From Pseudomonadota bacterium (lineage in GTDB: Bacteria; Pseudomonadota; Gammaproteobacteria; Steroidobacterales; Steroidobacteraceae): 64,000 bases of DNA. Positions 1 through 64,000 of this stretch are shown piece by piece. Positions within the stretch are counted from its first letter, which is position 1. The number at the start of each line of letters is the position of its first letter. The notes under the pieces were generated by a model, which saw only the letters and a list, made by a program, of their open reading frames with translations, made no database searches and was not told the DNA's origin. The position numbers were made by a program, and so were the translations under genes. The stretch covers positions 4,989-68,988 of the forward strand of contig JAEZCR010000026.1 of the NCBI GenBank assembly GCA_023433465.1. The letters run 5' to 3'.

Positions 1-1181
1 ACGACGCGTACATGGCCGCGCAGCTCGACCGCAACGACATCACGCTGCTGAGGGGCCGCGCGAGCTTCGTTGCGCCCCAAGGGCGCGCAAATGAAGAACA
101 GCCCCACGAGCTCACCATGCGCCGCATCGACGGCTCGCAGTCCAGCATCCATGCGCCGATCGTCATAATCACGACGGGCTCGCGCCCACGCGTGCCGCCC
201 CAACTACCCATCGACCACGAGCACCTGCTCGACAGCGATTCGATCCTCTCGCTGGCCTATCTTCCGCGCAGCCTGCTGGTGCTCGGGGGCGGCGTCATCG
301 CGAGCGAATACGCTTCCATGTTCGCGGCGCTCGGCTGCCAGGTCACGCAGGCGGACGAGCTCGATCAGCCGCTCGCATTCCTGGATCCCGAGCTCACGGA
401 GTTCTACGTCGACGAGCTGCGCCGCAACGGCGGCGAATACCTGCCGAACGCCGAAGCCGTGAGCGCGCGCTTCGACGGCGTTTCGCAGGTGCGCACCGAA
501 TTCCGCGACGGCCGCGTCATCGTCTCCGACAAGGTGCTCGTCGCGCTCGGCCGAGTCGCCAACGTCGACACCCTCGATCTCGAGGCCGCGGGCATCAAGC
601 TCACCGCGCGCGGCCACGTGCAGGTCGACGAGAACCTGCAGACGACCGCGTCCGGCGTGTACGCCGCGGGCGACGTGATCGGTCCGCCCGCGCTCGCCTC
701 GGTGTCGATGGAACAGGGTCGGCGCGCGGCGTGCCATGCGCTGGGACTCCTGGTCCCGTCCGATCCGGTCTCGCGCCTGCCCTCCGGCGTCTACACGATT
801 CCGGAAATCGCGACTGTCGGCCTCGATGAACACGGCGCGCGCCGGCACTTCGGCGGCGCGCTCGTCGGCCGCGCGCGTTTCGAGGAGATCGCTCGTGGGC
901 ACATCAACGGCAGCGCGCGCGGCATTCTCAAGCTCATCGCCGACCCAGGCGGCCGCCGCGTGGTCGGCGTGCAGATCGCGGGAGATTCGGCGACGGAGCT
1001 CGTGCACATCGGGCAGATAGGCCTCGCGGCGGAGCTCGACGTCGATGCCTACGTCGACAACGTGTTCAATTTCCCGACGATGGCCGAGGCGTATCGAATC
1101 GCGGCGCTCGACATCGTGAAGCAGCGGGCGAAGCACATCACGGCGGACACCGTGGCCGACGCCGCCGCGGCGGTGCTGTAA
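1..1181 (+). CDS. sthA: Soluble (Si-specific) pyridine nucleotide transhydrogenase, 5' end outside window
   Basis: The frame stays open upstream of ORF 12..1181 to the window edge. NAD-binding GGGVIASEYASMF and FAD motif YAAGDVIG are present. The C-terminal FNFPTMAEAYRIAA matches the SthA/UdhA signature as I recall it. Confidence 0.75.
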   Translation, partial: DAYMAAQLDRNDITLLRGRASFVAPQGRANEEQPHELTMRRIDGSQSSIHAPIVIITTGSRPRVPPQLPIDHEHLLDSDSILSLAYLPRSLLVLGGGVIASEYASMFAALGCQVTQADELDQPLAFLDPELTEFYVDELRRNGGEYLPNAEAVSARFDGVSQVRTEFRDGRVIVSDKVLVALGRVANVDTLDLEAAGIKLTARGHVQVDENLQTTASGVYAAGDVIGPPALASVSMEQGRRAACHALGLLVPSDPVSRLPSGVYTIPEIATVGLDEHGARRHFGGALVGRARFEEIARGHINGSARGILKLIADPGGRRVVGVQIAGDSATELVHIGQIGLAAELDVDAYVDNVFNFPTMAEAYRIAALDIVKQRAKHITADTVADAAAAVL

Positions 1182-1287
1182 CGCCCTGTCTCCTGGCACT
1201 GCTCCGCACTGCGCGGGTCGCGGACTCCCTGAATCGCGGCACGACGGAAGCTCGTCAGGTGCCAGATTTTTGCTTAGGCTCGATTCC

Positions 1288-2040
1288 ATGGCCCAAGAGT
1301 CCGAGCAGTATGTACGAGAGATCAAACTACGGCGGGAACGAGTGACTTCGTTCGACCAGTATCCGTTCTCTCTCTCCGTCGCACGCAACCTTCACACACT
1401 CCCATTGCATCCGGCAGTGACTTTCATCGTCGGCGAGAACGGCAGTGGCAAATCTACGCTCCTTGAAGCGATCGCCGTGGCTTGGGGCTTCAATCCGGAA
1501 GGCGGTACCAGGAACTTCCGCTTTCAGACTCGCGGATCGCACTCGCACCTTCATGAGTATCTGACGTTGATCAAGGGAAGCCGCCGGCCAAGGGATGGCT
1601 TTTTCCTGCGGGCAGAGAGCTTCTTCAATCTCGCCACTGATATTGAACGCTTGGACGCCGAACCAGCCCCGGCGCCGCCGATCATCGATTCTTATGGCGG
1701 ACGCTCCCTCCACGAGCAATCACATGGCGAGTCGTTCTTCTCGTTGATGATGAACCGCTTCGGCGGCCACGCCTTCTATGTCCTCGACGAACCGGAAGCC
1801 GCGCTTTCGCCCTCACGCCAGCTGGCGATGATCGCGCGCATTCACAATCTCGTGCAGTCGCACTCGCAATTCGTCATCGCCACTCACTCGCCGATTCTCA
1901 TGGCATATCCGGAGGCGTGGCTGTATCAGATCACTCCAGATGGGCTTGCGCGCATCGAGTATCGACAAACCGAGCACTTCATCGTCGCAAAGCGATTCTT
2001 GAACGACCCCGAGGCGCAGCTCGATCGATTTTTGACGTAG
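1288..2040 (+). CDS. AAA/ABC-like ATPase (COG3910-type predicted ATPase)
   Basis: Walker A GENGSGKST, signature-like SHGES, Walker B FYVLDEPEAALS, and a D-loop/H-loop ATHSP. The ATG at 1288 is preferred over the TTG at 1270. Confidence 0.7.
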   Translation: MAQESEQYVREIKLRRERVTSFDQYPFSLSVARNLHTLPLHPAVTFIVGENGSGKSTLLEAIAVAWGFNPEGGTRNFRFQTRGSHSHLHEYLTLIKGSRRPRDGFFLRAESFFNLATDIERLDAEPAPAPPIIDSYGGRSLHEQSHGESFFSLMMNRFGGHAFYVLDEPEAALSPSRQLAMIARIHNLVQSHSQFVIATHSPILMAYPEAWLYQITPDGLARIEYRQTEHFIVAKRFLNDPEAQLDRFLT

Positions 2041-2056
2041 AAATCGCTCGGACGCA

Positions 2057-2533
2057 TCACAGGCCGAGATCACTCAGGCTCGGATGATCGTCGGGCCGCC
2101 TCCCCAGCGGCCAGCGGAACTTGCGCTCCGCCTCCGTGATGATCACGTCGTTGATGCTCGCGTGCCTGCGACGCATGAGGCCCAGTTCGTCGAACTCCCA
2201 GTTCTCGTTGCCGTAAGAACGGAACCAGTGACCGGAGTCGTCGCGCCACTCGTACGCGAAGCGCACCGCGATACGCGCGCCCTCGAACGCCCAGACTTCC
2301 TTGATCAGGCGGTAATCGAGCTCCTTCGCCCACTTGCGCTTCAGGAACTCGACGATGGCCGGCCGGCCCGAGAAGAACTCGGCGCGATTGCGCCACGCGC
2401 TATCTACCGTGTAGGCGAGCGACACGCGCTCAGGATCGCGCGAATTCCACGCATCCTCCGCGGCGCGCGCCTTCTGCGCCGCCGTCTCGCGCGTGAACGG
2501 CGGATACGGCGGTCGTCCCGCGGGCGCGTTCAT
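2057..2533 (-). CDS. DUF1348 / NTF2-like (SnoaL-fold) family protein
   Basis: 158 aa. The sequence [26 protein letters not shown]...[21 protein letters not shown] is typical of the DUF1348 family as I recall it. Confidence 0.65.
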
Positions 2534-2534
2534 C

Positions 2535-4943
2535 TCAGAATTGCTGGCCGAAGCGGATGCCGACCGTGCGCGGCCTTGTCACGACCGAGTAGACGTGACC
2601 GCCGGCCTCGGACGCCACGCACAACGACACGTCGCACTCGGCGTATCGATACAGGTGCCCGCGCTCGTCGAACACGTTGTCGACGAACAGCTCGAAATTC
2701 CAGTTCTCCGCTGCCATGCCGAACGACAGATCGGTGAGCGTGTACGAGTCCTGCACCCCGAGCGCGTCCGCCTCGTAAGGCAGCAGCGCCGAGGTCGAAC
2801 TACCGTTGTGCACGCCGGAAACCTGCACGTGGCCATCGAGGCCCGCGATGGGAAACTCGTACCGGGCGGTCAGATTCGCCTTGAACTTCGGCGTCGTCGG
2901 CAGGCGTTGGCCATCCGGCGCGAACTCTTCCTCGGCGCATACGCCGCGCGGCAGCGGATCGCCATTCGGGTCCAGCGTCTTGCAGAAGTCCTCCGCGAGC
3001 TCCGCCTTCTGGACCGCGAATCCGCCATAGAGGGTCAACGCGTCGGTCGCCATCCACTGAACGTCGACTTCCACGCCTTGCAACTCCGCCTTGCCGGCGT
3101 TCGACACGTTCGTCAGACCGTTTTCACCGAGGAATGAGAATTGGAAGTCGTCCCACTTGCCCAGGTAGAAGGCGCCGTTGAATCGCAGCCGGTTGTCCGC
3201 CCACGAGGTCTTCCATCCCGCTTCGTAGTTGGTAAGGAAGTCCGCCTTGTACGGCGGGAACGTGCCGCGGCGGTTCACGCCGCCGGGGCGGAATCCTTCC
3301 GAGATGGTCGCGTAGAACATCGCATCGTCGGTCGCCTGGAACGACGCGTTGATGCGGAAGGTGTTGTCTTCCTTCGTCACCGTCTTGTCGAGATTCGTGC
3401 AGGGCGCGGTCTCGAACACCTGTCCGGTGTCGAAACACGAGAACTCGCCGGTTTCCGATTCGAAAGGATTCGTGATGCCGAAGCCGAAGAACCCTTCGAG
3501 CGAGTTCTCGTACTTGAAGAACCGCATGCCGCCGGTCAGCGAGAGCCGGTCCGTCGCGTCGAAAGTCACTTCACCGAACACCGCGTAGTCGCGGTCGACG
3601 CGCCATTGCTTCGTGAGCCAGAACGTGTCGTCCCAACCGGTCACGTCGCTGTCGTCGTTGAGCCCGGTGATGTTGTATTCCTGCTGGATGTCGTGCGTCT
3701 GCCGCTGGTAGAACAGGCCCGCGACGAATCGCACGCGGTTCTCCGACGGGCTCGAGATGCGCAGCTCGCCGCTCAGCTTCGTGTAACCGTCCTTGCCCTG
3801 GATGAACTGCGACGGATTGATGAGTTCGCCCGCGTTGTCGTAGAAGTACACGCCCGATCCATTGAGCGTGTCGTAGAAGAAGGCGTAGTCCGAATAGTCG
3901 GAGTTCGTGTCCACGTCGCGCTTGAGATAGGCGCCCGAGAACGTGACGTCGAAGTTGCTGATCTTGCCTTCGATCGCGAGCGCGGCCTGCATCCACTGGT
4001 CTTCGTAATCCTCCGGGTGGAAGTGCCCGACTTCCAGGTCGCCGAAGTTGTTGTCGCCCGCGTAGATGCCGTTGCCCGTGCGCTTCTGGGCCATCAGCGT
4101 CGGCGTGATGCTCCAATTGTCGTTGAGATCCACCTTGAGCGCGGCGCGCGCGCCGTAGGTGTCGGAGTCGTTGTAGTTGTCCTCGGCGAGCGAGTTGATC
4201 GAGATGCCCGAGGTCGGGAACGTGCGCGTGGTGGCGATGTTGTCGATGTAGCCGCCGTCGTGACGCGCCCAGCCGACGAGGCGGATGGCCGCGTTTTCGC
4301 TGATCGGAATGTTCACGAAGCCTTCGGCGACGTAACCCGGGTCGCCGTCGCCTACGAAGTTGGTCTCGATGCCATACCCGCCATCGAAGCCGCTCGGGTC
4401 CGGCTTGTTCGTGATGATGCGGATCGTTCCGGACTGCGAGCTCGCGCCGTACAACGTGCCCTGCGGTCCCGCGAGCGCCTCGACGCGCGCGATGTCGTAC
4501 ATGTGGACGTCGAGCGCGCCCTGGATCGTGGTGATCGGCTGCTCGTCGAGATACTGGCCGACGCCGGGCTGAGGCCCGGAGTGGGTGCCGTTGTCGCCGG
4601 CGGCCGCGCCGCGCATGAACACGCGCGCGTATCCGGGCGCCGCCTGCTGGAACGAAACACTCGGCAGGAACTTCACGAAGTCGTCGAAGCCCTTCACGCC
4701 GAGTTCCTGGAGGCGCTCGGTGCCGATGGCCTGGATGCTGAGCGGTACATCCTGCAGGTTCTGTTCGCGCTTGAGGGCGGTGACGACCACCTCCTCCATG
4801 CCGCGCATGGGCTCTTCCGCCTGTTGCGCCTGGGCGAGTGGCGATGCCGCGAGGATCGCGCTGGCGAGTGGAACCTGGGTCAGGAGCTTGCGGGCCTTCC
4901 GGGCCTCGTCACGTCGGATCTTGCGCAACTTGCTGCGAGTCAT
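2535..4943 (-). CDS. TonB-dependent outer-membrane receptor
   Basis: Signal peptide ...[15 protein letters not shown], plug-domain motifs ([18 protein letters not shown]), a long beta-barrel region, and a terminal aromatic residue (...IRFGQQF). M31 of the ORF is taken as the start; the alternative start is 5033. Confidence 0.85.
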
Positions 4944-5029
4944 CGTTGCTCCCCGTGCGTCTTCTTGTCTGTGGACGGACTTCAAGTCCGTCCCCGATCG
5001 CGGATCAGTGTATGCCTTTCCCTTCCGGA

Positions 5030-6994
5030 TCAAAACTGCGGAGTAGATGGATACCTCGACAGGACCTCACCCAATGCATCCTCGAGGGGCCCCAAAAATG
5101 GCTCGAAGTGTCTCCAGTGATCGACACCCTCGCGAAAAATCGGCTGGCGAACCTGTTCCGAGCTCGCCGTGCGCACTGCCCTACGATTTTCGTGAAACCT
5201 CAAAACCGCCTCTTCATAGGGCAACCCGCAGTAGGCGAGCAGCCGCCGGACCTCCGCATCCGTATCCTCGATCATGTTCTCGTAGAACACGCGGTGCACG
5301 CGTCCCGGCAACGCTTCGTCGAAATGCGCCATCAGCTCGACGTAATCGCGGTAGTAGCGGCCGATCTCCGTGAGGTCATACGTGAAGCTCTGGCCGCGCG
5401 CGAAGTGCTGTTTGAACCCCGAGAAGCAGCAGCCGAGCGGGTGGCGTCGGGCATCGATGATCTTGGCGTTAGGCAGCATCAGGTGGATGAACCCGACGTG
5501 CGCGAAGTTGTTAGGCATCTTGTCGATGAAGAAGGGCTTGTCCGTCTTGCGCTGGATGCGCGTCTGGCGGATGTAGCGCTCGCCGAGCGCACGCAGCTCG
5601 GCCGCGTCGAACTTCGCGAGCGCGCGTGGATAGGCGGCGCCCGGCTCGCGCGACGTCCTGTTGCCGACCATGCGCGCGAGCATCGCGACGTCGGGCAGCT
5701 CCATCGTGCCTTCAACCAGGGTGTGCGAGGCCAGGATCTGCTCGATGAGGGTCGAACCCGAGCGCGGCAGGCCTACGACGAAGATCGGATCGGGCGCTTC
5801 GAACCCCCACCCCGCGCGCTCGGCGAAGAGCTCGCGCGTGAAGAACTTCTTCGAACGTTGCACGTGCGCGGAATTCTCCGCGGCGTCGTAACGGATGACA
5901 CCGCGGCGCAGGCGGTTGCCTTCGGCGTAGTGACGGAAGGATTCGGCGTACTCGCCGGCGTCCTCGAGCACCTTGCCGAGCGAGAACTCGAAGTGAAAGC
6001 GATCCTCGGTAGTGAGGTCCGGGCGCGCGAGCTGCGTGCGCATGGCGTCGGCGTCCTCCGGCGTGAACCGGTACGTCTTGAGATTCGCGAGACTCCACCA
6101 GGCTTCGCCGAAATGCGGCGCGAGCGCGATGGTCTTGCGGTACGCGTCGATGCTCTCGGCGTTGCGCCCCGCCGTCTTGAGCGAATGCCCGAGGCTCATC
6201 CACACCTTGGGCTGGTTCGGATAGTCCGCGAGCACCGCCTGGTATTGCTCGATGGACGCGGCGTATTCGCCGATTCGCCCGAGGATCGCGGCCTTGAGGT
6301 TGCGATAGCCGGGATTACGCGGCTCCTCCGCCAGCAGGCGGTCGACCTCGGTGAGCGCCGCCTCGGATTTGTTCTGCCGGTGCAGCACCGTCGCGTAGTT
6401 GTGCCGCGCGGCCGCGAAGCCGGGCGCGAGCTCGAGACAGCGCGCGAGCAGGTTCTCCGCGTCGGCGTACCGGCCGATGCGCGCCGCGACTTCGGCGAGC
6501 ATGCGGATCGCGGCGACGTCGGTCGGATGCCGCTTGAGGAACTCGCGCAGCGTCGCCTCGGCGTCCGGAATACGGTTCTCACACAGCGCGGTGGCGGCGT
6601 AGACGAGCTGCGGATCGCGAGTCGAGTGGCGTATGGATTCCGCGTACGCGGCGTCCGCGGCCTCCTTCATCTCGAGCGCGGTGTAGTGATCGCCGAGTGC
6701 CCGCCACGCGTCGGGCAGCGCCGGACGGAAGTGCACCGCGCGCTTCAGCGCGGCGATGGCTTCGTCGCCGCGCCCCACGCGCCCCAGCGCGAGACCGGAC
6801 AGCGCCAGGGCATTCGGCTGATCGGGAAGAACCTTGAGGATCTCGTCCGCCTGTTCCGCCGCCGCGCGCGGATCGACGTCGAGGAGCCGCGCGGCGTTCG
6901 CGAGGGCGACGTCGAGGGTACCGGCGGGTTCCGTTGGGGCGGCGGTGCTCACGGTCGTTTGCGGCTGGATAGATCCTTGATCAGCTCGTACCAC
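5030..6994 (-). CDS. TPR-repeat protein fused to a PAPS-dependent sulfotransferase domain
   Basis: The N-terminal half is TPR-like repeats. The C-terminal half carries the 5'-PSB loop GLPRSGSTLIEQIL and a sulfotransferase core. An alternative GTG start at 6952 would overlap the upstream stop as GTGA. Confidence 0.75.
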   Translation of the reverse strand: MVRADQGSIQPQTTVSTAAPTEPAGTLDVALANAARLLDVDPRAAAEQADEILKVLPDQPNALALSGLALGRVGRGDEAIAALKRAVHFRPALPDAWRALGDHYTALEMKEAADAAYAESIRHSTRDPQLVYAATALCENRIPDAEATLREFLKRHPTDVAAIRMLAEVAARIGRYADAENLLARCLELAPGFAAARHNYATVLHRQNKSEAALTEVDRLLAEEPRNPGYRNLKAAILGRIGEYAASIEQYQAVLADYPNQPKVWMSLGHSLKTAGRNAESIDAYRKTIALAPHFGEAWWSLANLKTYRFTPEDADAMRTQLARPDLTTEDRFHFEFSLGKVLEDAGEYAESFRHYAEGNRLRRGVIRYDAAENSAHVQRSKKFFTRELFAERAGWGFEAPDPIFVVGLPRSGSTLIEQILASHTLVEGTMELPDVAMLARMVGNRTSREPGAAYPRALAKFDAAELRALGERYIRQTRIQRKTDKPFFIDKMPNNFAHVGFIHLMLPNAKIIDARRHPLGCCFSGFKQHFARGQSFTYDLTEIGRYYRDYVELMAHFDEALPGRVHRVFYENMIEDTDAEVRRLLAYCGLPYEEAVLRFHENRRAVRTASSEQVRQPIFREGVDHWRHFEPFLGPLEDALGEVLSRYPSTPQF

Positions 6995-8370
6995 ATCTTC
7001 AGGCCATCGTAGAACGACTTCACCGGGATACGCTCGTCGAGGCCATGCGCGAAGGCATCCTTGTCGCGAATGAAGGTGGGATCGACGCCGTACGTCGGGA
7101 TGCCCCCCGCGCGGAACACGAGACCATCGGTCGCGCCCGAGGCCTGCTGCGGAACGATCGGCACGCCGGGATAGTACTTCTGCACGACGCGGGTGACCGC
7201 CGCGATGACGTCCGGGCGCAGCGGCGACGCGTCGCTCGACATCGGCTCGTCGATGGTCGTCACTTCCACGTCCGCGCCCACGACGCGCGCGAGCTCCAGG
7301 CGCACGTCCTCGACCTTCACGCCCGGAAAGACGCGGCAGTTCACCACGGCGGTGGCGCGCTGGGGCAACGCATTGTTGGCGTGTCCGCCATCGAGCCGCG
7401 TCGCGACGCAGGTGGTGCGCGTCTGGCCGACGTAGGCCGGGTTCGCGGCGAGCACCGCCGCGGCCGCCTCGTCACGCGGATTCTCGGCGAACCTCGTCAT
7501 CGCCGCGCCAAGCTCACCCGGCGTCGTCTTTCCCGCCGCGCGCAGGCTCGCGATCGTCGTGTCGTTCCACATCACGGGGAAGCTGAAGTGGCGCAGCTTC
7601 TCGAGCGCAGCGGCGAGGTCGTAGATCGCGTTGTCGGCGCGCGGCGTGGAACTGTGGCCACCGGGGTTCCGGGTAGTTAGCAGGAAGTCGGCGTATGTCT
7701 TCTCCGCCGACTGCAACGCGAAATACAGCGGCTTGCCCGTTTCGTCATCCAGCGTGCCGCCGCCGCCATCAGCGTTGAGCGCGTATTCGGCGTCGATCAG
7801 CGCGCGGTGATCGCGGACCATCGCGACCGTGCTCGCCTGCGAAGTCTCCTCGTCGCCGCTGAAGTAGATGATGAGATCGCGCTTCGGCACGAACTTCTCG
7901 GCCTTGAGGCGCAGGAACACCGCCGAAAGCCCGGCGATGCCGTGTTTCACGTCGTAGGTTCCGCGACCGTAGAAGAAGCCGTTCTCCTCGACGAGCCGGA
8001 ACGGATCGCGCTTCCAGTCCGATGGCTTCGCGTCGACGACGTCCATGTGCGCGAGGAACAGGATGGGTTTGCCGCCGGAGCCATCGCCGCGGTACCGCAC
8101 GACCAGCGTCGCGGTCTTGTCGCCCGGCCTCTCGAACGGCACGACCTTGACGTCTTCGGCGGGAAAGCCCCCCGCGCGGAATTCGCCGGCGAGATATTCG
8201 GCCATCGCGGGTACCTGGTCCTTGCCGAGCACGGTCTGGAACGCGACGGTCCTCGCCAGGATTTCGCGCGCCTTGGCGTCGAAAGGACCGGATTTGTCGG
8301 CGGCGGCCGCGCCCGAGGAGAAAGCGACGGAGGAAGCCAGAACGAAGAAGGCGAGGATTTTCTTGTGCAT
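6949..8370 (-). CDS. Secreted M20-family metallopeptidase (ArgE/DapE/CPG2-like)
   Basis: The start is set at MHKKILAFFVLASSVAFSSGAAAA (signal peptide). Metal-ligand motifs AHMDVV, SGDEE and NADGGG are present. The 831-aa ORF extension upstream is Arg-rich and overlaps another gene, so it is not used. Confidence 0.8.
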   Translation of the reverse strand: MHKKILAFFVLASSVAFSSGAAAADKSGPFDAKAREILARTVAFQTVLGKDQVPAMAEYLAGEFRAGGFPAEDVKVVPFERPGDKTATLVVRYRGDGSGGKPILFLAHMDVVDAKPSDWKRDPFRLVEENGFFYGRGTYDVKHGIAGLSAVFLRLKAEKFVPKRDLIIYFSGDEETSQASTVAMVRDHRALIDAEYALNADGGGGTLDDETGKPLYFALQSAEKTYADFLLTTRNPGGHSSTPRADNAIYDLAAALEKLRHFSFPVMWNDTTIASLRAAGKTTPGELGAAMTRFAENPRDEAAAAVLAANPAYVGQTRTTCVATRLDGGHANNALPQRATAVVNCRVFPGVKVEDVRLELARVVGADVEVTTIDEPMSSDASPLRPDVIAAVTRVVQKYYPGVPIVPQQASGATDGLVFRAGGIPTYGVDPTFIRDKDAFAHGLDERIPVKSFYDGLKMWYELIKDLSSRKRP

Positions 8371-8393
8371 CGGAGACCCCGATTCGACTGGAG

Positions 8394-8909
8394 TCATCTT
8401 AGCCTTGCTTTGATGATCCCGTGCGCCGTGAACAGGGCGATGAAAGGCAGGAACGAGGACAGGAGGCGATTGCCGATGAAAGCCGTCGAGACGGCCGCGG
8501 CGACCAGCGTGATCCCGACGAGCAGCCATGACGCCCGGCGCACCGTGCGGGGCTCGGCATCGAGACCGACGTAGCCGTGCTTGTCGAACAATGTAAAGAA
8601 GAGTCCGGTCGCGAGCACCCAGTACATCATCGCCGTGCCCTCGAGCCGGCCGTATTCCGCGTTGATCCACGGCCAGCGCGTCAGCAGGCCGATGGTGCCG
8701 CTCACGAAATACAGCGCGATCCCGAGATAGATGCGGTTGAGGATCGCGCCACGGCGCACGAGCAGCGTCGTGCCGACGATGGCGAGCGCGGTGGCGGCGT
8801 AGTAAGGCAAACGCCATTCGACCTGCTCGCGTGGATCCGCGATCGCCATGTAGAGCAGGAAAACCGCGAGTGGAATCGCTTCGACGGCCCGCAAAGCGAA
8901 CGCCCGCAT
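8394..8909 (-). CDS. Small polytopic inner-membrane protein, function unknown
   Basis: About 171 aa with 5-6 hydrophobic segments, starting at MRAFALRAVEAIPLAVFLLY. Only the C-terminal part of ORF 8394..9296 looks protein-like. Confidence 0.5.
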   Translation of the reverse strand: MRAFALRAVEAIPLAVFLLYMAIADPREQVEWRLPYYAATALAIVGTTLLVRRGAILNRIYLGIALYFVSGTIGLLTRWPWINAEYGRLEGTAMMYWVLATGLFFTLFDKHGYVGLDAEPRTVRRASWLLVGITLVAAAVSTAFIGNRLLSSFLPFIALFTAHGIIKARLR

Positions 8910-9639
8910 GGAATATGATGCGGTCATGGAATCGACGGCGCCCGACTGGGTCTCCGAAACTCGCTTCGGTAAATGGTTTCTCTCCACGGAGACCTGGTTT
9001 CGATACGTTCTTTCGCAGGCCGTCGCGGACCTGCGGGTGCTCGCGGGACCGGATCTGCCTGCATCGTTCAACCGTCTCATGGACGTCGGCTGCGGGCAAG
9101 GACTCGCCTTCCAGCTCCTCGAAAAACATTTCGCGCCACGCGCGATCGTCGGCGTCGACGTCGATCCGCGCATGGTCGAGGAGGCCCGGAAAGCGGCGGA
9201 CGGATGCAAGGTTCCCGTCGAAGTACGCACCGGTTCGGTCACGAAACTCGAACTGCCCGATGAGTCGGTGGACGCGATCCTGTGCCACCAGCTCATCCAC
9301 CACGTTGCGAACCAGCAAGGCGCGCTGCGCGAGCTGTATCGCGTGCTGGCGCCGGGCGGCTATCTGTTCCTGTCGGAGTCCTGCGAATCGTTCATCAACA
9401 CCTGGACGGTGCGCTGGTTCTTCCGGCACCCGGAGGGCGTGCAACGGCCCGCGGAGGGTTACGTGAAGTTAGTGCGCGAGGCGGGCTTTCAGGTCGAGGA
9501 GCGCCACGTCCACACGTCCACGCCGTGGTGGTCGCTGTGGGATTTCGGGCTTACGCGCCGGCTCGGCCTCGTGCGCACTGCCCCTCTCCCCACCGAACTG
9601 CTGCTGGTTGCCAGAAAGGGGGCAGCCCCCGTTTCCTAG
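8908..9639 (+). CDS. Class I SAM-dependent methyltransferase
   Basis: Motif I LMDVGCGQG, and post-I/II motifs (VGVDVDP, DAILCHQLIHH). The last codons and the stop lie inside the palindromic element at 9617-9716. The start is uncertain (8908 or 8926). Confidence 0.75.
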   Translation: MEYDAVMESTAPDWVSETRFGKWFLSTETWFRYVLSQAVADLRVLAGPDLPASFNRLMDVGCGQGLAFQLLEKHFAPRAIVGVDVDPRMVEEARKAADGCKVPVEVRTGSVTKLELPDESVDAILCHQLIHHVANQQGALRELYRVLAPGGYLFLSESCESFINTWTVRWFFRHPEGVQRPAEGYVKLVREAGFQVEERHVHTSTPWWSLWDFGLTRRLGLVRTAPLPTELLLVARKGAAPVS

Positions 9640-9716
9640 CGAAAGGGGTCAGCCCTCGGCGAGCGACATTTTTGAGAAGGACTGACCCCTTTCGCTGGGA
9701 AATGGGGGCTGCCCCC
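9617..9716. repeat. Nested palindromic extragenic element, copy 1 (REP/MITE-like; probable terminator)
   Basis: Arms GGGGGCAGCCCCCGTTTCCTAGCGAAAGGGGTCAG (9617-9651) and CTGACCCCTTTCGCTGGGAAATGGGGGCTGCCCCC (9682-9716) are near-perfect reverse complements. Each arm also contains the sub-palindrome GGGGGC-A-GCCCCC. Confidence 0.85.
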
Positions 9717-9767
9717 ATTATTCTTGCGCCACGCCGCGCTCCCGCGCGGTGGTCTCGGAGGGCGCAG

Positions 9768-10517
9768 ATGTTTGGTCGCATAGCCAACCTGTTCAAAGGT
9801 TTCCTGTCACTGTTCGTTTCCGGCATCGAACGCCGTAACCCCGAGGCCCTGCTCGAGCTCGAGCAGGAAAACCTCCGCAAGCAGATAGGCAATTTCAACC
9901 AGGGGCTGGCCTCGCACGCGGGACTTTCCGAGCGGCTCATGAGCCAGGTCCGCAAGCTCGAGGCCGAGCAGCGCGACCTGCGCGCCAAGACCACCGCGCA
10001 CGTCCGGGCCGGCAACAATTCCGCCGCCGGCCAGTACGCACTGCGCCTGCAGTCCGTCGAGCAGCAGCTCGCCGAGAACCGCACGCAGCTCGAGGCCGCC
10101 GAGACGACCTACAAGAACCTCGTCAAGGCGCGCGACGTCGCCGTGCAGACCGCGCGCGCGAAGATCGAAAGCCTGAAGGGCGCCATCAACGACATGCGCA
10201 TGAAGCAGGCCATGGCCGAGATCCACGAGATGTCCGCCGGAATGATCACGAATATCGGCGGCTCCGGGGACACCCTGAATCGCCTCCATGAAATGGTCGA
10301 AGAGGAGCGCAACAAGGCCGCCGGGCGCGCCAGGGTCGCGCGCGACGCGGTCGACATGTCCCAGGTCGAGCTCAAGGAACCCGAGATGAACGCGCTCGCC
10401 GACCAGGCGCTCGCGGACTTCGCCGCGCGCGAAGGCATCTCGATCAAGGGCGCCGCGGCGCCGGCCGCGGCGGAGCGCTCCATGGGCGAGACCGAGAAAC
10501 CGCAAGGTCAGGGCTGA
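9768..10517 (+). CDS. PspA/IM30 (Vipp1/ESCRT-III-like) family protein
   Basis: 249 aa starting MFGRIANLFKGFLSLFVSGIERRNPEALLELEQENLRKQ. It is an all-coiled-coil PspA_IM30 type. The longer ORF from 9282 crosses the palindromic element and is rejected. Confidence 0.8.
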   Translation: MFGRIANLFKGFLSLFVSGIERRNPEALLELEQENLRKQIGNFNQGLASHAGLSERLMSQVRKLEAEQRDLRAKTTAHVRAGNNSAAGQYALRLQSVEQQLAENRTQLEAAETTYKNLVKARDVAVQTARAKIESLKGAINDMRMKQAMAEIHEMSAGMITNIGGSGDTLNRLHEMVEEERNKAAGRARVARDAVDMSQVELKEPEMNALADQALADFAAREGISIKGAAAPAAAERSMGETEKPQGQG

Positions 10518-10564
10518 CGGAGACGTTGGTAGTTAGCACGCCAGCGTCGCCGGGAGGTTGACCG

Positions 10565-12226
10565 GTGCCCGCGCCAGCAAACGCCCCCGCCTGGGCCGCC
10601 GAGCTCGCGCTCGCATACGAGAGCGGCGCGTCGAGCCAGTTCATCCTGTTCGGCAACGTGCACGACCGGCTCGCGGTCGGCTCGACGCTCGTCGATCTCG
10701 CCGACTACCTCGAGAACACGCTGCTCGAGCGCTTCGACGTCGTGTTGTCGTACGACCTCGGCAACGGGCTGCTGTTCGAACGCGGCGGCAGCGTCGTCGA
10801 GAAATGGCAGGGCGCCGAGCTGCGCAACCGCATGCGCGAGCCCCTGCAGGCGATCCAGTGGATAGGCAGCTACGCGCGCTACCTCGGCAACCTGCGCACC
10901 CTTGGTATCAGTGGGGGCAGCAAGGAACGCGTGCCGAACGTCGCCGTCATCCTGCGCGGCGTCGACCACATCGTGCCCGCGGACGGTTCGGGCTTCGAGC
11001 ACGGCAGCCTCACGAGCATGTTGCGTGCGTGGGCGAGCGAAGCGCCGTTCCGCGACCTGCCCTTCGCGAGCATTCTCATCGCCGACAACCTCAACGACGT
11101 CGAGCCGCAGGTCGCGACCGCCGCGCACGCGACGCGCATTCGCGTGCCGCTGCCCGACGCACCCGCGCTCGGACGCGCGCTCGACATCCTTTCGCGTGGT
11201 TCGCCGAAAGCGTTCGCGCCCGGCGCGAAGCTCGATGAGCTCGCTGGCGCGCTCGCCGGCGTCACCGTGTCGAGCCTCGAAAGCCTGGTGAAGACCCGGC
11301 ACCACGAAGGCAAACCGATCGGCGACGCGGATCTCTCGCGCATCAAGAAGGAACTGGTCGAGCGCGACTCCGCGGGACTCATCGAGTTCATCGACCCGAA
11401 GCGCTCGCTCGCCGACTACCACGGGCAGGAGGCGCTCAAGACCTGGCTGCGCCAGGACATCGCGCTGTGGCGCGCGGGCGATCTCAAGGCCCTGCCCATG
11501 GGCTATCTACTCTGCGGGCCGGTCGGTACCGGCAAGACTTTCCTGGTCGAATGCCTCGCGGGCGAAGCCGGCGTGCCGGTCGTCAAGCTCAAGAATTTCC
11601 GCGACCGCTGGGTGGGTTCTTCCGAAGGCAATCTCGAAAAGATCTTCCGGCTCATACGGGCGCTCGGCCGCTGCATGGTGTTCATCGACGAGGCCGATCA
11701 GACGCTCGGCAAGCGCGACTCCGGAGCCAACGACTCGGGCCTCTCGGGCCGCATCTACTCGATGATCGCCCAGGAGATGTCGGACAGTGGCAATCGCGGC
11801 CGCGTGTTGTGGCTGCTGGCCTCGTCGCGCCCCGATCTCATCGAAGTCGATCTCAAGCGTCCCGGCCGCGTCGACGTGAAAGTGCCGCTGCTGCCCACCA
11901 GCACGCCCGCCGAAAGCGCGCAGCTGATCGGCACGCTCGCGAAACGTTACGGCCTCGCGCTGGAACCCGCGGATTTCGCGCGCCTCGAAGGACGCATGCC
12001 CACGCTGCTCACGCCCGGCGCCGCGGAGGCGCTCGTGGTCAAGGCCTACCGGCATTCGAAGACGCAGAACGTGCCCGGCGCCGCCGCGCTCGAGGCCAGC
12101 CTCGAGGGCTACCAGAATCCAGTGCCCGCCGACGTGCTCGATTTCCAGATGCGCATCGCCATTCGCGAGGCCACCGATCTGGGGTTCGTGCCGCCCGCGT
12201 TCCGCGCGATGGCCCAGGCGACGTGA
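10565..12226 (+). CDS. Classic-clade AAA+ ATPase with an unknown ~290-aa N-terminal region
   Basis: GTG start with GGGAGG 7 nt upstream. Walker A GPVGTGKT, Walker B MVFIDEAD, and second region of homology ASSRPDLIEVDLKRPGRVD (Vps4/katanin/FtsH-like single AAA cassette). Confidence 0.85.
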   Translation: MPAPANAPAWAAELALAYESGASSQFILFGNVHDRLAVGSTLVDLADYLENTLLERFDVVLSYDLGNGLLFERGGSVVEKWQGAELRNRMREPLQAIQWIGSYARYLGNLRTLGISGGSKERVPNVAVILRGVDHIVPADGSGFEHGSLTSMLRAWASEAPFRDLPFASILIADNLNDVEPQVATAAHATRIRVPLPDAPALGRALDILSRGSPKAFAPGAKLDELAGALAGVTVSSLESLVKTRHHEGKPIGDADLSRIKKELVERDSAGLIEFIDPKRSLADYHGQEALKTWLRQDIALWRAGDLKALPMGYLLCGPVGTGKTFLVECLAGEAGVPVVKLKNFRDRWVGSSEGNLEKIFRLIRALGRCMVFIDEADQTLGKRDSGANDSGLSGRIYSMIAQEMSDSGNRGRVLWLLASSRPDLIEVDLKRPGRVDVKVPLLPTSTPAESAQLIGTLAKRYGLALEPADFARLEGRMPTLLTPGAAEALVVKAYRHSKTQNVPGAAALEASLEGYQNPVPADVLDFQMRIAIREATDLGFVPPAFRAMAQAT

Positions 12227-12230
12227 TGTC

Positions 12231-13097
12231 ATGACGGACAAGCCGTCCTATCTGTCGAAGGCGTTCAACGCCCGGCCGTTCGGAATGCCGATCCCGCCCA
12301 ACTGGTTCGGCCTCGCGGCGTTCGGTTTCATGGGCGCGTTCGTTCATCCGGGAATCTGGCTCATCGGCCTCGGGCTCGAAGGCATCTACCTCTGGGCGCT
12401 GTCGCGGAACACGCGTTTCCGCAAGGTCGTCGACGCCGAGGCGGGGTTCACCGACAGCACGTCGCGCTACGAATCGCTCCTCGCGCACCTCGATTCCTCC
12501 GCGCAATCGCGCCAGTACGAGATCGAGCGCGAAGCCGCGGAGATCGTCGCGCTGCTGCAGCGGGCGCCCGCTTCCGGCTCGCAGGTCGGCGACATCCGTC
12601 AGATGGCCTGGCTGCACCTCAAACTACTTGCGGCGCGCGCCTCGTTCATCGAGGTGATCGAGGCCGCGGACCGCGAGCGCAGGAAGCTCGACGAAGAAGA
12701 GACCCGCGCCCGCAAGCGCCTCGCCTCCCCCGACACCGATGAAGAACTGCGCCGCAGCCTCGAGCAGCAGCTCGCGGTCATACAGTCACGCTACGCCGCG
12801 CATCGCGACGCGAAGCGCCGCCTCGAGCTCGTGGACGCGGAACTCGGCCGGTTGCGGCAGCAGGTTTCGCTGGTGCGCGAGCAGGCTCTGCTCGCGACCG
12901 ACGAGAACACAATGGCGCAGTCGCTCGATGCCGTGACCGCCTCGCTCAACGAGGCGAATCGCTGGCTCAAGGATCAGCGCGAATTGTTCGCGGGCATCGA
13001 CACATTTACCGACGAACCACCGCCCGCGGACCTGTTGGCGTCGCGGCGCGCGGGCTCGCACTCGGGCAAGAGCGCCAGGAAGAGAGAACTGGAGTGA
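12231..13097 (+). CDS. Two-TM membrane protein with a long cytoplasmic coiled coil
   Basis: Hydrophobic segments FGLAAFGFMGAFV and GIWLIGLGLEGIYLWAL are followed by a charged heptad-like region. It starts 4 nt after the AAA+ stop. Confidence 0.55.
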   Translation: MTDKPSYLSKAFNARPFGMPIPPNWFGLAAFGFMGAFVHPGIWLIGLGLEGIYLWALSRNTRFRKVVDAEAGFTDSTSRYESLLAHLDSSAQSRQYEIEREAAEIVALLQRAPASGSQVGDIRQMAWLHLKLLAARASFIEVIEAADRERRKLDEEETRARKRLASPDTDEELRRSLEQQLAVIQSRYAAHRDAKRRLELVDAELGRLRQQVSLVREQALLATDENTMAQSLDAVTASLNEANRWLKDQRELFAGIDTFTDEPPPADLLASRRAGSHSGKSARKRELE

Positions 13098-13123
13098 GCT
13101 GCACGTTCACCGGAGGAGCAACC

Positions 13124-14827
13124 ATGCTTTCGATTCGTCAACGCGGCTCGGCCGCCGGCAACATCATCACGCTTGTGTTGTTGTTGGGTCTCGTCGGTCT
13201 GGGCGCCTGGCTGTGGCTGGGCAAGAAAGGCACCGAGAGCTCCCCGGACAGTTCGCGCTCCGCGACGAGCGCCCAGCAGTCCGCCCGGTCCTCCGGCATC
13301 GCGGCGCCCGAAGGCGAAGCGCCCGAGCCCATCGAGCCCGTCACGGGCACGCCAACTCTCGAAGCCGCAAACACCTTCGTGCCGAAGGACAACACGCTGC
13401 GCATCGACATCAGCGAATACGCGGGATACGGCGGTCTCATCGTCGCGAACGGCGGCCTCGAGGCGAACGAGAACTCGTTCTTCTTCAAGGAATACGGCTT
13501 CAAGGTCGCGATCTCGATGAGCGAGAGCGAGACCTGGGGACCGCTCAACAATGGCCGGCTCGCGGCGACCGCGACGACGGTGGACGCACTCGCGGTGCTC
13601 GGCCGGCAGTTCGACGCGATCGTGCCGATCCAGCTCGGGTTCTCGCGCGGCGCGGACATGGTGGTCGTCGATCGCGGCATTGCATCGGTGAACGCGCTCG
13701 CGGGCAAGACGCTTGCCGCCTCGCAGTTCAACGAGAGCGAATTCTTCATCCGTTATCTCTCGCAGGAGGCCGGCGTGCCGGTCACGGTGCTGCGCGACCT
13801 CGACTCCAAGCCGGCGCCGGGTAGTTTGGGCCTCGTGTTCTACGAGGACGCGTTCGTCGCCTGCGACGCGTACCAGCACGAGCTCGCGAGCGGCGACAAT
13901 CGTCTCAACGGCTGCGTGGGCTGGACACCCAAGACGAACGAGGTGGTCGAGGCGTCGAACGGCGCCGCCAAGGTCCTCGTCTCGAACCGCAACCTGCTCG
14001 TGATCGCCGACGTGCTCGCCGTGAACAAGGGCTTCGCGCAGGCGAATCCGAAAATGGTCCAGGGCCTCGTGCACGGCATTCTCGAAGGCAACCGCCGCCT
14101 GCGCGACACCCCGGCCGAGCACATCGGAGTGGTCGCGAAGGCGTTCAAGTGGACCGAGGAAGAAACGCGCGACGAGCTCGCGCACGTGCATCTTTCGAAC
14201 CTGCCCGAGAACCGCGCGTTCTTCGCCGGCACCATCGATTCGGCGGGATCGTTCGGCGGCATCTTCCAGTCGTCGGTGCTCGCGTACGGGTCGGTCATCA
14301 AAAACCCGACGGATCCGTCGCGCTTCCTGGACACGAGCGCGCTCGACGCACTCGCCAAGCGCGGCCTGTTCGCCGATCAGAAGATCGCGATCGCGCCGAT
14401 CCGCACCGCGACGCAGGCTTCGCTCGAGGGCGATCCGCTGCTCAGCAAGGACATCCGCTTCTACTTCGAACCGAACTCGGCGACGCTGGACCGTGGCAAG
14501 GCGGAGAACCAGGAGTATCTGCAGACGATCAAGCGCTTCCTGCAGGTGAGCCCGGGCTCGACCGTGCTGCTGCGCGGCCACGTCGACAACGCACGCGTGA
14601 ACGAATTCAAGCAGCAGGGCGGCGATCAGCTCGTGCAGAGCATGGCGCTGAAGGCGATGGAGCTGTCACGCCAGCGCGCGCTCGCGGTGAGCGCGGCGCT
14701 GCTCGAGAAATTCCCGGACATCGACAAGACGCGCGTCGAGGCCGTGGGTCGCGGGTGGGAGGAGCCGACCAGCACCGACAGCGCGCAAAACCGCCGCGTC
14801 GAAGTCCAGTGGTTCACCATTGAGTAA
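13124..14827 (+). CDS. Membrane-anchored periplasmic substrate-binding (NMT1/ABC SBP-like) domain fused to a C-terminal OmpA-like peptidoglycan-binding domain
   Basis: ATG preceded by GGAGGA. N-terminal anchor IITLVLLLGLVGLGAWLWL. C-terminal OmpA-like LLRGHVDN...LSRQRALAVSAAL...GRGWEEP...AQNRRVEVQW. Confidence 0.7.
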   Translation: MLSIRQRGSAAGNIITLVLLLGLVGLGAWLWLGKKGTESSPDSSRSATSAQQSARSSGIAAPEGEAPEPIEPVTGTPTLEAANTFVPKDNTLRIDISEYAGYGGLIVANGGLEANENSFFFKEYGFKVAISMSESETWGPLNNGRLAATATTVDALAVLGRQFDAIVPIQLGFSRGADMVVVDRGIASVNALAGKTLAASQFNESEFFIRYLSQEAGVPVTVLRDLDSKPAPGSLGLVFYEDAFVACDAYQHELASGDNRLNGCVGWTPKTNEVVEASNGAAKVLVSNRNLLVIADVLAVNKGFAQANPKMVQGLVHGILEGNRRLRDTPAEHIGVVAKAFKWTEEETRDELAHVHLSNLPENRAFFAGTIDSAGSFGGIFQSSVLAYGSVIKNPTDPSRFLDTSALDALAKRGLFADQKIAIAPIRTATQASLEGDPLLSKDIRFYFEPNSATLDRGKAENQEYLQTIKRFLQVSPGSTVLLRGHVDNARVNEFKQQGGDQLVQSMALKAMELSRQRALAVSAALLEKFPDIDKTRVEAVGRGWEEPTSTDSAQNRRVEVQWFTIE

Positions 14828-14829
14828 AA

Positions 14830-14909
14830 GGGGGCAGCCCCCGTTTCCCAGCAAAAGGGGTCAGTCCTGGAGGGCTGACCCCTTTTGCTAGGAAAGGGGG
14901 GCTGCCCCC
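14830..14909. repeat. Nested palindromic extragenic element, copy 2 (bidirectional terminator position)
   Basis: Arms GGGGGCAGCCCCCGTTTCCCAGCAAAAGGGGTCAG (14830-14864) and CTGACCCCTTTTGCTAGGAAAGGGGGGCTGCCCCC (14875-14909). The family is the same as copy 1 with a shorter central spacer. It sits between convergent genes. Confidence 0.85.
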
Positions 14910-14915
14910 TTACAC

Positions 14916-15662
14916 CTACAGCAGGCGTTGGTAGTTGGGGGGGACGGCCTGTAGAACCTGGACGCCCAGGAAGTTAGGGAGGTCGTCGGGTGGCCAGGGT
15001 GGGTTCGGGCTCTTGCTGGGATCGCGCGGATGCGACTCGGGGGACAGCAGAACTTCGCGGCCGATCGGGTAGCTCTCGCAGGTGCCGCCGCCGAAGTATT
15101 CGATCGAATCGCGCACGTCCTTCCAGCCCTGCGCGGTAAGACGTCCGCGGTTCCAGGGCTTGCGGTGTACGAGGATCGCGTTGCTGCGCGCGACGTCGAT
15201 CTCGACGAGCACGCCCGGCGACTCGCGCAGCATGCGCATCGTGTCGTCCATCCAGCCGTCGCGCGGCTCGGCCCACGTCACCTTGGCGATGCGTTGCTGC
15301 CAATGCGCGATGCGCTCGGGCATGGCGTCGCCGGCGCCGCGGCACGACGCGATCGCCCCGTCGATCACGTGCGATCTCACCGCCGGCTCCGGCAGCGCGT
15401 ACCACAACGTGCCGAGCCCGAGCGTGGCGCAGCAAGTCGCGAGGATGTGGAAACGGAAAGTGTCGCCGAACGGCAGGATCCGGAACAGGAAGCCCAACAC
15501 GAGCCCCGCGATCGCACCGCCAGGACCCGTGATCAGGATGCCCAGAAGCGGACCCTGGTTCGCGTCGGGATTGAGCACGATCGGGCCCAGGAACCCGGCC
15601 ACCCCACCCGTCAGCCCGAGGGCCAGGGCCCAGAAAACCGGCGAACGTAACGTCTCGCGCAT
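14916..15662 (-). CDS. Membrane protein, function unknown
   Basis: N-terminal hydrophobic helices (VFWALALGLTGGVAGFLGPIV, LLGILITGPGGAIAGLVLGFLF, ILATCCATLGLGTLWY) followed by a soluble domain. No recognisable motif. Confidence 0.5.
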   Translation of the reverse strand: MRETLRSPVFWALALGLTGGVAGFLGPIVLNPDANQGPLLGILITGPGGAIAGLVLGFLFRILPFGDTFRFHILATCCATLGLGTLWYALPEPAVRSHVIDGAIASCRGAGDAMPERIAHWQQRIAKVTWAEPRDGWMDDTMRMLRESPGVLVEIDVARSNAILVHRKPWNRGRLTAQGWKDVRDSIEYFGGGTCESYPIGREVLLSPESHPRDPSKSPNPPWPPDDLPNFLGVQVLQAVPPNYQRLL

Positions 15663-15901
15663 CCCCGGGATGCTCCCCCCGCCGGCACGCGCGAGCCGCT
15701 ACGCAGATCACGTTTTGCGCAAAGCCCCGCCCTTTTTCGCGTGCCGGGCCGCCAGCTCGAGCTCCTTCACTAACAACCCGAAAGTTTCCTCCAGGGCCGC
15801 ACCCGCGGCCCGCAGGCCAGCGATGCCCACATCGAATCGAGGGGCCCGCCGCCGGCCCGAAGCCGATGACGGATCCCGCGGTCGACGACGAACTCAGAAC
15901 G

Positions 15902-16753
15902 TCATTGCTTGCTGCAGTGCCCGACCAGCGTCTGCGAAGCGGGCTTGCGATGCAGGCGCACGTCGTTGCGGGAAACCGCGTTCCAACCGTCGTTGGTCTT
16001 GAAGCTGGCGTCGCACGGCTTCTTGAGCGCGATGGTGCCCACGAACCTGCTGCGGCGATAGCTGCCGTCCGAGCGACGGGTCACGTCGTAGACGTAGCGG
16101 CTGTCGGTGACGAGCGAGGTGGACGGCGGTGGATTGGTCGGCGGCGGCGGCTCCGTCGGCGGTGGCGGCTCCGTCGGCGGAGGAGTCGTCGCGGTTACGG
16201 TGATCGTCGTGCTGGCGGACGCCGTGGCGGGAGAAACCGCATGCTGCACGACGTTGCTGTTGCCGGATTCGCGGTTTCGCGAGTTGACGGCGCGCACGGC
16301 GAAATACCAGGTGCCCGGCGTCAACGCGGTGACGGTGGCGCTGCGCGCGGTGACGTCGTTGACGGCGAGAGTGCGATCGAGCGTCGCGGCGCTCGAGCCG
16401 TATAAGATCCGGAAGCCGGTGAGATCGTTGATCACGGTGCCGTCCGTGTTCGTTACCGGGGCGTTCCAGCTCAGCCGGGCGCGGTCCCCGCCCCAGCTGC
16501 AGGTGAGCGTGTAGTTAGTCGTGGCGCTGATCGCCGGCAGCGTCTGCGTGCCGGAGGCGGCCTTGGCGCCCGTCCATCCGCCACTTGCGGTGCAGCTCTC
16601 GGCCGCCGGATTCGTGGACCAGGTCAGCACAGGAGTGACGCTCCCGGTGCCGGAAGACTGGCTCGCCCGCAAGGTGACGACACCCGACGTCTGGGCATGC
16701 GCCGCCGCCGCGGCCAGCATCGCCAGCCCGAATACGATTCTCCTGTTGATCAT
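15902..16753 (-). CDS. Secreted protein with Ig/FN3-like domains and a proline-rich linker
   Basis: Signal peptide MINRRIVFGLAMLAAAAAHAQ. FN3-like segment LSWNAPVTNTDGTVINDLTGFRILYG...TPGTWYFAVRAVN. Linker PPPTEPPPPTEPPPPTNPPP. Confidence 0.6.
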   Translation of the reverse strand: MINRRIVFGLAMLAAAAAHAQTSGVVTLRASQSSGTGSVTPVLTWSTNPAAESCTASGGWTGAKAASGTQTLPAISATTNYTLTCSWGGDRARLSWNAPVTNTDGTVINDLTGFRILYGSSAATLDRTLAVNDVTARSATVTALTPGTWYFAVRAVNSRNRESGNSNVVQHAVSPATASASTTITVTATTPPPTEPPPPTEPPPPTNPPPSTSLVTDSRYVYDVTRRSDGSYRRSRFVGTIALKKPCDASFKTNDGWNAVSRNDVRLHRKPASQTLVGHCSKQ

Positions 16754-16951
16754 CTCGTCCCCCGCTGAAAATGCTGGGGATGAGATTCATCGATCGGCCC
16801 TTACTGGTTCGATCGACGCGCTGAATCTGCTGCGCCCGGCCGAGTGGCTCCGCTCGGCGACAGGACGGGTGCGTGGCGGAAGGAAAAGTACGAACTCGCG
16901 TGCGAGTCGCGAATATGCGTCGGTCACGGCGCGATTTTCTGGGGATTCCCT

Positions 16952-17374
16952 TCAGTGATGGGCGGGTTCGGATATTTCCTTGAGCGCGCCGCCCGCTTTT
17001 TGCGCGACCGCCTGGCTGACGTCGCCGAGCGACACGACTCCGACGAGCTGGCGTTCGGCGTCGAGCACCGGCAACCGCCGCACCTGCTGCTCGCCCATGA
17101 CCTCGAGCGCCTCCTCGACGTTCTGGTCTTCATAGCAATACAGCACCTGCGGCGACATCACGTCGCGCGCACGCAGTCCATTGAGCGCCGATCCGTCGGC
17201 CACGGCGCGCACCACGATGTCGCGGTCGGTGACCATGCCGACCAGCTTGTCCCGGTCGGCGATCGGGACCGATCCGATGTCGTAATCGCGCATCACGCGG
17301 GCGATTTCGGACAGGCGCGCGTCGGGGGGCAGGACGGCGACCACCTTGGTCATGATTTCCTGGACTTTCATCAC
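16952..17374 (-). CDS. CBS-domain pair protein
   Basis: Two CBS repeats (VQEIMTKVVAVLPPDARL...GSVPIADRDKLVGMVTDRDI and DVMSPQVLYC...RRLPVLDAERQLVGVVSLGDV). Confidence 0.85.
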   Translation of the reverse strand: MMKVQEIMTKVVAVLPPDARLSEIARVMRDYDIGSVPIADRDKLVGMVTDRDIVVRAVADGSALNGLRARDVMSPQVLYCYEDQNVEEALEVMGEQQVRRLPVLDAERQLVGVVSLGDVSQAVAQKAGGALKEISEPAHH

Positions 17375-17511
17375 GGACTCCCGGTCGGGGCGGCGTGCTA
17401 GGTAGCGTGCGTGACCGCCCGTGGCCGCGCTGTCGGATGAATGTGGCCGGGGCTTTAGGAAATCGTGAAGTCGTGCAAAATGCGCACACCCATGCAGGGG
17501 GGTTGGAAAAA

Positions 17512-19479
17512 ATGAAGTTCGTTCATGCGCTCGTGGCCGCCATGGCCACGGGCGGAGTCGTATGCGCGGCTCCGCCGGTTTCGACGTTCACGAGTTATCC
17601 GAAGATGCAGTCGGTGAAGATCTCGCCGACCGGAAAGTACCTGGCGCTCACCGCGCGCACCGGGGAAACCGAGCTCATCACCGTGCTGAACACGGCCGAC
17701 GCCAAGATCGTCGCGAGCGACTCGTTCGGCAAGGACATGGGCATCGAACTATTCGACTGGGCGAACGACACCCGCCTGCTCATCCAACCCGCGCGCCGCT
17801 TCATCGGCACGACGGCCTACTTCGCGCCGACCGGCGAGATCATCGTGCTCGACGTCGAGAAGCGGAAGTCGGACCTGCTGTTCAGCTACCGCAAGGGCGG
17901 CCAGGGCCTCGGCACGTTGACCCGCGAGCGCGCCACCGGCCAGGTCAACGCGCGGATCGTCGACCTCACGCCGAATGATCCCGATACGGTGCTGATCCAG
18001 ACACGGTCGTATTCATATGAAGGCGACTCCAACTCGCTGCAGCGTCTTAACATCAGGAACGGGAACGTGACGCGCATCGCGGGCTCGCCGGTGCAGGAAG
18101 CGAACTACATCACGAGCACGAAGAACGAGCCGCTCTTCGTGACAGGATTCAATTCCAAGGGCGAGCTGCAGACCTACCAGTTCAAGCCCGAAGACAGGAC
18201 GTGGCGCCTGCTCACGACGCGCGAGCGGCGCACGGGATACATCTGGCCGTTCGAGGATACGGCGAACCCCGACGAATTCCTGGCGCTCGATTCGGTATCC
18301 CAGCCGAATACCTCACTGATCAGCTGGAATCCCGTCACGGACGAGCGGCACCTGCTCTTCAAGCCCGACATCGGCGAGCTCGGTATCGTGGGCATCGACG
18401 CCGAAAGCAAGGTCTGGGGGTACACCTACGACGATCACACGCCGCAATACTGGTACCCCGATCCGGAACACCCGCTGGCGCGCGCGCATCGCGCGCTGCG
18501 CGCGACGTTCAAGGACGCCAACATCTCGTTCACCAGCATGACGCGCGACATGTCGCTCGCGATCGCCGAGGTGAGCGCGCCGAAGATTCCGCCGACGTTC
18601 TATCTAATGGACGTCAAGGCGCTGAAGTTCCTGCAGAAGATGCCCTCCCGGCCGGATCTGAAGCCCGAGGACCTCTCGCAGACGGATCCGTTCGAGGTCG
18701 TGGTGCGCGACGGCACGAAGATCCGCGGATTCATCACGACGCCGGTCGGCACCAACGGCAAGTCGCTGCCCATGATCGTCGTGGTCCACGGCGGCCCGCA
18801 CGGACCTTACGACCGCTACGATTTCGACGAGGAGATCCAGCTGCTCGCGTCCCGTGGATACGCGGTGCTTCAGGTGAACTTCCGCGGCTCGGGTGGACGC
18901 GGCCTCGAATTCGAGAAATCGGGCTACGGCAAGTGGGGCCGCGAAATGCAGGACGACATCACCGACGCGGTGAAGTGGGTGATCGGCGCCGGCATCGCGG
19001 ACCGCGAGCGCATCTGCATCTACGGCGCCAGTTATGGCGGCTTTGCGGCGCTGACGGGCATCTATCGCGAGCCCGACATGTTCAAGTGCGCGATCGGAAT
19101 GGCCGGTGTCTACGACCTGCCCCTGATGTTCGACAAGGGCGACATCCAGACGCTGGAGCGCGGGGTCAACTATCTGCGCGAGGCCGTCGGCACGGACGCG
19201 GAAGACATGCGGCAGCGTTCACCCGTCACCCACGCGGACAAGATGAAGGCCGCGGTCATGCTCATTCATGGCAAGGACGACGAGCGCGCGCCGTTCGAGC
19301 ACGCGCTGCGGATGCGCGCCGCGCTCACGAAGGCGGGCAAACCACCGGAGTGGATCAGCGAGGGCCGCGAAGGTCACGGCATCTTCGACGAGGCGAGCCG
19401 CACGCAGGTGTACGAAAAAATGCTCGACTTCTTCGCGAAACACATCGGCCTGCCGCCGACGACTTCCGCGAAGAACTGA
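17512..19479 (+). CDS. S9-family serine peptidase (prolyl oligopeptidase/dipeptidyl-peptidase type)
   Basis: Signal peptide MKFVHALVAAMATGGVVCAAP, a beta-propeller-like N-terminal half, nucleophile elbow GASYGGFAA, and later HGKDDERAP and EGHGI. Confidence 0.85.
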   Translation: MKFVHALVAAMATGGVVCAAPPVSTFTSYPKMQSVKISPTGKYLALTARTGETELITVLNTADAKIVASDSFGKDMGIELFDWANDTRLLIQPARRFIGTTAYFAPTGEIIVLDVEKRKSDLLFSYRKGGQGLGTLTRERATGQVNARIVDLTPNDPDTVLIQTRSYSYEGDSNSLQRLNIRNGNVTRIAGSPVQEANYITSTKNEPLFVTGFNSKGELQTYQFKPEDRTWRLLTTRERRTGYIWPFEDTANPDEFLALDSVSQPNTSLISWNPVTDERHLLFKPDIGELGIVGIDAESKVWGYTYDDHTPQYWYPDPEHPLARAHRALRATFKDANISFTSMTRDMSLAIAEVSAPKIPPTFYLMDVKALKFLQKMPSRPDLKPEDLSQTDPFEVVVRDGTKIRGFITTPVGTNGKSLPMIVVVHGGPHGPYDRYDFDEEIQLLASRGYAVLQVNFRGSGGRGLEFEKSGYGKWGREMQDDITDAVKWVIGAGIADRERICIYGASYGGFAALTGIYREPDMFKCAIGMAGVYDLPLMFDKGDIQTLERGVNYLREAVGTDAEDMRQRSPVTHADKMKAAVMLIHGKDDERAPFEHALRMRAALTKAGKPPEWISEGREGHGIFDEASRTQVYEKMLDFFAKHIGLPPTTSAKN

Positions 19480-19504
19480 GAAGAAAAGCCGAGAGCGATA
19501 GTGC

Positions 19505-19882
19505 CTATCCTCGGCCCTGGGTCGTCTTCCAGTATTTCTTCAGGCGGTCGCGGGTCTCGGCGCGCATCTTGCGCCATTCGATCACCTGCGCGGGCGTGAG
19601 CACGGATTCAACCTGCGTGTTGAACATTTCCTGCTCCTGTTGCGCGTACTTGACGACCGAACGCTTCTCGGAGCGTGAATCCAGGTTCGTGAGCCTCGTG
19701 CGCGTCTCCTGAAGCTCGCCCTTGCGGCGGACGAGCATGGGTTCGATCAGCGCCTCCTGCTCGGCCGTGAGGCCGAGACGCGTGCTCATGGCCTCGAGCG
19801 CCGGCATGGGCTGCTGATCCTCCGCGGCGGCCAAACCACCCGCGAGCAGCAGATACAGTCCGACGCCAGCAGCCAGGGTTCT
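19505..19882 (-). CDS. Small periplasmic helical protein (Spy/CpxP-like at best)
   Basis: Signal peptide MRTLAAGVGLYLLLAGGLAAA followed by a charged helical region with LTAEQ/LTPAQ repeats. Family assignment is weak. Confidence 0.45.
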   Translation of the reverse strand, partial: RTLAAGVGLYLLLAGGLAAAEDQQPMPALEAMSTRLGLTAEQEALIEPMLVRRKGELQETRTRLTNLDSRSEKRSVVKYAQQEQEMFNTQVESVLTPAQVIEWRKMRAETRDRLKKYWKTTQGRG

Positions 19883-19933
19883 CATGACGGGACGATGCAA
19901 GACCTCGCCCTCGCGTCCAATCGGACGATGGAC

Positions 19934-20809
19934 TTACTCGCCGGTTCGGGCGGCTCGGGCCGGACGCGGAATACGGTCGGTCGTAACGCCTTTCAGCGGG
20001 GGCGCGAGCGATCGCCAACTGCCCCACTGCCCGCTCAGGCTGCGCTCGAGCGGGCCGAGATGCGCATAGATGCGATCCTGCACGAGCACCACGAGCGCGT
20101 CGTAACGGTCAAGCGCGGCGTGGACCTCCGCCGCGTAGGCCGGCGAGTTGACCGGTTCGAACTGCGCGCGCTTGAAGTGCGCCATCATCGGCTCGAAATG
20201 CTCCTGGAGCGCATCGACCGGAGTCTGCGGCTCCCGATGCACGGACTTGGTCTGCGGCGCCGTCGCCATGTGCAGGATGACGTCGTCGAGATTCTTCCAG
20301 GCGCTGAGCGCCGCGCGCACGCGCGTGTATGAACCGGTGAGACCCGAGGCGCTCTCGAGGCGCACGAGATCCTCGCGCAACGCGGCGAGATTCGCGCCCG
20401 CGGAGTCGTCGTGATGATCGTGTGTGCCCTCGATGCCGTGCGTGCCGACGTTGTTCTGTTCTTGGGGCTTGTAGTTCGTGCGGACCTGGAGCTCCGCGTC
20501 CAGCAGCGACAACTCGTGCTGCTTCTGGTTCAGGATCGTCTGGTACAGGACGCGATAGGCGGCGCTCTCTTCCGCCGTCAGCTCCTGCCCGCGCTCGACC
20601 TTCTCGAACAACGCGAGATTCTCGGCGCGGATCTTCTTTCCGAGCTCCTTGTGCGGCGTGACGATGGCCGCCTTCTCGTTGAGAAGATCGACCCGGTCGG
20701 CGATCTCGTCCGCCGTCCATTTGGGCGGATCGAACGGGAAGCAGAGGAACATGAACCCGGCCACCAGGATGGCGGCGGCCCAGACCAGCAAACGACGTCC
20801 CTTTCTCAT
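19934..20809 (-). CDS. N-terminally anchored hypothetical protein
   Basis: Single TM LLVWAAAILVAGFMFLCF, then a helical domain and a His-rich patch GTHGIEGTHDHHDD. Confidence 0.45.
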   Translation of the reverse strand: MRKGRRLLVWAAAILVAGFMFLCFPFDPPKWTADEIADRVDLLNEKAAIVTPHKELGKKIRAENLALFEKVERGQELTAEESAAYRVLYQTILNQKQHELSLLDAELQVRTNYKPQEQNNVGTHGIEGTHDHHDDSAGANLAALREDLVRLESASGLTGSYTRVRAALSAWKNLDDVILHMATAPQTKSVHREPQTPVDALQEHFEPMMAHFKRAQFEPVNSPAYAAEVHAALDRYDALVVLVQDRIYAHLGPLERSLSGQWGSWRSLAPPLKGVTTDRIPRPARAARTGE

Positions 20810-20856
20810 TGTTAGGATGGTATCTATCTACCGGGCGACTAGCCTTGTCCTGGTTC

Positions 20857-21414
20857 TCATTCCTTCCCGGGTACCTCGTATCGCAGCTCCGCGAATCCCG
20901 AGCCGACCTGCCGGGCGGAGATCAGCCGCAGTGGTGGGGCCGTGACGCGCCGCGGAAAGAGTTGTTTGCCCCGCCCCAGCGTCACCGAACCGACCTGGAC
21001 CAGGATCTCGTCCAGGAGACCTGCGTCCCAGAACTGGCCGGCGAGATCTCCCCCACCGACTATCCAGATGTTCTTCGCGCCCGCGGCGGCGCGCATGTCG
21101 GTGTGCACCGGGCGAACGTCTCCGTGCGCGAAACGGATGTCAGCTCCTTGCAGGGCGGGAAGTTCGCGACTCGTGAAGACCCAGGTGGGCTGGGAGTATG
21201 GCCAGGGCGAGCCGGTCGATGCGGACACCGCATCCGAGTGCCTGAGCATCCATTCATAGGTGGCGGAGCCCATGGCGAGCGCGCCGATTTCCTTGATGAA
21301 CGCGGGGTAACTCGTGTCGTTGATATCGCCCAGTGGGAAGAGCCAGTCGAGCGAGTCGTCTTCGGTGGCGATGAAGCCGTCGAGGGACGTGGCGGTGAAG
21401 AACTGCGTTTTCAT
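20857..21414 (-). CDS. Dihydrofolate-reductase-like (RibD C-terminal domain) family protein
   Basis: MKTQFFTATSLDGFIATEDDSLDWLF... and IWIVGGGDLAGQF are typical of the RibD_C/DHFR-like family. Confidence 0.75.
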   Translation of the reverse strand: MKTQFFTATSLDGFIATEDDSLDWLFPLGDINDTSYPAFIKEIGALAMGSATYEWMLRHSDAVSASTGSPWPYSQPTWVFTSRELPALQGADIRFAHGDVRPVHTDMRAAAGAKNIWIVGGGDLAGQFWDAGLLDEILVQVGSVTLGRGKQLFPRRVTAPPLRLISARQVGSGFAELRYEVPGKE

Positions 21415-21471
21415 TGCGGACTCCTTCGCAGCATACGTTCCACGTCGCGCGCCGCGCGGGTGGGGACGGAT

Positions 21472-22251
21472 TCATGGAGTGCAAGTCGTGGAAATTTGCG
21501 CTGCGGAGAGACGCGCCTCCGCTTTCTGGACCGTCTCCACCACCTTTTCTTTCTGTTCGGCCTTCGGACCGCTGCCCGCGAAAAGTCCCGTGAACTCCTC
21601 GAGCGTGCAGTATTCCCGATTGAGGTTCGACGCCAGGTATTCGACGAGTGAAGGCGCGACCGACTTGACCGAATGATGTGCGGAAAGGAGCTGATCCAGG
21701 ATTCCGTCCGGTGAACCGCCAATCTCCTCGACGAGCGCCACCGAGCGCTCGTGCTTCTCCGGCGGAATCGTCGCGGCCGCGCCGACGAGTTCCCTGATTT
21801 CCCGCGCCTTGATGTCGAAAAGCGCGAGCTGCGGCACCACCCTGATGAATGCGCAGTCGCGCGGTTGCGATGCGTCCTGGTTCGGCAGGCGCCTGCAGGC
21901 CTTGGCGGCTTTGTCACCGATCGCCAGCACCTGAGTCTCGCGTCCGCGACCGGACTTCCAGGCGGAGGCGGCCGCGATGCGGTAGAAGCCTACCGCCGTC
22001 GCAGGGTCCTTCGCCGCGATCGCGTCACCGGCCTTCTCGGCACGGATGGACAAGTCGACCATCTGCGCTTCGGAGGTCTCATTTGTGGTCATCGCCACCA
22101 GGAACTGGTCGGGAGTCGCCCGCTCCGCTTCGAGCTTGGCCGAATAGGCGCGCGCCCATTCATTGTCCATCTTGATGAGATCGACCGGCGCTACGCAGGC
22201 CGTCAGCAACAAACAGGGAATGATCCACGCAACGAGCCGTTTCGGTTTCAC
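21472..22251 (-). CDS. Lipoprotein, function unknown (last gene of the TIR/YEATS operon)
   Basis: GTG start at 22251 gives VKPKRLVAWIIPCLLLTAC with lipobox LLTAC. The start overlaps the upstream stop as GTGA (22248-22251). Confidence 0.6.
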   Translation of the reverse strand: MKPKRLVAWIIPCLLLTACVAPVDLIKMDNEWARAYSAKLEAERATPDQFLVAMTTNETSEAQMVDLSIRAEKAGDAIAAKDPATAVGFYRIAAASAWKSGRGRETQVLAIGDKAAKACRRLPNQDASQPRDCAFIRVVPQLALFDIKAREIRELVGAAATIPPEKHERSVALVEEIGGSPDGILDQLLSAHHSVKSVAPSLVEYLASNLNREYCTLEEFTGLFAGSGPKAEQKEKVVETVQKAEARLSAAQISTTCTP

Positions 22252-24077
22252 TTCGCCACTCCCGCCGCACCGACTGCGACCCTGATTGTCTGCTCGTCCA
22301 GGATCGGTACCACTCCCGATTCGATGACCTGGTGGATCATCGTGCGATACAGGAACAACCACTCACTACCGCCCATCTTCTCGCGGTTGTCGGTCACCAG
22401 CTTCCCGAGTTGCGCCGCGAGCTCCCCGACTTTCTTCCCATGGAGCGCCGCCGCCGCGGCGTTGCTCGCATGAGCGCGTATGGCGGCGATCATGGCATCG
22501 CGCAGGGTCGCGCCAAACATCACGGCACCACCTGCTCTTCCAGCCTCAGTCCACTGCGCCACCGCAACAGACAGCAAGTCCCCTAACAATGTATCGAGAA
22601 GGCTTCCCCGCTCCGCATTGCGCTCGACGCCGAGCAGACGGCCCGGATTCGCCGCCACCTCCTGTGCCGCGGCTGCAAGGATCGCCATCCAGTCGTCCTG
22701 CGACAGCAACAGGTGCTCGTCACTCGCCATCGCCGTCACGATCGCCGAGATGAGTCGATCGATCTCCGCGTTGCGGGTCGATGGCATCAATCCAGGAGTC
22801 GCCGCCACTCGTGCGACGACCACGCGCAGGATACTCTCGATGTTAGCGCGACTCCCGAGCCGTCGGAGCGCAGCCGAATCATCCTGCTTCAGCGCCTGCG
22901 CGATCGGAGCCAGTACCGGATTCAACAGCTGCGCGACGAGATTGTCCCACGGCTTGCCGGGATCGAGCAGCAAGCCACCTTCGCGCGCGAACGATTCGAC
23001 GACGCTCGTCGCGAGATCCAGGACCAGCGATCGGTCGATCGCGGGAGCGCCGGCGGCCACGCTTGCAAGATCCTTGAAGACGGCCCCAATGAGTTTGTCC
23101 GTCGAGTCCTGCGTCTTTCCAAGGAACAGATCCGGGCGCGCGGCAGCGAGTTGTGCGGTGGCCTTGAACAGTTGAACCGCACCGGCCTTCGAGACGACTT
23201 CGGTCAGCCCCAGGTCCGCGATCTTGAGCACGTAAGTGCGCGTCAGCGTCCCGAGGACATCGTCGTTGCCAAACTGTGCGCCGAAGAATGCCCCCGGATC
23301 TTCCGCCAGCGTGCGCAGCGCTTCGCCTGCCACCGGGCCCAACACGTTTTCGAGAACCCCTCGCCACTTGATCTGTTTGTCGAGCGACTCCGGCAGGCTC
23401 TCGACGATTTTCGGAAGCGTGTTCGTCACCAGCTTTTGCAGGTGTGCATCTTCGACGATGGCTTCCGGATGTTCAGCCAGCGCACCGAGCCCGGCCTTGA
23501 GGAAAATGGCCGCGACCCTTTCTCCGAACAGGTTGCGGGGACCGAGCGCGTCGGCATTGTCAGGGACCAGGTCCGCCACGCGCGATGCGACCGCCTTGAC
23601 CAGCGATTCGGCATTGCCGTCGAGACCGAACAACTTCGGGTCGGTGGCTGCGAACTCCGCCGCGACATCGACGATGACGAGGACCACGCGCGCAAACGGG
23701 CCCAGCGGCTCCTCGCCCCTGGCCCATTGATTGACCATCCAGTATCCCGCGAACTCGTCGGCGCGAGACGCAAGGTTCTTGTCGGCGATGATCTGCTGCC
23801 GCGCGTGCTCCGCCGAAAGCAGGTCGAATGCGTCCGCGAGTCGTTCCGCGCCTGGCTTGCCCGTGAACGAATCCCAGTAGCGGCTCAGATCCGGCGTGAT
23901 CTTTTCGGGATGGACCTCGAAGTATCCTCGGACCTTCGCCCGCTGTGGAAACGAAATCTTCTCGACGAGCGGCAGGAGCACCGTGCGATCGCGCGCGTAC
24001 TGCCCGATCGCCTCACTACCTGCGCGCTGCAGTCGGGCGGCGGCGCGAACCGCCATCATGATGAGGGTTGGATTCAC
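22248..24077 (-). CDS. Large (~609 aa) all-alpha, Ala/Leu-rich repeat-like protein, function unknown
   Basis: GTG start at 24077 (VNPTLIMMAVRAA...) overlaps the upstream stop as GTGA (24074-24077). No catalytic motif is seen. The first 85 codons of the ORF are Arg-rich and overlap the previous gene. Confidence 0.6.
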   Translation of the reverse strand: MNPTLIMMAVRAAARLQRAGSEAIGQYARDRTVLLPLVEKISFPQRAKVRGYFEVHPEKITPDLSRYWDSFTGKPGAERLADAFDLLSAEHARQQIIADKNLASRADEFAGYWMVNQWARGEEPLGPFARVVLVIVDVAAEFAATDPKLFGLDGNAESLVKAVASRVADLVPDNADALGPRNLFGERVAAIFLKAGLGALAEHPEAIVEDAHLQKLVTNTLPKIVESLPESLDKQIKWRGVLENVLGPVAGEALRTLAEDPGAFFGAQFGNDDVLGTLTRTYVLKIADLGLTEVVSKAGAVQLFKATAQLAAARPDLFLGKTQDSTDKLIGAVFKDLASVAAGAPAIDRSLVLDLATSVVESFAREGGLLLDPGKPWDNLVAQLLNPVLAPIAQALKQDDSAALRRLGSRANIESILRVVVARVAATPGLMPSTRNAEIDRLISAIVTAMASDEHLLLSQDDWMAILAAAAQEVAANPGRLLGVERNAERGSLLDTLLGDLLSVAVAQWTEAGRAGGAVMFGATLRDAMIAAIRAHASNAAAAALHGKKVGELAAQLGKLVTDNREKMGGSEWLFLYRTMIHQVIESGVVPILDEQTIRVAVGAAGVAK

Positions 24078-25237
24078 GGGCCGGCTCCACCTGCCGGCTG
24101 GCCGCTGGAAGAAGGGGGATGCGCAGCGGCAAAGGCGACTCGGAACGCGTCGACAGGTGTACTCGGTGGCGAACCCGCCGCGGCTCCTGCTCGCGCAGGC
24201 GTATCCGGAGTTTCCGGTTCGCGGCTGCTGGAGCGCGATTGCGCGCCACGCGTGAGACTGCGCGCGAGATCGAACCAGAACGGCGCCCCGAGACCGATCA
24301 GCAGACCCGCGAGGCCCACCGAGAGGATCCACTGCAGTCCGCGGACCGAAGCGATTCGATCGACTATCGATCCGACGTCCATCGGCAGAGCGCGCTGCTC
24401 GTCATCCACACAACCCGCATCGCGAGACCTCGGCGCCTTTCCATCCGCGGCAGCCGTTCGCGGCCGGCAGAAAGGCCAATACTCCGTGGAAATCGGCAGC
24501 CCGGTGTCGTCGATTCGCGCAAGCTCGGCGCGCACTCGCTCCGCGCCCGCATCGACGATTTCGTTTGGGGTGGAAACTTCCGGTCCCGCAGGCACCGGCG
24601 GAGCGCTCATCACGTCGGCAGCGCTCCTGGGACGAGGTGCATTCTCGGCCACCTGGGATTCGAGCGCCTGGACGACACTCTGTGTGAGCTTGTCGTCGTG
24701 CAGCAGCGACTTGAACACCCGCACCGCGTCCACGTTCACCGCGAATGCGCACACCATCGAAACGAGCAGACACCAGAAATGCGCCTGGCCCTGGAATCGC
24801 TGCGAAGCCCCCTGCCCGAAGCGATCGAACTTCTGCGCGAGGTCATTGATGATGATCTGCGTGCGTTCGGCTCCTGTCCGGGCAATCGCATCGCCGACAT
24901 GGGTATCGGCGAGGCGCTCGGCGAACTGCATCATCGACATCGATTTCAAATCGGCGGATTGAGCAATCGAGCGCAACCAGCTGGTCTTCTTCTCGTACGC
25001 CTGGTTGCGTGTGACCGATGCCAGGAACTGGTCACGGGCGGTTTCCATCGAGATCCCGCTCAGCGTCGCGGCTATCCGCGTGCTCAGCACGTCGTCGAAC
25101 AGCCGCTCCATCATGAGCCGGAACCCACGTTCGCGCGTCGAAAGAAGCTGGTAGCCCGTTTCGAGAACGATGGTCACCACCGTGGCGAGCGCCAGCATGA
25201 TCAGTGAAAACGCCAGCGCGGCTTCGAGCCAGTTCAT
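24074..25237 (-). CDS. Three-TM membrane protein (candidate YEATS-associated 3TM, YLATT-like)
   Basis: TM1 LEAALAFSLIMLALATVVTIVL, TM2 FWCLLVSMVCAFAVNV, TM3 LQWILSVGLAGLLIGLGAPFWF, and a Pro/Ser-rich C-terminal tail. It lies directly downstream of the YEATS-TIR gene. Confidence 0.6.
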   Translation of the reverse strand: MNWLEAALAFSLIMLALATVVTIVLETGYQLLSTRERGFRLMMERLFDDVLSTRIAATLSGISMETARDQFLASVTRNQAYEKKTSWLRSIAQSADLKSMSMMQFAERLADTHVGDAIARTGAERTQIIINDLAQKFDRFGQGASQRFQGQAHFWCLLVSMVCAFAVNVDAVRVFKSLLHDDKLTQSVVQALESQVAENAPRPRSAADVMSAPPVPAGPEVSTPNEIVDAGAERVRAELARIDDTGLPISTEYWPFCRPRTAAADGKAPRSRDAGCVDDEQRALPMDVGSIVDRIASVRGLQWILSVGLAGLLIGLGAPFWFDLARSLTRGAQSRSSSREPETPDTPARAGAAAGSPPSTPVDAFRVAFAAAHPPSSSGQPAGGAGP

Positions 25238-25252
25238 GAAACCCCTTGCGTG

Positions 25253-26014
25253 CTACGCCTTTGCTTTCGTCGCCTGAAGGATTTGTGCCGTCGCCGCATC
25301 GAGTTCCGCGGAGGAGCCGATATGGAGAGCGCTCCGGTTGGCGAGCGCTTCCGGCACTTCCGCCGCCGTACCGACGAGCAGAGGGATGACATTCTTGTCC
25401 TCGGCATTCATCGCGTAACCCATCTCGAGCTTCGACCACAAGCTGGGTTTTCCGGAGACGATGAAAACAGTCGCATCGGATTTCTTGATGGCCTGCTTCA
25501 CGAAGTGATCCCACTGCTGCCCAGCCTCCAAGTCGTCCGGCGACGCGATGGTGACTCCGTGACTCTTGAGCTTTTCCTTGAGCTGCCTCGCGAGATCGGA
25601 ATCCGCCGCTCCGTTCGAGACGTACACCGTAGGGTGCTGCTCTGGCAGCTCGGCATCCTTCCTGGGTGGCTTGGGTCCGGGCCTGACGACTGCGCGTCCA
25701 CTCGGCTTTTGCGGAACGATTGCGTCGGGCTCCGCCGGGTATTCGAGCTTGAGCTGGTGAACCCGCTTGAGGTTCTTGCCGGTGGCGCGAACGATCTCGA
25801 TATAGATCTTGAATTCGCCCCAACCTGCCGAATCTAGCCGAAAGCCGTTGCTTCGCTTCTTGATGACGCGAACCGGATCGCGAAATGTGGAGTGGAGCGT
25901 GTAGATCACATGTGTGATGACATCGAGCTCCTTCTTCGGCGCTTCGATCCATACGGACCAGTCCCACCAGTCCTTGGCGCTGTAAGTGGACGATTGTTTG
26001 ATCTGGATGGTCAT
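25253..26014 (-). CDS. YEATS-like domain fused to a TIR domain
   Basis: N-terminal DWWDWSVWIE...ITHVIYTLHSTFRDPVRVI...GWGEFKIYIEIV matches the eukaryotic YEATS signature. C-terminal VYVSNGAADSD...ATVFIVSGKPSLWSKLEMGYA is TIR-like. The ATG overlaps the upstream stop as ATGA (26011-26014). Confidence 0.75.
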   Translation of the reverse strand: MTIQIKQSSTYSAKDWWDWSVWIEAPKKELDVITHVIYTLHSTFRDPVRVIKKRSNGFRLDSAGWGEFKIYIEIVRATGKNLKRVHQLKLEYPAEPDAIVPQKPSGRAVVRPGPKPPRKDAELPEQHPTVYVSNGAADSDLARQLKEKLKSHGVTIASPDDLEAGQQWDHFVKQAIKKSDATVFIVSGKPSLWSKLEMGYAMNAEDKNVIPLLVGTAAEVPEALANRSALHIGSSAELDAATAQILQATKAKA

Positions 26015-26706
26015 GACCGGCCTCCATTCTTGAGCGGTATGCCTATCCACTGTGATTCCGCGTTCGACTGCCAGGGTTTCTTGCCGAGGCCTTCGATTTT
26101 CAGCTGGATCTGATCGTCGTCTTTCACGCCCTCGACCCACACGTAGACACCATCGCCTTCGGGCACCGGCGTTACCTCTGTCCAGGCAGTTCGTTCGCCC
26201 TTCGACCAAAGCCGATGCGAACACCGGGCATCGTCCCCGACGGACTTGAGCTTCCGGCCAAGCTCATCGGGGTTGATGCGCACTTTGACCTTGCGGCCCA
26301 TCCTGAGCTTCCATTCGCCAATGGTTTCCGCCAGCCGCAGAAAGGCCTCGAGCGGACTCGCCCGATCGAACGCGATGATCTCGTGGGACTGGTACATGCC
26401 GCCGACGTCCACATCGGTCTCAACCATCGCGATCGCGGGCTTTCCCTTGTTGCGTGCGTAGTTGATCTCGTCTCGCACCCAGTCGTGCGTGGTGTACTTG
26501 CCGTCCGCTTTCGCGTCCCGGCGCGTCAGCAATCCAACCACCGCATCGCACTCATCGATGCGGGCCTGGACGGCGGGAGTCAGCGCTTCGCCGCCGAGGC
26601 GCTCGCCCGTTACCGGATGCGCGAACTGGCTCGCGAACTGTCGCTCGCACCAACGCACGACGTCCCTATCTACATCACGAAACGAGAACCCCAGAAAGAT
26701 CTTCAT
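26011..26706 (-). CDS. TIR-like domain protein with a C-terminal beta-rich domain of unknown function
   Basis: MKIFLGFSFRDVDRD...CDAVVGLLTRRD...THDWVRDEINYA shows a flavodoxin-like TIR/DUF1863 pattern with a W-x-x-x-E motif. The ATG overlaps the upstream stop as ATGA (26703-26706). Confidence 0.6.
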   Translation of the reverse strand: MKIFLGFSFRDVDRDVVRWCERQFASQFAHPVTGERLGGEALTPAVQARIDECDAVVGLLTRRDAKADGKYTTHDWVRDEINYARNKGKPAIAMVETDVDVGGMYQSHEIIAFDRASPLEAFLRLAETIGEWKLRMGRKVKVRINPDELGRKLKSVGDDARCSHRLWSKGERTAWTEVTPVPEGDGVYVWVEGVKDDDQIQLKIEGLGKKPWQSNAESQWIGIPLKNGGRS

Positions 26707-28316
26707 GACTCCTCCCGCATTACGGCGAGATGCGATTTCACCCAGGTGATGATCGATTGGATCCAGATACCCTCGTTGGCGGGATAAGTACCGGGCTTTC
26801 CATTGAGTTTGGTCATGAGCTTGCCGCCCTTGTGATGCAGCGCGACGACTCCCCACATCTTGTTGAACACCGGGCTGCCGGAATTGCCTTCCTCGGTGGT
26901 CGTGCGATAGTGAACTCGACGAATCTCCGGTCGTGGAGGAGTCCCGTTGGGCGCCCCTTCGTGGTCTAGGATTTCGTTGTCCTGGAACGCGTAGGTCTGC
27001 TCCTCTCCCTGCGGGTGCCCGATGACGAAGACCTGAGGCTGAGGGGGATCGGGCTGGATCGTGGGAAGCCCTTTCGCGATGTCCAGCGGCTTCGGATCCT
27101 TCAAATCTCCTTTGAGGCGCATGAGGCAGAAATCGAGATCATCGCGTGGCGACTCACAGATGATCTCGTCGATCTCGTATGACTGATTGGGGTCGATCGC
27201 TTCGAATCTGACTTCCACGACGTCCGGGGTAGCGCCACCTTCGGCGCCCTTGGAATTCAAGACGTGGAAGTTGGTGAGAAGCAGGAATTCACCGGGATCG
27301 TCGTCCACGAAATCTTTCGAGCGCACCAGGAAACCCGTGCCGAATCGCTTTCCGAGCTTTTGCCGGATCGCCGCGACGCCAAGTCCCTGGTCAAGTCCCC
27401 TGATCCACCACTCCCGCGTCTTCGTTCCTTTTTCGATACCGAGTACCGCCTGGAACTGCGATTCGCTTGGAATCTTTTGCAGAGTCGGACCCGGATCCGC
27501 GGGAATCCTGACAGTGGCGTCCGGCAGACTCATCCTCTGGACCTTCAAGACTTCGAGCGCAGCCTGACCGCGATCGTCCTGATCGAGATTCCACACTTCC
27601 TTGAACTGGCGCAGCGTGCTGCTCAAGTGGAACTCTTTGGTCTTCGGCGATGCCGTGTACTCCCGCAGCGCCGATTCGATCGTTTCCCAGTCCTCGGTGC
27701 CGAGACTGGCTTCGGCGAGCGTCGCCAGGTACCAGTCGTCACGCTCGCCTTCCGGAACTGCCTTCAACGCGCTCAACAACTCCTTCGCCAGCTGCTGGCT
27801 ATCTATGTCCGGCGGGTAGTCGATGCCGTTGCGCTGGCAATGCGCGACACAGGCCAGCAGGTTCACGCCATGCCAGGTATTGCGCCTGGTATCCGCCTGA
27901 TATCCCGCACGGTAGGCCTCGATGGCGTTCGCCATCGAGAGCCGCGCCGCTGTCGAAGCGCGAAATCGCGAATCGAAGTACATCTGCTTGTACGACCTGC
28001 CTAACAACCCGGTGACTTCCGCCATTTCCGGGTGATCCGCGGGAATCCGCCGGCGCAGGACTTCGAGCACGTCCTGCGCGGCGGTGATTCGCCCGGTATC
28101 GATGAGCGCCTGGGCATACAGGCGTCGCGGAGTCGGCTCCACGGGCGCCACGCGGCCTATCGCTTCGGCTACGTCGATCAGCAGGCCGAAATCGCGAATG
28201 TTCCGCAGATCCGTCAGAAGCACGTTCGCCGCAGGCGGATCTTTCAGCGCTCCCGTCTTCCTGAGCTCGGCGATGAGCGCCTTTGCGTTGGCGCGGATTT
28301 CGTCGGCGCTCGCCAC
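26703..28316 (-). CDS. TPR-like (ASK1/DUF4071-like) N-terminal domain fused to a trypsin-like serine protease
   Basis: Catalytic triad candidates are H in LLTNFHVL, D in DDLDFCLMRL and S in GNSGSPVF. The N-terminal ~280 aa is a helical repeat with GLLGRSYKQMY and TWHGVNLLAC motifs. Confidence 0.75.
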   Translation of the reverse strand: MASADEIRANAKALIAELRKTGALKDPPAANVLLTDLRNIRDFGLLIDVAEAIGRVAPVEPTPRRLYAQALIDTGRITAAQDVLEVLRRRIPADHPEMAEVTGLLGRSYKQMYFDSRFRASTAARLSMANAIEAYRAGYQADTRRNTWHGVNLLACVAHCQRNGIDYPPDIDSQQLAKELLSALKAVPEGERDDWYLATLAEASLGTEDWETIESALREYTASPKTKEFHLSSTLRQFKEVWNLDQDDRGQAALEVLKVQRMSLPDATVRIPADPGPTLQKIPSESQFQAVLGIEKGTKTREWWIRGLDQGLGVAAIRQKLGKRFGTGFLVRSKDFVDDDPGEFLLLTNFHVLNSKGAEGGATPDVVEVRFEAIDPNQSYEIDEIICESPRDDLDFCLMRLKGDLKDPKPLDIAKGLPTIQPDPPQPQVFVIGHPQGEEQTYAFQDNEILDHEGAPNGTPPRPEIRRVHYRTTTEEGNSGSPVFNKMWGVVALHHKGGKLMTKLNGKPGTYPANEGIWIQSIITWVKSHLAVMREES

Positions 28317-28319
28317 GTG

Positions 28320-29255
28320 TCAGAGCTCGAGCATGGACCGCAACGCCTGGCGGAATTTCGGCTGCTTGAGATACTTCGTGGCGGAATGACGCCACGCGCC
28401 GTCGTTCTCTATCTGGATGTCCTCGATGCGCTTGACGCTCGAGAAGCGATAGTCGTTGGCGAGTTGGGGATCGAGACCGCAGACCGGATCGAGCCGGTCG
28501 AATAGATTGACCCATCGCTTTGCGACCCGTTCGTTCGGAAAGCCTTCGAGCCGCGACCATCCCGGCTGAAGCTTGTCCTGCACTTCGTCGAGCCCCAATG
28601 GACTGCCGATCGTGATGAGACCATCGACCTTGTTGCAGTCGCCGACTCTCTTGAGGCAGTCGTAGGCGATCACCGTTCCCATGCTGTGCGAAACCACGAT
28701 ATGAGGACCGTTCGACGCAGGCTTGTTCACCTTTTCGACGAAACGTTTGCGAATGGTTTGCTGGATGCGCACGGGCTGGCGACCCGGCGGCGCGAAGCTC
28801 ACGTCGAACAGGTAGTGGTGAACATCACGCAGAAACGCGTTCATGATCGGCTTCTTGATGAACCAGGGCAGCGGGATTCGTTCGAAAGAGCCTCCCGCCG
28901 CGGTCGGTGCCGCCGGCGGAGCCGAAGCGATCTCGTCGTCGTCGCGCGAGGTGAGTTTTTCGCGCAGCCCTTCGATGAACGCGGCTTCTTCCTTGTTGGC
29001 CGGCGTGGGGATGTCCTTGGCTCCGGCCGAGTCGGCGGCGGCATCCCTGTTGGCGTCCGTGCTCTCGAAATTGCTGACGTCGGTGATGGGCTCGCCGTAC
29101 AGGAGATCCGCCCAGTACACCATCGACGTGGTTACACCGTCGGTCTCGAGCGAGAGCGGCTCAGCCGCCGCCTCGAGCGCCTCGCACCAGATTCGGAGCA
29201 ATGTCTTCTCTTCGGGCTTGTTGGCGATGCCGTGTATGAAAGTGACGTGTGCCAT
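28320..29255 (-). CDS. Alpha/beta-hydrolase (lipase/esterase-like)
   Basis: Oxyanion-hole VTFIHGI and nucleophile elbow VVSHSMGTV. No signal peptide. It ends 3 nt before the next start. Confidence 0.7.
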   Translation of the reverse strand: MAHVTFIHGIANKPEEKTLLRIWCEALEAAAEPLSLETDGVTTSMVYWADLLYGEPITDVSNFESTDANRDAAADSAGAKDIPTPANKEEAAFIEGLREKLTSRDDDEIASAPPAAPTAAGGSFERIPLPWFIKKPIMNAFLRDVHHYLFDVSFAPPGRQPVRIQQTIRKRFVEKVNKPASNGPHIVVSHSMGTVIAYDCLKRVGDCNKVDGLITIGSPLGLDEVQDKLQPGWSRLEGFPNERVAKRWVNLFDRLDPVCGLDPQLANDYRFSSVKRIEDIQIENDGAWRHSATKYLKQPKFRQALRSMLEL

Positions 29256-29289
29256 GGGTACTCCCTGATTCCTCGTGTACTGTGCCCGA

Positions 29290-29904
29290 TCAAAGGTCGA
29301 AGGCAGGATCTTCGCCGATGTCCGGGATCTTCATGGTCGGTTCCTTCGCCGAAGGCTCGAGACCCCGCATCGATTCGAAGCCCGGTAGCCCCGCTTCCTT
29401 GCGAAGGGCATTGAGGCGATTGAGCCACCCCTTCCTGAACACGGCGAGCTTGGGATTCTTCTCTATGAGCCGCCCATAGAAGGCTTCACGCGCATCGCAA
29501 TATCGAATGACCACTTCGCCGTGATCGCACTCGGCGACTGCCTTTGCCGTGCCGGACCCGAAATCACCATCGACCGCGCAGTTCGCGGCGCCCTGCAGGA
29601 AACGCACGGCTCGGCCCACACCCATGTTCACCGCGGTATCGAACTGAACGAGGTCCAGCGGGTCGTTGAGCAGCTCACAACGGGCCGCGAGCCAGTAGCC
29701 GGACTCGTAGATCGATTGAACTTCATCCTCGGAGATGAGCTTGACGTCCTGCGGCCCGGCACCCTGCCGTGCCCGCCACTGGTCGTAGACTTTCTGGGTG
29801 ACTCCCCTGTTGGTGCGGCCGCCGGGGTCGTCGGGGTGATCGACGAACCCGCCCTCCCAACGCAATACGAATTTGAGCGCAGAAGTCAGCTGGGTGGATG
29901 GCAT
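29290..29904 (-). CDS. GH108-family N-acetylmuramidase with a PG_binding_3-type peptidoglycan-binding domain
   Basis: LRWEGGFVDHPDDPGGRTNRGVTQ is the GH108 catalytic motif. It is followed by DGDFGSGTAKAV (PG-binding). No signal peptide or holin is nearby. It is the first gene of the operon. Confidence 0.8.
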   Translation of the reverse strand: MPSTQLTSALKFVLRWEGGFVDHPDDPGGRTNRGVTQKVYDQWRARQGAGPQDVKLISEDEVQSIYESGYWLAARCELLNDPLDLVQFDTAVNMGVGRAVRFLQGAANCAVDGDFGSGTAKAVAECDHGEVVIRYCDAREAFYGRLIEKNPKLAVFRKGWLNRLNALRKEAGLPGFESMRGLEPSAKEPTMKIPDIGEDPAFDL

Positions 29905-30297
29905 GGGTCCGTCCGGACGCGCCGCGTCGCGAGTAGCTAGCTATTGTTCTTGTGATGCCCGCACCATAGTACAGGTGCGATCCGGGCCGCAATCCCGATC
30001 GGCGCGCCTCGTTCACCGAGTGCCAAATAGTACCGATGGGTGTACTGTCCGCGCGTCACCGGCGGACGACGCGATCTAGTTAGTTTCTGCGACCATTGGT
30101 GCGACGCGCAATTGTTCCATCGGGATGCCTGGAATGCCCCGTCTTCATGACCCATTCGAGTACGGTGTTCGTGCGGGCTGCGGTCACGCGATCCGGCGGC
30201 TGCCTATCTGGAAGGAATTCAACGACTTCACCGCGCCGACAATGGCCGCGGATGGTCGCGGGAAGTCGTTCGTTGCCCTAACAAGGAGCAACCGGCG

Positions 30298-33117
30298 ATG
30301 ACGAATCCGCGGAAACGCAGCTTCAAGGCATTCATCTCCTATAGCCACGCCGCGGATGGCAAGCTCGCCCCCGCGGTGCAACGTGCGCTGCATCGCATCG
30401 CCAAGCCGTGGTACCGCATCCGTACCATGCGTGTGTTTCGCGACCAGACGAATCTGGCCGCCAGCCCCGGGCTGTGGTCGTCGATCGAATCGGCGCTGGA
30501 ACAAGCCGAGTACTTCCTCTACATGGCCTCGCCGCAGGCCGCGCAATCTCCATGGGTGCAGAAGGAAATCGAATGGTGGTTGAGCAACCGCTCGCCGCAG
30601 ACCTTCCTCATCCTGCTCACGGACGGCCAGATGGCGTGGAACAGCGAAGCGGCGGATTGGGACTGGAGCAACACGACGGCATGGCCTTCCCAGGCGGCCC
30701 GCGCATTCCGCGAAGAGCCGTTGTACACGGATCTTCGCTGGGCTCGAAAGGAGGAGCAGCTCTCGGCACGGCACTCGCAGTTTCGAGCGGCGATGCTCGA
30801 TCTCGCTGCCACGCTGCTGGGCCGTCCGAAGGATGAGCTCGACGGCGAGGATGTGCGTCAGTACCGTCGGACCCGACGCATCGCCGGGCTCGCGATCGTG
30901 ACACTCGCCGCGTTGTTCATTGCCGCCGCGGTCGCGGCCTACCAGGCTACCCAGCAGAGCAGATTGGCGACCTCGCGTGCGCTGGGCGCGCGATCCGAAG
31001 CTCTGTTGCCGACGAATCCGGAACTCGCCCTGCTGCTGGCGCGCGAGGCCGTCAGCGTACGAGCGGATGAGCAAGCCGTGTTCGCATTGCGCCAGGCGTT
31101 CGTGCGCAATCCCCTGCGCGTGTTTCACCAGGCCCCGTCCGGCACGAACCTCGCCGCGGCCTTTGCCAGTGCCGATGCGGTCGTGGTTGCGGATCCCGAC
31201 GGGGGCGCGAGCATCTGGAGTGTCGCCTCGGGAACCCGCATCGCGGGTGTGGCGGCCGAGCCCGGCGACCGGGCCAGGGTGAGTCATTCGAACGACGGCA
31301 CGATGGTCGTCATCGGCACCGAGGAACCGGAATTCGCCGTCCATGACGCGAAGTCTTGGCAGGTCATCCGGCAGCTTCCCGGAAGCCGCGCGCGATTCAC
31401 TCGCGATGGCAAGACTCTCGTCGCCGAAGACAATGGGGCAATCAGGCAGTGGGACGTGCCATCGCTGAGCGAGCGCGTCTCCCCGATCAAACTACCGAGC
31501 GGGCATTCCTTGTCGGCACCCGCTCCGGATGGTCGCGTGTTCGTGCTGGCGAGTGACGGCGACCCGCTCGAGTTCGTGGTTGTCGATGCGCGCAGCGCGC
31601 GGACCGTCGCGCGGATTCCCGCGATACCGATGGTGGAAGGAGATCCATTGAGCCCCGACGGTACGCTGCTGCTCGTCCAGGATGAGGACCTCGAGCTTTG
31701 GGATACGCGGACCGGCAAGCGGGTGCGGTCGCTGCAACAGCCGGAGTTCGGCGGCATTGGCTGGACGACGTTCGCCGCCTTCACACCCGATGGCGCGAAG
31801 GTCTTCACCGGCAATCGCAACGGCGAGATCCACGCCTGGAAGGTGGCGACGGGTGAATACCTGAGGAATTGGACTCTGCATCGCAACGATATCCGCGCGA
31901 TCGAATTCAGTCGTGACGGGCAGACCATGCTCACCGGCGGAGCGGACGGAACGGTGTGCCTCTGGGAGGTGCCGGGCGACGTCCTGGCGGTTTCGAGCGA
32001 CCGCTGTCTCGTGACCTTGGGAGGCAGAGGCGACGACGCCTGGGACTTCTCCTTTGCCCCGGACGGTCGCCACTTTCTGACGACTCATATGGATGGCACG
32101 GTTCGCGTGTGGGATCGAGAGACCTGGCACCCCAGCGTGACCGTTCCCGGCACGACCATGGCCGCCAGTGAGGACGGCCGGTTCGTCTTGAGTTCCGCGG
32201 ACGATCAACCGCTGCGACTCTGGGATGGAGAGTCCGGCGCGCTGCAAGCAACCCTCGAAATGACGGGAGAGTCCATCGAAGCAATGGCGGTGAGTGGCGC
32301 TGCATCGCTGTTTGCCGTCGCGCGGAAGGAAGGAACCGTTGGGCTTTGGCGCATGCCGTCCGGCGAGCTCGCACTGCAACTGCCCGCAAGCTCCGGCAGC
32401 ACCCAGGCGCTGGCGTTCAATCGCGCCGGAACTGAACTGGTCACCGCGGGAGCGGATGGAAAGATCCGCTTCTGGAGCACGGGTGCGCCGCAGTTATTGC
32501 GCGAGTGGGCCGCGTCTGGTGGAAGTATCGCGAAGCTTCTCGTCGAGAATGATGACAGGCATATCGTTCTGACCTTCGACCCCGGAACGGTGCAAGTGCG
32601 CGACATCGAGAACGGCGCGGTGATCTCGGAGACGAAAGTCGTGGCCGAGGGACGTACCGCGGGAGTCTTGACGCCCGGTGCGAATCGGATGTTGCTGGCC
32701 GTGGTCGACGATCGGTTTCCTGAATTGTGGAATCTCGGGACCGGCAAGAGAGTGTTGACCCTTCCCGGCCACACTGACGAGGTGTGGTCGACGGCGCTGA
32801 GCTCCGATGGCCGGTTCTTGCTGACCGGCAGTGGTTTCTTCATGTCCCGAGGTGAAGCACCCGAAGATGGCAACGCGATACGAATCTGGGACGCACAGAG
32901 CGGCCGCGAAATTCTCAGTTACCGGGCGCCCGGATGGGTGGTGAACCAGGTGGCCTTTGCCGGCGACGACACGACTATCTTCTCGGCCAGCCGGGACGGG
33001 ATGGTGCGACGCTTCCGCTGCGAAGTCTGCCTTCCTCTGGAAGAGCTGCAGTCGCTCATATCCTCGCGCGTGACGCGCGAGCTGACGGCGGGCGAGCGCG
33101 CTCAATATGTTCCGTGA
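30298..33117 (+). CDS. TIR - single TM - WD40 (double beta-propeller) protein
   Basis: AAGGAG RBS. TIR motifs FKAFISYSHAADG and SPWVQKEIEWW. The positive patch RQYRRTRR is followed by TM IAGLAIVTLAALFIAAAVAAY. There are then ~700 aa of WD repeats (GADGTVCLWEV, MDGTVRVWD, GADGKIRFWS, HTDEVWSTALSSDGRFLLTGS). Confidence 0.85.
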   Translation: MTNPRKRSFKAFISYSHAADGKLAPAVQRALHRIAKPWYRIRTMRVFRDQTNLAASPGLWSSIESALEQAEYFLYMASPQAAQSPWVQKEIEWWLSNRSPQTFLILLTDGQMAWNSEAADWDWSNTTAWPSQAARAFREEPLYTDLRWARKEEQLSARHSQFRAAMLDLAATLLGRPKDELDGEDVRQYRRTRRIAGLAIVTLAALFIAAAVAAYQATQQSRLATSRALGARSEALLPTNPELALLLAREAVSVRADEQAVFALRQAFVRNPLRVFHQAPSGTNLAAAFASADAVVVADPDGGASIWSVASGTRIAGVAAEPGDRARVSHSNDGTMVVIGTEEPEFAVHDAKSWQVIRQLPGSRARFTRDGKTLVAEDNGAIRQWDVPSLSERVSPIKLPSGHSLSAPAPDGRVFVLASDGDPLEFVVVDARSARTVARIPAIPMVEGDPLSPDGTLLLVQDEDLELWDTRTGKRVRSLQQPEFGGIGWTTFAAFTPDGAKVFTGNRNGEIHAWKVATGEYLRNWTLHRNDIRAIEFSRDGQTMLTGGADGTVCLWEVPGDVLAVSSDRCLVTLGGRGDDAWDFSFAPDGRHFLTTHMDGTVRVWDRETWHPSVTVPGTTMAASEDGRFVLSSADDQPLRLWDGESGALQATLEMTGESIEAMAVSGAASLFAVARKEGTVGLWRMPSGELALQLPASSGSTQALAFNRAGTELVTAGADGKIRFWSTGAPQLLREWAASGGSIAKLLVENDDRHIVLTFDPGTVQVRDIENGAVISETKVVAEGRTAGVLTPGANRMLLAVVDDRFPELWNLGTGKRVLTLPGHTDEVWSTALSSDGRFLLTGSGFFMSRGEAPEDGNAIRIWDAQSGREILSYRAPGWVVNQVAFAGDDTTIFSASRDGMVRRFRCEVCLPLEELQSLISSRVTRELTAGERAQYVP

Positions 33118-33314
33118 GGATGTCGGTGCGCCGGTGCGAGTCCCTTGGGATTAAGGGTCGATGCGGTGGTTAGAGTCCGTACTAACCATTAGGCCTGGGC
33201 AGGCGAACATCGGCAGAGCGCGAATGGCCATTTGGAAGTAAAATCAATGTTGCGCAGCCCGCGAATGGAATCGCCGGCGAAACACGGCCGCCAGGTCCGA
33301 ACCTGGATGCGAGG

Positions 33315-34682
33315 TTGGCCATGGCAAAGAGCATTTTCGTCAGCCACATCTCGGAGGAACGCGAGATCGCGGCGTTCATCAAGCGCGCGATGACCGACGC
33401 CTTCGATGCTGTCGCGGTTTTCACGTCCAGCGATGTCGGCAGTGTCGGCGCCGGTGACGATTGGCTGAATGCGGTCAAGAAGGCGCTGGCGCGCTCCGCC
33501 GCGATCATCGTGTTGTGCAGCCAGGAGTCCATCAACCGGCCATGGGTGCAGTTCGAACTGGGAGCCGCGTGGATGTTGAAGAAGCGGATCATCCCGATTT
33601 GTCATTCCGGCCTCAGAACCGAGCACCTGTCGATTCCGCTGTCCTTGCTCGAGGCCGTGGAACTGGGCACGGAATCAGGATTGCGAAAACTCTACGCCGG
33701 CGTCGTCAAAGCGCTGAGGGTGAAAGCGGAGCGAGTCCCCGCTGACATGCAGGAATTGTTGCGCGAAGCCCGGGCCCTGCAACGGGATCTCGGCGTGCAC
33801 CAGTTCGAGATGTACATCGACATCCTGATCCCGCGTGACGAACTGGGCGGCAGGATTCCGGGAACGGCGCGAATCGAATCCGACAACAGGTCGATGGAGC
33901 TGTTCGGTTTTCGGAACTCAAAGGGCTGCACCTGGAGCGACATCGAGCGCGCCGCCGACGTCAGCGCCGATACGCGCTGGCTGGACCAGCTGCACGAATG
34001 CGTTCGCAGGGCCAGTCGGAACGAACATTTCGAGGCCGTGCAGGCTATCTACCACACCGGGCGTGGCCGATCCTTCCAGCCGCAGCTGGCGAAGATGCAG
34101 TTGCAGTCGGACGGCACGTGCCGTTTCCACGTGCATCTCGTGGAGACGGTGGTCGCGCCGCTCGTGGAGGTGAACAACGAGTTCGGCCTGCTTGCGACGC
34201 TGTTGCGGTTGGGGATGCGCTTTCGCTACGAGGTGATCGAGAAATACGCCCGGTTCAACAGGGACGCCAGGGCGAGTTCGTCCGACCCGCTGATGATCGA
34301 GCGATACGTCCGCGAAGCACTGCGAGCCGCGATTCTCGTCATCGAGCGCGATGCGGCTTCGCGAGGCTCGGCGATCCTCATGGATCCGGACGCCCTGCTG
34401 GCGCTGTTCGATCGGGATTCGGAGCGCGAGCAGATAGAAAGTCACCAAGCCCTCTGGCAGCGCGATCGGGCATTGTTGTTCAAGAACGATCCGCCGCCGA
34501 CATTGCCGCAGCTGGATGCGATCATCGCCAACCTGCGCGGCATGAACTGGCGCTTCATGAGCCTTGCCACGCAGCGCTGCAATGAGATCGTCAGCACGCG
34601 CTGGTCTGGTGATTCGGCTACGCCGGTCGCCGGGCGGCGGGTCCAACTCGCGCCGGGCAGGACGAACATGCTGGACGGTTGA
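33315..34682 (+). CDS. TIR domain protein with a ~320-aa C-terminal domain of unknown function
   Basis: SIFVSHISEEREIA...AAIIVLCSQESINRPWVQFELGAAW is a TIR pattern with W-x-x-x-E. The remainder is helical with no motif I recognise. Confidence 0.7.
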   Translation: MAMAKSIFVSHISEEREIAAFIKRAMTDAFDAVAVFTSSDVGSVGAGDDWLNAVKKALARSAAIIVLCSQESINRPWVQFELGAAWMLKKRIIPICHSGLRTEHLSIPLSLLEAVELGTESGLRKLYAGVVKALRVKAERVPADMQELLREARALQRDLGVHQFEMYIDILIPRDELGGRIPGTARIESDNRSMELFGFRNSKGCTWSDIERAADVSADTRWLDQLHECVRRASRNEHFEAVQAIYHTGRGRSFQPQLAKMQLQSDGTCRFHVHLVETVVAPLVEVNNEFGLLATLLRLGMRFRYEVIEKYARFNRDARASSSDPLMIERYVREALRAAILVIERDAASRGSAILMDPDALLALFDRDSEREQIESHQALWQRDRALLFKNDPPPTLPQLDAIIANLRGMNWRFMSLATQRCNEIVSTRWSGDSATPVAGRRVQLAPGRTNMLDG

Positions 34683-34765
34683 GCCCTGGAGGAGAACCGC
34701 GCCAAGAGCTTGTCGCGGCGGGAGAAGATGGCGCGGCCGGAGAGATTACTCACCCGCCATGCGGG
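34683..34765 (+). pseudogene. Remnant of an integrase 3' end fused to a decayed tRNA-Arg 3' half (fossil att junction)
   Basis: An ungapped alignment of 34701-34747 with 49151-49197 gives 37/47 identities. The translation ENRAKSLSR compares with the integrase C-terminus ENRDKMLSR. It is followed by TGGCGCGGCCGGAGAGATT (18/19 to the tRNA 3' end) and a degenerate T-arm-like ACTCACCCGCCA. Confidence 0.65.
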
Positions 34766-34962
34766 CTCGCCCTTCGCCGGATCAATGACGACGCATGAAT
34801 CGACTTCATCAGCCGGCTCAGGGCCCAACACGCTACGTGTGTTGGTTCAACTCGGGGTGACGGGGGGGGCGCTTGCCCGAGCGTCGTGCCGAGGTGTCGA
34901 ACTCACCGACCACAACCGTGTAGTGGCCACGCGCACTTCGAAGACCGCGCGCGGTACACCCG

Positions 34963-35020
34963 AATTGAAATGAAAAAGGGGCCGAACCGAAGACGGCTCG
35001 ACCCCTTTTTCATTTCAATT
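34963..35020. terminator. Long hairpin, bidirectional intrinsic terminator (probable native tRNA-Arg terminator)
   Basis: Perfect 19-nt arms AATTGAAATGAAAAAGGGG / CCCCTTTTTCATTTCAATT enclose a further imperfect stem. T-tracts are present on both strands. It abuts the 45-bp att repeat. Confidence 0.8.
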
Positions 35021-35021
35021 A

Positions 35022-35066
35022 TGGCGCGCCCGGAGAGATTCGAACTCCCGACCACCTGGTTCGTAG
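35022..35066. repeat. attR: 45-bp direct repeat identical to the 3' end of tRNA-Arg
   Basis: TGGCGCGCCCGGAGAGATTCGAACTCCCGACCACCTGGTTCGTAG is identical to 49179-49223. Confidence 0.9.
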
Positions 35067-35300
35067 TTGGAAGGGGTGGAAATCTCGAGCGGGACGGGAA
35101 ACGTAGATAGTTGATTTTGTTGAGTCAAAAATCGCGAAGTCGCATGGCATCCGTTGCAATTGTCACGACTGAGCACGACGAAGCAGGACCAAGTCCCGCA
35201 AAACTCCCGCAAGTACCTGGTTACTTTTCGTACGTAACCACCTGGCCATTAACCAGGTCGTCGGGACCGGCGGGGGTAGGAGCGTGTGTGCCGATGCACG

Positions 35301-36161
35301 CTACGGCTTCCGCACGCCGAAGAGGTGCGGCCATAGTTTCTGGCACTCAGCCGCAGTCGGGTAACGGCCGTATCTCTGGTTGAATTCCTCCCCTACGCGG
35401 TTGCATTCGCGCCAATCAGCTTGGGGAATAGCACGGACCTCCGGCAAAGGACGCATCACGGGAGTGCTTGGTCGATCTGAGACGGGAAGCACTGGCGACC
35501 TGATGCGACTACGTGCGAGCGCGGAACGGAACATAGATGCGAACAGCCGCTCCGGCTCGCGCTGCTCGGGATGGAATAACCAAACCTTGGAAGCCAGGTC
35601 CTTCTGCAACTTCATTTGCAACGCTTCTCGCGGAAGCATGGAGTCGCCGGCATCAAGTCGAATCTCGATAGCGGGAACGTTCCGGCGTCGGATCTTGCGC
35701 AGCTTTGCACGCGTCACTTTGTGCGTAACTGCAACTTCAAGTATCAACGCTTTTGCATCGGACTCGATGATGATGTCGGGAACGAAGTCGCCCTCATTTT
35801 TCTCGACCCTGACTCTGCGGATCGGAAACTGTTCGCCATCGGCCACCAGGGCCTGGTGCCGAACGGACACACCGAGCTTTGTCTTGCGTTGTCTGACGAA
35901 GTCATAGGGTGGGACCGTGAAGGAGTCCAACTCCGCTAGCAGTTCCTTAGCAAGCATGTGCAGAGCTGATTCGGCAGCGCCTTGGCAACTGGTGACCTCG
36001 AAGTGAGCGAAATGGTGTCGGCGAATTGATCCCTTCTTTGCAACCAGTGGCTTGCCGCAGCGGGCGCACATACATCCGCAAGCTAAGCCACTCGGTACAT
36101 TCCCAATGAACTGCAAATTGCCGTCGCGCAGCCCATAACCACTGCAATCACCGGCGATCAC
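35301..36161 (-). CDS. CoiA-like nuclease family protein
   Basis: An N-terminal Cys cluster CGCMCARCGKPL...RRHHFAH, then a PD-(D/E)xK-like FVPDIII...LILEVAVTHK. It lies 47 nt downstream of the E2 gene on the same strand. Confidence 0.6.
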   Translation of the reverse strand: MIAGDCSGYGLRDGNLQFIGNVPSGLACGCMCARCGKPLVAKKGSIRRHHFAHFEVTSCQGAAESALHMLAKELLAELDSFTVPPYDFVRQRKTKLGVSVRHQALVADGEQFPIRRVRVEKNEGDFVPDIIIESDAKALILEVAVTHKVTRAKLRKIRRRNVPAIEIRLDAGDSMLPREALQMKLQKDLASKVWLFHPEQREPERLFASMFRSALARSRIRSPVLPVSDRPSTPVMRPLPEVRAIPQADWRECNRVGEEFNQRYGRYPTAAECQKLWPHLFGVRKP

Positions 36162-36208
36162 GACTTGAGAATTCCGTCATGCCAAGATTCTTAGCGACGC
36201 CAATGCAT

Positions 36209-36883
36209 TTATGCCTTGCTCATGCGCTTTAGCGCTTCATCTACGGGCCTGATCGCCTTCGATGCATCACTGCGAGGGATCTTGTCCCGCAAGTTGCGCA
36301 CCATCTCGAAGTGGCAGTCCCGAATTCTTTTTCCGCTACCACACGGGCAGTCCCAGTGGCCTTTGACTCTCTTCGCGGCAAGGAGCTCGAAGTACTTCTT
36401 CACCTTCACCAAGTCGTCGGTGTCGAAAATCTCCTGATAGAACTGCTTGCGGCCATATAGACCGTGATCCCACTGACCGAAAGGCCACACTCCATCGCGT
36501 TCAAATACAGCTTGGCCAATGAAATAGTTCCGGACAGGACCGTCGATGAAATCCAGCAGGGATTTTCCTTTGGGCCAAACCCGCCAGCGTTCCTCAGGAA
36601 GAAAGAGGCACGATGCGCCGGTTTCATAGCAGTGCCGATCCAGGGTGCGTGGAATCCGCCCGGCGGTTTCGAATACCACCGGCACGCCCTCTGGATAATC
36701 TTGCGGGAGCTGAATTTCAATCGAAAAGCGGTCGAGGATCTTGCTGCCTTCCTTGATCTCTAGGCTGCCTGAAATCCTGACCTGGCCTTCGAGCACCGAG
36801 AAGTGCAGATGCGGGTACACCTGCGCGACTTCTGCCTTCTCTCGATCGAAGGCGACGAGATCACGTTCGTGCCATGCCTTCAT
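36209..36883 (-). CDS. CBASS E2-only (Cap2-like, ubiquitin-conjugating-fold) protein with a C-terminal SEC-C motif
   Basis: UBC-like core with PQDYPEGVPVVFE and a candidate catalytic Cys in HCYETGASCLFLP. C-terminal CPCGSGKRIRDCH. The start overlaps the CD-NTase stop (ATGA). Confidence 0.7.
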   Translation of the reverse strand: MKAWHERDLVAFDREKAEVAQVYPHLHFSVLEGQVRISGSLEIKEGSKILDRFSIEIQLPQDYPEGVPVVFETAGRIPRTLDRHCYETGASCLFLPEERWRVWPKGKSLLDFIDGPVRNYFIGQAVFERDGVWPFGQWDHGLYGRKQFYQEIFDTDDLVKVKKYFELLAAKRVKGHWDCPCGSGKRIRDCHFEMVRNLRDKIPRSDASKAIRPVDEALKRMSKA

Positions 36884-37785
36884 AACTCATCGGATGCCCA
36901 CGGCCTCGTCGGCGTGGCCACCGCGGCGGCGACACGGCGCAAGGCTGCGCGATTGTCCTCTTCGGAGTCGTCATCGACTTCGCCGAAGACGGCCGTCCAG
37001 CCGGACGACTGGACCAACGCGAGCGTCTGTCTGGCAACCGACCGCAAAGTCGACCGCGCCGCGTCTAGGGCAGGAGAAAGGTCGTTGCCCTCCGGGTTCG
37101 CGGGGTCCTCAACCGTGAGGTTGTCGATGTTGTCGCGGAACTCCGTCAGCACGTGTTCGAGCTGTGATTCGAGGCTCGACCGTTTGCGCCCGTCGAGCAG
37201 CTTGATGACCGAGAGTTCAAGCACAAAGTGCTTGAATGCGATCCCATTGCGGACCTTCCACAGCTTCACCAATCTGATTGCGTCGGTGACGCCGCTGTCG
37301 CGCACGTGCTCGATATGCACGTCGATGTTCGTCTTCAGGCGCTTCTTTTCCGCGCTTGACTGGTAGAGAAACGCGTCCGTCTTGGTGTCGTCGGTGAATC
37401 TGCCCGGCACCACGTCGATGTGGAAGTCGAGCCCCCTGCGCGTCGGGTCGGCATCCTTCAATCGAAGCGCCGAAGTCTTCGGTTCAACGACGTACTCCTT
37501 CTGGAGCGCGATCTTCGCGTTGTTGTAGATGTCCTCGAGGGTGCCGCCCGCGTCTTCGTCGTCGCGCGGGAAGTAGCAGATGATGTCGAGGTCATAGGAC
37601 TCCTTGATCATCGTTCCCTTCGCCTTCGAACCACCGTATCGAATCGTCGGTGAACTGTCCGCGAAGTGGTCGCGGAGGAGTTTCTCGACATCTGCGCGGT
37701 GATTCTGCAACGCCTTCAGTTCCGCGCTTCCTTCGGCGAGGATCTGAGCGTCAAGCACTTTCTTGAGATATTCGTTCGTGGTCAT
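36880..37785 (-). CDS. CD-NTase (cGAS/DncV-like nucleotidyltransferase, SMODS)
   Basis: Pol-beta NTase motifs GGSKAKGT and YDLDI, plus the third acidic residue in FHIDVVPG. Confidence 0.8.
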   Translation of the reverse strand: MTTNEYLKKVLDAQILAEGSAELKALQNHRADVEKLLRDHFADSSPTIRYGGSKAKGTMIKESYDLDIICYFPRDDEDAGGTLEDIYNNAKIALQKEYVVEPKTSALRLKDADPTRRGLDFHIDVVPGRFTDDTKTDAFLYQSSAEKKRLKTNIDVHIEHVRDSGVTDAIRLVKLWKVRNGIAFKHFVLELSVIKLLDGRKRSSLESQLEHVLTEFRDNIDNLTVEDPANPEGNDLSPALDAARSTLRSVARQTLALVQSSGWTAVFGEVDDDSEEDNRAALRRVAAAVATPTRPWASDEL

Positions 37786-37787
37786 AG

Positions 37788-38987
37788 TTAGTTCACTTCT
37801 ACTGCCAATGTAAATCCGCCGGTCGCCTTATTGGCGTCGTACACCAGCAGCTTCGGATCAATTTTCGGAAGCACCTCGCGTCCGCAGAGCACGGCCACGG
37901 GCGCGGGAACGGCGGGAAATAGGTGGAGCTCAGCCACACCGGGATGCGACCCGCCTATCTTTCTGAGGGCGGATTGATACGCGATCTGGAACGCCTTCAA
38001 ATCCTGGCGCGAGTTCAGGAACGTCGGGACGGGCTCGATTCCATCGAGCGTCAACTCGTAGACGGTGTACCGATCGTCGATTGTGGGCGGAAGCGATCCC
38101 AGGTGAATTCGGCCACTGAGCGATAGGCACAGCGCTACGCTCGTAGGATCGGTTCCGCTTCTCAGCGTGTTGAGGGTGAACTCGACGGGTGCATCCGTCG
38201 TTTTCCACCCCCACCGCCCTGTGTCACGGTGACGCTGAAAGACCTCCGAAGGAACTTTATCGCTCAGTTCGCGCCCGAGGCACACCAGGAGCGGAATCGG
38301 GCCGAGCGCAAACACCGAAACGTGCTGAACAGCGACGCCGTCCAGACCCGTCGATGAGAGCGACGCGACCTTCTGCGCGATCTCGCGGCGCGCGAGGTTG
38401 ATGAAATCGGACCCTGCGTCATCGATTGACGTCAGGTCGATGACGATCCCCTTCCTGTCGGCCGGATACCGCGGCTCGACTGCACGCGTGACGTCGTGGT
38501 ACGGAATCTCCACGGTGCGCCCGGCGATCCGCGCCTTGAGCTGGATCACCGTTGTCTTGTGGTCTTCCGCAAATCCGGTGATATGGCGAATGCGTTCCTC
38601 GTGGGAACGTTTCGCCGCCTTCAACCGGGTGATCGTGTATTCGCGGGGGTTGTCGTCGATCAGCTTGTGGCACGGGGGACAGAGCAGCATCAGGTTGCTG
38701 ACATCGTTGATCCGATCCGCGGCAACCTTCTTATTCGCGCGCGGCCCGCGACCGCTGAAGGCAACGATGTGCGCTTGCTGGCCAAAGTTTCCAGGCGTCA
38801 GCGTCAGCCGATGCTCCAGCAGGAAGTCGTTGCAGCCAGGGAACTCGCACCGACCCCCCGCCGCCACGAAAAGCTGCAGCTGCGTGTGGTGTTTGATCGC
38901 GCGCGTCCGGACCAGCGTCACCGGCGACGCTTTTCGTTCGCTTACCTGCTTTGCGCGCTTCTTGGGATGCCGAGTAGACATACCCAA
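37788..38987 (-). CDS. cap5: CBASS effector Cap5 (HNH endonuclease fused to SAVED sensor domain)
   Basis: HNH motifs CEFPGCN...QAHIVAF...NLMLLCPPCHKLID, followed by a ~270-aa SAVED-like C-terminal region. It ends 2 nt before the CD-NTase start. Confidence 0.75.
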   Translation of the reverse strand: MGMSTRHPKKRAKQVSERKASPVTLVRTRAIKHHTQLQLFVAAGGRCEFPGCNDFLLEHRLTLTPGNFGQQAHIVAFSGRGPRANKKVAADRINDVSNLMLLCPPCHKLIDDNPREYTITRLKAAKRSHEERIRHITGFAEDHKTTVIQLKARIAGRTVEIPYHDVTRAVEPRYPADRKGIVIDLTSIDDAGSDFINLARREIAQKVASLSSTGLDGVAVQHVSVFALGPIPLLVCLGRELSDKVPSEVFQRHRDTGRWGWKTTDAPVEFTLNTLRSGTDPTSVALCLSLSGRIHLGSLPPTIDDRYTVYELTLDGIEPVPTFLNSRQDLKAFQIAYQSALRKIGGSHPGVAELHLFPAVPAPVAVLCGREVLPKIDPKLLVYDANKATGGFTLAVEVN

Positions 38988-39027
38988 CAGTGTAAGCTTC
39001 CGCTGTACAGTGTCAAGGACGCCGCAG

Positions 39028-39735
39028 CTACAGCATCATTTGACCGTTCTTCTCAAGCCTATAAAGGTCTTCGAGCCGATACTGCGCCACCACCGGATTT
39101 ACATCGAAAATCTCGGACAAGAGCGCCGCCGCGTCCGAAAATTTCTCTGGTTCCAAGATCGTCCCGCCGAGTCCGCCGCTCGAGACCATCATCGGCTTCA
39201 GCGCAGCCGCGACCAATCCCCGAGGTAGGAGCAGACCACCAATCGTCCGATTCGCCTGGTACTCGGACCACGTGGACTTCGGGCGAACTGCCGCTTCCAG
39301 AGGGCTACCCAATACCTCGCGGCAGAGAATCTGACGGCCCTGGCACGCATCACGGTCGAAAAGGTTCGTCTTCGGTTGCGCTAGCGCAAACAAATGCGCG
39401 TGGAGAAATCCGTGACCAGCCTCGTGGGCGAGCGTCGAGCGCACACGCCTTTCGGCCGGTTTACCTTCCTCGTCCGCAAGCTCTCGGGAAATCACGATCG
39501 CCTTGACGCCTTTCTCGCTGAACTCGGTGAAGCCGAGTACGCCATCGGGAAGATCGTCATAGGAAGGCACGATCCCAAATCGCTTTTCGATGAAGCGATC
39601 AATTCGAATTGGTTCAGGCGCTGAGGGGTAGAGGCCGACCTTCCGCAGCTGCTCAACGCACGTGCGATCAATCTCTGCGGGCTCAAAGTGCGGCCGCTCA
39701 GAAAATGGACCCGTGTTCGTGCGAATCGTCTTCAT
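39028..39735 (-). CDS. capP: ImmA/IrrE-family zinc metallopeptidase (CapP-like)
   Basis: HEXXH motif LAHEAGHGFLH. It is coupled to the upstream HTH gene by an ATGA overlap. Confidence 0.7.
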   Translation of the reverse strand: MKTIRTNTGPFSERPHFEPAEIDRTCVEQLRKVGLYPSAPEPIRIDRFIEKRFGIVPSYDDLPDGVLGFTEFSEKGVKAIVISRELADEEGKPAERRVRSTLAHEAGHGFLHAHLFALAQPKTNLFDRDACQGRQILCREVLGSPLEAAVRPKSTWSEYQANRTIGGLLLPRGLVAAALKPMMVSSGGLGGTILEPEKFSDAAALLSEIFDVNPVVAQYRLEDLYRLEKNGQMML

Positions 39736-40085
39736 TTTTTCTTAGAAATCGTCTTCCCTTGCCTGCTCGCCCACTCCTGCAATTGTTCCGCCGTGATCTT
39801 CTTTTCAATCACCGTACGAAATGCCATCGCGAACTTCGGATCGGACTGCGTGACTCGTTTAATGTCTTCAATGGGCGGACGTACATCACGTGACCGGAGT
39901 TCATCTTCGGAGACGCCAAGCACTTTGGCGATTTGCACCAACACCTTCTCCGAAGGATGGCGGCGTCCAAGCTCTATGTCCGACAAGAATGGCGGCGTAC
40001 ATCCAATTTGCCGCGCAATCTCGCGAAGGGATATGTCTCGCTCGTCGCGGACACGCCGTATGTATTCTCCAAGTGTTTCGCTCAT
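39732..40085 (-). CDS. capH: XRE-family helix-turn-helix regulator (CapH-like)
   Basis: LGEYIRRVRDERDISLREIARQIGCTPPFLSDIELGRR is a classic XRE HTH. It is paired with the ImmA-like peptidase. Confidence 0.7.
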   Translation of the reverse strand: MSETLGEYIRRVRDERDISLREIARQIGCTPPFLSDIELGRRHPSEKVLVQIAKVLGVSEDELRSRDVRPPIEDIKRVTQSDPKFAMAFRTVIEKKITAEQLQEWASRQGKTISKKK

Positions 40086-40271
40086 TGTGTAAGCGTAGGA
40101 AGCTTACGGAGATCTGTCAAACACGCCGCGAACGCAACTCTCCTGTGTCATTCGCCGATGAACGGTTCGCCGGCCGAAGTGCCTGTCGCTACTTTCTCTC
40201 CTATCAAGAGGCGGTCAATTCCTCTCGTGATCAACGCCAATCCCGTGTCGTTCCTTGCGCGCGGCGTCCCT

Positions 40272-43200
40272 TCAAATGCCCAGCCTCGGAAGGCTCTTTA
40301 CGATCTTCACGCTTTCGATGCTCACCGTCACGACGCGAAGCAAGAGTTCCAGCGGATAACGCGAGTTCTTCATTGTTTCGACCGCCCATGAGTTCGCGTC
40401 GTTAACGATGCCGCTATCCTTCTCCGTGCGTACACCTTGACGTTCCATCACCCATTCAATAGCGGGCTTGCCGTTGACCACATACTCGAAAGCTTCCTCT
40501 GGTATCCCTCGAATCGTGATGAGTTCGTTGTACTCCACGACCGTGCGATCTTTCTCACCGCCGCGCTTGCCAAACCGCATCTTCTCGACACGATAGTCGG
40601 CCCCTTTAAGGCGCCTACCCCCGCTGTCAACCGTCGCCGCGAACATCTCTTGGCCATCGTAGTCAAGATGAAGTTTCGCAAGCGCGCGCCCCGCGCGGCT
40701 AAACTCCCAAAAACTGTTTGCTCCCGGAACACACGGAATCCTTGGCAACTCCTTTCCGAGATTGTCCGCGTAACGCTCACGATACTCCGGCGAATGCAGC
40801 AATCCGTAGACGTAGTAGAAGACGTCTTCCTTGCTCAAAGTCTCGCCAGGATACGCGGACCGGAAAGTATCGAGCCCGTGATCGGTAATGCCGTCTCGGC
40901 GAATCGAGTCCACATCCGATCCAAACGCGAGTCCGCGCTGTCCGCCAGCTTCTTCGGCTTCGCCTTCTGCCCTCTCAAATACGAAGAGCGGAAAGTACTG
41001 AGACCCCACCATGTCAGTTGCGTGAAGTGAGGTCACCCGATTGGAAATGAAGACTGACCACTGGCTGCGCGACTCGGACGCCGAAACACCGATTACGATG
41101 TTGGCTGAGTGGTCGTCTGGAAAGAACTTCGGCATCAGCAAGACCATCTCGTTCAGGTCTCTTTGAAAGTAAAGCCATTGCGTCATAAAGGGGCGGTACG
41201 TGCTCTTCACGATACAGGCGGGTTCGAAATCGTGCGTTCTGCCTCTCGCAACTTGTTGCTTCAGGCCGCGACTCCAGCTGATCTGTGTCGTGTCGGTTCG
41301 GATGAAGTCAGCCACAGCTGCCTCCTTCTCCTTTGACGTCATCCCCTTGTGGTTCTTGGCGAAGCGTTTGGACTCCCCGTTGAAAAATTGGATCATCCGG
41401 GTCATGTTTTCCGTGACGGCTTCTTTCGAAAAGTTGTAGCACCAAGCGTCCCGGGCCGTCACCACGCCAAGCGAGAAAGTCTCAAAGAGTGCCGGCTCAC
41501 TACCTGTCTTCGATCCCATTGAAATGAATCTTCCGAAGCTGTCATCGCGCTGCTTAAGCCAGTCTCCGTGCGCATCCGGCGTAATCGTCCGCCAAGCATT
41601 CTCTCGAGAAAGGCCTTGGATACTGCCAAAGGCTGAAATCCTCTCTACCTTCTCATCGCGCGTGAGGTAGTCGCCGATATCGTGAAAGTGGATAGCTGCA
41701 GGCCGTGGTGATGATGGGTTCTTCACGAATAGCGAAATCGCCACTGGCGCGCGGCTCCCGACTCCAAAAACGTTGTCCTTTTCCTTCCGCCGCTGTTCGC
41801 CTGAAGTTCTGGCGTTACCGCGCAAATGCAGGACGTAAATGGAGCTGAATTCGTCGGAGAGACATCGGCGCAACCCATCCGTCGTTCCAGCCTCTAAAAA
41901 GTTGGCGTTTGTGACAAAGCCAATAACTCCAGCATCTCCAATGCGGTCTGAAGCCCAACGAATAGCCCTCACGTAACTGTCATACAGGCCGCGCGACAGC
42001 GCAGCTTGTGACCGCGCCGCGTATGTGTTCGCGATCCGCTCATCAAGATTTGGATAGCTCACGTTTTGATTATTTTCGTTTTGACTCTCCTGGCCGATCG
42101 AATATGGCGGATTTCCGATGATGACTCGAATATCTAGTTTCTTCTGGCGCTTTCTGCGCGCGCTGTTATCGATCATCAGCGCTGAAAGCAGATCATCACG
42201 CTCATACATCTGAAAAGTGTCGGTCAGGCATATGCCATCAAAGGGTTCGTAATCTCCACCCACTAGCCCGTGGTATACCGCCTCAATGTTTATCGCCGCG
42301 ATGTAGTACGCGAGAAGCACGATCTCGTTGGCATGAATTTCACCCTTGTACTTTCGACGTAGTTCGTCGGGCCGAATTAACCCGCTTTGGAGAAGACGTG
42401 TGATGAATGTGCCGGTCCCTGTAAATGGATCGATGATGTGAACCCCTGGACTGCCAAGTGTCCCTCCAAATTCTTTCTCAAGAACCTGAGCCACGCTTTG
42501 AATGATGAAGTCAACGACTTCTACTGGCGTGTAAACAATTCCAAGGCGGTCGGTCAGCTTTCGAAACGCATTACGAAAAAATTTGTCGTAGAGCTCAACA
42601 ACGATCTTCTGTTTGCCGGCTGCACTTTCGATCCCTTCGGCTCGCAGCTTCACACTCTCGTAAAACGACTGCAGCGTGCTCGATTCCTTCTCTAAGTGAT
42701 GCTTTTCAAGGACGTCTAGAACACCCTGCATCGCAATCGACATCGGGTTGTGTTTGGCAAAACTATATTGTTCGAACAGCGCATCGAATACGGGCTTGGT
42801 AATGAGATGCTGTGCGAGCATCTCTATAATTTCCGAGTCTGAGACGCTGTCATTGAGGTCGTCACGAAGTTCGCGAGCAAATGCCTGAAAGGCCTCTCTC
42901 TCCCGCTTGTTAGCGGGGTCTCCGACGATTGCAGATATTCTGTCGATGTGCGTACGGGCGATCTTCGCGATGTCATTGGCCCAATCTTCCCAATGTCGAC
43001 GATTTCCAACCTTCTGAACCAGCTTCGCGTAGATCGCTCGCTCGATTTCCCCGATCTCGAACTGCAGCTCGTGCTGATCTTCTTTGCTATAGCGTTTCGG
43101 AGCCGCCTCGCCGATCACAAATTGGTTTTTCGCTCCGGAATCCGCCTTGCTGCCTTTCGTCCTGTCCACCTTTCGATGGATCTTGTCGGTGATGGCGATC

Positions 43201-45182
43201 ACTTCCATCTTTTTTACGTCTTTGCCAACCAAGTCGAGCTTGTTGACCATGGCGTCGAATCGATCGTCGTGCGAACGCAAGGCCTGGAGCACCTGCCAAA
43301 CAACCTTGTAAGTCTGATTGTCATTGAGCGCTTCGTGAGGTTCGATGCCTGGCGGAATCACGACTGGCAAAACAACGTAACCGAGCTTCTTGCCCTCGGC
43401 CTTTCGCATGACTCGTCCGACCGACTGAACGACTTCGACTTGCGAGTTTCTCGGAGCAAGAAACAGAACCGCGTCCAATGCTGGAACGTCGACGCCTTCC
43501 GCAAGGCATCGCACATTGCTCAGCACGCGACAGGTCTGAGGCGGCGGATTGGACTTCAGCCAGCTCAACTTCGCTTCCTTCTCTGACGCGTTCATGCCTC
43601 CATCAACATGCTCCGCTTCGCAGGCTAGTTGAGGCACACCGTCCTCTTCCGCGCCTTCTTGGTACGCCTCCACTACCGCCTGGAACATACCGGCGATGTT
43701 CTTCGAGCTGACCTTGTGAACCTTTGACGCCCTTTGCACCTCAATGACTTGGCAGAAAGCAACCGCGCGATGCATGGGCGCATCGTCTCCAGCCAGACTC
43801 TCCGCAAGCCCATGCTTCGAGAGAGCCTTCCAGCAGCCGATGATTTTGGCGGCGTCGTCAACTCTGAGCTGGTTGTTTTCGTCCTTCAGTAGATTCTGAA
43901 GGCGGCGATTGATGTGCGCTTCCTCGACCGCGAGCACGATAACCTTGTAGTCCACGAGCAAGTCGCGTTTGACTGCATCCGAGAATGTGATTACGTAGAG
44001 CTCGTTGCCGTACTTCTCGACGTCATCCATCCCGTATAGCGCAACGTTATCCCGCTCTGCACTCGCTTTGGCCAGCTCGCCATAGATTCGAGGCGTCGCC
44101 GTCATATAGAGGCGCTTCTTGCTCAACAAATACTTGGCGTCGTGCACGCGGACAAAGTGACTTTCCTCGTCACCCTCAAACTTTGCCCCCGTGGTGCGAT
44201 GTGCTTCGTCACAGATGATGAGGTCAAATCCAGGAAGCCCGTGCTTTTTCTGGGCGGCGCTCACCACGTCGATCGACTGGTAGGTGCCAAACACAACGCT
44301 CATGTGTTTCGAGTCGTGGCGCTTCACCATCTCCGCAGCAAGCCGCTTCGCATCCGTAGTGGCTGGATAGCGCAGCTCGTGGGTGAATGTTTGAACCGTG
44401 TCGTCGTCCTTGCTCCGCTTCTTGCCGACATCACTGTCCGAGCAAACTGCGAAGCTGTGGAGCGGCGTCCCGCTCTCTTGAGTCCACTCTGTGAGCGTTT
44501 GAGAAAGCAGTGCGAGACTTGGCACCAGGAAAAGTACGCGTTTGCCGTTGCCAGCGATCTCTTCGGCGACCTTCAAGCTGGTGAATGTCTTGCCGGTGCC
44601 GCAAGCCATGATCAGCTTGCCGCGGTCGGCAGCTTTCAGACCAGCCAAAACCGCCTCAACGGCGCTCTTCTGATGAGGCCTGAGGCTCTTCTTTGCCTTT
44701 AAGACCGCGGACTTCTTTGCCTGAAATTTTGACCAATCGACCTGGCTGTTCTCGAGATCGTGCAAATCGATCTTGCTGACCGGCGGCTGCTGATCGCGAA
44801 GCGCGTCCTCTGCGTGTTCGGTCCAATGGTTTGTCGTGCTGACAATGACCCTGTACGAGAACTGCTTCTTTCCCGATGCGGTAAAGAAGCTATCGATATC
44901 ACTCTTTTGTAGACGATAACTTTCATCGTAGAGCTTGCATTGGATCGCGTGAAACTCGTTGGTGCCCGCAGTTCTCGCAACAAGATCAATGCCCGCATCC
45001 TGTTTCGTGATGCCCTGCTCAGCTGCCCAATCTCCGTACGACCAGACCTTGTCGTAAAGATCTCGATAGGTGGCTTCGTTACGGAGATAGCAAAGAATCA
45101 GCTCCTCGAAGTACGTGCCCTTTTCGCGTTCGGTAAGAGCAGCGGAACGGTACTCGTCTAAGAGCTTACGTAGAGCGGACAT
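40272..45182 (-). CDS. Type ISP restriction-modification enzyme (Mrr-like nuclease + SF2 translocase + gamma-class N6-adenine methyltransferase + TRD)
   Basis: N-terminal PD-(D/E)xK-like GIDLVAR...HAIQCK. Helicase motif I MACGTGKTFT and motif II ICDEAHR. MTase motif I IIDPFTGTGTF and motif IV IIGNPPYS. 1636 aa in a single polypeptide. Confidence 0.8.
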   Translation of the reverse strand: MSALRKLLDEYRSAALTEREKGTYFEELILCYLRNEATYRDLYDKVWSYGDWAAEQGITKQDAGIDLVARTAGTNEFHAIQCKLYDESYRLQKSDIDSFFTASGKKQFSYRVIVSTTNHWTEHAEDALRDQQPPVSKIDLHDLENSQVDWSKFQAKKSAVLKAKKSLRPHQKSAVEAVLAGLKAADRGKLIMACGTGKTFTSLKVAEEIAGNGKRVLFLVPSLALLSQTLTEWTQESGTPLHSFAVCSDSDVGKKRSKDDDTVQTFTHELRYPATTDAKRLAAEMVKRHDSKHMSVVFGTYQSIDVVSAAQKKHGLPGFDLIICDEAHRTTGAKFEGDEESHFVRVHDAKYLLSKKRLYMTATPRIYGELAKASAERDNVALYGMDDVEKYGNELYVITFSDAVKRDLLVDYKVIVLAVEEAHINRRLQNLLKDENNQLRVDDAAKIIGCWKALSKHGLAESLAGDDAPMHRAVAFCQVIEVQRASKVHKVSSKNIAGMFQAVVEAYQEGAEEDGVPQLACEAEHVDGGMNASEKEAKLSWLKSNPPPQTCRVLSNVRCLAEGVDVPALDAVLFLAPRNSQVEVVQSVGRVMRKAEGKKLGYVVLPVVIPPGIEPHEALNDNQTYKVVWQVLQALRSHDDRFDAMVNKLDLVGKDVKKMEVIAITDKIHRKVDRTKGSKADSGAKNQFVIGEAAPKRYSKEDQHELQFEIGEIERAIYAKLVQKVGNRRHWEDWANDIAKIARTHIDRISAIVGDPANKREREAFQAFARELRDDLNDSVSDSEIIEMLAQHLITKPVFDALFEQYSFAKHNPMSIAMQGVLDVLEKHHLEKESSTLQSFYESVKLRAEGIESAAGKQKIVVELYDKFFRNAFRKLTDRLGIVYTPVEVVDFIIQSVAQVLEKEFGGTLGSPGVHIIDPFTGTGTFITRLLQSGLIRPDELRRKYKGEIHANEIVLLAYYIAAINIEAVYHGLVGGDYEPFDGICLTDTFQMYERDDLLSALMIDNSARRKRQKKLDIRVIIGNPPYSIGQESQNENNQNVSYPNLDERIANTYAARSQAALSRGLYDSYVRAIRWASDRIGDAGVIGFVTNANFLEAGTTDGLRRCLSDEFSSIYVLHLRGNARTSGEQRRKEKDNVFGVGSRAPVAISLFVKNPSSPRPAAIHFHDIGDYLTRDEKVERISAFGSIQGLSRENAWRTITPDAHGDWLKQRDDSFGRFISMGSKTGSEPALFETFSLGVVTARDAWCYNFSKEAVTENMTRMIQFFNGESKRFAKNHKGMTSKEKEAAVADFIRTDTTQISWSRGLKQQVARGRTHDFEPACIVKSTYRPFMTQWLYFQRDLNEMVLLMPKFFPDDHSANIVIGVSASESRSQWSVFISNRVTSLHATDMVGSQYFPLFVFERAEGEAEEAGGQRGLAFGSDVDSIRRDGITDHGLDTFRSAYPGETLSKEDVFYYVYGLLHSPEYRERYADNLGKELPRIPCVPGANSFWEFSRAGRALAKLHLDYDGQEMFAATVDSGGRRLKGADYRVEKMRFGKRGGEKDRTVVEYNELITIRGIPEEAFEYVVNGKPAIEWVMERQGVRTEKDSGIVNDANSWAVETMKNSRYPLELLLRVVTVSIESVKIVKSLPRLGI

Positions 45183-45207
45183 TCAATCTCTCCCTCAAGT
45201 GCTGCCG

Positions 45208-46776
45208 TCATTTCTTCTGCTTCTCTTTCCGCGCGACTTTCGAAGTTGTACTTCTTGCGTCGCCGTTGGTTAGTTCGGCAAGAAACTTCGCAAAGGGCTT
45301 AATGTCTCCGCCCACGCTGGCGCTCTCTAGCGCAGCCATGTAGTCGGCGCGGCGCTCCAGCGGAACGATGACCCAGGGGTATCCGCCGGAAGAGAGCATG
45401 AGATTCATTAGGAATCTACCGATGCGCCCGTTCCCGTCCATGTAAGGATGGATGTACACAAACATGAAGTGACCGAGTACGACGCGCACAGACGCCTCTT
45501 CTTCGCGCTCCAACAACTCGAACAGCGCGGGCATGAGTTCGCGCACCGCTTCGATGTTCGGCGGAGTGTGCATTGATCGCCGGATGTAGACAGGACCATT
45601 GCGGTATCCGGCGAGATCGGCGGCGCGCAGAATGCCTGCCGTGACGCTTGGACCGAATAATTCGCGATACCAAGTTGCGTGGTCGCTATCGGCGATGCGC
45701 CCTGCGTTCTCGCCACCCAATACCTTCTTGATGCTCTGCTCGACAGCCTGAAACGCCTGCCAGTACCCGCGAGCTGCCAACGCGTTTCGGTGTTCCTGAT
45801 CGTCTTTGTTGGTGTCGGGGCTCCAGTTGCCGGCGCGAACCTTCTCGATGAGCGCTGCGCTGACTTTGTACCCCTCAATGGACAACGAGTTGTAGGCGTC
45901 GTTGGCGTAAATCTCTTCAACCTGTTTCAGGTATGCGGCAGTGCTCTTGGGTCGACCAGGTGCGGCCGGAAAGATGGCGAGCACGTCTTCACGCATCCGC
46001 GCCCAGTCCATGCGCATGCGATTGACGTAGGGCGAAGTCTCGCGGGCGCCGAATGCGACAAGTGAGTCATCCTCGAACGGATCGCTTTCGTTAACGGTGT
46101 ATCCGGCGGCCTGCATCGCTCCGACGATGTCATTGGCGATCCGGTCCCGCCCAATGTTTCTGAAGGCGGCCGCCAGCCGGCCTGCGACCGTGCTACGTCC
46201 GCCATCGAGCAGCCGACTGAGCAAGTCCGATGCGTCTTGAACCATGGCGAGCGCCGCGCGCATTTCAGTTGGCCGCGCGGCAAATTGCGCCGGCGAGCAG
46301 GACAGCAATGCGGCGGACAACTTGTAGAGTCTGACGCCGTCTTTCACTTCCCGATCGACGGCGGGAGGCAAATCGAGGCGGACATCGAATATTGACGTCC
46401 CGTGAATGAACTCGGTGGGTTTGTTGTTTCCGCGAGGCGAGCGCACGAGCAATTGTCGCGGCACGGTCCAGTTGCCGGTATGCAAACTAATGGATTGCTC
46501 CGGACTGACGCACCAGTCCTCGCCTAAACGGGAATCGAGATAAGACGAGCAGAAGGACCAGAACGAGGCGTACCAGGAGGTGCTTTCGCCTGCCGGCTCG
46601 TCCGGCCTGCACGGGATGTACCAGCCTCTTATTACCTCTTTTATGAATCCGGCTTTGACCAGACGTTCGCGGTGGGTTCGGCTCATGTCGCTGAAGCGAA
46701 GCGCAACGCGTCCCGCGTCCTGAAGTTCTTTCAGGACGGCAAGAGAAGCGGCCAATTTGTCGGCGGGCGTCGCCAT
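45208..46776 (-). CDS. Fic-domain protein (AMPylase family) with a large N-terminal extension
   Basis: Fic motif HPYMDGNGRIGR. The upstream SLSIEG fits the (S/T)xxxE(G/N) inhibitory-helix motif. Confidence 0.8.
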   Translation of the reverse strand: MATPADKLAASLAVLKELQDAGRVALRFSDMSRTHRERLVKAGFIKEVIRGWYIPCRPDEPAGESTSWYASFWSFCSSYLDSRLGEDWCVSPEQSISLHTGNWTVPRQLLVRSPRGNNKPTEFIHGTSIFDVRLDLPPAVDREVKDGVRLYKLSAALLSCSPAQFAARPTEMRAALAMVQDASDLLSRLLDGGRSTVAGRLAAAFRNIGRDRIANDIVGAMQAAGYTVNESDPFEDDSLVAFGARETSPYVNRMRMDWARMREDVLAIFPAAPGRPKSTAAYLKQVEEIYANDAYNSLSIEGYKVSAALIEKVRAGNWSPDTNKDDQEHRNALAARGYWQAFQAVEQSIKKVLGGENAGRIADSDHATWYRELFGPSVTAGILRAADLAGYRNGPVYIRRSMHTPPNIEAVRELMPALFELLEREEEASVRVVLGHFMFVYIHPYMDGNGRIGRFLMNLMLSSGGYPWVIVPLERRADYMAALESASVGGDIKPFAKFLAELTNGDARSTTSKVARKEKQKK

Positions 46777-46788
46777 GGGCGATTGCTA

Positions 46789-46884
46789 AATCTAGGGTTT
46801 GGCGTTGTGCGGTTTCTAGGTTTTAGTGTTGTATTATTTCTAGGTTTTGGCGTCAAGCGATTTCTAGGTTTTGGCGTCAAAGTG
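46789..46884. repeat. Four tandem 24-bp direct repeats (iteron-like), core TCTAGGTTTTGGCGT
   Basis: The units start at about 46789, 46813, 46837 and 46861. The last two are identical over 20 nt (TTTCTAGGTTTTGGCGTCAA). They lie 12 nt upstream of the fic start and downstream of mobC. Confidence 0.85.
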
Positions 46885-46952
46885 ACTTCGGCGTGGCCCC
46901 TCTGCGCCGAAGGCGCACCCGCGCAGCCTGGGCGTGACCGGGCCACGCGACC

Positions 46953-47504
46953 CTAACCGCCGGGCTCGGAATGCCCAACGCCCCAACTTCGCAGATTCGC
47001 CTTTAGCAACGTCTTCGTGTTCTCGCGCAGCGCTTCGCAGATTCTGAGCATCGCCCGGAATTCTTCGCGCACTGAGCTAGGCCACCCGCCTCCCTCATTC
47101 GCCACTTTGGCAATCTGATTGATGTTCCGTCCAATGGCCGCCAGCTCCGCGATGCTGCGCTTCAGCGCGAGCAGCTCGTCCTTTGGCAATGGAGTGAGCG
47201 ACCGCAGATGTGCCCGCACCAGGACGGAGACATAGGTCGCCGCCGGCATCGCTCGAGACGCAGCTCGATCGCGCAGCAGGACCTGATCGCTAGGCTGCAG
47301 GCGAACAGTCAGCCGCGCCTGGCGAAGTCCTCCTTCGTCCCGCTTGGGCTCTGAGAGTGCTTCATCGCCAACTCTTCGGAGCATGACTCCAAGCAATTCC
47401 TTGAGGAGCGCGGATTCGGTCCGGCCTTCGCGCTGGGCCAGAGCGCGAAGCCGTAGCTTCGTCTCCTGAGTCACGCGCAAGTGAATGAACGCCGATGCCG
47501 CCAT
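46953..47504 (-). CDS. mobC: MobC-family mobilisation (relaxosome accessory) protein with an N-terminal RHH-like segment
   Basis: IHLRVTQETKLRLRALAQREG (RHH-like) and LAAIGRNINQIAKVAN (MobC signature L..IG.N.NQIA). Confidence 0.65.
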   Translation of the reverse strand: MAASAFIHLRVTQETKLRLRALAQREGRTESALLKELLGVMLRRVGDEALSEPKRDEGGLRQARLTVRLQPSDQVLLRDRAASRAMPAATYVSVLVRAHLRSLTPLPKDELLALKRSIAELAAIGRNINQIAKVANEGGGWPSSVREEFRAMLRICEALRENTKTLLKANLRSWGVGHSEPGG

Positions 47505-47702
47505 GCGTGTGATCGTGAGACAAGAGCCGCCGCGAGGCTATCCTGCCTTTCACTCCAAATTCAGCCGAAACCTCACACCGACGCACACCGCGCACTCACC
47601 GTTGCTAACTAGATTTCGAGCGCCGCACGTCATCAAGGTTTAGCTCGAAACTTCGGCGATACCTCAACTGTCAGCGGTCCCCACGGCGTGAAACCATCAG
47701 CC

Positions 47703-48098
47703 ATGAGTGACAACTCGTCCCTTGGCGACCGGAACCACACATCGAGAGCGCACCCCGCGCCGCCGCCCCGCTTCATCCGCTTACGCGACGCCCCCGCCTA
47801 CCTCGGCATGGACAAGAACCGCTTTAACCGCGAAGTGCGCCCCTGCGTCCTCACTCTCCGCATCGGCATCCAAGGAATCGCCTTCGATCGCGTTGACCTC
47901 GATGCGTGGGCGGACGACTATAAGAGCCGCAACGGGTGCCATGCGGCTCGCTCACACAGGAGCAAATCATGGGAACCCAGAAAATGTCAGGCCTCACCAA
48001 GCGCGGTGGGACTTGGCACATCGACAAGGTGTTCAGAGGAACGCGCATTCGCGAGAGCACTGGAACAGGCGAGATCGTCAAAGCCCAGGAACTGCTAG
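47703..48098 (+). CDS. AlpA/Xis-like winged-helix DNA-binding protein (putative excisionase)
   Basis: FIRLRDAPAYLGMDKNRFNREVRP...GIAFDRVDLDAWAD resembles AlpA/excisionase family HTH. The ORF tail overlaps the integrase gene by ~130 nt, so the true 3' end is uncertain. Confidence 0.55.
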   Translation: MSDNSSLGDRNHTSRAHPAPPPRFIRLRDAPAYLGMDKNRFNREVRPCVLTLRIGIQGIAFDRVDLDAWADDYKSRNGCHAARSHRSKSWEPRKCQASPSAVGLGTSTRCSEERAFARALEQARSSKPRNC

Positions 48099-49171
48099 CC
48101 AAGCGAATCGAAGAGATTCGTGCGGCGCAGCTCTACGGCGTGAGACCCGATCGCACGTTCCGCGCGGCAGCGACCAAGTTCCTGAACGAGAACCAGCACA
48201 AGAGGAGTATCGACGACGATGCGCTGCACTTGTCCCAACTCGATCCCTTCATCGGGAACCTGTTCCTCAAGCAAGTGCATCTGGACAGCCTGCAGCCCTT
48301 CATCGCCAGCCGGCGAGCGGATGGCGTCAAGACGACGACGATCAACCTGGCGCTTGGCACGGTGAGGCGAGTCTTGAATCTGGCGGCATCAGAGTGGCGG
48401 GACGAGCGCGGCATGACCTGGCTGGAACACGCAGCGAAGATCAAGCTGCTTCCGGTCAAAGACAAACGCGCTCCGTATCCGCTTTCACGAGAGGAACAAG
48501 CCGCGTTGTTTCAGGAGCTGCCGGACTATCTAGCTCGGATGTCTCTGTTCAAGGTCAACACCGGCCTGCGCGAGCAGGAAGTCTGCGGGTTGAAGTGGGC
48601 GGACGAGGTAGAGGTTCCGGAACTCAACACATCGGTGTTCCTCATCGAAGGCGACAAGGTGAAGAACGGACAGGATCGTCTGGTCATTCTCAACCGCGTC
48701 GCGCGTTCGGTCATCGACAGTGTTCGGGGTCAGCATCCGGAGTACGTGTTCGTTCGATTTCCGAAGCCGAAGAAGTCCGAGGCCGGAAGTTCACTCGTGG
48801 GACGGAAAGGCCTTCCACTGACGAGCATGAACACGACCGCGTGGCAAAACGCTCGTGTTCGCGCTGCAGACAAGTGGAAGGAGCGAACCGGAACCGACGC
48901 GGCTGATGGCTTCCGCCGAGTGCGGGTCCACGATCTGAAGCACACATTCGGCCGTCGCCTTCGCGCGGCGGGAGTGTCCTTCGAAGATCGCCAGGACCTG
49001 CTCGGCCACAAGAGCAGCCGCATCACGACGCACTACTCCTCAGCCGAGCTGGCAAGCCTGATTGCGGCAGCCGAGAAGGTCTGCGATGCAGACTCCCACA
49101 ATTCCCCCGCAACCACCTGGCTGCGGCGAAGAGCGGGAAATGAAAACCGCGACAAGATGTTGTCGCGGTAG
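47969..49171 (+). CDS. int: Tyrosine recombinase / phage-type integrase
   Basis: AGGAG lies 6 nt upstream of the ATG at 47969. The catalytic region is RVHDLKHTFGRRLRAAGV...LLGHKSSRITTHYS (R, H-x-x-R, H, Y). It ends 7 nt from the tRNA 3' end. Confidence 0.9.
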   Translation: MGTQKMSGLTKRGGTWHIDKVFRGTRIRESTGTGEIVKAQELLAKRIEEIRAAQLYGVRPDRTFRAAATKFLNENQHKRSIDDDALHLSQLDPFIGNLFLKQVHLDSLQPFIASRRADGVKTTTINLALGTVRRVLNLAASEWRDERGMTWLEHAAKIKLLPVKDKRAPYPLSREEQAALFQELPDYLARMSLFKVNTGLREQEVCGLKWADEVEVPELNTSVFLIEGDKVKNGQDRLVILNRVARSVIDSVRGQHPEYVFVRFPKPKKSEAGSSLVGRKGLPLTSMNTTAWQNARVRAADKWKERTGTDAADGFRRVRVHDLKHTFGRRLRAAGVSFEDRQDLLGHKSSRITTHYSSAELASLIAAAEKVCDADSHNSPATTWLRRRAGNENRDKMLSR

Positions 49172-49178
49172 AGGAAAG

Positions 49179-49223
49179 TGGCGCGCCCGGAGAGATTCGA
49201 ACTCCCGACCACCTGGTTCGTAG
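49179..49223. repeat. attL: 45-bp repeat forming the 3' part of the intact tRNA-Arg
   Basis: Identical to 35022-35066. Confidence 0.9.
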
Positions 49224-49255
49224 CCAGGTACTCTATCCAGCTGAGCTACGGGCGC
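49179..49255 (-). tRNA. tRNA-Arg (anticodon ACG)
   Basis: The reverse complement GCGCCCGTAGCTCAGCTGGATAGAGTACCTGGCTACGAACCAGGTGGTCGGGAGTTCGAATCTCTCCGGGCGCGCCA folds as a cloverleaf. The anticodon loop is CTACGAA and the CCA is encoded. It closely resembles E. coli argQ/V-type tRNA. Confidence 0.9.
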
Positions 49256-49607
49256 GTGGCTCAAATTTGAGGGCGCGCATCCTACCACAACGCATTTCCG
49301 GCCCGGGAAGCAAAGATAAACCCTGCCAAAACAACCACTTGGAAGAACGCCGCCGCAGCTCCGGCGGGGCCGCCGCACGGCCGCCAGGGGCGTGAAAGGT
49401 CGATTCGGGCCGACCGGACCATGCAACGCGACCCCGGCACCGTCTCCGGCTTCACCCTGGCGGAGCGCGAGTAGTTAGCCCAAGGTCGGATTGAAGCATC
49501 GCCAAGTGGGCGCTGTCCCGCGCCGCGCTAGGACCCCGCCTACAAGGCGCCGCAGCCCCGATTGTTACCATCGTCGCCCTTTTCCTCACTCACCGAGGGC
49601 TCCCGCG

Positions 49608-50456
49608 ATGGCCGATGCCACGATGTCGAACGTGCTCAAGAAAAGTGGCAGGGAGATCCAGGCCAGTTGGACCCGGGACCTCACCAGCGCCGCGCCGAAC
49701 GCGAAAGGCCGCATCTCGGCTCTCGAACTCGAGCAACAGGCGGACGAGTTCGTAAAGCTCCTGACGACCGCGGCCGAGCATGCGCGGGCGGCGGACATCT
49801 CCGCGCCGGAGTTCAAGCCCTTGCGCGAGTTCCTCGAGGGCATCACTCGCTCGCGCGTGATGCAGGGGTTCACGTCCGACGAAACGGCGTCGTTCATCTT
49901 CTCGTTCAAGAAGCCGTTCTTCTCCGCCCTTCGCACCGAGGTCGGCAAGGACGCGGAATCGCTCGCGGAGCAGGTCTGGAAGGCGACCGAGCTGCTGGAC
50001 GCGCTCGGGCTGCATACGGTCAGCAGCTACCAGAAGTCGCGCGAGGAAGTGATCAACCGCCAGCAGCGCGAGATGCTCGAGCTGTCGACTCCGGTGGTGA
50101 AACTCTGGGAAGGCATCCTTGCGCTGCCGATGATTGGCACGCTCGACTCCGCGCGTACCCAGGTCGTCATGGAAAACCTGCTGCAGAAAGTCGTGGAGAC
50201 CGGCGCGCAGATCGCGATCCTCGACATCACCGGCGTGCCGATGGTCGACACGCTGGTCGCGCAGCACCTGCTCAAGACGGTGACCGCGCTGCGGCTCATG
50301 GGCGCCGAATGCATCATCTCGGGTGTGCGCCCGCAGATCGCGCAGACCATCGTGCACCTCGGCGTCGATCTGCAGGGTGTGACGACGAAGGCGAATCTCG
50401 CCGACGCGTTGGCGCTCGCGCTCCGTCGCACGGGCAGCAAGCTGAACCAGCACTGA
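49608..50456 (+). CDS. rsbR: RsbR-type stressosome sensor (N-terminal globin-like domain + C-terminal STAS)
   Basis: The C-terminal STAS region is STPVVKLWEGILALPMIGTLDSARTQ...AILDITGVPMVDT...GAECIISGVRPQIAQT. The ATG at 49608 is taken as the start. Confidence 0.75.
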   Translation: MADATMSNVLKKSGREIQASWTRDLTSAAPNAKGRISALELEQQADEFVKLLTTAAEHARAADISAPEFKPLREFLEGITRSRVMQGFTSDETASFIFSFKKPFFSALRTEVGKDAESLAEQVWKATELLDALGLHTVSSYQKSREEVINRQQREMLELSTPVVKLWEGILALPMIGTLDSARTQVVMENLLQKVVETGAQIAILDITGVPMVDTLVAQHLLKTVTALRLMGAECIISGVRPQIAQTIVHLGVDLQGVTTKANLADALALALRRTGSKLNQH

Positions 50457-50842
50457 TGGACAGGATTCCCATCCTGCGCATGGGCGAGTTCCTGCTCGTC
50501 ACCATCCAGGTCGACATGCACGATCAGCTCGCCCTTCGCCTGCAGGACGACCTGTCGAACACGATCCAGCGGCACACGAGCCAGGGAGTGCTGATCGACA
50601 TCTCGTCGCTCGAGATGGTCGACTCGTTCATCGGCCGCATGGTGTCCGACATTTCAGGCATGGCCAAGATCCTCGGCGCGGAAACGGTGCTGGTGGGAAT
50701 GCAACCGTCCGTGGCGATCACGCTCGTCGAGCTCGGACTGTCGTTGACGGGCGTCGCCACGGCGCTGAACGTCGAACGTGGGATGGCGATGCTGCGCCGG
50801 AAGATAGAAAGAGATGGCGGCGCCGATGTCTTCGCAAACTAG
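50456..50842 (+). CDS. rsbS: RsbS-type single STAS-domain protein
   Basis: MDRIPILRMGEFLLVTIQVD...VLIDISSLEMVDSF...AETVLVGMQPSVAITL. The start overlaps the rsbR stop (TGATG). Confidence 0.75.
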   Translation: MDRIPILRMGEFLLVTIQVDMHDQLALRLQDDLSNTIQRHTSQGVLIDISSLEMVDSFIGRMVSDISGMAKILGAETVLVGMQPSVAITLVELGLSLTGVATALNVERGMAMLRRKIERDGGADVFAN

Positions 50843-51230
50843 CGGCGCGGCCCCGCTCAAATCTGAGCACGACATCGTCCTCGCGCGCCAGGTGGTGCGC
50901 AAACTCACGCAGGAGTTGGGCTTCTCGCTCGTCGACCAGACGAAGATGGTCACGGCGGCAAGCGAACTGGCCCGCAACGCGTACGTCTATGGCCGCGGCG
51001 GCGTGATGAGCTGGGAGAAGATCGACGGCGTGGAACGTCGCGGCCTCAAGTTGCTGTTCGCGGACGAGGGCCCTGGCATCCCGGATATCGGTCTCGCGCT
51101 CACCGACGGTTGGACGTCGGGCAACGGCCTCGGAATGGGCCTGTCGGGGGCAAAGCGGCTCGTGAACGAATTCGACATCGATACGAAGGTCGGTGGCGGC
51201 ACTCGCGTGACCATCGTCCGATGGAAATGA
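50814..51230 (+). CDS. rsbT: RsbT-type serine/threonine kinase (GHKL ATPase)
   Basis: SELARNAYVYG (N box), DEGPGIPD (G1) and GNGLGMGLSGAKRL (G2). ~138 aa. Confidence 0.75.
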   Translation: MAAPMSSQTSGAAPLKSEHDIVLARQVVRKLTQELGFSLVDQTKMVTAASELARNAYVYGRGGVMSWEKIDGVERRGLKLLFADEGPGIPDIGLALTDGWTSGNGLGMGLSGAKRLVNEFDIDTKVGGGTRVTIVRWK

Positions 51231-51234
51231 AGAA

Positions 51235-52227
51235 ATGGATTCCGCCGTGAAAATCCGAGGCATCAATGCGCAGCAGCGATTCCTCATCGACGACGAAAGC
51301 AAGGTCGGCGAGGCGCGGCGCGCCGCGCAGACGCTCGCGTCCTTCGAGTTCACGGCCGAGATTGCCGGCAAGGTCGCGATCGCGGCAACGGAGCTCGCGC
51401 GAAACCTGCTGCGCCATGCGCGTGGCGGCGAGTTGCTCGTGCAGCAGCTCGAAGACGGTCAAAACGCGGCCATCGAACTACTCGCGATCGATCGCGGGCC
51501 GGGCATGCGCGACGTCGCGCGCTGCATGACGGACGGCTATTCGACCGCGGGAACGCCGGGGACCGGGCTCGGCGCGGTGCGCCGGCTCGCCGGAGAGTTC
51601 GACATCCACTCGGCGCCGGGCCACGGCACGATCGTCATGGCGCGCTTCGGGGACGTTCTCACGACGCGGTTCGGCGCGGTGAGTGTCGCCATGGAAGGTG
51701 AAATCGAGTGCGGAGATTCCTGGCACCTCGAACACCGGGGCGACGAGACGGCGCTGTTCGTCGTGGATGGGCTGGGCCATGGCACGTTCGCCGCCGCGGC
51801 CGCGCACGAGGCCGTCGGTGCATTCGACGCGGCCCCCTTCGATCAGCCCCAGGACGTGATGACGCGCGCGAACGGGCACCTCTCGAAAACGCGCGGCGGC
51901 GCCGCGGCCTGCGCCAGGGTCTCGGGCAACCGCGTGAGCTACGCGGGCGTGGGGAACATCTCGGGCGCGCTCGTCGCGCATGAGAAGTCGCAGGGCCTCG
52001 TCTCGCACAACGGGACGCTCGGGATCAATCATCGGGCCACGCAGCAGTTCGAATACACGCGCGCACCCGGCGCCCTGCTCGTAATGCACACGGACGGCAT
52101 TTCCGCGCGCTGGGATCTCAAGCACCAGCCCGACGTGCTCGTGAGCCATCCGGCCATCGTTGCGGCGATGCTCTATCGCGATCATGCGCGCGGGCGCGAC
52201 GACGCCACCGTGGTGGTGCTCGCATGA
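51235..52227 (+). CDS. GHKL ATPase-like domain fused to a PP2C/SpoIIE phosphatase (RsbX-like feedback phosphatase)
   Basis: N-terminal TELARNLLRHA, DRGPGM and GTGLGAVRRL. C-terminal PP2C motifs GDSWH and VVDGLGHG. Confidence 0.7.
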   Translation: MDSAVKIRGINAQQRFLIDDESKVGEARRAAQTLASFEFTAEIAGKVAIAATELARNLLRHARGGELLVQQLEDGQNAAIELLAIDRGPGMRDVARCMTDGYSTAGTPGTGLGAVRRLAGEFDIHSAPGHGTIVMARFGDVLTTRFGAVSVAMEGEIECGDSWHLEHRGDETALFVVDGLGHGTFAAAAAHEAVGAFDAAPFDQPQDVMTRANGHLSKTRGGAAACARVSGNRVSYAGVGNISGALVAHEKSQGLVSHNGTLGINHRATQQFEYTRAPGALLVMHTDGISARWDLKHQPDVLVSHPAIVAAMLYRDHARGRDDATVVVLA

Positions 52228-53081
52228 GCGAACTGCAGACACAACTCGCCGCGCGCGAAGCCGACATCGTCGCGCTGCGCCACGAGCTGGAAGAGACCAA
52301 CAAGGGCGTGGTCGCGTTGTACGCGGAGCTCGACGACAAGGCCGCGCAGCTGCGCGCCGCGAACGACCTCAAGAGCCGCTTCCTCTCGTACATGAGCCAC
52401 GAGTTCCGCACGCCGCTCACCTCGATGACCAGCATTTCGAACATCCTGCTGCAGCGTCTCGATGGCCCACTGACTCCCGAACAGGAGAAGCAGGTGGAGT
52501 TCATCCGCGGCTCGACACGCGAGCTCACCGAGATGGTCAACGACCTGCTGGACCTCGCGAAGGTCGAAGCCGGCCGCATCACCATCTCTCCCGAGTGGTT
52601 CGAGATGGTTGACCTGTTCGCCGCGCTGCGCGGCATGTTCAAGCCCATCGCCGCGTCGGCATCGGTTTCGCTCGTGTTCGACGAACCGGAGGGCGAGGTC
52701 AAACTGTTCACCGACGACAAGAAGCTCTCGCAGATCCTGCGCAACTTCATCTCGAACGCGCTCAAGTTCACGCCCGAAGGCGAGGTGCGCGTGTCTGCGC
52801 GAGTGCTCGACGATGGCTTCGTCGAGTTCGCGGTCGCGGACACCGGCATCGGCATCGCGCCCGAGCACATACCTCACCTCTTCACCGATTTCATGCAGCT
52901 GGACGTGAAACTGCAGAGACGCCTGCGCGGCTCGGGCCTCGGCCTCTCGCTGGCGCGCAAATTCGCGATGTTGCTCGGCGGCCGCGTCGGCGTCGAGAGC
53001 GAGGTCGGCAAGGGGTCGCGTTTCTGGGTCACACTGCCCATGCGGTTCGATCCGTCTCTGGCCGTTCAGGAGGTGACATGA
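52224..53081 (+). CDS. Cytoplasmic histidine kinase (coiled coil + HisKA + HATPase_c)
   Basis: H box SYMSHEFRTPL, N box ISNALKFT, G1 DTGIGI, G2 GSGLGLS. No TM segments. Confidence 0.85.
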   Translation: MSELQTQLAAREADIVALRHELEETNKGVVALYAELDDKAAQLRAANDLKSRFLSYMSHEFRTPLTSMTSISNILLQRLDGPLTPEQEKQVEFIRGSTRELTEMVNDLLDLAKVEAGRITISPEWFEMVDLFAALRGMFKPIAASASVSLVFDEPEGEVKLFTDDKKLSQILRNFISNALKFTPEGEVRVSARVLDDGFVEFAVADTGIGIAPEHIPHLFTDFMQLDVKLQRRLRGSGLGLSLARKFAMLLGGRVGVESEVGKGSRFWVTLPMRFDPSLAVQEVT

Positions 53082-54997
53082 GCGCGCTTCCCATCCAGAT
53101 CACCAACCAGAAGCTGCTGGTCGTCGACGACAACCCGGCGTCGTTGTATTCGACCTCGCGCATCCTGCGCGCGGGCGGCTTCGAGGTCATCGAGGCCAGC
53201 ACAGGCATGGAGGCGATCGCCGCGGCGGAGAACGCCGACATCGGCCTGATCGTGCTCGACGTCAACCTGCCGGACATCGACGGGCTCGAGGTGTGCCGAC
53301 GGCTGCGCGCGCGCACGTCGACGGCCTATCTACCTATCGTGCACCTGACGGCCACCGCGTTGAAGACCGCCGACATGTCGCTCGGCCTCTCCGCCGGCGG
53401 CGACAGCTACCTGACCCATCCGGTCGAACCGCAGGTGCTCATCGCGACGGTGCGCGCGCTGTTGTTCGCGCGCCAGGCCGACGTCATGAAGCGCACGACG
53501 GACGCGCGCTTCCGCACGATCTTCGAGCTCGCCTCGAGCGGCATCGCATTGCTCGACGAGCACCTCGTCTACCAGGACGTCAACCCGGAGTTCTGCCGGC
53601 TCACGGGCCGCGAACGCGACGCGATCATCGGCCGGAAATGCGTCGACCTCATCGCGCCCGGGCACGAAGAGATTTGCGGCAAGCTGCATGAAACGCTCGC
53701 CGACGGCGGCCGGTGGGAGGGCATGATGCCGGTCGCGCGGCCCGACGGCAGCGTCGTGAACGTCGAATGGCGCATGAGGGCCGAGAACGGTCACGGCGTG
53801 CGCATCGCGATCGCGACCAATGTCACGGAGCGCGAGAAGCTGCTCGCGAGCGAACGCGCCGCGCGCACGGAAGCCGAGCGCAGCAATCGTCTCAAGGACG
53901 AATTCCTCGCGACGCTGTCGCACGAGCTGCGCAATCCACTCAATGCGATGCTCGGCTGGGCCACCGTGCTCCGGCGCAAGAACGTCACGCCGCAGATGCT
54001 CGCGCAGGGACTCGAGGCCATCGACCGCAATTCGCGCGTGCAGAGCCATCTCATCGGTGACCTGCTCGATTTCGCAGGCATCCGATTCGGCAAGATGCGC
54101 GTGGATTTCGATGCGATTCCGCCCGGGCGCGCCGTGGAAGCCGCCGCGGAAGTCGTCGCGACCCAGGCGCAGAACAAGAGCGTGGCCATCTACCTGCACG
54201 TATCCGACCGCGACGCCCACGTGCAGGCCGACGAATCGCGCCTGCAACAGGTGGTGTGGAACCTGCTCAGCAATGCGATCAAGTTCACGCCGCGAGGCGG
54301 CCGCATCGACGTGCACGCATCCATTGTCGACGGGAGCTACGAAATCTCCGTGACCGACACGGGTCGCGGCATCAGCCCGGAGTTCCTGCCGCAGATCTTC
54401 GAGCGCTTCAGCCAGCAGGAATCCGGCACCGGCAAGAGCTTCGCCGGGCTCGGCATCGGTCTCACCATCGTCAAACACCTGGTCGACATCCACCAGGGAA
54501 CGATCGACGTGCACAGCGAGGGTGTCGGCAAGGGCGCCACGTTTCGCGTGCGCCTGCCGCTCACGGACAAGCGGCCAAGCGAGCTCGCGTCGGACCAGAG
54601 CATACGGTTGAAACGCGTGCACGTGCTGGTCGTCGAGGATGATCCCGACGCGCGCGCGCTGATCGCGCGGATCCTGTCGGATGCGGGCGCGCAGGTCCTC
54701 GACGCACCAAACGCGGAAGCGGCGATGAAGCAGATCAGCTCCACCGTGCCGGACGTGCTCGTGAGCGACATCGGCATGGCGCAACTCGACGGCTACCAGA
54801 TGCTGCGCAACCTGCGCGCGGCCGGCTTCGATGCGCAACGCCTGCCGGCGATCGCGCTCACCGCCTTTTCGCGCACGCAGGATCGGGAGGACGCGCTCGA
54901 CGCCGGCTTCCAGGTCCACATGGCCAAACCGGTGCGTGCCGAGGCGCTGATCGCCGCGGTGGCGAACCTGTCCCAGGATCGCGTCGCTCGCGCCTGA
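53078..54997 (+). CDS. Hybrid histidine kinase: REC-PAS-HisKA-HATPase-REC
   Basis: N-terminal receiver LLVVDDNP...LIVLDVNLPDIDG. PAS region. H box LSHELRNPLNA. DTGRGI and GLGIGL. C-terminal receiver VLVVEDDPD...VSDIGMAQLDG. Confidence 0.85.
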   Translation: MSALPIQITNQKLLVVDDNPASLYSTSRILRAGGFEVIEASTGMEAIAAAENADIGLIVLDVNLPDIDGLEVCRRLRARTSTAYLPIVHLTATALKTADMSLGLSAGGDSYLTHPVEPQVLIATVRALLFARQADVMKRTTDARFRTIFELASSGIALLDEHLVYQDVNPEFCRLTGRERDAIIGRKCVDLIAPGHEEICGKLHETLADGGRWEGMMPVARPDGSVVNVEWRMRAENGHGVRIAIATNVTEREKLLASERAARTEAERSNRLKDEFLATLSHELRNPLNAMLGWATVLRRKNVTPQMLAQGLEAIDRNSRVQSHLIGDLLDFAGIRFGKMRVDFDAIPPGRAVEAAAEVVATQAQNKSVAIYLHVSDRDAHVQADESRLQQVVWNLLSNAIKFTPRGGRIDVHASIVDGSYEISVTDTGRGISPEFLPQIFERFSQQESGTGKSFAGLGIGLTIVKHLVDIHQGTIDVHSEGVGKGATFRVRLPLTDKRPSELASDQSIRLKRVHVLVVEDDPDARALIARILSDAGAQVLDAPNAEAAMKQISSTVPDVLVSDIGMAQLDGYQMLRNLRAAGFDAQRLPAIALTAFSRTQDREDALDAGFQVHMAKPVRAEALIAAVANLSQDRVARA

Positions 54998-55034
54998 CCG
55001 GCGCCTCTCCAGCCTTTCCCCTGGCTTGGCGGCC

Positions 55035-55066
55035 TTGACTCTGGACCATGGTCCATAGTTTAGGAT
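55035..55066 (+). promoter_or_regulatory. MerR-type promoter/operator with a long spacer and a perfect 14-bp palindrome
   Basis: TTGACT (55035-55040), then a spacer containing TGGACCATGGTCCA (55042-55055, self-complementary), then TAGGAT about 20 nt downstream of the -35. GGAGGT RBS and the ATG at 55084 follow. Confidence 0.6.
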
Positions 55067-55083
55067 GGCCGCCGGAGGTAGAC

Positions 55084-55488
55084 ATGGAAGGCATGGGTAT
55101 CGGCAAGGTCGCGAAACTCGCGGGCGTCAGCATCGACACCGTCCGGTATTACGAGAAGACCGGGCTGATCGCGCCCGCCGCGCGCCTGCAATCCGGCTAT
55201 CGCCGCTACGGCGACCTGCAGCTCTCGCGCCTGCGCTTCATTCGCCGCGCCCAGGAGCTGGGCTTCTCCCTCAAGGACATCCGCGAGCTGCTCGGACTCT
55301 CGCGCCAGCGCGACGTGGCGCGCGTCAAACGCGCCGCGCAGGCGAAGCTCACTGACATCGACCGGCGGATCGTGGCGCTGCAATCCGTGCGCGATGGCCT
55401 GTCTCATCTCGTCGAGGCCTGTCCCGGCCACGGATCGGCGGCCGACTGCCCCATTCTCAATGCGCTGGGCGCGGACGAAGAGCCATGA
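55084..55488 (+). CDS. cueR: MerR-family copper-responsive regulator (CueR/HmrR-like)
   Basis: [24 protein letters not shown] wHTH, and a C-terminal metal loop [11 protein letters not shown]. Confidence 0.75.
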
Positions 55489-57719
55489 AAGAGCACGAAC
55501 ACGCGCACCACCACCACGCGCATCACCCTGACCACGGTCAGGGCCATTGCCAGGCTCATGCGAAACCGCCGGCGCCCGCAGCGGCGCAGCCTGCCGGCAC
55601 GATCTACACGTGCCCGATGCACCCCGAAATCCGCCAGCCGAAACCCGGCTCGTGCCCGATCTGCGGGATGGCGCTCGAACCGCTGCATCCGACGACCGAA
55701 CACGACGACAGCGAGCTGCGCGCGGTGCGCCGCAAGTTCTGGATCGCGGCCGCGCTCGCTTTGCCGGTGGTCGTCATCGCGATGCTGCCGCACGTGTTCG
55801 GCCTGCATTGGTCGCCCGCCACGGCGCGGATCCTGCGGTTCGCGGAGATGCTCTTGAGCGCGCCCGTGGTGTTCTGGGCGGGCGCGGACTATCTACGCCG
55901 TGGATGGGTCGGCGTCACGCATCGCTCGCCCAACATGTACACGCTGATCGGACTCGGCGTGCTCGTCGCGTTCGCTTACAGCGTGGTCGCGACGCTCGCG
56001 CCGGATTCGTTCCCGGTCGAGATGCGCGATGAGCACGGCTCGGTCGGCGTCTACTTCGAAGTCGCGGCCGCGATCATCGCGTTGGTGCTGGCCGGAGAAT
56101 GGCTCGAACTCGGCGCGCGCGGGCGCACGAGCCAGGCCATCCGGCAATTGCTCGAGCTCGCGCCGCGCACGGCCCGCCGCGTGCGCGACGACGGCGTCGA
56201 GGAAGACGTGGCGCTCGAGGAAATCCATGCCGGCGATCGCATCCGAATCCGGCCCGGCGAGAAGGTGCCGGTCGATGGTCGTGTGCTCGAGGGTCGTTCG
56301 ACGTTCGACGAATCGATGCTCACGGGCGAGCCGCTGCCGGTCGACAAGGGACCGGGCGACCGCGTCGTGGGTGCGACGCTGAACCAGACCGGGTCCGTGC
56401 TCGTCGTCGCGGAGAAGGTCGGCGCGGACAGTCTGCTGTCCCAGATCGTCGCGCTCGTCTCCGAGGCGCAGCGCAGCCGCGCGCCTTCGCAGCGGCTCGC
56501 CGACGCGGTGTCCGCGTGGTTCGTACCTACGGTCATCGCCATCGCGATCCTCACGTTCATTGCGTGGTGGATCTGGGGTCCGCAACCCAGTCTCTCCTAT
56601 GCGATCGTCAACGCCGTCGCGGTGTTGATCATCGCCTGCCCCTGCGCGCTCGGCCTCGCGACGCCGATCTCGATCATGGTCGCGAGCGGCCGCGGCGCGC
56701 AGCTCGGCGTGTTGTTCCGGGACGCGAGTGCGATCGAAGGCCTGCGCACCATCGACACGCTGGTGGTCGACAAGACCGGTACGCTGACGCTCGGCCGCCC
56801 GCAACTGCGCGAAGTGCTGAACGCGATCGGGTTCTCCCAGGAGCACGTGCTCGGCCTCGCCGCCGCCGTCGAGAAATCCAGCGAACATCCGCTCGCACGA
56901 GCCATCGTGCATGGCGCGAACGAGCGCGGGCTCGCCATCCCCGAGGCGAGCGGCTTCCGGTCGCTGACCGGCAAGGGCGTCACGGCGGCAGTAGATAGCC
57001 GCGCGGTCGCGCTCGGCAACGCGGCGCTTATGGTGGAGGTGGGCGCGGACATCTCGCCGCTCGCGGGCCAGGCGGAAAGCCTGCGCGCCTCCGGTCACAC
57101 GGTCATGTTCCTCGCGGTAGATGGCCGGCTGGCCGGCGCGATCGCCGTGGGTGATCCGATCAAGGAGACGACGCCCGCGGCGTTGACCGCGCTGCGGGCC
57201 GCGGGACTCCACGTCGTCATGCTCACGGGCGACGCGCGCGGCACCGCCCAGGCTGTCGCGAAATCGCTGGGCATCGACTCGGTGATCGCCGAGGTGCAAC
57301 CTGCCGACAAAGCGAACGTCGTCGCGCGCCTCCAGGCCGAAGGCAAACGCGTCGCCATGGCGGGCGATGGCATCAACGACGCGCCGGCCCTGGCGCGCGC
57401 GGACGTCGGCATCGCGATGGGCACGGGCACCGACATCGCGATGGAAAGCGCCCAGGTCACGCTCGTGAAAGGCGACCTTACGGGAATCGCGCGGGCGCGC
57501 GCGCTGAGCAACGCCACGGTGCTCAATATCCGGCAGAATCTCGCCTTCGCGTTCGGCTACAACGCGCTCGGCATTCCCATCGCGGCCGGGCTGCTGTACC
57601 CGTTCACCGGCGCGTTGCTGTCGCCGATGATCGCGGCGCTCGCGATGAGCCTGTCGTCGTTCTCGGTCATCACCAATGCCTTGCGCCTGAGGAAGCGCTC
57701 ACTCGGAACCGTGCCATGA
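55485..57719 (+). CDS. copA: Copper-translocating P1B-type ATPase
   Basis: His-rich N-terminus, YTCPMHPE...CPICGM metal-binding module, TM CPC motif ([12 protein letters not shown]), DKTGTLT and GDGINDAP. The start overlaps the cueR stop (ATGA). Confidence 0.9.
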
Positions 57720-59407
57720 TTTCCCGACGGACATTCGTACAGGGCCTCGGTGGCGGCGCGCTGCTGCTGAGCGGCGCGCGGGCGGGATGGGCGAGCGTGC
57801 CCTCGCCCGCCGTGCTCACGGGGCCCGAGTTCGATCTCACCATCGACGAGAAACGCGTGAACTTCACGGGCGCGCCGCGCCGCGCGATCGTCGTGAATGA
57901 TCAGCTCCCCGCGCCACTGCTGCGCATGCGCCAGGGCGACACCGCGACGATCCGCGTCACCAACAAGCTGCGCGAGAGCACGTCCATCCACTGGCACGGC
58001 ATCATCCTGCCGGCGGACATGGACGGCGTGCCGGGCCTGTCGTTCGAGGGCATCGCGCCGGGCGCGACGTTCACCTACCGATTCAAGGTCAACCAGTCGG
58101 GCACGTACTGGTATCACTCGCACTCGCGCTTCCAGGAGCAGGTCGGACTCTACGGGCCCATCATCGTCGAGCGGCGCGCCGGCGAGCGGCACGCGGCCGA
58201 CCGCGAATACACGCTGCTGTTCTCGGACTGGACCGATCACGATCCCGAGCGCATCTACGCCACGCTCAAGCGGCAGAGCGACTACTTCAACCAGAACAAG
58301 CGCACGCTCGCGGATTTCGTGGAGGATGTACGGACTCACGGGTTTTCGAAGACCTTCGAGGATCGGCGCATGTGGGCGTCCATGCGCATGAACCCGACCG
58401 ATCTCGCCGACGTCACGGGTTACGCGTACACCTATCTGTTGAACGGCGCACCGCCGGCAGGCAACTGGACCGGAATCTTCAAGCCCGGCGAGCGCGTGAG
58501 ACTGCGGTTGATCAACGGCTCGTCGATGAGTTTCTTCGACGTGCGGATCCCGGGATTGAAACTCACGGTGGTCGGTACGGACGGCCAGGACGTCGAGCCG
58601 GTCACGGTCGACGAGCTGCGCGTCGGCACGGCGGAAACCTACGACGTGATCGTGACGCCGGGTGACGCGGCCTACACGATTTTCGCGCAGGCGATGGACC
58701 GCTCGGGCTACGCGCGCGGCACGCTCGCGCCGCGCGCGGGCATGAGCGCGGACGTGCCGGCGCTGGAACCGCGCGGCCTGCTCACGATGACCGACATGGC
58801 GATGGATCACGGCGCTCACGGGGGCATGGATCCGGCCGAAGCCGCCCGGCACGCGGCGATGGGTCACGCGCCGCCGCCGGCCGCCGCGCCGCTCGTGCAT
58901 GCGCCGGCGGAGTCGGGTCCGCTCGTCGACATGCTGGCGGAGGTGCCCGCTTCCCGTCTCGACGATCCGGGCGTGGGCCTGCGTGGCAATGGCCGCCGCG
59001 TGCTCACGTTGTCGGACCTGCACACGATCGGCGGACCGATCGACCGGCGCGATGCCAGCCGCGAGATCGAATTGCATCTCACCGGTCACATGGAGCGCTT
59101 CGTCTGGTCGTTCAACGGACAGAAGTTCTCGGATGCGAAGCCGCTGGATTTCAGGCACGGCGAGCGGCTGCGCATCGTGCTGGTCAACGACAGCATGATG
59201 ACGCACCCGATTCACCTGCACGGCATGTGGAGCGAGCTGCTCGACGAGCACGGCGGATTCCTCGCGCGCAAACACACGGTGCCCGTGCAACCCGGGCAGC
59301 GACTCGCCTACCTGGTCACGGCGGATGCGCTGGGTAGATGGGCGTATCACTGCCACCTGCTCTATCACATGGAAGCGGGCATGTTCCGCGAAGTGGTGGT
59401 CGCGTGA
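57716..59407 (+). CDS. pcoA: Copper-resistance multicopper oxidase (CopA/PcoA type)
   Basis: Tat signal [16 protein letters not shown], copper sites IHWHG, YHSH and [12 protein letters not shown], and a Met/His-rich insert. The start overlaps the ATPase stop (ATGA). Confidence 0.9.
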
Positions 59408-60234
59408 AGGCGTCGACCTGGCTGGCCGGCGTCGCATTGCTGGCATCCGGGGGTGTTTTCGCGCAGCACGAGCAGCATCCGCCCGCCGCACCTGATGCAC
59501 CCACGGAAAGCGAGCGCGAGCACGTTCCTCCCGATCCGCCTCGGTCGCACCTGAACCACGACATGAGCTACCGCGAGATGGTCGAGATGATGGGCATGGA
59601 CGATCGCGCGCGATTCGGGATGGTCATGCTGGACCGGATCGAATGGGTGGACACGGATGAAGGCGATGTCTTCGAATGGGAAGCGGCCGCGCGTTATGGC
59701 GGCGACATCCACAAGATCTGGCTGGAGACCGAGGGCGCGAGGTCGGGCGGCGACACGGACGCGGTGCGCAACGAGCTGGCCTGGGACCGGGTGCTGAGTC
59801 GCTGGTGGAGCACGCGAGTCGGCGTGCGGCAGGATGGCGGCAGCGGACCCACGCGCACCTGGGCCGCGTTCGGCGTCGCGGGGCTCGCGCCGGGCTTCTT
59901 CGAAACCGAACTCATCGCCTATGTGGGCGAATCCGGCCGCACCGCGCTGCGACTGGCTACCGAAGTCGACGTGCTCATCACGCAGAAACTCGTCCTGCAA
60001 CCCCAGCTCGAAGTCGCCGCCTTCGGCAAGGACGACCTCGAACGGCTGCTCGGCTCCGGGCTTTCCGGCGCGGAGTTTTCACTGCGGCTGCGCTACGAGA
60101 TAACCAACCAGTTCGCGCCGTACGTGGGCGTCGGCTGGGAATGGCGCTTCGGCGAGACCGCCGACTTCGCGCGCGCGGCGGGCGAGGACACTTCGGAGTT
60201 CGCGCTGCGCGCGGGCGTGACCGCCTGGTTCTGA
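59404..60234 (+). CDS. pcoB: Copper-resistance outer-membrane protein CopB/PcoB
   Basis: GTG start overlaps the pcoA stop (GTGA). Signal peptide [21 protein letters not shown]. The beta-barrel ends ...GVTAWF. Confidence 0.8.
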   Translation: MKASTWLAGVALLASGGVFAQHEQHPPAAPDAPTESEREHVPPDPPRSHLNHDMSYREMVEMMGMDDRARFGMVMLDRIEWVDTDEGDVFEWEAAARYGGDIHKIWLETEGARSGGDTDAVRNELAWDRVLSRWWSTRVGVRQDGGSGPTRTWAAFGVAGLAPGFFETELIAYVGESGRTALRLATEVDVLITQKLVLQPQLEVAAFGKDDLERLLGSGLSGAEFSLRLRYEITNQFAPYVGVGWEWRFGETADFARAAGEDTSEFALRAGVTAWF

Positions 60235-60235
60235 A

Positions 60236-60829
60236 CTAGCCTTGGGGAACGTCCGACATGTCGGGCAGCTTGTGCGCGATTCCCTTGTGGCAATCGATGC
60301 AGGTCTTCTCGCCCGAGAGCAGCCAGCGCTCGTGGATTGTGGCGGCTCGTTTGCCTTGGCGCGTGAGATCCATGTAGCCGAATTCGTGGCAATTGCGGCA
60401 TTCGAGCGAGTCGTTGGCCTTGAGCCGCGCCCATTCGTTCTCGGCCAGCGCGCGTCGCTGGTTCAGGAATTTCTCGCGCGTGTCGATGGTGCCGAAGACC
60501 TTGCCCCAGACCTCTTTCGAGGCCTGCATCTTGCGCGCGATCTTGTCGGTCCATTTGTGCGGCACGTGACAGTCCGGGCAGGTCGCGCGCACGCCAGATC
60601 GGTTCGTGTAATGGATGGTCGACTTGAGCTCCTCGAACACGTTGTGGCGCATCTCGTGGCAACTCACGCAGAACTGCTCGGTGTTCGTCGCCTCGAGCGC
60701 CGTGTTGAATCCGCCCCAGAAGAGCACGCCGCCGACGAAGCCGCCGACCGTGAGCACGCCGAGACTCAGGTGCCGGCTCGGCCGCGACAGCGTGTTCCAG
60801 AAGCGCGTGATGAACGCGGGCAGGCGCAC
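60236..60829 (-). CDS. napC: NapC/NirT-family tetrahaem cytochrome c quinol dehydrogenase
   Basis: N-terminal TM plus four CxxCH motifs (CVSCH, CPDCH, CRNCH, CIDCH). Confidence 0.9.
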
Positions 60830-60830
60830 G

Positions 60831-61349
60831 TCAGCGCCTCTTCGCCGCGTCTTCGGCCATCAGCTCATCGACATCGCGGAAGTCGCTCTCGACCAGCGGC
60901 CGCGCGTCGGTCTGCACGACGTGGCACTGGTTGCAGAAATAACGTCGCGGCGAAACCGACCCGAGCACCTGGCCGTCCCGGTCGAGGAAATGGGTCACGC
61001 TGACCATCGGCGCCTGGAAGTTGGCCGCGTTGGCGCGCGAGTGGCACAACATGCACCGGTTGGAATTCTTGTCGACCTGGTAGCCGTCGATGGCGTGTGG
61101 AATCGTCGGCGGTTGATCCGGATAAGCGCGCTTGCGCTTGAGATCCGTGTTCTCGGTGCGCGCCATCGACAGCGCCGCGCCTTCCTCGTCGAGCGGGATT
61201 CCGCGGCGCAACGCGTCGATCGACTGCGGCTCGCTCGGCGGTGGCACGGGCGCGTCGGCGGTGGGATCCTGGCCGAACAGCACCAGCGGCATGACGACCA
61301 GCGGCAGGACCGCCAGGATCGTGATGATTCGAATGCGCGCGCGGCTCAT
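60831..61349 (-). CDS. napB: Periplasmic nitrate reductase dihaem cytochrome c subunit NapB
   Basis: Signal/anchor [19 protein letters not shown] and two CxxCH motifs (CMLCH, CNQCH). The start overlaps the napA stop (ATGA). Confidence 0.85.
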
Positions 61350-63841
61350 ACCTTCACCACTTTCACGGCGCACTTCTTGAAGTCCGCCTGCTTGGAGATC
61401 GGATCGGTCGCATCGAGCGTCACCTTGTTGATCAGCACGCTCGCGTCGAACCACGGCACGAAGATCAGGCCGCGCGGCGGACGGTCACGGCCGCGCGTCT
61501 CGACGCGCACGCGCACCTCGCCGCGCCGCGAGATGACGCGCGCTTCCTGGCCGCGCCTGAGGCCCCGCGCCTCGGCGTCGTTCGGATGCATGAACACCAC
61601 CGCGCTCGGGAAGGCCTTGTAGAGTTCGGGAATGCGCATGGTCATCGAGCCCGAATGCCAGTGCTCGAGCACGCGGCCGGTCGATAGCCACAGGTCGTAT
61701 TCGGCGTCGGGGGCTTCGGGCGGCGGCTCGTAGGGCAGCGCCCAGATGACGGCGCGGCCGTCCTTGTTGCCGTAGAAGTTGAAGCCCTCGCCTTTCTTGA
61801 CGTACGGGTCGTAACCCTCGCGATAACGCCAGCGCGTCTCTCGGCGGTCGACCACCGGCCAGCGCAGGCCGCGCTCCTGGTGATACAGGTCGAATGGCGC
61901 GAGATCGTGTCCGTGACCGCGGCCGAACTCCGCGTACTCCTCGAACAATCCCTTCTGCACGTAGAAGCCGAAGGCCTTCGACTCGTGGTTCTCGTAGTCG
62001 GACGGCAGCTCCGAAAGCGGATACCGGTTAGCCACGCCATTGGCGAACAACACCTCGAACAGCGTCTTGCCGCGATAGGTGGGGTTGTCCGCGAGTAGTT
62101 TGGCGGGCCAGACCTCGTCGGTCTTGAAGCGCTTCGAGAATTCCATGAGCTGCCACAGGTCCGAACGCGCTTCACCCGGCGCATTGACCATCTGGCGCCA
62201 GAACTGCGTGCGGCGCTCGGCGTTGCCGTACGCGCCCTCCTTCTCCACCCACATCGCGGTGGGCAGGATGAGGTCCGCGGCCTGTGCGGTGACGGTGGGA
62301 TACGCATCCGACACGACGATGAAGTTCGCGGGATTGCGGTAACCGATCAACGCCTCCTCGTTGATGTTCGGCCCCGCCTGCAGGTTGTTGTTGACCTGCA
62401 CCCAGTAGGCGTTGAGCTTGCCGTCGCGCAGCATGCGGTTCTGTTGTACCGCGTGGAAACCGTTCTGGTCGTGGATCGTGCCGTGCGGCACTTTCCAGAT
62501 CTCCTCGGTGTGTCTGCGATGCTCGGGATTGGTGACGAGCATGTCCGCGGGCAGGCGATGGCTGAAGGTGCCCACCTCGCGCGCGGTGCCGCAGGCCGAC
62601 GGCTGGCCCGTCAGCGAGAACGGGCTGCTGCCGGGCGTCGAGATCTTCCCCGTCAGCAGGTGGATGTTGTAGACGAGATTGTTTGCCCACACGCCGCGTG
62701 TGTGCTGGTTGAAGCCCATCGTCCAGAACGACATCACCTTGATCTTGGGATCGGCGTAGAGCTCGGCGAGCTGCTCGAGCCAGCCGCGCTCGACGCCCGT
62801 CATCTTCGCGGTGTACTCGAGCGTGTAGGGCTTCACGAAGGCCGCGAATTCCCCGAACGTCATCGGCTTCGAGCCGCCCGGATCGTCGGCGTTTTCCGCC
62901 GCTTTCTCGAGCGGATGCTCGGGCCTCAGGCCGTAGCCGATGTCCGTGTTGCCGCGCTTGAAGTTCGTGTGCCGGTTGACGAAATCGCGCTTCACCAATC
63001 CTTTCGTGATGATGTAGTTCGCGATGAAGTTGAGGATGACGAGGTCGGTCTGCGGCTTGAAGATGATCGGGATGTCCGCGAGCTCGAACGAACGATGCTC
63101 GAACACGGACAACACCGCGACACGCACGCGCGGCGAAGACAACCGGCGGTCGGTGACGCGCGTCCAGAGGATCGGATGCATCTCCGCCATGTTCGAACCC
63201 CAGAGCACGAACGCGTCCGCCGCCTCGATGTCGTCGTAGCAGCCCATCGGCTCGTCCATGCCGAAGGTGCGCATGAAGCCGTACGCGGCGGAGGCCATGC
63301 AATGCCGCGCGTTGGGGTCGAGGTTGTTGGAGCGGAAACCCGCCTTGAAAAGTTTGTTGGCCGCGTAACCTACCCAGATGGTCCACTGCCCGGAGCCGAA
63401 CATGCCGACCGCGGTGGGGCCCTTCTCCTTCAGCGTCTTCTTGAACTGCGCGGCCATCACGTCGAAGGCCTCGTCCCAGCTCACGGGCTCGAAGTCGCCG
63501 TTCTTGTCGTACTTGCCGTTGGTCTTGCGCAGCAGCGGTCTCGTGAGGCGGTCGTTGCCGTACAGCACCTTCGAGAGGAAATACCCCTTCACGCAGTTGA
63601 GGCCGCGATTGACCGGCGCGTGCACGTCGCCGTGTGTCGCCACCACGCGGCCGGATCTCACCGCGACGTTCACGCCGCAGCCTGTGCCGCAAAAACGACA
63701 CGGCGCCTTCGACCACTTGAGCTCGGTGACGGCACGGTCGGTAACGAAGCTCTGGCCCTGCGCGGGCAGGGAGATGCCCGCGGCGGCCGCGGCGGTGGCG
63801 GCGGCGGTCTGCTTGATGAAATCGCGGCGTGAGTTGCTCAT
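61346..63841 (-). CDS. napA: Periplasmic nitrate reductase catalytic subunit NapA
   Basis: Tat signal [19 protein letters not shown], 4Fe-4S motif CRFCGTGCG, and a molybdopterin oxidoreductase core. 831 aa. Confidence 0.95.
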
Positions 63842-64000
63842 GGGGCGTCGGCCTGGTGATAAACGAGGTTGACCATCAGCACTTCGGGCAGCCCGCGCAG
63901 GTCATCCATGCGATCGGCGAGCTCGCGCTCGCCCGAGGCTTCGACCACGACGATGATCTTGCCGTCCTCGACGGCGTGAACTTCGGCGCCTTCGATGGCC
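63838..64000 (-). CDS. napD: NapD chaperone, C-terminal part (5' end outside window)
   Basis: Manual translation of the minus strand gives ...[53 protein letters not shown]-stop. The stop overlaps the napA start (ATGA). This ORF is not in the ORF track because its start lies outside the window. Confidence 0.7.

Follow-up and report, generated by a model that had tools for sequence, protein, structure and literature searches.

Four adjacent genes, encoding a PspA-family protein, a tandem AAA+ ATPase, a membrane-anchored coiled-coil protein (G3) and a putative envelope protein (G4), recur as a cassette in Gammaproteobacteria, Alphaproteobacteria and Myxococcota. We tentatively propose, with a confidence somewhat short of even, that they make up a single envelope-stress or membrane-maintenance module in which a PspA polymer of the ESCRT-III type is served by a dedicated hexameric unfoldase.

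Results

The genes lie co-directionally on the + strand at 9768-14827 of the window, the whole 64-kb stretch of DNA that was analysed (Table 1). They are separated by gaps of 47, 4 and 26 nt, and genes called independently on the source contig (ENA k141_174447) are the same four, bearing out the tight operon layout described in an earlier note on this DNA. The ATPase gene starts with GTG and has a Shine-Dalgarno-like GGGAGG upstream; GGAGGAG precedes the G4 start. The host is a soil gammaproteobacterium. No homologue of PspF, PspB, PspC or PspD was detected in the 64-kb window (tblastn, E<=1), and the absence of canonical pspFABCD partners noted earlier holds for this window.

Table 1. Features of the four-gene cassette (window coordinates).
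Feature	Position	Strand	Basis
pspA, divergent PspA/IM30 (ESCRT-III superfamily), 249 aa	9768-10517	+	Pfam PF04012
Tandem (type-II-like) classical AAA+ ATPase, 553 aa, degenerate D1 then active D2	10565-12226	+	AF2 model, Foldseek, phmmer
D1, degenerate AAA domain, aa 1-275	10565-11389	+	hhalign, column counts in 43 homologues, AF2 secondary structure
D2, active AAA domain, aa 280-553	11402-12226	+	PF00004, conserved catalytic columns
D2 Walker A	11516-11539	+	GPVGTGKT, residues 318-325
D2 pore loop 1	11600-11617	+	R-x-x-W-V-G
D2 Walker B	11681-11698	+	FIDEAD, residues 373-378
D2 Arg fingers	11858-11869	+	R432 and R435, in RPGRVD (residues 432-437)
G3, membrane-anchored coiled-coil protein, 288 aa	12231-13097	+	AF2 model, 21-orthologue alignment, hydropathy
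G3 hydrophobic helical hairpin, aa 24-58	12300-12404	+	hydropathy
G3 predicted cytoplasmic helices 89-111, 116-165/171-221 (long hairpin), 225-248	12495-12974	+	AF2 model
G4, envelope protein, 567 aa	13124-14827	+	profile matches, hydropathy
G4 N-terminal signal-anchor TM, aa 8-34	13145-13225	+	Kyte-Doolittle 2.53
G4 NMT1/SsuA-like substrate-binding-type domain, about aa 90-440	13391-14443	+	weak profile matches
G4 C-terminal OmpA-like peptidoglycan-binding domain	14462-14800	+	PF00691 E 4e-11

Cassette-type loci make up 58 of 80 related genome loci, and all of the 58 with enough flanking DNA keep the order PspA>AAA>G3>G4 on one strand. This arrangement is shared by about 50 genomes, spread over three or more lineages of phylum or class rank; the hosts are Steroidobacteraceae, Lysobacterales, Ectothiorhodospiraceae, Dongia (Alphaproteobacteria) and Anaeromyxobacter, and an isolate that carries the cassette is Pseudoxanthomonas mexicana. 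Junctions often have overlapping stop and start codons, and flanking genes differ between genomes. These data support the view that the four genes are a conserved unit and confirm that the neighbourhood is conserved outside the source genome. A looser cluster of PspA, G3 and an ATPase of the same family occurs in Balneolaceae and relatives (3/3 loci examined); in Balneolaceae a G3 homologue, 22% identical, adjoins PspA, and two unrelated genes, ECH and CNNM/CorC, lie between these and the ATPase. No G4-like gene was found among the called neighbours, suggesting that G4 is a dispensable part. That four independent envelope genes came together by chance is highly improbable given that gene order, orientation and close or overlapping junctions persist in all three groups amid differing flanks, and that PspA, G3 and the ATPase are linked a second, independent time in Balneolaceae; nothing specific speaks for it. 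AAA and G3 share a single 842-aa ORF in one metagenome-assembled genome (MAG L064), a possible fusion that could also be a nanopore indel.

PspA is a membrane-repair protein. The first protein of the cassette was correctly named PspA/IM30 in the earlier note, as it matches PF04012 over profile positions 3-217 of 220 (E 8e-12; 45.6 bits against a gathering cut-off of 33.9). It has an N-terminal amphipathic helix (MFGRIANLFKGFLSLF) and, behind a variable Ala/Pro-rich linker, a C-terminal tail motif, R-[STA]-[ML]-G, that is kept in 57/57 operon PspAs. Similarity to E. coli PspA was below detection by BLASTP and HMM comparison.

The ATPase had been read as a Vps4-like enzyme with a single cassette behind an unknown N-terminal region of about 290 aa. 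Its one active cassette stands, as do the GPVGTGKT, FIDEAD and RPGRVD motifs and, by sequence, the assignment to the classical AAA clade, with all residues for ATP-driven threading kept. The N-terminal region, by contrast, is a degenerate AAA domain according to hhalign, the AF2 model (pLDDT 82.6) and Foldseek. Its profile aligns with that of the C-terminal domain over 220 columns in register with Walker A/B (hhalign probability 87.7%, E 3.4e-6), its modelled secondary structure is beta-alpha-beta plus a helical lid, and column counts in 43 homologues show the P-loop replaced by h-G-N-[VI]-x-D, without Lys/Thr. PF00004 matches residues 314-440 (E 6e-24), and K324, D375, E376, an aromatic at 349, G351, R432 and R435 are kept in 43/43 homologues, down to 27% identity. 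Walker A/B, an aromatic-hydrophobic-Gly pore loop 1 and Arg fingers together mark substrate-threading classical AAA proteins such as Cdc48, Vps4 and FtsH. Since Walker A/B, the pore-loop aromatic and both arginine fingers persist in all of these diverse homologues, D2 is probably an active polypeptide translocase. Its lid is all-helical in the model, with two extra C-terminal helices and no strands beyond residue 441.

Foldseek matched the model to p97/Cdc48/Rix7/Afg2/NVL (E 5e-19; 537-635 aligned columns; TM up to 0.60), and each of the best 50 matches was a type-II ATPase of this group. As modelled, the ATPase can be superposed over its full length on D1+D2 of p97/Cdc48/Rix7, and its fold corresponds to the substrate-engaged forms across both rings. 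The best phmmer matches in the PDB were NVL/Cdc48/Afg2, and family models ranked CDC48 first, then FtsH, PAN and CdvC. We found no separate N-terminal substrate-recognition domain in the ATPase; the MIT-like domain envisaged for the N-terminal region is likewise absent, this region being D1. A Vps4-like architecture was rejected: there is no MIT domain, a dead D1 precedes the active D2, and there is no beta-domain. The Vps4-like label falls equally on the Foldseek matches and on the placement by family models.

Nor is the ATPase family specific to PspA, contrary to the suggestion of a dedicated AAA+ partner. Within the same bacterial family, one clade of paralogues (56-62% identical) has a FecR-domain gene next to it and a BlaR1-type peptidase gene nearby, and three further clades have no PspA nearby. 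Such contexts beside membrane signalling genes suggest that the family acts on membrane proteins in general and that the neighbouring gene supplies the adaptor. They speak for a rival role of PspA, which would regulate the ATPase or serve as its adaptor and would not be its substrate. PspA would keep the Cdc48-like ATPase inactive until membrane stress draws it to the membrane, and would then release the enzyme to extract or unfold other clients, e.g. damaged inner-membrane proteins, G3 or G4. A precedent exists in E. coli, where PspA inhibits PspF by binding to its AAA+ domain (summarised in PMC7619361). PspF, however, is a sigma-54 activator from another AAA+ clade, the cassette PspA resembles E. 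coli PspA detectably only through the family model, and its conserved flexible tail suits a substrate tag at least equally. We regard this alternative as unlikely.

For G3, the coiled coil described earlier is retained, as a long one, in the AF2 model (pLDDT 65). The supposed two TM segments are a short hydrophobic hairpin of 15- and 17-aa helices (Kyte-Doolittle 1.4-1.5) with H-P-G between them, which by sequence could cross the membrane as two short TM helices or form a re-entrant hairpin. An alignment of 21 orthologues shows a conserved N-terminal motif, AFNARPFGMPxPPNWF; the tail is disordered, the C-terminus is basic with V-x-E, and the conserved termini flank disordered linkers. Comparisons with Pfam, the PDB and PspA detected no similarity and gave no confirmation of an ESCRT-III/Snf7 likeness.

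G4 had been described as a membrane-anchored fusion of a substrate-binding protein (SBP) domain to OmpA. It has the TM anchor and the OmpA-like domain, and also a Ser/Pro/Ala-rich linker. The SBP domain gives weak matches, to NCBIfam SsuA_fam (E 4e-6, far under cut-off) and Pfam NMT1 (E 0.01); JGI names members of the G4 cluster 'NitT/TauT substrate-binding protein', and PDB matches were of the OmpA type only. The joining of these two domains raises a further alternative, in which G3, G4 and the ATPase would be the core and would act as a sensor or tether across the envelope. G4 would bind the cell wall as well as a solute in the periplasm, the ATPase would remodel or degrade this membrane complex, much as anti-sigma-type proteins undergo regulated proteolysis or extraction, and PspA would give local membrane protection only. 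The FecR-domain partner of the paralogous ATPase fits this idea, as do the ABC ATPase and permease in longer neighbourhoods published in PMC11237479 and the ProX-type SBP in archaeal Meth_adaptin ESCRT loci. Yet the Balneolaceae cluster combines PspA, G3 and the ATPase in the absence of a G4-like gene among called neighbours, and the cassette has no transporter genes. We think this arrangement unlikely.

Discussion

In the module that we propose, PspA would attach by its amphipathic helix to the cytoplasmic face of the inner membrane and polymerise there. The hydrophobic hairpin of G3 would keep this protein in the membrane, its long coiled coil exposed to the cytoplasm, and G3 would be a membrane-resident partner (nucleator, receptor or co-polymer) of PspA and/or the ATPase. 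The ATPase, a Cdc48-like tandem enzyme with D1 as a structural, nucleotide-dead ring and D2 as the active translocase, would grip a flexible tail of PspA and/or G3, the candidates being the PspA R-S-M-G tail and the basic V-x-E C-terminus of G3. ATP-driven extraction of subunits would recycle or remodel the polymer, which is the job that Vps4 does on ESCRT-III, performed by an enzyme of different build. G4, predicted to be anchored in the inner membrane and bound through OmpA to peptidoglycan, may position the module relative to the wall, or its SBP-type domain may be a source of periplasmic signals. We infer all of these physical interactions, the substrate of the ATPase and the role of G4.

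Several observations lead us to this proposal: the fixed order and strand of the cassette, with often overlapping codons and differing flanks; the renewed linkage, in distant Balneolaceae and relatives, of PspA with a G3 homologue and an ATPase of this family; the threading residues of D2; the fold match of the ATPase, over both rings, to substrate-engaged p97/Cdc48/Rix7; the candidate tags in the conserved PspA tail and the G3 termini; and the possible AAA-G3 fusion. Published work points the same way, as Ravi et al. (mSystems 2024, PMC11237479) independently drew the same inference from other genomes, and Makarova et al. 2024 infer that Cdc48 gave rise to Vps4 when one of its ATPase domains was lost. 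Against the module stand the FecR-linked paralogues and PspA-free clades of the ATPase family, the genes that part the ATPase from PspA/G3 in Balneolaceae, the negative comparisons for an ESCRT-III likeness of G3, and the E. coli system, in which PspA inhibits an AAA+ protein (PspF) and the polarity is thus the opposite. Both tail motifs are short, and their role as tags is conjecture.

The ESCRT-III/Vps4 analogy and the domain set were already published by Ravi et al. They describe neighbourhoods of PspA, inactive-AAA/AAA, TM-"Snf7" and PBPB-OmpA, e.g. AEY64321.1 (Clostridium) and OGG56892.1 (Ca. Handelsmanbacteria), and propose ATP-dependent, Snf7/Vps4-like membrane remodelling. Our literature search found no experimental study of PspA-AAA neighbourhoods, in line with the remark in the earlier note that only comparative surveys mention them. 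The cassette shares the four domain types and the proposed role, and the inactive N-terminal AAA copy inferred there is independently confirmed here; the Snf7 assignment is not reproduced for G3. The cassette is compact and lacks an ABC ATPase and permease, whereas a published example runs PspA>PBPB-OmpA>TM>ABC>TM-Snf7>AAA. The relevant sections of that paper do not mention the spread through Steroidobacteraceae, Lysobacterales, Dongia and Anaeromyxobacter or the FecR-linked paralogue.

Like the Vps4/CdvC systems of archaea and eukaryotes, the cassette places a classical-clade AAA+ gene beside an ESCRT-III-superfamily gene, its ATPase has a pore-loop aromatic and double Arg fingers, and a conserved motif sits in the flexible C-terminal tail of the ESCRT-III-like partner. 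Unlike Vps4/CdvC, the ATPase has no MIT or beta-domain and two AAA domains (D1 dead) instead of one, and sequence models place it closer to Cdc48 D2, FtsH and PAN than to CdvC. Cdc48/p97/VAT, Rix7/NVL and Afg2 are its best sequence and fold matches, with superposable D1+D2 and a full D2 catalytic set, but it lacks their N-terminal double-psi-barrel/cofactor-binding domain, has lost the D1 P-loop, is far shorter at 553 aa, and is bacterial and PspA-linked. The canonical PspF-PspABC system likewise ties a PspA-family protein to an AAA+ protein; there PspF, which carries an HTH domain, is a sigma-54 enhancer-binding protein, whereas the cassette's window has no detectable PspF/B/C/D and its PspA is too divergent for a direct match to that of E. 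coli. Judged by sequence, the cassette is a real, conserved, predicted module and a further member of the published class.

Organisation and borders of the cassette

The earlier note had described four tightly spaced genes, and the ORF listing, together with direct reading of the junctions, bears this out: gaps of 47, 4 and 26 nt separate, in turn, the gene for PspA, that for an AAA+ ATPase, that for a membrane-hairpin coiled-coil protein (G3) and that for an SBP-like and OmpA-containing envelope protein (G4). Independent gene calls on the 75.6-kb source ENA metagenome contig return the same four genes. The cassette is flanked by a methyltransferase gene and a convergent membrane protein gene, and close relatives are Steroidobacteraceae MAGs.

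Features of the cassette and its borders (window positions)
Feature	Position	Strand	Basis
PspA	9768-10517	+	ORF listing; Pfam PspA_IM30
AAA+ ATPase	10565-12226	+	GTG start, GGGAGG ahead; Pfam AAA
G3, 288 aa	12231-13097	+	ORF listing; no Pfam family
G4, 567 aa	13124-14827	+	GGAGGAG ahead of start; Pfam OmpA
Palindromic element, first site	9615-9719		two 42-nt arms, 90-93% complementary
Palindromic element, second site	14827-14911		two 42-nt arms, 90-93% complementary

A promoter scan revealed no sigma-70 promoter, and inspection by eye of the region upstream of pspA revealed no convincing sigma-54 -24/-12 element. Terminator-like matches occur at chance level, except for the palindrome directly 3' of G4. 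The core of this palindrome, GGGGGCWGCCCCC, has four copies in the window, all within the two border sites, and the border palindromes fold to hairpins of ~45 bp (-87 and -82 kcal/mol, z -11 to -12.6). The palindrome matches no Rfam family and does not occur in any of the 80 related genome loci described below; exact copies of its 35-nt arm are present in at least 120 JGI metagenome contigs from soil and rhizosphere, and cassette genes were found in 0 of 80 fetched JGI contigs that carry the arm. We therefore rejected the palindromes as a part of the system or the boundary of a mobile cassette; they are a dispersed REP/MITE-like extragenic repeat, which probably acts here as a terminator or stabiliser. 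A known defence system was likewise rejected, the PADLOC matches being only to a generic AAA protein (IetA) and a MotB-like protein. Elsewhere in the window, positions 40001-46000 have a G+C content of 0.52-0.56, against ~0.65 in the rest, and may be a horizontally acquired island.

The canonical psp operon is indeed missing from the window, as had been claimed: tblastn with E. coli PspF, PspA, PspB, PspC and PspD gave a best E value of only 0.18, and neither a PspF enhancer-binding protein nor PspB/PspC partners were found within these 64 kb. By analogy with PspF, PspA could act as an inhibitor or adaptor of the neighbouring ATPase, a role that we consider improbable.

Conservation and genomic spread

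A search with an alignment of 11 closer ATPase sequences, keeping one genome per species, yielded 80 loci with 56-93% identical ATPases. PspA lies immediately upstream of the ATPase in 58 of them (cassette-type loci), and ~50 of these 58 hold all four genes on one strand in the order PspA>AAA>G3>G4, the rest being cut by contig ends. The neighbourhood, whose conservation had been left to be checked, thus keeps its order and strand in ~50 genomes; set beside this, the idea that the four genes share no functional link, their proximity being fortuitous, is very hard to credit. Isolates with the cassette belong to Steroidobacter, Peristeroidobacter, Pseudoxanthomonas (one complete genome), Arenimonas, Denitratimonas, Pseudomarimonas and Dongia (Alphaproteobacteria), the cultured carriers including Pseudoxanthomonas mexicana (NZ_CP157201.1), Arenimonas composti, Steroidobacter spp. 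and Dongia sedimenti, and the cassette is also present in several Anaeromyxobacter/Myxococcota MAGs. Since the upstream methyltransferase is common to the closest relatives only, the unit consists of exactly these four genes.

The other 22 of the 80 loci, mostly from Steroidobacteraceae/Povalibacter, carry an ATPase paralogue of 56-62% identity without PspA, G3 or G4. In Povalibacter uvarum (locus L076, 10001-14370) this paralogue, in which the N-terminal AAA-fold domain is also predicted to be dead, has a 4-nt overlap with the FecR-domain gene that follows it, and a BlaR1/M56 peptidase is encoded close by. This context suggests that the ATPase family serves several membrane-signalling partners. 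For the cassette, G3, G4 and the ATPase could alternatively be seen as an envelope sensor, with PspA as an accessory; we think this account unlikely to be right.

More distant ATPases of ~33% identity occur in Balneolaceae and a related soil MAG (L083 2155-8710, L085 2763-8716 and L088 1667-7704), where the genes on one strand encode, in order, PspA, a 150-aa protein, a G3 homologue (295 aa, BLASTP 6e-9), an enoyl-CoA hydratase (ECH), CNNM/CorC and the ATPase. In hhalign, the PspA profile aligns by its C-terminal half with the 150-aa protein (91.6% probability, E 8e-7), which carries a tail motif, K-T-I-G, similar to the K-[ST]-[IV]-G found on the tail of the PspA from the same cluster. No PspA was found near three other ATPase variants of 583-655 aa. 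Taken together, the cassette and Balneolaceae linkages and the PspA-free clades indicate that the link to PspA is real and recurrent but clade-specific. The suggestion that the AAA+ protein is a dedicated partner of PspA consequently does not hold family-wide, given the 22 paralogue loci and the three stand-alone variants without PspA. In one Myxococcota-like MAG (L064, 10001-12526), a single 842-aa ORF joins the AAA protein (residues 13-546) to G3 (residues 563-841), and in its relatives the ATPase stop and the G3 start overlap as ATGA. The two genes may be naturally fused in this MAG, which would argue for a physical ATPase-G3 interaction, or else the long-read assembly contains an indel error.

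A Cdc48-like ATPase with two AAA domains

The earlier note had read the ATPase as a single AAA cassette behind an N-terminal region of unknown nature. The motif strings that it quoted are present, and the Pfam AAA match (E 6e-24, residues 314-440) falls in the apparently active C-terminal domain (D2, residues 280-553); the preceding region is a second AAA fold, predicted to be dead (D1). Within a family of 797 clusters at 50% identity (E<=1e-30), full-length relatives were found down to ~28% identity, and hence the AAA domain and the N-terminal region stay together. Profiles of residues 1-270 and 280-553, taken from the same 43-sequence alignment, match each other with 87.7% probability (E 3.4e-6, 220 columns) and in register, F-x-L-H-G-N-V-x-D lying over the Walker A G-P-V-G-T-G-K-T and a hydrophobic strand of D1 that ends in A-E/D aligning on the D2 Walker B. 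The AlphaFold2 model (pLDDT 82.6) shows a beta-alpha-beta domain with a helical lid twice over, residues 1-275 forming a Rossmann-type alpha/beta domain and lid homologous to the AAA domain of the same protein. A search for an MIT-like N-terminus had been proposed; the region proved instead to be a degenerate AAA domain that aligns to D1 of p97/Cdc48.

Placement of the ATPase relied on family-model scores and fold ranking. The top 50 Foldseek matches in the PDB are exclusively type-II classical AAA proteins (p97/VCP, Cdc48, Rix7, Afg2/Drg1 and NVL; E 5e-19 to 5.6e-17, TM up to 0.60), and since the alignments extend over 537-635 columns, both rings are matched. Vps4 was found neither among the 60 best PDB sequence matches nor among the 50 best fold matches. 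For the window ATPase the NCBIfam bit scores fall in the order CDC48 (69), FtsH (61.5), PAN (48) and CdvC (36), an order repeated by the best E values over 43 homologues. The AlphaFold2 model has no beta strands after residue 441, and therefore no Vps4-type beta-domain; with D1 starting near residue 9, the stretch ahead of it is too short for an N domain (double-psi barrel).

At the P-loop position D1 reads h-G-N-[VI]-x-D, with Lys/Thr lost in 43/43 homologues. K324, D375/E376, aromatic 349 and G351 of pore loop 1, and R432/R435 in D2 are kept in all 43 sequences. From these residues, D1 is predicted to be nucleotide-dead and the D2 machinery to be intact. On sequence and model together, the description that fits best is a short, apparently active Cdc48-like unfoldase with no N domain, a dead D1 and an active D2. 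Assignment to the Vps4 type is thus not upheld: the protein has no MIT domain, two AAA folds and no beta-domain, and CdvC ranks lowest of the four models. One homologue, P0433 from Fodinibius sediminis, bears the UniRef name 'Uncharacterized AAA domain-containing protein ycf46'; in cyanobacteria, Ycf46 is an AAA ATPase induced by stress, and its gene belongs to a three-gene operon (bioRxiv 10.1101/2025.07.21.665879).

PspA, G3 and G4

The identification of the first gene as PspA/IM30 is borne out by a full-length match to PF04012 (E 8e-12; 45.6 bits against a curated cut-off of 33.9; profile positions 3-217 of 220), and precomputed Pfam PspA labels agree for orthologues. E. coli PspA was matched neither by BLASTP nor by an HMM of 57 cassette PspA orthologues. 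Of the cassette PspA, hhalign weakly aligns only the conserved N-terminal sequence MFGRIANLFKGFLSLFVSG, a putative amphipathic membrane-binding helix (H0), with residues 4-38 of E. coli PspA (E 0.008); judged by sequence, the cassette PspA is a divergent member of its family. The C-terminal tail motif R-[STA]-[ML]-G follows a variable Ala/Pro-rich linker in 57/57 orthologues.

G3 is most conserved in its N-terminal segment AFNARPFGMPxPPNWF, which precedes two short hydrophobic helices linked by H-P-G and then a basic cluster. Its AlphaFold2 model (pLDDT 65) contains helices 89-111, a 50+51-residue hairpin, helix 225-248 and a disordered tail, a predicted layout compatible with an ESCRT-III-like hairpin; in their account of such operons, Ravi et al. 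(mSystems 2024, PMC11237479) assigned the TM-coiled-coil protein to Snf7. Foldseek against the PDB gave no match at E<0.001 (the top entries being BAR, SH3BP5 and designed bundles), and no match to Snf7 or PspA was found by G3 profile against the PDB or in Pfam at E<=10 with 21 members. An hhalign comparison of G3 with the operon and E. coli PspA also gave no match, but hhalign likewise failed to match the operon PspA to E. coli PspA, which served as positive control; this negative therefore has little weight, and G3 may yet be of the ESCRT-III/Snf7 type. At the C-terminus (window 13050-13097) the window copy ends in ARKRELE, as opposed to a basic stretch plus K-V-S-E/Q in close relatives; in Balneolaceae homologues the ending is R/Q-V-K-E. 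Across phyla this motif is conserved, but the window copy departs from it.

G4 comprises a strong N-terminal signal-anchor, a low-complexity linker, an NMT1/SsuA-type binding domain and an OmpA domain. The OmpA match is firm (Pfam E 4e-11), and that of the SBP domain is weak but consistent (SsuA_fam 4e-6, NMT1 0.01, JGI name NitT/TauT SBP); by profile against the PDB this domain gave OmpA-type matches only.

A model for the cassette

In the reading that we tentatively favour, at somewhat short of an even chance as a whole, PspA would polymerise on the cytoplasmic face of the inner membrane with G3 as its membrane-resident partner. A hexameric ATPase would thread the flexible tail of PspA and/or G3 through the D2 pore, extracting subunits so that the PspA assembly is recycled or remodelled, and G4 would tie the module to peptidoglycan, possibly also to a periplasmic ligand. 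The analysis shows what domains the four proteins have, that the cassette is conserved, and that the ATPase combines a dead D1 with intact D2 machinery; all contacts and the substrate of the ATPase are inferred.

A stronger form is that the cassette is a true bacterial counterpart of ESCRT-III/Vps4, in which a Cdc48-derived ATPase with a fossil D1 ring would read short conserved tail motifs on PspA and a G3-type partner and recycle the polymer with ATP, the SBP-OmpA protein coupling it to the wall. We regard this as rather doubtful; if true, bacteria do have a dedicated ESCRT-III disassemblase, and the cassette offers a model, in living organisms, of the passage from Cdc48 to Vps4, in which one ATPase domain decays instead of disappearing. 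The earlier proposal of an ESCRT-III/Vps4-type module is accordingly reasonable at the level of 'works like', but not as membership of the ATPase in the Vps4 family.

Comparison with known systems

The feature is real and non-trivial, a compact and widely distributed addition to an already published neighbourhood class. In the passages of Ravi et al. that treat this class, PspA occurs with a two-AAA protein whose N-terminal AAA is inactive and with a membrane-anchored divergent Snf7; longer operons also encode a PBPB+OmpA protein and, as components treated as optional, an ABC ATPase and a permease, and ATP-dependent membrane remodelling comparable to Snf7/Vps4 is proposed. Measured against those passages, the cassette likewise has PspA adjoining a two-AAA protein with an inactive N-terminal copy and a solute-binding (PBPB) and OmpA protein, its SBP match weak and its OmpA match firm. 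G3, with its membrane hairpin and 50+51-residue helical hairpin, may be the counterpart of the membrane-anchored Snf7 protein. Unlike the longer operons described there, the cassette has neither an ABC ATPase nor a permease. As the hypothesis is already in the literature, the value of the present analysis lies in sharpening it and in providing tractable hosts, not in discovery.

Unlike the canonical Psp regulon (PspF-PspABC), the cassette has no PspF, PspB or PspC in its window. The cited literature, including Makarova et al. 2024, holds that bacteria are without a Vps4-like regulator of PspA/Vipp1 polymers, and a 2025 review states that a Vps4-like ATPase 'appears absent in bacteria', which raises the question of how bacterial ESCRT-III polymers come apart. 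In the literature we found no experimental work on the cassette ATPase. Because PspA and an apparently active unfoldase occur together in cultured isolates, the question of disassembly is directly testable.

Adjacency to an ESCRT-III-superfamily gene is criterion ii of Makarova et al. 2024 for Vps4/CdvC, and the cassette ATPase gene shares it by adjoining pspA. Unlike Vps4/CdvC, the ATPase has two AAA folds and neither an MIT domain nor a beta-domain insert. Its tandem D1-D2 AAA fold is that of Cdc48/p97, from which it differs in having no N-terminal substrate/cofactor domain and a D1 without a nucleotide-binding P-loop. Makarova et al. 2024 proposed Cdc48 as the ancestor of Vps4, one ATPase domain having been lost on the way, and it is on this proposed origin that the dead-D1/active-D2 design of the cassette ATPase bears.

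Follow-up and report, generated by a model that had tools for sequence, protein, structure and literature searches.

We find that a minus-strand operon of eight genes (21472-29904) in the window, the whole 64,000-nucleotide stretch of DNA that was analysed, can be read as a composite, three-module, Thoeris-like TIR-signalling abortive-infection system, in which a TIR signal would activate a TPR-S protease and an envelope-lysis arm. We give this reading about an even chance of being correct. What we observe are the gene structure, the domain identities, the conserved catalytic residues, the modular co-occurrence and the adjoining defence genes. The eight genes are present in the ORF list of the window, and public gene calls made independently on a 100%-identical contig agree on all eight products (Table 1). 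A sequence-only reading had already described these ORFs with their domains and junctions and had proposed one co-translated unit, and both descriptions held up. The junctions read off the DNA from g1 to g8 are 34 nt, 3 nt, ATGA, ATGA, 15 nt, GTGA and GTGA, a gene-to-gene spacing of -4 to +34 nt that supports tight packing, and most starts are preceded by a Shine-Dalgarno-like GGAG/GGGAG. The operon is thus probably a single tightly packed, co-translated unit of conflict-system genes. Promoters are only presumed in the divergent region upstream of g1, because it contains no match to the sigma-70 consensus.

Table 1. Operon genes, flanking TIR genes and the divergent intergenic region (window coordinates).
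Feature	Description	Length	Coordinates	Strand	Basis
g8	Periplasmic lipoprotein, GTG start	259 aa	21472..22251	-	Lipobox
g7	All-alpha soluble protein, GTG start	609 aa	22248..24077	-	AF2 model
g6	3-TM inner-membrane protein	387 aa	24074..25237	-	Hydrophobic segments
g5	Prokaryotic YEATS + TIR fusion	253 aa	25253..26014	-	Pfam
g4	TIR domain + C-terminal beta-sandwich	231 aa	26011..26706	-	hhalign, AF2, Foldseek
g3	TPR-S sensor domain + trypsin-like serine protease	537 aa	26703..28316	-	Pfam
g2	Lipase-like alpha/beta hydrolase	311 aa	28320..29255	-	Weak Pfam matches, HSMG elbow
g1	GH108 N-acetylmuramidase + PG_binding_3, endolysin-type	204 aa	29290..29904	-	Pfam, PHROG
Intergenic	Divergent region between g1 and n1, presumed to hold promoters	393 bp	29905..30297	.	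Sequence reading
n1	TIR-TM-WD40 protein	939 aa	30298..33117	+	PADLOC, Pfam, TM prediction
n2	TIR protein with unknown C-terminal domain	455 aa	33315..34682	+	Pfam, PADLOC

The signalling core of the proposed system is the g4-g5 pair. Pfam gives g4 a weak TIR_2 match. Its identity as a TIR protein is confirmed by profile-profile alignment with the g5 TIR (hhalign, 97.2% probability), by W76 and E80, which are invariant across 65 sequences, and by an AF2 model (pLDDT 90.9) that retrieves SARM1, plant and SPARTA TIRs, plus Ig-like domains, in Foldseek. The g5 protein matches pYEATS (1.8e-18), YEATS (7e-15) and TIR_2 (1.2e-14) in Pfam, and W193 and E197 of its TIR domain are invariant. Searched against the PDB, the g5 family profile (alignment A1) finds Yaf9, Taf14, YEATS2 and GAS41 (1e-11 to 1e-7), and its LHxTF and GWGEF motifs align with those of the eukaryotic structures. 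By these alignments, the pYEATS domain of g5 is a true YEATS homologue that keeps the motifs of an acyl-lysine-type aromatic pocket. It is homologous in sequence (E = 1e-11) to the eukaryotic acyl-lysine readers (Yaf9, Taf14, AF9 and GAS41), whereas the window domain is bacterial, occurs TIR-fused or solo, and has no chromatin context. One homologue is titled 'pYEATS domain-containing protein involved in immunity' in its JGI record.

The pYEATS (PF20305) and TPR-S (PF20308) families were reportedly defined by Burroughs and Aravind in 2020, who are said to have predicted, in a purely computational class of conflict systems, that the TPR scaffold senses NAD+-derived TIR signals. The window operon shares with these predicted TIR/TPR-S/pYEATS systems a TIR, an effector-fused TPR-S and a prokaryotic YEATS domain. 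Among related loci, a g4 gene lies directly upstream of a pYEATS gene in 31 distinct cases from many phyla. TPR-S occurs within 10 kb of 20 of these 31, compared with 2 of 31 pYEATS loci without g4 (Fisher P = 2.4e-6), and an extra TIR of the n1 type is found in 13/31 versus 1/31. TPR-S in the g4-pYEATS loci is fused to Patatin, CHAT, LCAT+CHAT, TIR, alpha/beta hydrolase or trypsin domains; judged from domain architecture, such varied fusions are a sensor-effector pattern. In one locus (L064) the gene order is SLATT_2-g4-pYEATS-TIR-TPR-S.

The sequence-only reading had matched the operon to no named defence system and had held that it lacks the partners that define Thoeris. The first claim stands insofar as none of PADLOC, NCBIfam and PHROGs assigns the operon to a system, but pYEATS and TPR-S are established Pfam families and type VIII Thoeris has been described. 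The second rested on the definition of type I alone; by now Thoeris comprises types I-XI, whose many effectors include a protease (type IV) and SLATT (type VII). Type VIII, validated in 2025, pairs a ThsB TIR with ThsI, a CMP-hydrolase-TPR protein, and its messenger is canonical cADPR (bioRxiv 10.64898/2025.12.03.692087). The TPR domain of ThsI is proposed to perceive cADPR, with a role for TPRs in TIR signalling credited to prediction by Aravind and colleagues (bioRxiv 10.64898/2025.12.03.692087). Both systems combine a TIR signal generator with a TPR-bearing effector. However, the catalytic domain in the window effector is a trypsin-like protease instead of a CMP hydrolase, and the window encodes two to four TIRs that carry additional sensor domains, as well as six more genes. 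The words 'YEATS' and 'trypsin' are absent from the text and supplement text of the type VIII report (bioRxiv 10.64898/2025.12.03.692087). The window TIR domains have no specific similarity to type VIII ThsB TIR domains, and the messenger is therefore not predictable; those of g5 and n1 are weakly closest to type III Thoeris TIR1.

Other Thoeris types share single features with the operon. Type IV (TIR and caspase-like protease, N7-cADPR) resembles the proposed route from a TIR messenger to a killer protease, and caspase or CHAT effectors occur in loci related to the operon; the window protease, in contrast, has a trypsin-like serine fold fused to TPR-S and is not a Peptidase_C14. Type III (several TIRs and a SLOG effector) likewise has multiple TIR genes per system, and type VII (TIR and SLATT) recalls the SLATT_2 gene of L064, but SLOG and SLATT proteins are absent from the window operon.

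The TIRs could instead be the effectors, depleting NAD+ once a pYEATS, beta-sandwich or WD40 domain senses phage, with TPR-S a mere scaffold for hydrolases and no diffusible messenger. We think this distinctly unlikely. Two minimal loci (L065 and L066) have just the g4-g5 pair and neither TPR-S nor an effector within 10 kb, and there the TIRs themselves may act as NAD+-depleting effectors. NADase activity is common among bacterial TIRs, and the 2025 Thoeris screen discarded TIRs acting in this way; TPRs are generic interaction scaffolds, and TPR-S is homologous to the TRAF-binding TPR of ASK1 (MAP3K_TRAF_bd). Yet in about half of the g4-pYEATS pairs pYEATS is a protein by itself and only one TIR is present, and these pairs still associate with TPR-S effectors. 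TPR-S is also fused to many killing domains, like the ligand sensors of CBASS and Thoeris, and type VIII Thoeris, whose effector bears a TPR, is switched on by added cADPR.

Upstream of this pair lie three hydrolase genes. The g1 protein matches Glyco_hydro_108 (1.9e-28) and PG_binding_3 (4.3e-11); its GH108 Glu is invariant in the homologue alignment, as is W16-E17-G18-G19 in seven homologues. A search for a hydrophobic N-terminus or signal peptide in g1 found none. Homologues at 61-86% identity occur in six loci (L001, L069, L070, L073, L076 and L079), and in four of them (L069, L070, L073 and L076) g1 is again followed by g2. Matches of g2 to Hydrolase_4, LCAT and Abhydrolase_6 are weak, each under the Pfam cut-off. 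It has an HSMG nucleophile elbow, and S191, D253/D256 and H290 are invariant in four homologues, which makes Ser191, His290 and either D253 or D256 a candidate triad. Neither g1 nor g2 has a sensor of its own. The g3 protein matches TPR-S (2.6e-15), MAP3K_TRAF_bd (1.3e-9) and Trypsin_2 (1.4e-19), its protease triad (H351, D395 and S481) is invariant in seven homologues, and full-length homologues occur in L026, L070, L073, L074, L076, L079 and L125.

Downstream, g6, g7 and g8 form a second set. The hydrophobic segments of g6 span residues 7-25, 154-172 and 304-322. Its family comprises 1055 representative clusters at E <= 1e-3, conserves a GLGGPFWF motif and two Cys in a predicted periplasmic loop, and has no match in Pfam, PDB, PADLOC, NCBIfam or PHROG. 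The g7 protein is all-alpha without a TM segment (AF2 model all-helical, of low confidence, pLDDT 69). None of its 34 homologues is annotated, and the PDB holds no match by sequence or by fold. Among the 52 loci with room for it, at least 34 have it directly after g6, and g8 comes after g7 in 32 of the 43 loci with room for g8. With an LLTAC lipobox, invariant Cys19 (lipobox), Cys119, Cys133 and Cys257, and Cys215 in at least 90% of 15 homologues, g8 is predicted to be a disulfide-bonded periplasmic lipoprotein; it has no PDB match. No Pfam, NCBIfam or PADLOC model covers the triad, nor g4 as the partner of pYEATS. Judged by these sequence searches, g6-g7-g8 is a widespread, uncharacterised triad.

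A muramidase beside membrane proteins might be a degenerate prophage lysis cassette that sits next to TIR genes by chance, and g1 does match phage endolysins strongly (phrog_315, 2e-46) and the NCBIfam 'holin-associated N-acetylmuramidase' weakly. The likeness to a holin-endolysin-spanin cassette lies in a signal-peptide-less endolysin-type muramidase, a multi-TM protein and a lipoprotein. However, g6, g7 and g8 are dissimilar to known holins and spanins, with no PHROG match, and the operon is chromosomal. None of the seven other proteins matches a PHROG of known function (g3 has two weak matches, E 5e-4 and 4e-3, both to families of unknown function), g4 has no relatives in 2.9 million viral contigs, no phage structural genes lie near the operon, and this set of genes is kept in many contexts other than prophages. 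The operon also lies outside the integrase-bounded element described below. A prophage remnant is therefore scarcely credible.

We scanned genes picked by adjacency to g6-family members. They include non-homologous peptidoglycan hydrolases (Amidase_2, a PG_binding_1 protein and Peptidase_M15_4) and lipases (Patatin, Tle1-like and DUF900); the Amidase_2 and PG_binding_1 neighbours, the two checked for signal peptides, have none. Such neighbours, among them a Tle1-like T6SS phospholipase domain, could point to an envelope-acting machine for antagonism or remodelling. Lipase and muramidase toxins might, for example, be secreted, with immunity conferred by g8 and g6 in the periplasm or membrane, or the proteins might form a trans-envelope apparatus that depends on a peptidoglycan hydrolase of its own. 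Periplasmic lipoproteins, as g8 is predicted to be, are common among the immunity proteins against T6SS lipases or amidases. We nevertheless regard this as improbable. Neither the operon nor the related loci examined showed a secretion-system marker or a toxin-delivery domain, and g1 and the neighbouring amidases lack export signals. The partners (TIR, TPR-S, caspase/CHAT, SLATT and STAND) are typical of intracellular immune signalling, and the surroundings are a defence neighbourhood, with CBASS, a Type ISP R-M system and two more TIR genes within 20 kb.

Comparison of about 150 related loci bears out that the operon genes co-occur in other genomes, but not as the monolithic operon first proposed. 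There are three recurrent modules, g1-g2-g3, g4-g5 and g6-g7-g8, and each also occurs alone. The closest relative (L073) has g1-g2-g3-g6-g7-g8 at 65-86% identity and lacks g4-g5; the backbone can therefore do without the TIR pair. Further TIR genes adjoin that locus. Three autonomous defence or toxin modules (g1-g3, g4-g5, and g6-g8 together with a neighbouring hydrolase) could have been stacked by island accretion, each sensing and killing alone, with the tight spacing a product of compaction and not of one pathway. Besides L073 and the lone g4-g5 pairs of L065 and L066, this would fit loci in which g6-g7-g8 has only an amidase or Metallophos gene (L071, L084 and L087), and a Steroidobacteraceae MAG in which two halves of the gene set sit on separate contigs.

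We consider such stacking possible but unlikely. The modules co-occur repeatedly, in varied gene orders and distant lineages (L019/L129, L070, L073, L076 and L079): L070 and L076 have g6-g7-g8, a pYEATS fusion and g1-g2-g3 in an order different from the window, and L019/L129 (Desulfobacteraceae) have g6-g7-g8, TPR-S, Patatin, g4 and pYEATS. Downstream of g6-g7-g8, a single protein joins pYEATS, TPR-S and Patatin in L068, L069, L070, L072, L076, L079 and L117; in L068 no TIR lies within 8 kb. The enrichment of TPR-S near g4-pYEATS pairs is strong, a 4-nt overlap of start and stop codons spans the g3/g4 module boundary, only 15 nt separate g5 from g6, and g1 and g2 lack sensors.

The system probably extends beyond the eight genes to which it had been confined. 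Divergently transcribed n1 has an N-terminal ThsB-like TIR (PADLOC), a TM segment (195-213) and WD40 propellers; its homologues adjoin g4/pYEATS pairs in L009, L031 and L033, and its WD40 region has matches in L013-L015. It probably belongs to the system as an additional sensor and signal generator. The n2 protein (Pfam TIR_2 8e-13 and ThsB_TIR 6e-6; ThsB-like PADLOC matches) is perhaps also part of it; its C-terminal part has no homologue in related loci. The operon had been placed next to a tRNA-Arg hotspot and a fossil integrase, and both details are imprecise. The tRNA-Arg (49179-49255) is 19 kb away. The integrase that adjoins it (47936-49171, 411 aa) has a Phage_integrase domain and appears intact; tblastn found no fossil copy in the window. 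This element is a separate island (35.0-49.2 kb), and the operon lies outside it because a perfect 45-bp att repeat at 35022-35066 bounds the element.

For the composite TIR-signalling system, we infer the following order of steps. Sensing and signal generation would fall to g4 and g5, probably helped by n1, with a non-catalytic domain detecting a cue on phage infection. From NAD+, the TIR domains would next make a putative ADP-ribose-derived messenger, and TPR-S of g3, as its presumed receptor, would bind it and switch on the trypsin-like protease. This protease may kill directly, license the envelope-lysis arm, or both. That arm would comprise the signal-peptide-less muramidase g1 and the lipase-like g2, to which a g6-g7-g8 complex (3-TM inner-membrane, cytoplasmic all-alpha and disulfide-bonded periplasmic lipoprotein parts) would give envelope access; it is gene neighbourhood that suggests this export or holin-like role. 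As an anti-phage outcome, the infected cell would lyse ahead of phage maturation.

We find that the eight consecutive minus-strand genes of the operon (g1 to g8, in order of transcription) are best read as a predicted Thoeris-like pathway, the best-supported of the explanations considered here. Their products are 204, 311, 537, 231, 253, 387, 609, and 259 amino acids (aa) long. Internal start codons were picked to fit the gene overlaps, and public gene calls for a 100%-identical metagenome/NCBI contig, made independently, give exactly the same eight products. The eight-gene unit drawn in the sequence-only reading is borne out by both our open reading frame (ORF) listing and these calls, and all seven of its junctions (34 nt, 3 nt, ATGA, ATGA, 15 nt, GTGA, and GTGA from g1 to g8) were reproduced from the sequence. 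GGAG-type ribosome-binding motifs precede most of the starts. No promoter-like site was detected in a scan of the operon, and all of its terminator-like sites fell at the g8-distal end.

A Pfam scan recovered every domain that the sequence-only reading had assigned. The muramidase g1 comprises Glyco_hydro_108 and PG_binding_3, has E17 invariant among the homologs aligned, and matches the endolysin phrog_315 (PHROGs, 2e-46). The hydrolase g2 has weak alpha/beta-hydrolase and LCAT matches under the Pfam cutoff, with S191 and H290 invariant, along with two candidate Asp residues (D253 and D256). TPR-S (a TPR-type putative sensor domain), MAP3K_TRAF_bd, and Trypsin_2 are combined in g3, whose H351, D395, and S481 are invariant among aligned homologs. 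TIR_2 is matched weakly by g4 and, together with pYEATS/YEATS (pYEATS being the prokaryotic YEATS domain), by g5. The last three products match no Pfam family: g6 has three hydrophobic segments (7-25, 154-172, and 304-322), g7 has none, and g8 carries a lipobox.

Profile and model evidence indicates that the N-terminal half of g4 is a genuine TIR domain. It matches the g5 TIR with 97% probability in profile-profile comparison, W76 and E80 are invariant across 65 homologs, and the AF2 model (pLDDT 91) retrieves SARM1, plant, and SPARTA TIR structures in Foldseek. The C-terminal third is a beta-sandwich in the model and by Foldseek; its interpretation as a cryptic pYEATS domain was rejected (hhalign probability 0.4%). 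W193 and E197 are kept in g5 and are invariant. When typed against published Thoeris ThsB domains, the TIR domains of the window gave weak, non-specific matches, and their messenger is therefore not predictable. Two further TIR genes, n1 (TIR-TM-WD40, 939 aa) and n2 (TIR plus a C-terminal domain, 455 aa), lie on the plus strand, divergent from the operon. Homologs of n1 recur in other genomes, where they lie beside g4/pYEATS pairs. For the C-terminal domain of n2, no search returned a match.

Searched against the PDB, the profile of the pYEATS family (alignment A1) retrieves Yaf9, Taf14, YEATS2, and GAS41 (1e-11 to 1e-7), and its LHxTF and GWGEF motifs align with Yaf9. In YEATS structures, these motifs form the lining of the acyl-lysine pocket. 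The Pfam YEATS match of g5 is 7e-15, and it has both the predicted fold and the conserved aromatic pocket motifs of the family. Proteins of the pYEATS-TIR type are rare (10 matches among 5.8 billion clusters). The best match in GTDB species representatives has 58% identity and comes from a Steroidobacteraceae metagenome-assembled genome (MAG), and MAGs of this family are also the closest relatives.

The g4-pYEATS pair recurs in other genomes, as does the g6-g7-g8 triad. We scanned species-representative genomes with a pYEATS-TIR profile and then mapped the window proteins by tblastn and iterated HMMs. A g4 homolog lies directly upstream of a pYEATS gene in 31 distinct loci, with hosts that include Nitrospira, Nitrosomonas, Gallionella, Burkholderiales, Chitinophagaceae, Acidobacteriota, Desulfobacteraceae, Polyangiaceae, and Ilumatobacter, among others. 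About half of their pYEATS proteins are solo domains of ~100 aa; the remainder are fused to TIR. A TPR-S protein occurs within 10 kb in 20 of the 31 loci, versus 2 of 31 pYEATS loci without g4 (Fisher test, P = 2.4e-6), and an n1-type TIR in 13 of 31 versus 1 of 31 (P = 4.6e-4). In the g4-pYEATS loci, TPR-S is either solo or fused to Patatin, CHAT, LCAT+CHAT, TIR, alpha/beta hydrolase, or trypsin. A Steroidobacteraceae MAG has the order GH108, TPR-S, g4, pYEATS-TIR. Another locus runs from Patatin through g4 and pYEATS-TIR to a caspase and LCAT-CHAT, with TPR-S upstream, and a third reads SLATT_2, g4, pYEATS-TIR, TPR-S. Caspase and CHAT domains are confined to such related loci and do not occur in the window operon. 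A g4 profile scan of 2.9 million viral contigs found no g4 relatives.

Minimal loci of two genes, g4 and pYEATS-TIR, also exist, and they would fit a less likely alternative in which the TIR proteins are themselves NAD+-depleting effectors and TPR-S is a scaffold. In one of them (L065), the pair lies between two CobN/Mg-chelatase-like genes, adjoining a MoxR/VWA-like gene, an unusual, non-island setting. Loci L035 to L063 encode tandem pYEATS-pYEATS proteins (~215-240 aa) and caspase-pYEATS fusions (387-559 aa). None of these proteins is paired with g4, and TPR-S is hardly ever encoded close by, a pattern suggestive of distinct pYEATS-based systems.

Judging by gene order in related loci, three recurrent modules make up the composite window operon: g1-g2-g3, g4-g5, and g6-g7-g8. 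Its closest relative (L073) has g1-g2-g3, a 143-aa ORF, and g6-g7-g8, with identities of 86, 84, 74, 75, 75, and 65% to g1, g2, g3, g6, g7, and g8. It has no g4-g5, and divergent TIR genes lie upstream. In L074, g6 directly follows g3. A pYEATS-TPR-S-Patatin fusion precedes g1 (68%), g2 (61%), and g3 (48%) in L070, an arrangement shared by L076 and L079. The Desulfobacteraceae locus L019/L129 reads g6-g7-g8, TPR-S, Patatin, g4, pYEATS. In this comparison, the backbone consists of g1-g3 plus g6-g8, and g4-g5 sits in a variable slot. One Steroidobacteraceae MAG (locus-tag prefix VMF52) carries, on separate contigs (L001 and L068), GH108 - TPR-S - g4 - pYEATS-TIR and g6-g7-g8 - pYEATS/TPR-S/Patatin; the window operon unites these two halves. 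The 143-aa ORF of L073, PGDYG-like by eye, occupies the slot of the window g4 and g5, and a 129-aa ORF with a weak PF14083 match (E = 1e-3) lies between the Patatin gene and g4 in L019. Such PGDYG-like ORFs may encode a further exchangeable sensor or adaptor.

Every module is also found alone, as would be expected if the modules were independent and merely stacked together. A decayed prophage lysis cassette is a further, improbable candidate, and the endolysin match of g1 is a feature of such cassettes; we found no recognizable holin or spanin, no (pro)phage location, and no PHROG match for g6 to g8. Against both explanations, the modules re-associate repeatedly and in differing orders, one fusion protein joins pYEATS, TPR-S, and Patatin, and phage and secretion markers are absent.

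The triad itself belongs to families with no PDB match in sequence-profile searches. The g6 family comprises 1055 representative clusters (E ≤ 1e-3) and conserves a GLGGPFWF motif and two loop cysteines. Because of its three transmembrane (TM) segments, g6 was considered as a MotA/ExbB- or ZorA-like protein, an idea dropped because the TM spacing differs and Pfam and the PDB give no support. For g7, the AF2 model is of low confidence (pLDDT 69, pTM 0.37) and Foldseek returned nothing at E < 1, and so we draw no fold from it; its 34 homologs include none that is annotated. Homologs of g8 keep the lipobox Cys and three more Cys invariant, with a fifth nearly so, and this pattern fits a predicted disulfide-bonded periplasmic protein.

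Searching metagenomes with the g6 profile yielded 80 loci. Of the loci with room, at least 34 of 52 have g7 after g6, and 32 of 43 have g8 after g7. In L068, L069, L070, and L072, the triad is followed by a single ~990-aa protein containing pYEATS, TPR-S, and Patatin. Neighbor genes of distant g6 loci, picked for scanning by adjacency, encode Amidase_2 + PG_binding_1 proteins and a PG_binding_1 protein, none of which has a signal peptide, and a PG_binding_1 + Peptidase_M15_4 protein, as well as Patatin, a Tle1-like phospholipase domain, a DUF900 hydrolase, TPR-S-Patatin, and Metallophos. Non-homologous wall hydrolases and lipases substitute for each other beside the g6 family. The Tle1-like and amidase neighbors, together with the lipoprotein g8, would also suit an unlikely alternative, a role in antagonism or immunity or an envelope-remodeling machine. 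In L071, a Metallophos phosphoesterase comes after a distant triad (29% identity), whose neighbors include a Lipase_3 gene and a SIR2_2 protein of 1267 aa, and a hemocyanin/tyrosinase-like protein lies directly upstream in the g6 locus L125.

Under the Thoeris-like reading, infection would lead the sensor-fused TIR proteins (g4, g5, and probably n1) to make an NAD+-derived messenger. The TPR-S of g3 would perceive this messenger and switch on the fused serine protease. Killing would be completed by an envelope-lysis arm, in which g1 (a signal-peptide-less, endolysin-type muramidase) and the lipase-like g2 would be served by a g6-g7-g8 envelope complex. The signaling half is argued from domain architecture, the statistical association of TPR-S with TIR-pYEATS, and Thoeris precedent; the lysis half, the weakest step, is argued from gene neighborhood. 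A broader proposal, which we regard as speculative and rather unlikely, is that g6-g7-g8 is a widespread bacterial envelope-lysis machine that had gone unrecognized, holin- or translocon-like for signal-peptide-less peptidoglycan hydrolases and phospholipases, that is fired by the TIR-to-TPR-S messenger, with pYEATS as a phage sensor of an acyl-lysine-like mark.

The tRNA-Arg hotspot of the sequence-only reading is present, but the operon is not part of it. The 3' end of tRNA-Arg(ACG) is directly repeated without mismatch over 45 bp, and the two copies bound a 14.2-kb integrative element (35.0-49.2 kb) that coincides with a GC dip, and the operon lies ~5 kb past the distal att copy, with n1 and n2 in between. 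A fossil integrase had also been placed near the operon; tblastn with the element's integrase, which is intact, found no second copy. Despite this position outside the att-bounded element, the composition of the operon region points to horizontal acquisition. The operon genes have a GC3 of 0.72-0.78, below the ~0.85 of core neighbors, and the region may therefore have been acquired at an earlier time; a search for a second att site found none. Just after n2, a 19-nt match is 95% identical to the start of the att/tRNA repeat. It may be a scar left when an earlier integration delivered the TIR region; around 21.4 kb, we found no counterpart to it. Directly to the left of the att copy at 35022-35066 is a long near-perfect palindrome, which resembles the hairpin of a terminator or recombination site.

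Coordinates of features in the window and in related loci
Sequence	Feature	Coordinates	Strand	Setting
Window	Core genes compared for GC3	17356-19479; 19934-20827		core neighbors
Window	Eight-gene operon (g1-g8)	21472-29904	-	outside element
Window	n1, TIR-TM-WD40	30298-33117	+	between operon and element
Window	n2, TIR	33315-34682	+	between operon and element
Window	Match to att/tRNA repeat start	34729-34747		just after n2
Window	Palindrome (GAAATGAAAAAGGGGCCGA...TCGACCCCTTTTTCATTTC)	34975-35021		left of att copy
Window	att direct repeat, first copy	35022-35066		element boundary
Window	CoiA-like gene	35301-36161		in element
Window	CBASS CD-NTase (SMODS)	36880-37785		in element
Window	HNH-SAVED effector (CBASS)	37788-38987		in element
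Window	Type ISP R-M enzyme, 1636 aa	40272-45182		in element
Window	Fic gene	45208-46776		in element
Window	MobC/NikA-like gene	46953-47504		in element
Window	Tyrosine integrase, intact	47936-49171		in element
Window	att direct repeat, second copy	49179-49223		element boundary
L065	Minimal g4 + pYEATS-TIR pair and surroundings	8119-13707
L038	Tandem pYEATS-pYEATS, example	9914-10567
L037	Caspase-pYEATS fusion, example	8588-10237
L073	143-aa ORF	8020-8452
L019	129-aa ORF	8123-8512
L071	Distant g6-g7-g8 region	7545-13033
L125	g6 locus, hemocyanin/tyrosinase-like protein upstream	6647-8620

PADLOC, NCBIfam, and PHROGs gave no system-level match for the operon proteins; apart from the endolysin match of g1, they returned nothing beyond generic hits to TIR and protease families. 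The sequence-only view that no named system fits stands in that these libraries name none, but the signature domains belong to a predicted TIR-signaling class, for which Burroughs and Aravind in 2020 reportedly defined pYEATS and TPR-S computationally. TIR, a TPR-S effector, and pYEATS share one neighborhood here, as in that class, with PF13676, PF20308, and PF20305 above the Pfam cutoffs in g5 and g3. A literature text search for pYEATS and TPR-S matched only the surname "Yeats". Experiments on other Thoeris types have by now established the general logic of TIR signaling (bioRxiv 10.64898/2025.12.03.692087), and the words "YEATS" and "trypsin" are both absent from the text and supplement text of that 2025 systematic TIR screen.

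With Thoeris in general, the operon shares TIR domains with a catalytic glutamate (W76/E80 in g4, W193/E197 in g5). The candidate for a separate effector with a ligand-sensing domain is g3, in which TPR-S is fused to Trypsin_2; its TPR-S may bind a TIR product, for which type VIII offers the only precedent. Types I, IV, and VIII each differ from the operon in the catalytic domain of the effector, and it is assigned to none of the three. Type I has ThsA (SIR2 or TM plus SLOG), and SIR2 and SLOG had no match in any of ten proteins (g1 to g8, n1, and n2), as the sequence-only reading had held. Type IV, a TIR plus protease system, has a caspase-like Peptidase_C14, whereas g3 is a trypsin-like serine protease; type VII pairs TIR with SLATT (bioRxiv 10.64898/2025.12.03.692087). 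Type VIII ThsI joins a CMP-hydrolase to TPR, a domain proposed to perceive cADPR (bioRxiv 10.64898/2025.12.03.692087), whereas g3 has TPR-S with Trypsin_2. The earlier exclusions of CBASS and retrons also hold: no SMODS occurs among g1 to g8, the SMODS and HNH-SAVED pair at 36880-38987 being separate, and no reverse transcriptase (RT) domain is present in the operon proteins. A PADLOC match to Retron type XI was rejected, as it covers the protease part only (profile positions 345-490). Peptidoglycan-attacking effectors have been predicted earlier in other conflict systems (PMC7159879). What appears to be new is the g4-pYEATS sensor pair, the TPR-S-trypsin effector, and above all the g6-g7-g8 triad with its link to lipases and to wall hydrolases that lack signal peptides.

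If the Thoeris-like model is true, the operon would be a new Thoeris configuration, with a TPR-sensor protease and multiple sensor-fused TIRs. It would provide an experimental handle on what bacterial YEATS domains recognize and an evolutionary link to eukaryotic chromatin readers, and the unannotated g6-g7-g8 would be a regulated self-lysis effector that connects nucleotide immune signaling to destruction of wall and membrane. Should the doubtful envelope-lysis-machine proposal also be true, this would be the first immune role of any YEATS reader, with a domesticated lysis cassette as a Thoeris effector arm. The module swaps among relatives, such as g4-g5 for a small PGDYG-like ORF or a pYEATS-TPR-S-Patatin fusion, and GH108 for Amidase_2 or Peptidase_M15, make this family a good natural system for sensor and effector exchange in defense operons.

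What the first reader, a model, noticed from the sequence alone, without database searches (positions are those of the whole stretch)
25253..26014. Bacterial YEATS-like reader domain fused to a TIR domain
Residues 1-85 read DWWDWSVWIE ... ITHVIYTLHSTFRDPVRVI ... GWGEFKIYIEIV.

This lines up motif for motif with the eukaryotic YEATS signature as I remember it from Yaf9/AF9: W-x-V-[FY]-V, V-x-F-x-L-H-x-[ST]-[FY]-x-x-P-x-R, GWGEF-x-I-x-I. In eukaryotes that fold reads acyl-lysine.

Here it is joined through a Pro/Lys-rich linker to a TIR domain (VYVSNGAADSD ... SLWSKLEMGYA). The ligand of a prokaryotic YEATS domain is unknown. It could be the sensor that gates the TIR.

I recall prokaryotic YEATS (pYEATS) being noted only in comparative-genomic surveys of conflict systems. 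I know of no experimental work.
Basis: partly seen in the sequence, partly recalled or inferred. Interest (0 to 1): 0.8.

Follow-up and report, generated by a model that had tools for sequence, protein, structure and literature searches.

The report
Bacterial YEATS–TIR immune gene pair
The gene really does encode a bacterial copy of the eukaryotic histone-mark reader (YEATS) fused to a TIR domain. It belongs to a catalogued but untested family and always sits next to a second TIR gene in what looks like an anti-virus suicide operon.

Summary
The minus-strand ORF 25253..26014 (253 aa) has three parts. First comes an N-terminal prokaryotic YEATS domain (Pfam PF20305, E 2e-18; direct phmmer hit to Yaf9/TAF14b, about 1e-7; AF2 model pLDDT 89, best PDB folds Yaf9/GAS41/Taf14/AF9). 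Then comes a disordered Pro/Lys linker. Last is a TIR_2 domain (E 1e-14) with the W-x3-E catalytic motif.

The acyl-lysine pocket residues of AF9 (H56/S58/F59/Y78/F81) map to H41/T43/F44/W65/F68. These are conserved in 86–88 of 88 pYEATS–TIR proteins.

The family is not new. Pfam models it, NCBI and JGI name homologues "pYEATS domain-containing protein", and at least 87 clusters at 50% identity share the fusion.

The new information is context. The gene is translationally coupled (ATGA overlap) to a 231-aa TIR-plus-β-sandwich partner that has no Pfam model. That partner precedes every pYEATS–TIR gene and many stand-alone pYEATS genes. A TPR-S protein lies within about 7 kb in 20 of 30 such loci, and lipases, proteases and cell-wall hydrolases are common nearby.

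My best reading is a TIR/NAD+-based abortive-infection module in which pYEATS binds the ligand. The function is experimentally untested. It is a new member of a known kind, of moderate interest.

The parts
25253..26014 (-). pYEATS-linker-TIR protein, 253 aa (the finding).
   Evidence: ORF and translation. Pfam pYEATS, YEATS and TIR_2 hits. AF2 model pLDDT 89.4. Foldseek to YEATS and SARM1 TIR structures.
25730..26014 (-). pYEATS domain, residues 1-95. The Pfam match covers residues 17-88. Pocket residues are H41, T43, F44, W65 and F68, plus the invariant W17 and W19.
   Evidence: Conservation in 88 pYEATS-TIR proteins: W17 87, W19 88, H41 87, T/S43 86, F44 88, W65 87, F68 88.
25634..25729 (-). 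Pro/Lys-rich linker, residues ~96-127, predicted disordered and variable in length among homologues.
   Evidence: pLDDT is 50-74 in this stretch. This region is full of gaps and insertions in alignment A1.
25265..25633 (-). TIR domain, residues ~128-250. The W193-x3-E197 motif carries the putative catalytic Glu.
   Evidence: TIR_2 E 1.2e-14. E197 aligns with SARM1 E642 (hhalign). E197 is E in 76 and D in 5 of 88 family members. Foldseek matches SARM1 and TIR-1.
26011..26706 (-). Invariant partner gene, 231 aa: an N-terminal divergent TIR-like domain (motif H-x-W75-V-x-x-E79) plus a C-terminal small beta-sandwich. ATGA start/stop overlaps on both sides.
   Evidence: Weak TIR_2 hit (E 8e-4). AF2 pLDDT 92.1. 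Foldseek to SARM1 TIR and nucleoside deoxyribosyltransferase. hhalign to the fused TIR: prob 96.8%, E 2e-10. HxWVxxE in 31 of 31 distinct partner ORFs. Lies immediately upstream of pYEATS in 29 loci. Overlaps shown.
26703..28316 (-). TPR-S (sensor-type TPR) fused to a trypsin-like serine protease, 537 aa.
   Evidence: Pfam TPR-S 2.6e-15, MAP3K_TRAF_bd 1.3e-9, Trypsin_2 1.4e-19. TPR-S homologues lie within about 7 kb of the cassette in 20 of 30 loci.
28320..29255 (-). Alpha/beta-hydrolase (LCAT/PGAP1-like lipase, SHSMG nucleophile elbow), 311 aa. A likely membrane-lipid effector, standing where patatin stands in other loci.
   Evidence: Weak Pfam hits to Hydrolase_4, LCAT and Abhydrolase_6. Patatin or LCAT-type lipases occur in L004, L018, L019, L024, L025, L027, L035, L016, L010 and L067.
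29290..29904 (-). GH108 muramidase plus PG_binding_3, 204 aa. It is the first gene I assign to the minus-strand gene string, and its link to the system is tentative.
   Evidence: Pfam E 1.9e-28 and 4.3e-11. The same gene heads the cassette in the Steroidobacteraceae MAG. An Amidase_2 peptidoglycan hydrolase takes that position in Thioalkalivibrio.
24074..25237 (-). Unknown 387-aa protein starting 15 nt after the pYEATS-TIR stop. Both ends are hydrophobic and look like TM segments (my reading, no prediction tool run). Possibly an optional membrane effector.
   Evidence: No Pfam, NCBIfam or PADLOC hit. A homologue sits directly after pYEATS-TIR in a Nitrospira MAG (L025 8035-9084, E 2e-33). Spacing shown.
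30298..33117 (+). TIR_2-TM-WD40 protein, 939 aa, transcribed divergently from the operon. A recurrent neighbour of the cassette.
   Evidence: N-terminal TIR_2 3.5e-9. WD40 repeats. The TM segment is my reading of the sequence. Homologous ~730-1050-aa WD40 proteins occur beside the cassette in 7 loci. N-termini were checked in three: TIR_2 in the window, TIR-like by eye in L018, nSTAND1 in L014.

Best explanation
The ORF encodes a cytoplasmic pYEATS-TIR protein. It is one half of a conserved two-gene TIR module, and the other half is the upstream, translationally coupled 231-aa TIR-plus-beta-sandwich protein.

In this window the pair is the tail end of an operon: GH108 muramidase, lipase-like alpha/beta-hydrolase, TPR-S-trypsin protease, partner TIR, pYEATS-TIR, and possibly a membrane protein. 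The operon lies in a variable immunity region next to a tRNA-Arg integration hotspot.

Proposed mechanism:
1. The pYEATS domain uses the same aromatic pocket that eukaryotic YEATS domains use for acyl-lysine. With it, it binds a trigger that carries a planar amide. This could be an acylated lysine on an invader or host protein, or a small molecule.
2. Binding changes how the fused TIR and the partner TIR assemble. TIR active sites form only in oligomers.
3. The assembled TIRs cleave NAD+. This depletes it, or makes an NAD+-derived signal, or both.
4. Where a TPR-S protein is present, it reads that signal and releases the fused or neighbouring effectors (trypsin-like protease, lipase or patatin, cell-wall hydrolase). 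These kill the infected cell.

What is shown: domain identities, the predicted fold, conservation of pocket and catalytic residues, the gene pairing, and the recurrent neighbours.

What is inferred: NADase activity, the direction of information flow, the nature of the ligand, and the defence phenotype.
For: Identity:
- Pfam pYEATS, YEATS and TIR_2, phmmer to Yaf9/TAF14b, AF2 pLDDT 89, Foldseek to YEATS and SARM1 TIR.

Pocket retained:
- H41/T43/F44/W65/F68 align to AF9 H56/S58/F59/Y78/F81. Those residues are the acetyl-lysine pocket (PMC12362337).
- They are conserved in 86-88 of 88 pYEATS-TIR proteins, more strictly than the fused TIR's Glu (76 E plus 5 D of 88).

TIR competence:
- W193-x3-E197 aligns with SARM1 W638-E642.
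- The partner has H-x-W-V-x-x-E in 31 of 31 distinct ORFs and aligns to the fused TIR at prob 96.8%.

Cassette:
- The partner lies directly upstream, often with a 4-nt overlap, in all pYEATS-TIR loci and about 15 stand-alone pYEATS loci, across Nitrospira, Nitrosomonas, Gallionella, Burkholderiales, Steroidobacteraceae, Polyangiaceae, Chitinophagaceae, Acidobacteriota and Desulfobacteraceae.
- Some loci hold only the pair among metabolic genes (L006/L012). In these the TIR is the only enzyme, so it is most likely the effector.

Immune context:
- TPR-S is present in 12 of 15 fusion loci and 8 of 15 stand-alone loci.
- Neighbours include patatin, LCAT-CHAT, caspase, nSTAND1/NACHT, ThsB_TIR, CAP12-TIR and HET.
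- The window region abuts an integrase island carrying CBASS and a Type ISP restriction enzyme.
- JGI names a homologue 'pYEATS domain-containing protein involved in immunity'.

Operon: ATGA overlaps and Shine-Dalgarno sites. No terminator-like site between 21.5 and 30.4 kb.
Against: - There is no experimental datum for any member.
- PADLOC has no model that matches the cassette. The only hits are weak TIR similarities at E about 1e-3. NCBIfam has none.
- The sixth AF9 pocket residue (F28, loop 1) has no aligned aromatic counterpart. By extension of the alignment it falls on D15, next to W16/W17. The pocket geometry could not be inspected because model coordinates are not exposed.
- The E197 to SARM1 E642 alignment has only 61% hhalign probability.
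- About 8% of fusions lack Glu or Asp at position 197, so the fused TIR may be a scaffold in some members.
- Other pYEATS classes carry signal peptides, either as tandem copies or fused to caspase-PEGA. The family ligand is therefore not necessarily a cytoplasmic invader protein.
- GH108 is linked to the cassette only in this window and one related MAG. That could be shared ancestry rather than function.
Confidence: 0.55

Rival explanations
1. Second-messenger receptor model (Thoeris-like). The partner TIR is the signal producer, like ThsB. pYEATS is the receptor pocket for the NAD+-derived product, for example through its nicotinamide- or adenine-like planar ring. The fused TIR is the NADase effector that it switches on, like ThsA.
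For: - Several TIR genes cluster at these loci, including ThsB_TIR-type ones.
- The YEATS pocket stacks planar amide or aromatic groups and accepts non-peptide heteroaromatic ligands (PMC12362337).
- The fused TIR is the less conserved of the two TIRs, and the partner's Glu is invariant.
Against: - About half of the partner-linked pYEATS proteins are 100-aa stand-alone domains with no effector attached. A pure receptor would have nothing to switch on in these.
- TPR-S is the component annotated as the sensor in these systems (Pfam name). My recollection of Burroughs and Aravind 2020 is that they predicted it to recognise NAD+-derived signals.
- No invader sensor would then be identified in the minimal two-gene loci.
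Confidence: 0.2
2. Adaptor or regulator model. pYEATS is a protein-protein module that docks on the partner, on its beta-sandwich or on an acylated lysine. It holds the partner TIR inactive (antitoxin-like) or recruits it to other components, and it does not sense an invader itself. Sensing is done by the TPR-S, WD40 or STAND proteins.
For: - Strict 1:1 adjacency and translational coupling with the partner.
- The partner's C-terminal beta-sandwich has no other obvious role.
- Large repeat-containing proteins that are typical sensors recur next to the pair: TIR-TM-WD40, nSTAND1-WD40 and TPR-S.
Against: - Near-absolute conservation of the ligand pocket across fused, stand-alone, tandem and exported classes that have no partner at all. 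This argues for a ligand common to the family rather than one specific to the partner.
- Minimal loci lack any other candidate sensor.
Confidence: 0.17
3. Non-immune role. The pocket reads N-acetyl or acyl groups of cell-envelope or metabolic molecules. The operon would then serve cell-wall remodelling or developmental lysis rather than defence against phage.
For: - Peptidoglycan hydrolases head the operon in three genomes: GH108 in the window and L001, and Amidase_2 in Thioalkalivibrio.
- Other pYEATS classes are exported and fused to the surface-associated PEGA domain.
Against: - The fusion and its partner lack signal peptides.
- The neighbours are overwhelmingly conflict-system domains: TIR, caspase/CHAT, patatin, STAND NTPases and HET.
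- The locus sits in a variable region beside mobile defence genes.
- Occurrence is patchy across phyla.
Confidence: 0.06

Closest known systems
Prokaryotic YEATS family (Pfam PF20305, pYEATS). As I recall, it was introduced in Burroughs and Aravind 2020, J Bacteriol 202:e00365-20. That paper is cited but is not held in the library.
   Same: - The score is well above the family cut-off (66.7 bits against 26.9).
- The same pYEATS+TIR_2 architecture is already recorded for database homologues, which NCBI and JGI name 'pYEATS domain-containing protein'.
- It has the same TPR-S and TIR neighbourhood.
   Different: Nothing essential differs: this is another member. What I could not confirm as published is the obligatory 231-aa TIR-plus-beta-sandwich partner. 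It has no Pfam or NCBIfam model.
Eukaryotic YEATS acyl-lysine readers (AF9/ENL, Yaf9, Taf14, GAS41, YEATS2).
   Same: - The same Ig-like fold (Foldseek prob 1.00).
- Direct sequence similarity, 24-31% identity.
- The same L4 'LHxS/TF' and L6 'GWGxF' pocket motifs.
   Different: - The N-terminal strand region is shorter.
- The loop-1 aromatic residue (AF9 F28) is not aligned.
- There is no chromatin context.
- It is fused to a TIR enzyme and encoded in a conflict operon.
- The ligand is unknown.
Sensor-fused bacterial and animal TIR NADases (SARM1, TIR-STING, TIR-SAVED, SPARTA TIR-APAZ).
   Same: - A ligand-binding domain is joined to a TIR with the W-x3-E catalytic motif.
- The expected logic is the same: ligand-driven oligomerisation followed by NAD+ cleavage.
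   Different: - The sensor is a YEATS fold, not ARM, STING, SAVED or APAZ.
- A second, separately encoded TIR is always present.
- PADLOC gives only marginal similarity to SAVED_TIR models (E 1.5e-3).
Thoeris (ThsB TIR plus ThsA effector).
   Same: - It is a multi-TIR locus.
- ThsB_TIR-type domains occur in neighbours.
- NAD+-derived signalling is plausible.
   Different: - No ThsA (SIR2, Macro or TM domain with SLOG) was found at the locus.
- No PADLOC Thoeris hit.
- The candidate signal reader here is TPR-S.
TPR-S / MAP3K_TRAF_bd proteins (PF20308, PF13281; related to the central regulatory region of the eukaryotic ASK1 kinase).
   Same: The neighbouring gene carries TPR-S (57.3 bits against 27.6) and MAP3K_TRAF_bd. 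The same holds for 20 of 30 cassette loci.
   Different: Here TPR-S is fused to a trypsin-like protease. Elsewhere it is fused to patatin, CHAT or TIR, or stands alone.

Membership tests
pYEATS (Pfam PF20305) / YEATS superfamily | Profile match above the curated gathering score. | tested here: met
   PF20305 scores 66.7 bits against 26.9. PF03366 scores 55.2 bits against 22.
pYEATS (Pfam PF20305) / YEATS superfamily | Ig-like YEATS fold. | tested here: met
   AF2 pLDDT is 93-98 over residues 1-90. Foldseek top hits are Yaf9, GAS41, Taf14 and AF9, with E about 1e-6, prob 1.00 and TM (target-normalised) 0.5-0.64. This is a prediction, not a solved structure.
pYEATS (Pfam PF20305) / YEATS superfamily | Acyl-lysine pocket residues (AF9 F28, H56, S58, F59, Y78, F81). 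| tested here: inconclusive
   Five of the six align to H41, T43, F44, W65 and F68, which are near-invariant. F28 has no aligned aromatic residue. The 3-D geometry could not be inspected.
pYEATS (Pfam PF20305) / YEATS superfamily | Binding of acylated lysine. | not testable with these tools
   This needs peptide-array, ITC or NMR experiments.
TIR domain NADases (Pfam PF13676 TIR_2) | Profile match above the gathering score, and TIR fold. | tested here: met
   TIR_2 scores 55.3 bits against 28. Foldseek matches SARM1 TIR with TM 0.70.
TIR domain NADases (Pfam PF13676 TIR_2) | Catalytic glutamate (SARM1 E642 equivalent). | tested here: met
   E197 aligns with E642 and W193 with W638 (hhalign prob 61%). 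E197 is conserved as E or D in 81 of 88 members. The partner's E79 is present in 31 of 31 ORFs.
TIR domain NADases (Pfam PF13676 TIR_2) | NAD+ cleavage or cyclase activity. | not testable with these tools
   This needs an enzyme assay.
TPR-S-centred NAD+-signalling conflict systems (as I recall them from Burroughs and Aravind 2020) | A TPR-S protein encoded beside TIR enzyme(s) and linked to an effector domain. | tested here: met
   The TPR-S-Trypsin_2 gene lies directly upstream of the two TIR genes. The same association holds in 20 of 30 loci. The definition of the system rests on my memory, because the paper could not be read.
Thoeris | A ThsA effector (SIR2, Macro or TM domain with a SLOG sensor) paired with a ThsB TIR. 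| tested here: not met
   No such domain appears in the window genes that were scanned. There is no PADLOC Thoeris hit.
CBASS/Pycsar TIR effectors | A SAVED or cNMP-binding sensor fused to the TIR, and a cyclase in the same operon. | tested here: not met
   There is only a marginal TIR-region hit to the SAVED_TIR model (E 1.5e-3). The CBASS genes of the window (36880..38987) lie in a separate integrative island bounded by 45-nt repeats.

The most novel reading that the evidence does not exclude
The conserved YEATS pocket is a genuine immune sensor in bacteria. It reads a specific acyl-amide mark or planar metabolite that appears on infection, and it thereby licenses a hetero-oligomeric TIR NADase formed with the invariant partner. 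The mark could be an acylated lysine on a phage or host protein, or an NAD+- or peptidoglycan-derived amide. If so, the eukaryotic histone acyl-lysine reader would descend from an immune ligand sensor, and the pair would define a new minimal two-gene TIR defence system that current defence-finder models do not cover.
Probability: 0.3. Interest if true: 0.8.

Novelty: new member of a known kind. Interest (0 to 1): 0.5.

Why it matters
YEATS domains are known experimentally only as eukaryotic chromatin readers of lysine acylation. A bacterial version wired to TIR enzymes would show what the fold did before chromatin existed. It would also add a new type of sensor domain to TIR-based immunity, the branch of immunity shared by bacteria, plants and animals.

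This locus offers three practical things:
- A compact, testable unit: two overlapping genes, with or without three to four effector genes.
- Clear mutational targets: H41, F44, W65, F68, E197 and the partner's E79.
- Cultured carriers of the same cassette: Nitrosomonas communis Nm44 and Thioalkalivibrio nitratireducens DSM 14787.

The family itself is already catalogued, so the value lies in enabling experiments rather than in discovery.

Tried and rejected
- **Literature.** Eight full-text searches (pYEATS; YEATS+TIR+prokaryotic; YEATS+TRADD-N; TPR-S; YEATS+anti-phage; 'prokaryotic YEATS'; YEATS+Thoeris; AF9 pocket residues) found no paper that discusses bacterial YEATS. The hits were author names or eukaryotic work. 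The likely primary source is J Bacteriol 2020, PMC7685563. It is cited but is not held, so what I say about it is from memory.
- **Defence and annotation libraries.** PADLOC and NCBIfam have no model for the pYEATS-TIR protein, the partner, the lipase or the two downstream unknowns.
- **Mobile carriers.** There are no relatives in the viral contig collection or in plasmids. BFVD structural hits match only the TIR/deoxyribosyltransferase half, with no viral YEATS.
- **Part of the integrase island? Rejected.** The perfect 45-nt att repeats at 35022-35066 and 49179-49223 bound a separate 14.2-kb element. The cassette lies outside it.
- **Longer ORF starting at the GTG at 26224 (323 aa). Rejected.** Homologue N-termini, the Shine-Dalgarno site and the ATGA overlap all favour the ATG at 26014.
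- **Is the partner's C-terminal domain a second YEATS? Rejected.** Foldseek gives only generic Ig-like or carbohydrate-enzyme beta-sandwich hits. The partner profile has no sequence hit in PDB.
- **Pocket geometry.** I could not inspect it in the model because coordinates are not exposed.
Full report
**1. What is there**

The finding's coordinates delimit a minus-strand ORF, 25253..26014, of 253 aa.

The start is the ATG at 26014. A GGAGG site lies 9 nt upstream, and the ATG overlaps the stop of the upstream gene as ATGA. Homologues begin at the same position.

Pfam gives three hits above threshold:
- pYEATS PF20305: E 1.8e-18, 66.7 bits against a cut-off of 26.9, residues 17-88.
- YEATS PF03366: E 7.1e-15.
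- TIR_2 PF13676: E 1.2e-14, residues 130-234.

A plain phmmer search of PDB sequences finds plant YAF9A/TAF14b (2.6e-7) and yeast Yaf9 (5e-7), then GAS41, YEATS2, Taf14, Sas5, AF9 and ENL. The family profile reaches 1.7e-11 and also picks up TIR structures such as TLR, RPS4, RUN1 and SARM1.

An AlphaFold2 model built on 54 sequences has mean pLDDT 89.4. It shows a beta-sandwich at residues 4-87, a low-confidence linker at about 100-125, and an alpha/beta TIR at residues 129-249. Foldseek against PDB puts Yaf9, GAS41, Taf14 and AF9 YEATS structures on top (E about 4e-7 to 1e-5, prob 1.00). SARM1/TIR-1 TIR domains match the C-terminal half.

**2. Functional residues**

I verified my recalled AF9 sequence against PDB and it is identical. 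I then aligned it to the family profile (hhalign prob 95%, E 5e-8). The alignment gives these pairs:

| This protein | AF9 |
|---|---|
| H41 | H56 |
| T43 | S58 |
| F44 | F59 |
| W65 | Y78 |
| F68 | F81 |

These AF9 residues, together with F28, form the acetyl-lysine pocket. The acyl group is sandwiched between F59 and Y78 and hydrogen-bonded to S58 (PMC12362337).

F28 lies outside the aligned block. By extension of the alignment it would fall on D15, beside W16 and the invariant W17. I could not examine the model coordinates, so this stays unresolved.

In 88 pYEATS-TIR proteins (representatives of 50%-identity clusters plus the window) conservation is as follows:
- W17 87, W19 88, H41 87, T/S43 86, F44 88, W65 87, F68 88.
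- TIR Glu E197: E in 76 and D in 5.

E197 and W193 align with SARM1 E642 and W638. The hhalign probability is 61%.

**3. How common it is**

An exhaustive phmmer search with residues 1-95 against 1.84 billion cluster representatives finds 1240 proteins at E up to 1e-3 and 521 at E up to 1e-10. Of the best 150, 87 have the pYEATS+TIR architecture. The rest are roughly 100-aa stand-alone domains, tandem copies or longer fusions.

Database homologues already carry the Pfam annotation. They are named 'pYEATS domain-containing protein' (NCBI, Steroidobacteraceae MAG) or 'pYEATS domain-containing protein involved in immunity/TIR domain-containing protein' (JGI).

No experimental or descriptive paper on bacterial YEATS is in the searchable library. 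The probable source, Burroughs and Aravind 2020, is cited but could not be opened.

**4. The partner gene, the main addition**

The gene directly upstream (26011..26706, 231 aa) overlaps its neighbours by ATGA on both sides. Its properties:
- Pfam gives only a sub-threshold TIR_2 hit (E 8e-4).
- Most of its 77 homologues have no precomputed Pfam domain.
- The AF2 model (pLDDT 92.1) shows an N-terminal TIR/nucleoside-deoxyribosyltransferase-like domain followed by a small beta-sandwich.
- Profile-profile comparison aligns its N-terminal domain with the fused TIR (prob 96.8%, E 2e-10). This pairs E79 with E197 and W75 with W193.
- The motif H-x-W-V-x-x-E is present in 31 of 31 distinct partner ORFs.

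A scan of one genome per species returned 58 pYEATS loci. Together with the contigs fetched by exact protein look-up, they fall into these classes:
- **Partner plus pYEATS-TIR (15 loci).** Steroidobacteraceae, five Nitrospira, three Nitrosomonas including the cultured N. communis Nm44, Gallionella, Burkholderiales, Polyangiaceae, Thioalkalivibrio nitratireducens DSM 14787, and others.
- **Partner plus a 100-aa stand-alone pYEATS (about 15 loci).** Alphaproteobacteria, Chitinophagaceae, Acidobacteriota, Desulfobacteraceae, Dormibacteraceae and others.
- **No partner, tandem pYEATS.** The three I read (L053, L056 and L057) begin with what I judge to be a signal peptide.
- **No partner, C-terminal pYEATS.** The domain sits on exported caspase-PEGA proteins or on TM-coiled-coil proteins.
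- **A few with neither a partner nor another domain.**

The fusion was never found without the partner. Some loci consist of the two genes alone among metabolic genes (L006/L012).

**5. Wider neighbourhood**

The window genes on the minus strand are tightly packed:
- GH108 muramidase plus PG_binding_3 (29290..29904).
- LCAT/PGAP1-like alpha/beta-hydrolase (28320..29255).
- TPR-S plus Trypsin_2 (26703..28316).
- Partner.
- pYEATS-TIR.
- An unknown 387-aa protein whose two ends look like TM segments (24074..25237).
- An unknown protein of about 600 aa (22248..24026).

No terminator-like site lies between 21.5 and 30.4 kb.

Across the 30 partner-linked loci, three kinds of neighbour recur:
- A TPR-S protein in 20 loci: 12 of 15 fusion loci and 8 of 15 stand-alone loci (jackhmmer; Pfam confirmation).
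- Patatin in six loci, or other lipases.
- A large WD40 protein (about 730-1050 aa) in seven loci. The window's copy has TIR_2 at the N-terminus and the L014 copy has nSTAND1.

Other neighbours are TIR-TPR, CHAT-TPR-S, caspase, LCAT-CHAT, NACHT, HET, ThsB_TIR and CAP12-type TIR proteins.

In T. nitratireducens the order is Amidase_2, TPR-S, TPR-S-patatin, partner, pYEATS-TIR. The layout is the same as here, with different effectors.

The first downstream unknown has a homologue in the same position in a Nitrospira MAG (L025, E 2e-33). The second has one beside the cassette in a Desulfobacteraceae MAG (L019, E 2e-86).

**6. Genomic setting**

GC content falls from about 66% to 52-60% between roughly 25 and 47 kb.

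A perfect 45-nt direct repeat (35022-35066 and 49179-49223) is the 3' part of tRNA-Arg(acg). It bounds a 14.2-kb integrase element carrying a CoiA-like gene, a SMODS-like gene with an HNH-SAVED CBASS effector, a Type ISP restriction enzyme, Fic and MobC/NikA.

The pYEATS operon lies just outside this element. The related Steroidobacteraceae MAG has GH108, TPR-S, partner and pYEATS-TIR about 6 kb from the same tRNA-Arg and RsbR/STAS gene. The cassette is therefore an older resident of the same hotspot.

No relatives were found in viral contigs or plasmids.

**7. Mechanism**

The best-supported reading is a TIR-based abortive-infection module:
- pYEATS is the ligand-binding element. Its pocket is the most conserved feature of the protein.
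- The two TIRs form the enzymatic core. The partner's Glu is invariant, while the fused TIR's Glu is more variable, so that TIR may partly act as a scaffold.
- TPR-S-linked proteases and lipases, and cell-wall hydrolases, are the executioners.

In loci with only the pair, the TIR must itself be the effector, presumably by NAD+ depletion.

Several things are inferred rather than shown: NADase activity, the ligand, the order of events, and the phenotype.

The main rivals are:
- pYEATS as the receptor of a TIR-made messenger.
- pYEATS as an adaptor or inhibitor of the partner.
- A non-immune, envelope-related role.

The exported pYEATS classes and the peptidoglycan hydrolases keep an N-acetyl or acyl small-molecule ligand on the table.

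**8. Verdict**

The feature is real and biologically attractive, but it belongs to an already modelled and fairly large family, and it has no experimental characterisation. It is a new member of a known kind.

This analysis adds:
- the obligatory TIR-plus-beta-sandwich partner,
- the residue-level conservation,
- the recurrent operon design,
- cultured organisms in which to test it.

Interest is 0.5.

Noticed in passing
window 35022-49223: A 14.2-kb integrative element bounded by a perfect 45-nt direct repeat (35022-35066 and 49179-49223), which is the 3' part of tRNA-Arg(acg) at 49179-49255. It carries an integrase (47936..49171), MobC/NikA (46953..47504), Fic (45208..46776), a 1636-aa Type ISP restriction-modification enzyme (40272..45182), an HNH-SAVED gene (37788..38987) with a SMODS-like gene (36880..37785), and a CoiA_N-like gene (35301..36161).
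   Followed up: partly
window 30298-33117 (+) and 33315-34682 (+): Two further TIR proteins are transcribed divergently from the operon: a 939-aa TIR_2-TM-WD40 protein and a 455-aa protein with an N-terminal TIR_2. Homologues of the first lie beside the partner/pYEATS pair in 7 loci. At least one of them (L014) has an nSTAND1 NTPase in place of the TIR.
   Followed up: partly
window 24074-25237 (-) and 22248-24026 (-): Two proteins lie downstream of pYEATS-TIR with no hit in Pfam, NCBIfam or (for the first) PADLOC. The first has hydrophobic N- and C-terminal segments and the shared motif LGAPFWFDL, and a homologue directly after pYEATS-TIR in a Nitrospira MAG (L025 8035-9084). The second has a homologue (E 2e-86) near the cassette in a Desulfobacteraceae MAG (L019 3-1730).
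   Followed up: partly
L039-L062 (e.g. L043 5570-7249, L053 6320-7630, L056 6146-7279, L057 6056-7234): A separate pYEATS class occurs without the partner gene. It appears as tandem copies, or at the C-terminus of exported caspase-PEGA proteins or TM-coiled-coil proteins. The members I read begin with what look like signal peptides. The motif CVEYTLHPTFP.PVR..C has two conserved Cys, which may form a disulfide. These domains are probably extracytoplasmic.
   Followed up: partly
L015 3561-5552, L025 2950-4965, L035 8552-10630: These TPR-S proteins carry an extra C-terminal domain of about 200 aa. L015 was scanned and has no Pfam hit there. L015 and L025 share the motifs GACGGDLLF and GPGGTAHM, with variants in L035. 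By eye it resembles a SLOG/LOG-type nucleotide-binding domain. I did not test this.
   Followed up: no
L067 (Thioalkalivibrio nitratireducens DSM 14787, CP003989.2, 1742175-1758870): A cultured strain with a complete genome has the operon Amidase_2, TPR-S, TPR-S-patatin, partner (TVNIR_1742), pYEATS-TIR, next to an IS66 transposase. Nitrosomonas communis Nm44 (L020) also carries the pair. Both are handy sources for experiments.
   Followed up: partly
L033 6344-7718: In this Gammaproteobacteria MAG the pYEATS-TIR reading frame is split into two overlapping ORFs. This is either a frameshift or pseudogene, or an assembly error.
   Followed up: no
window 46791-46877: Three tandem copies of a 24-nt unit (TCTAGGTTTTGGCGT...) lie between the Fic and MobC/NikA genes. 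They may be iterons or an oriT-related repeat of the integrative element.
   Followed up: no
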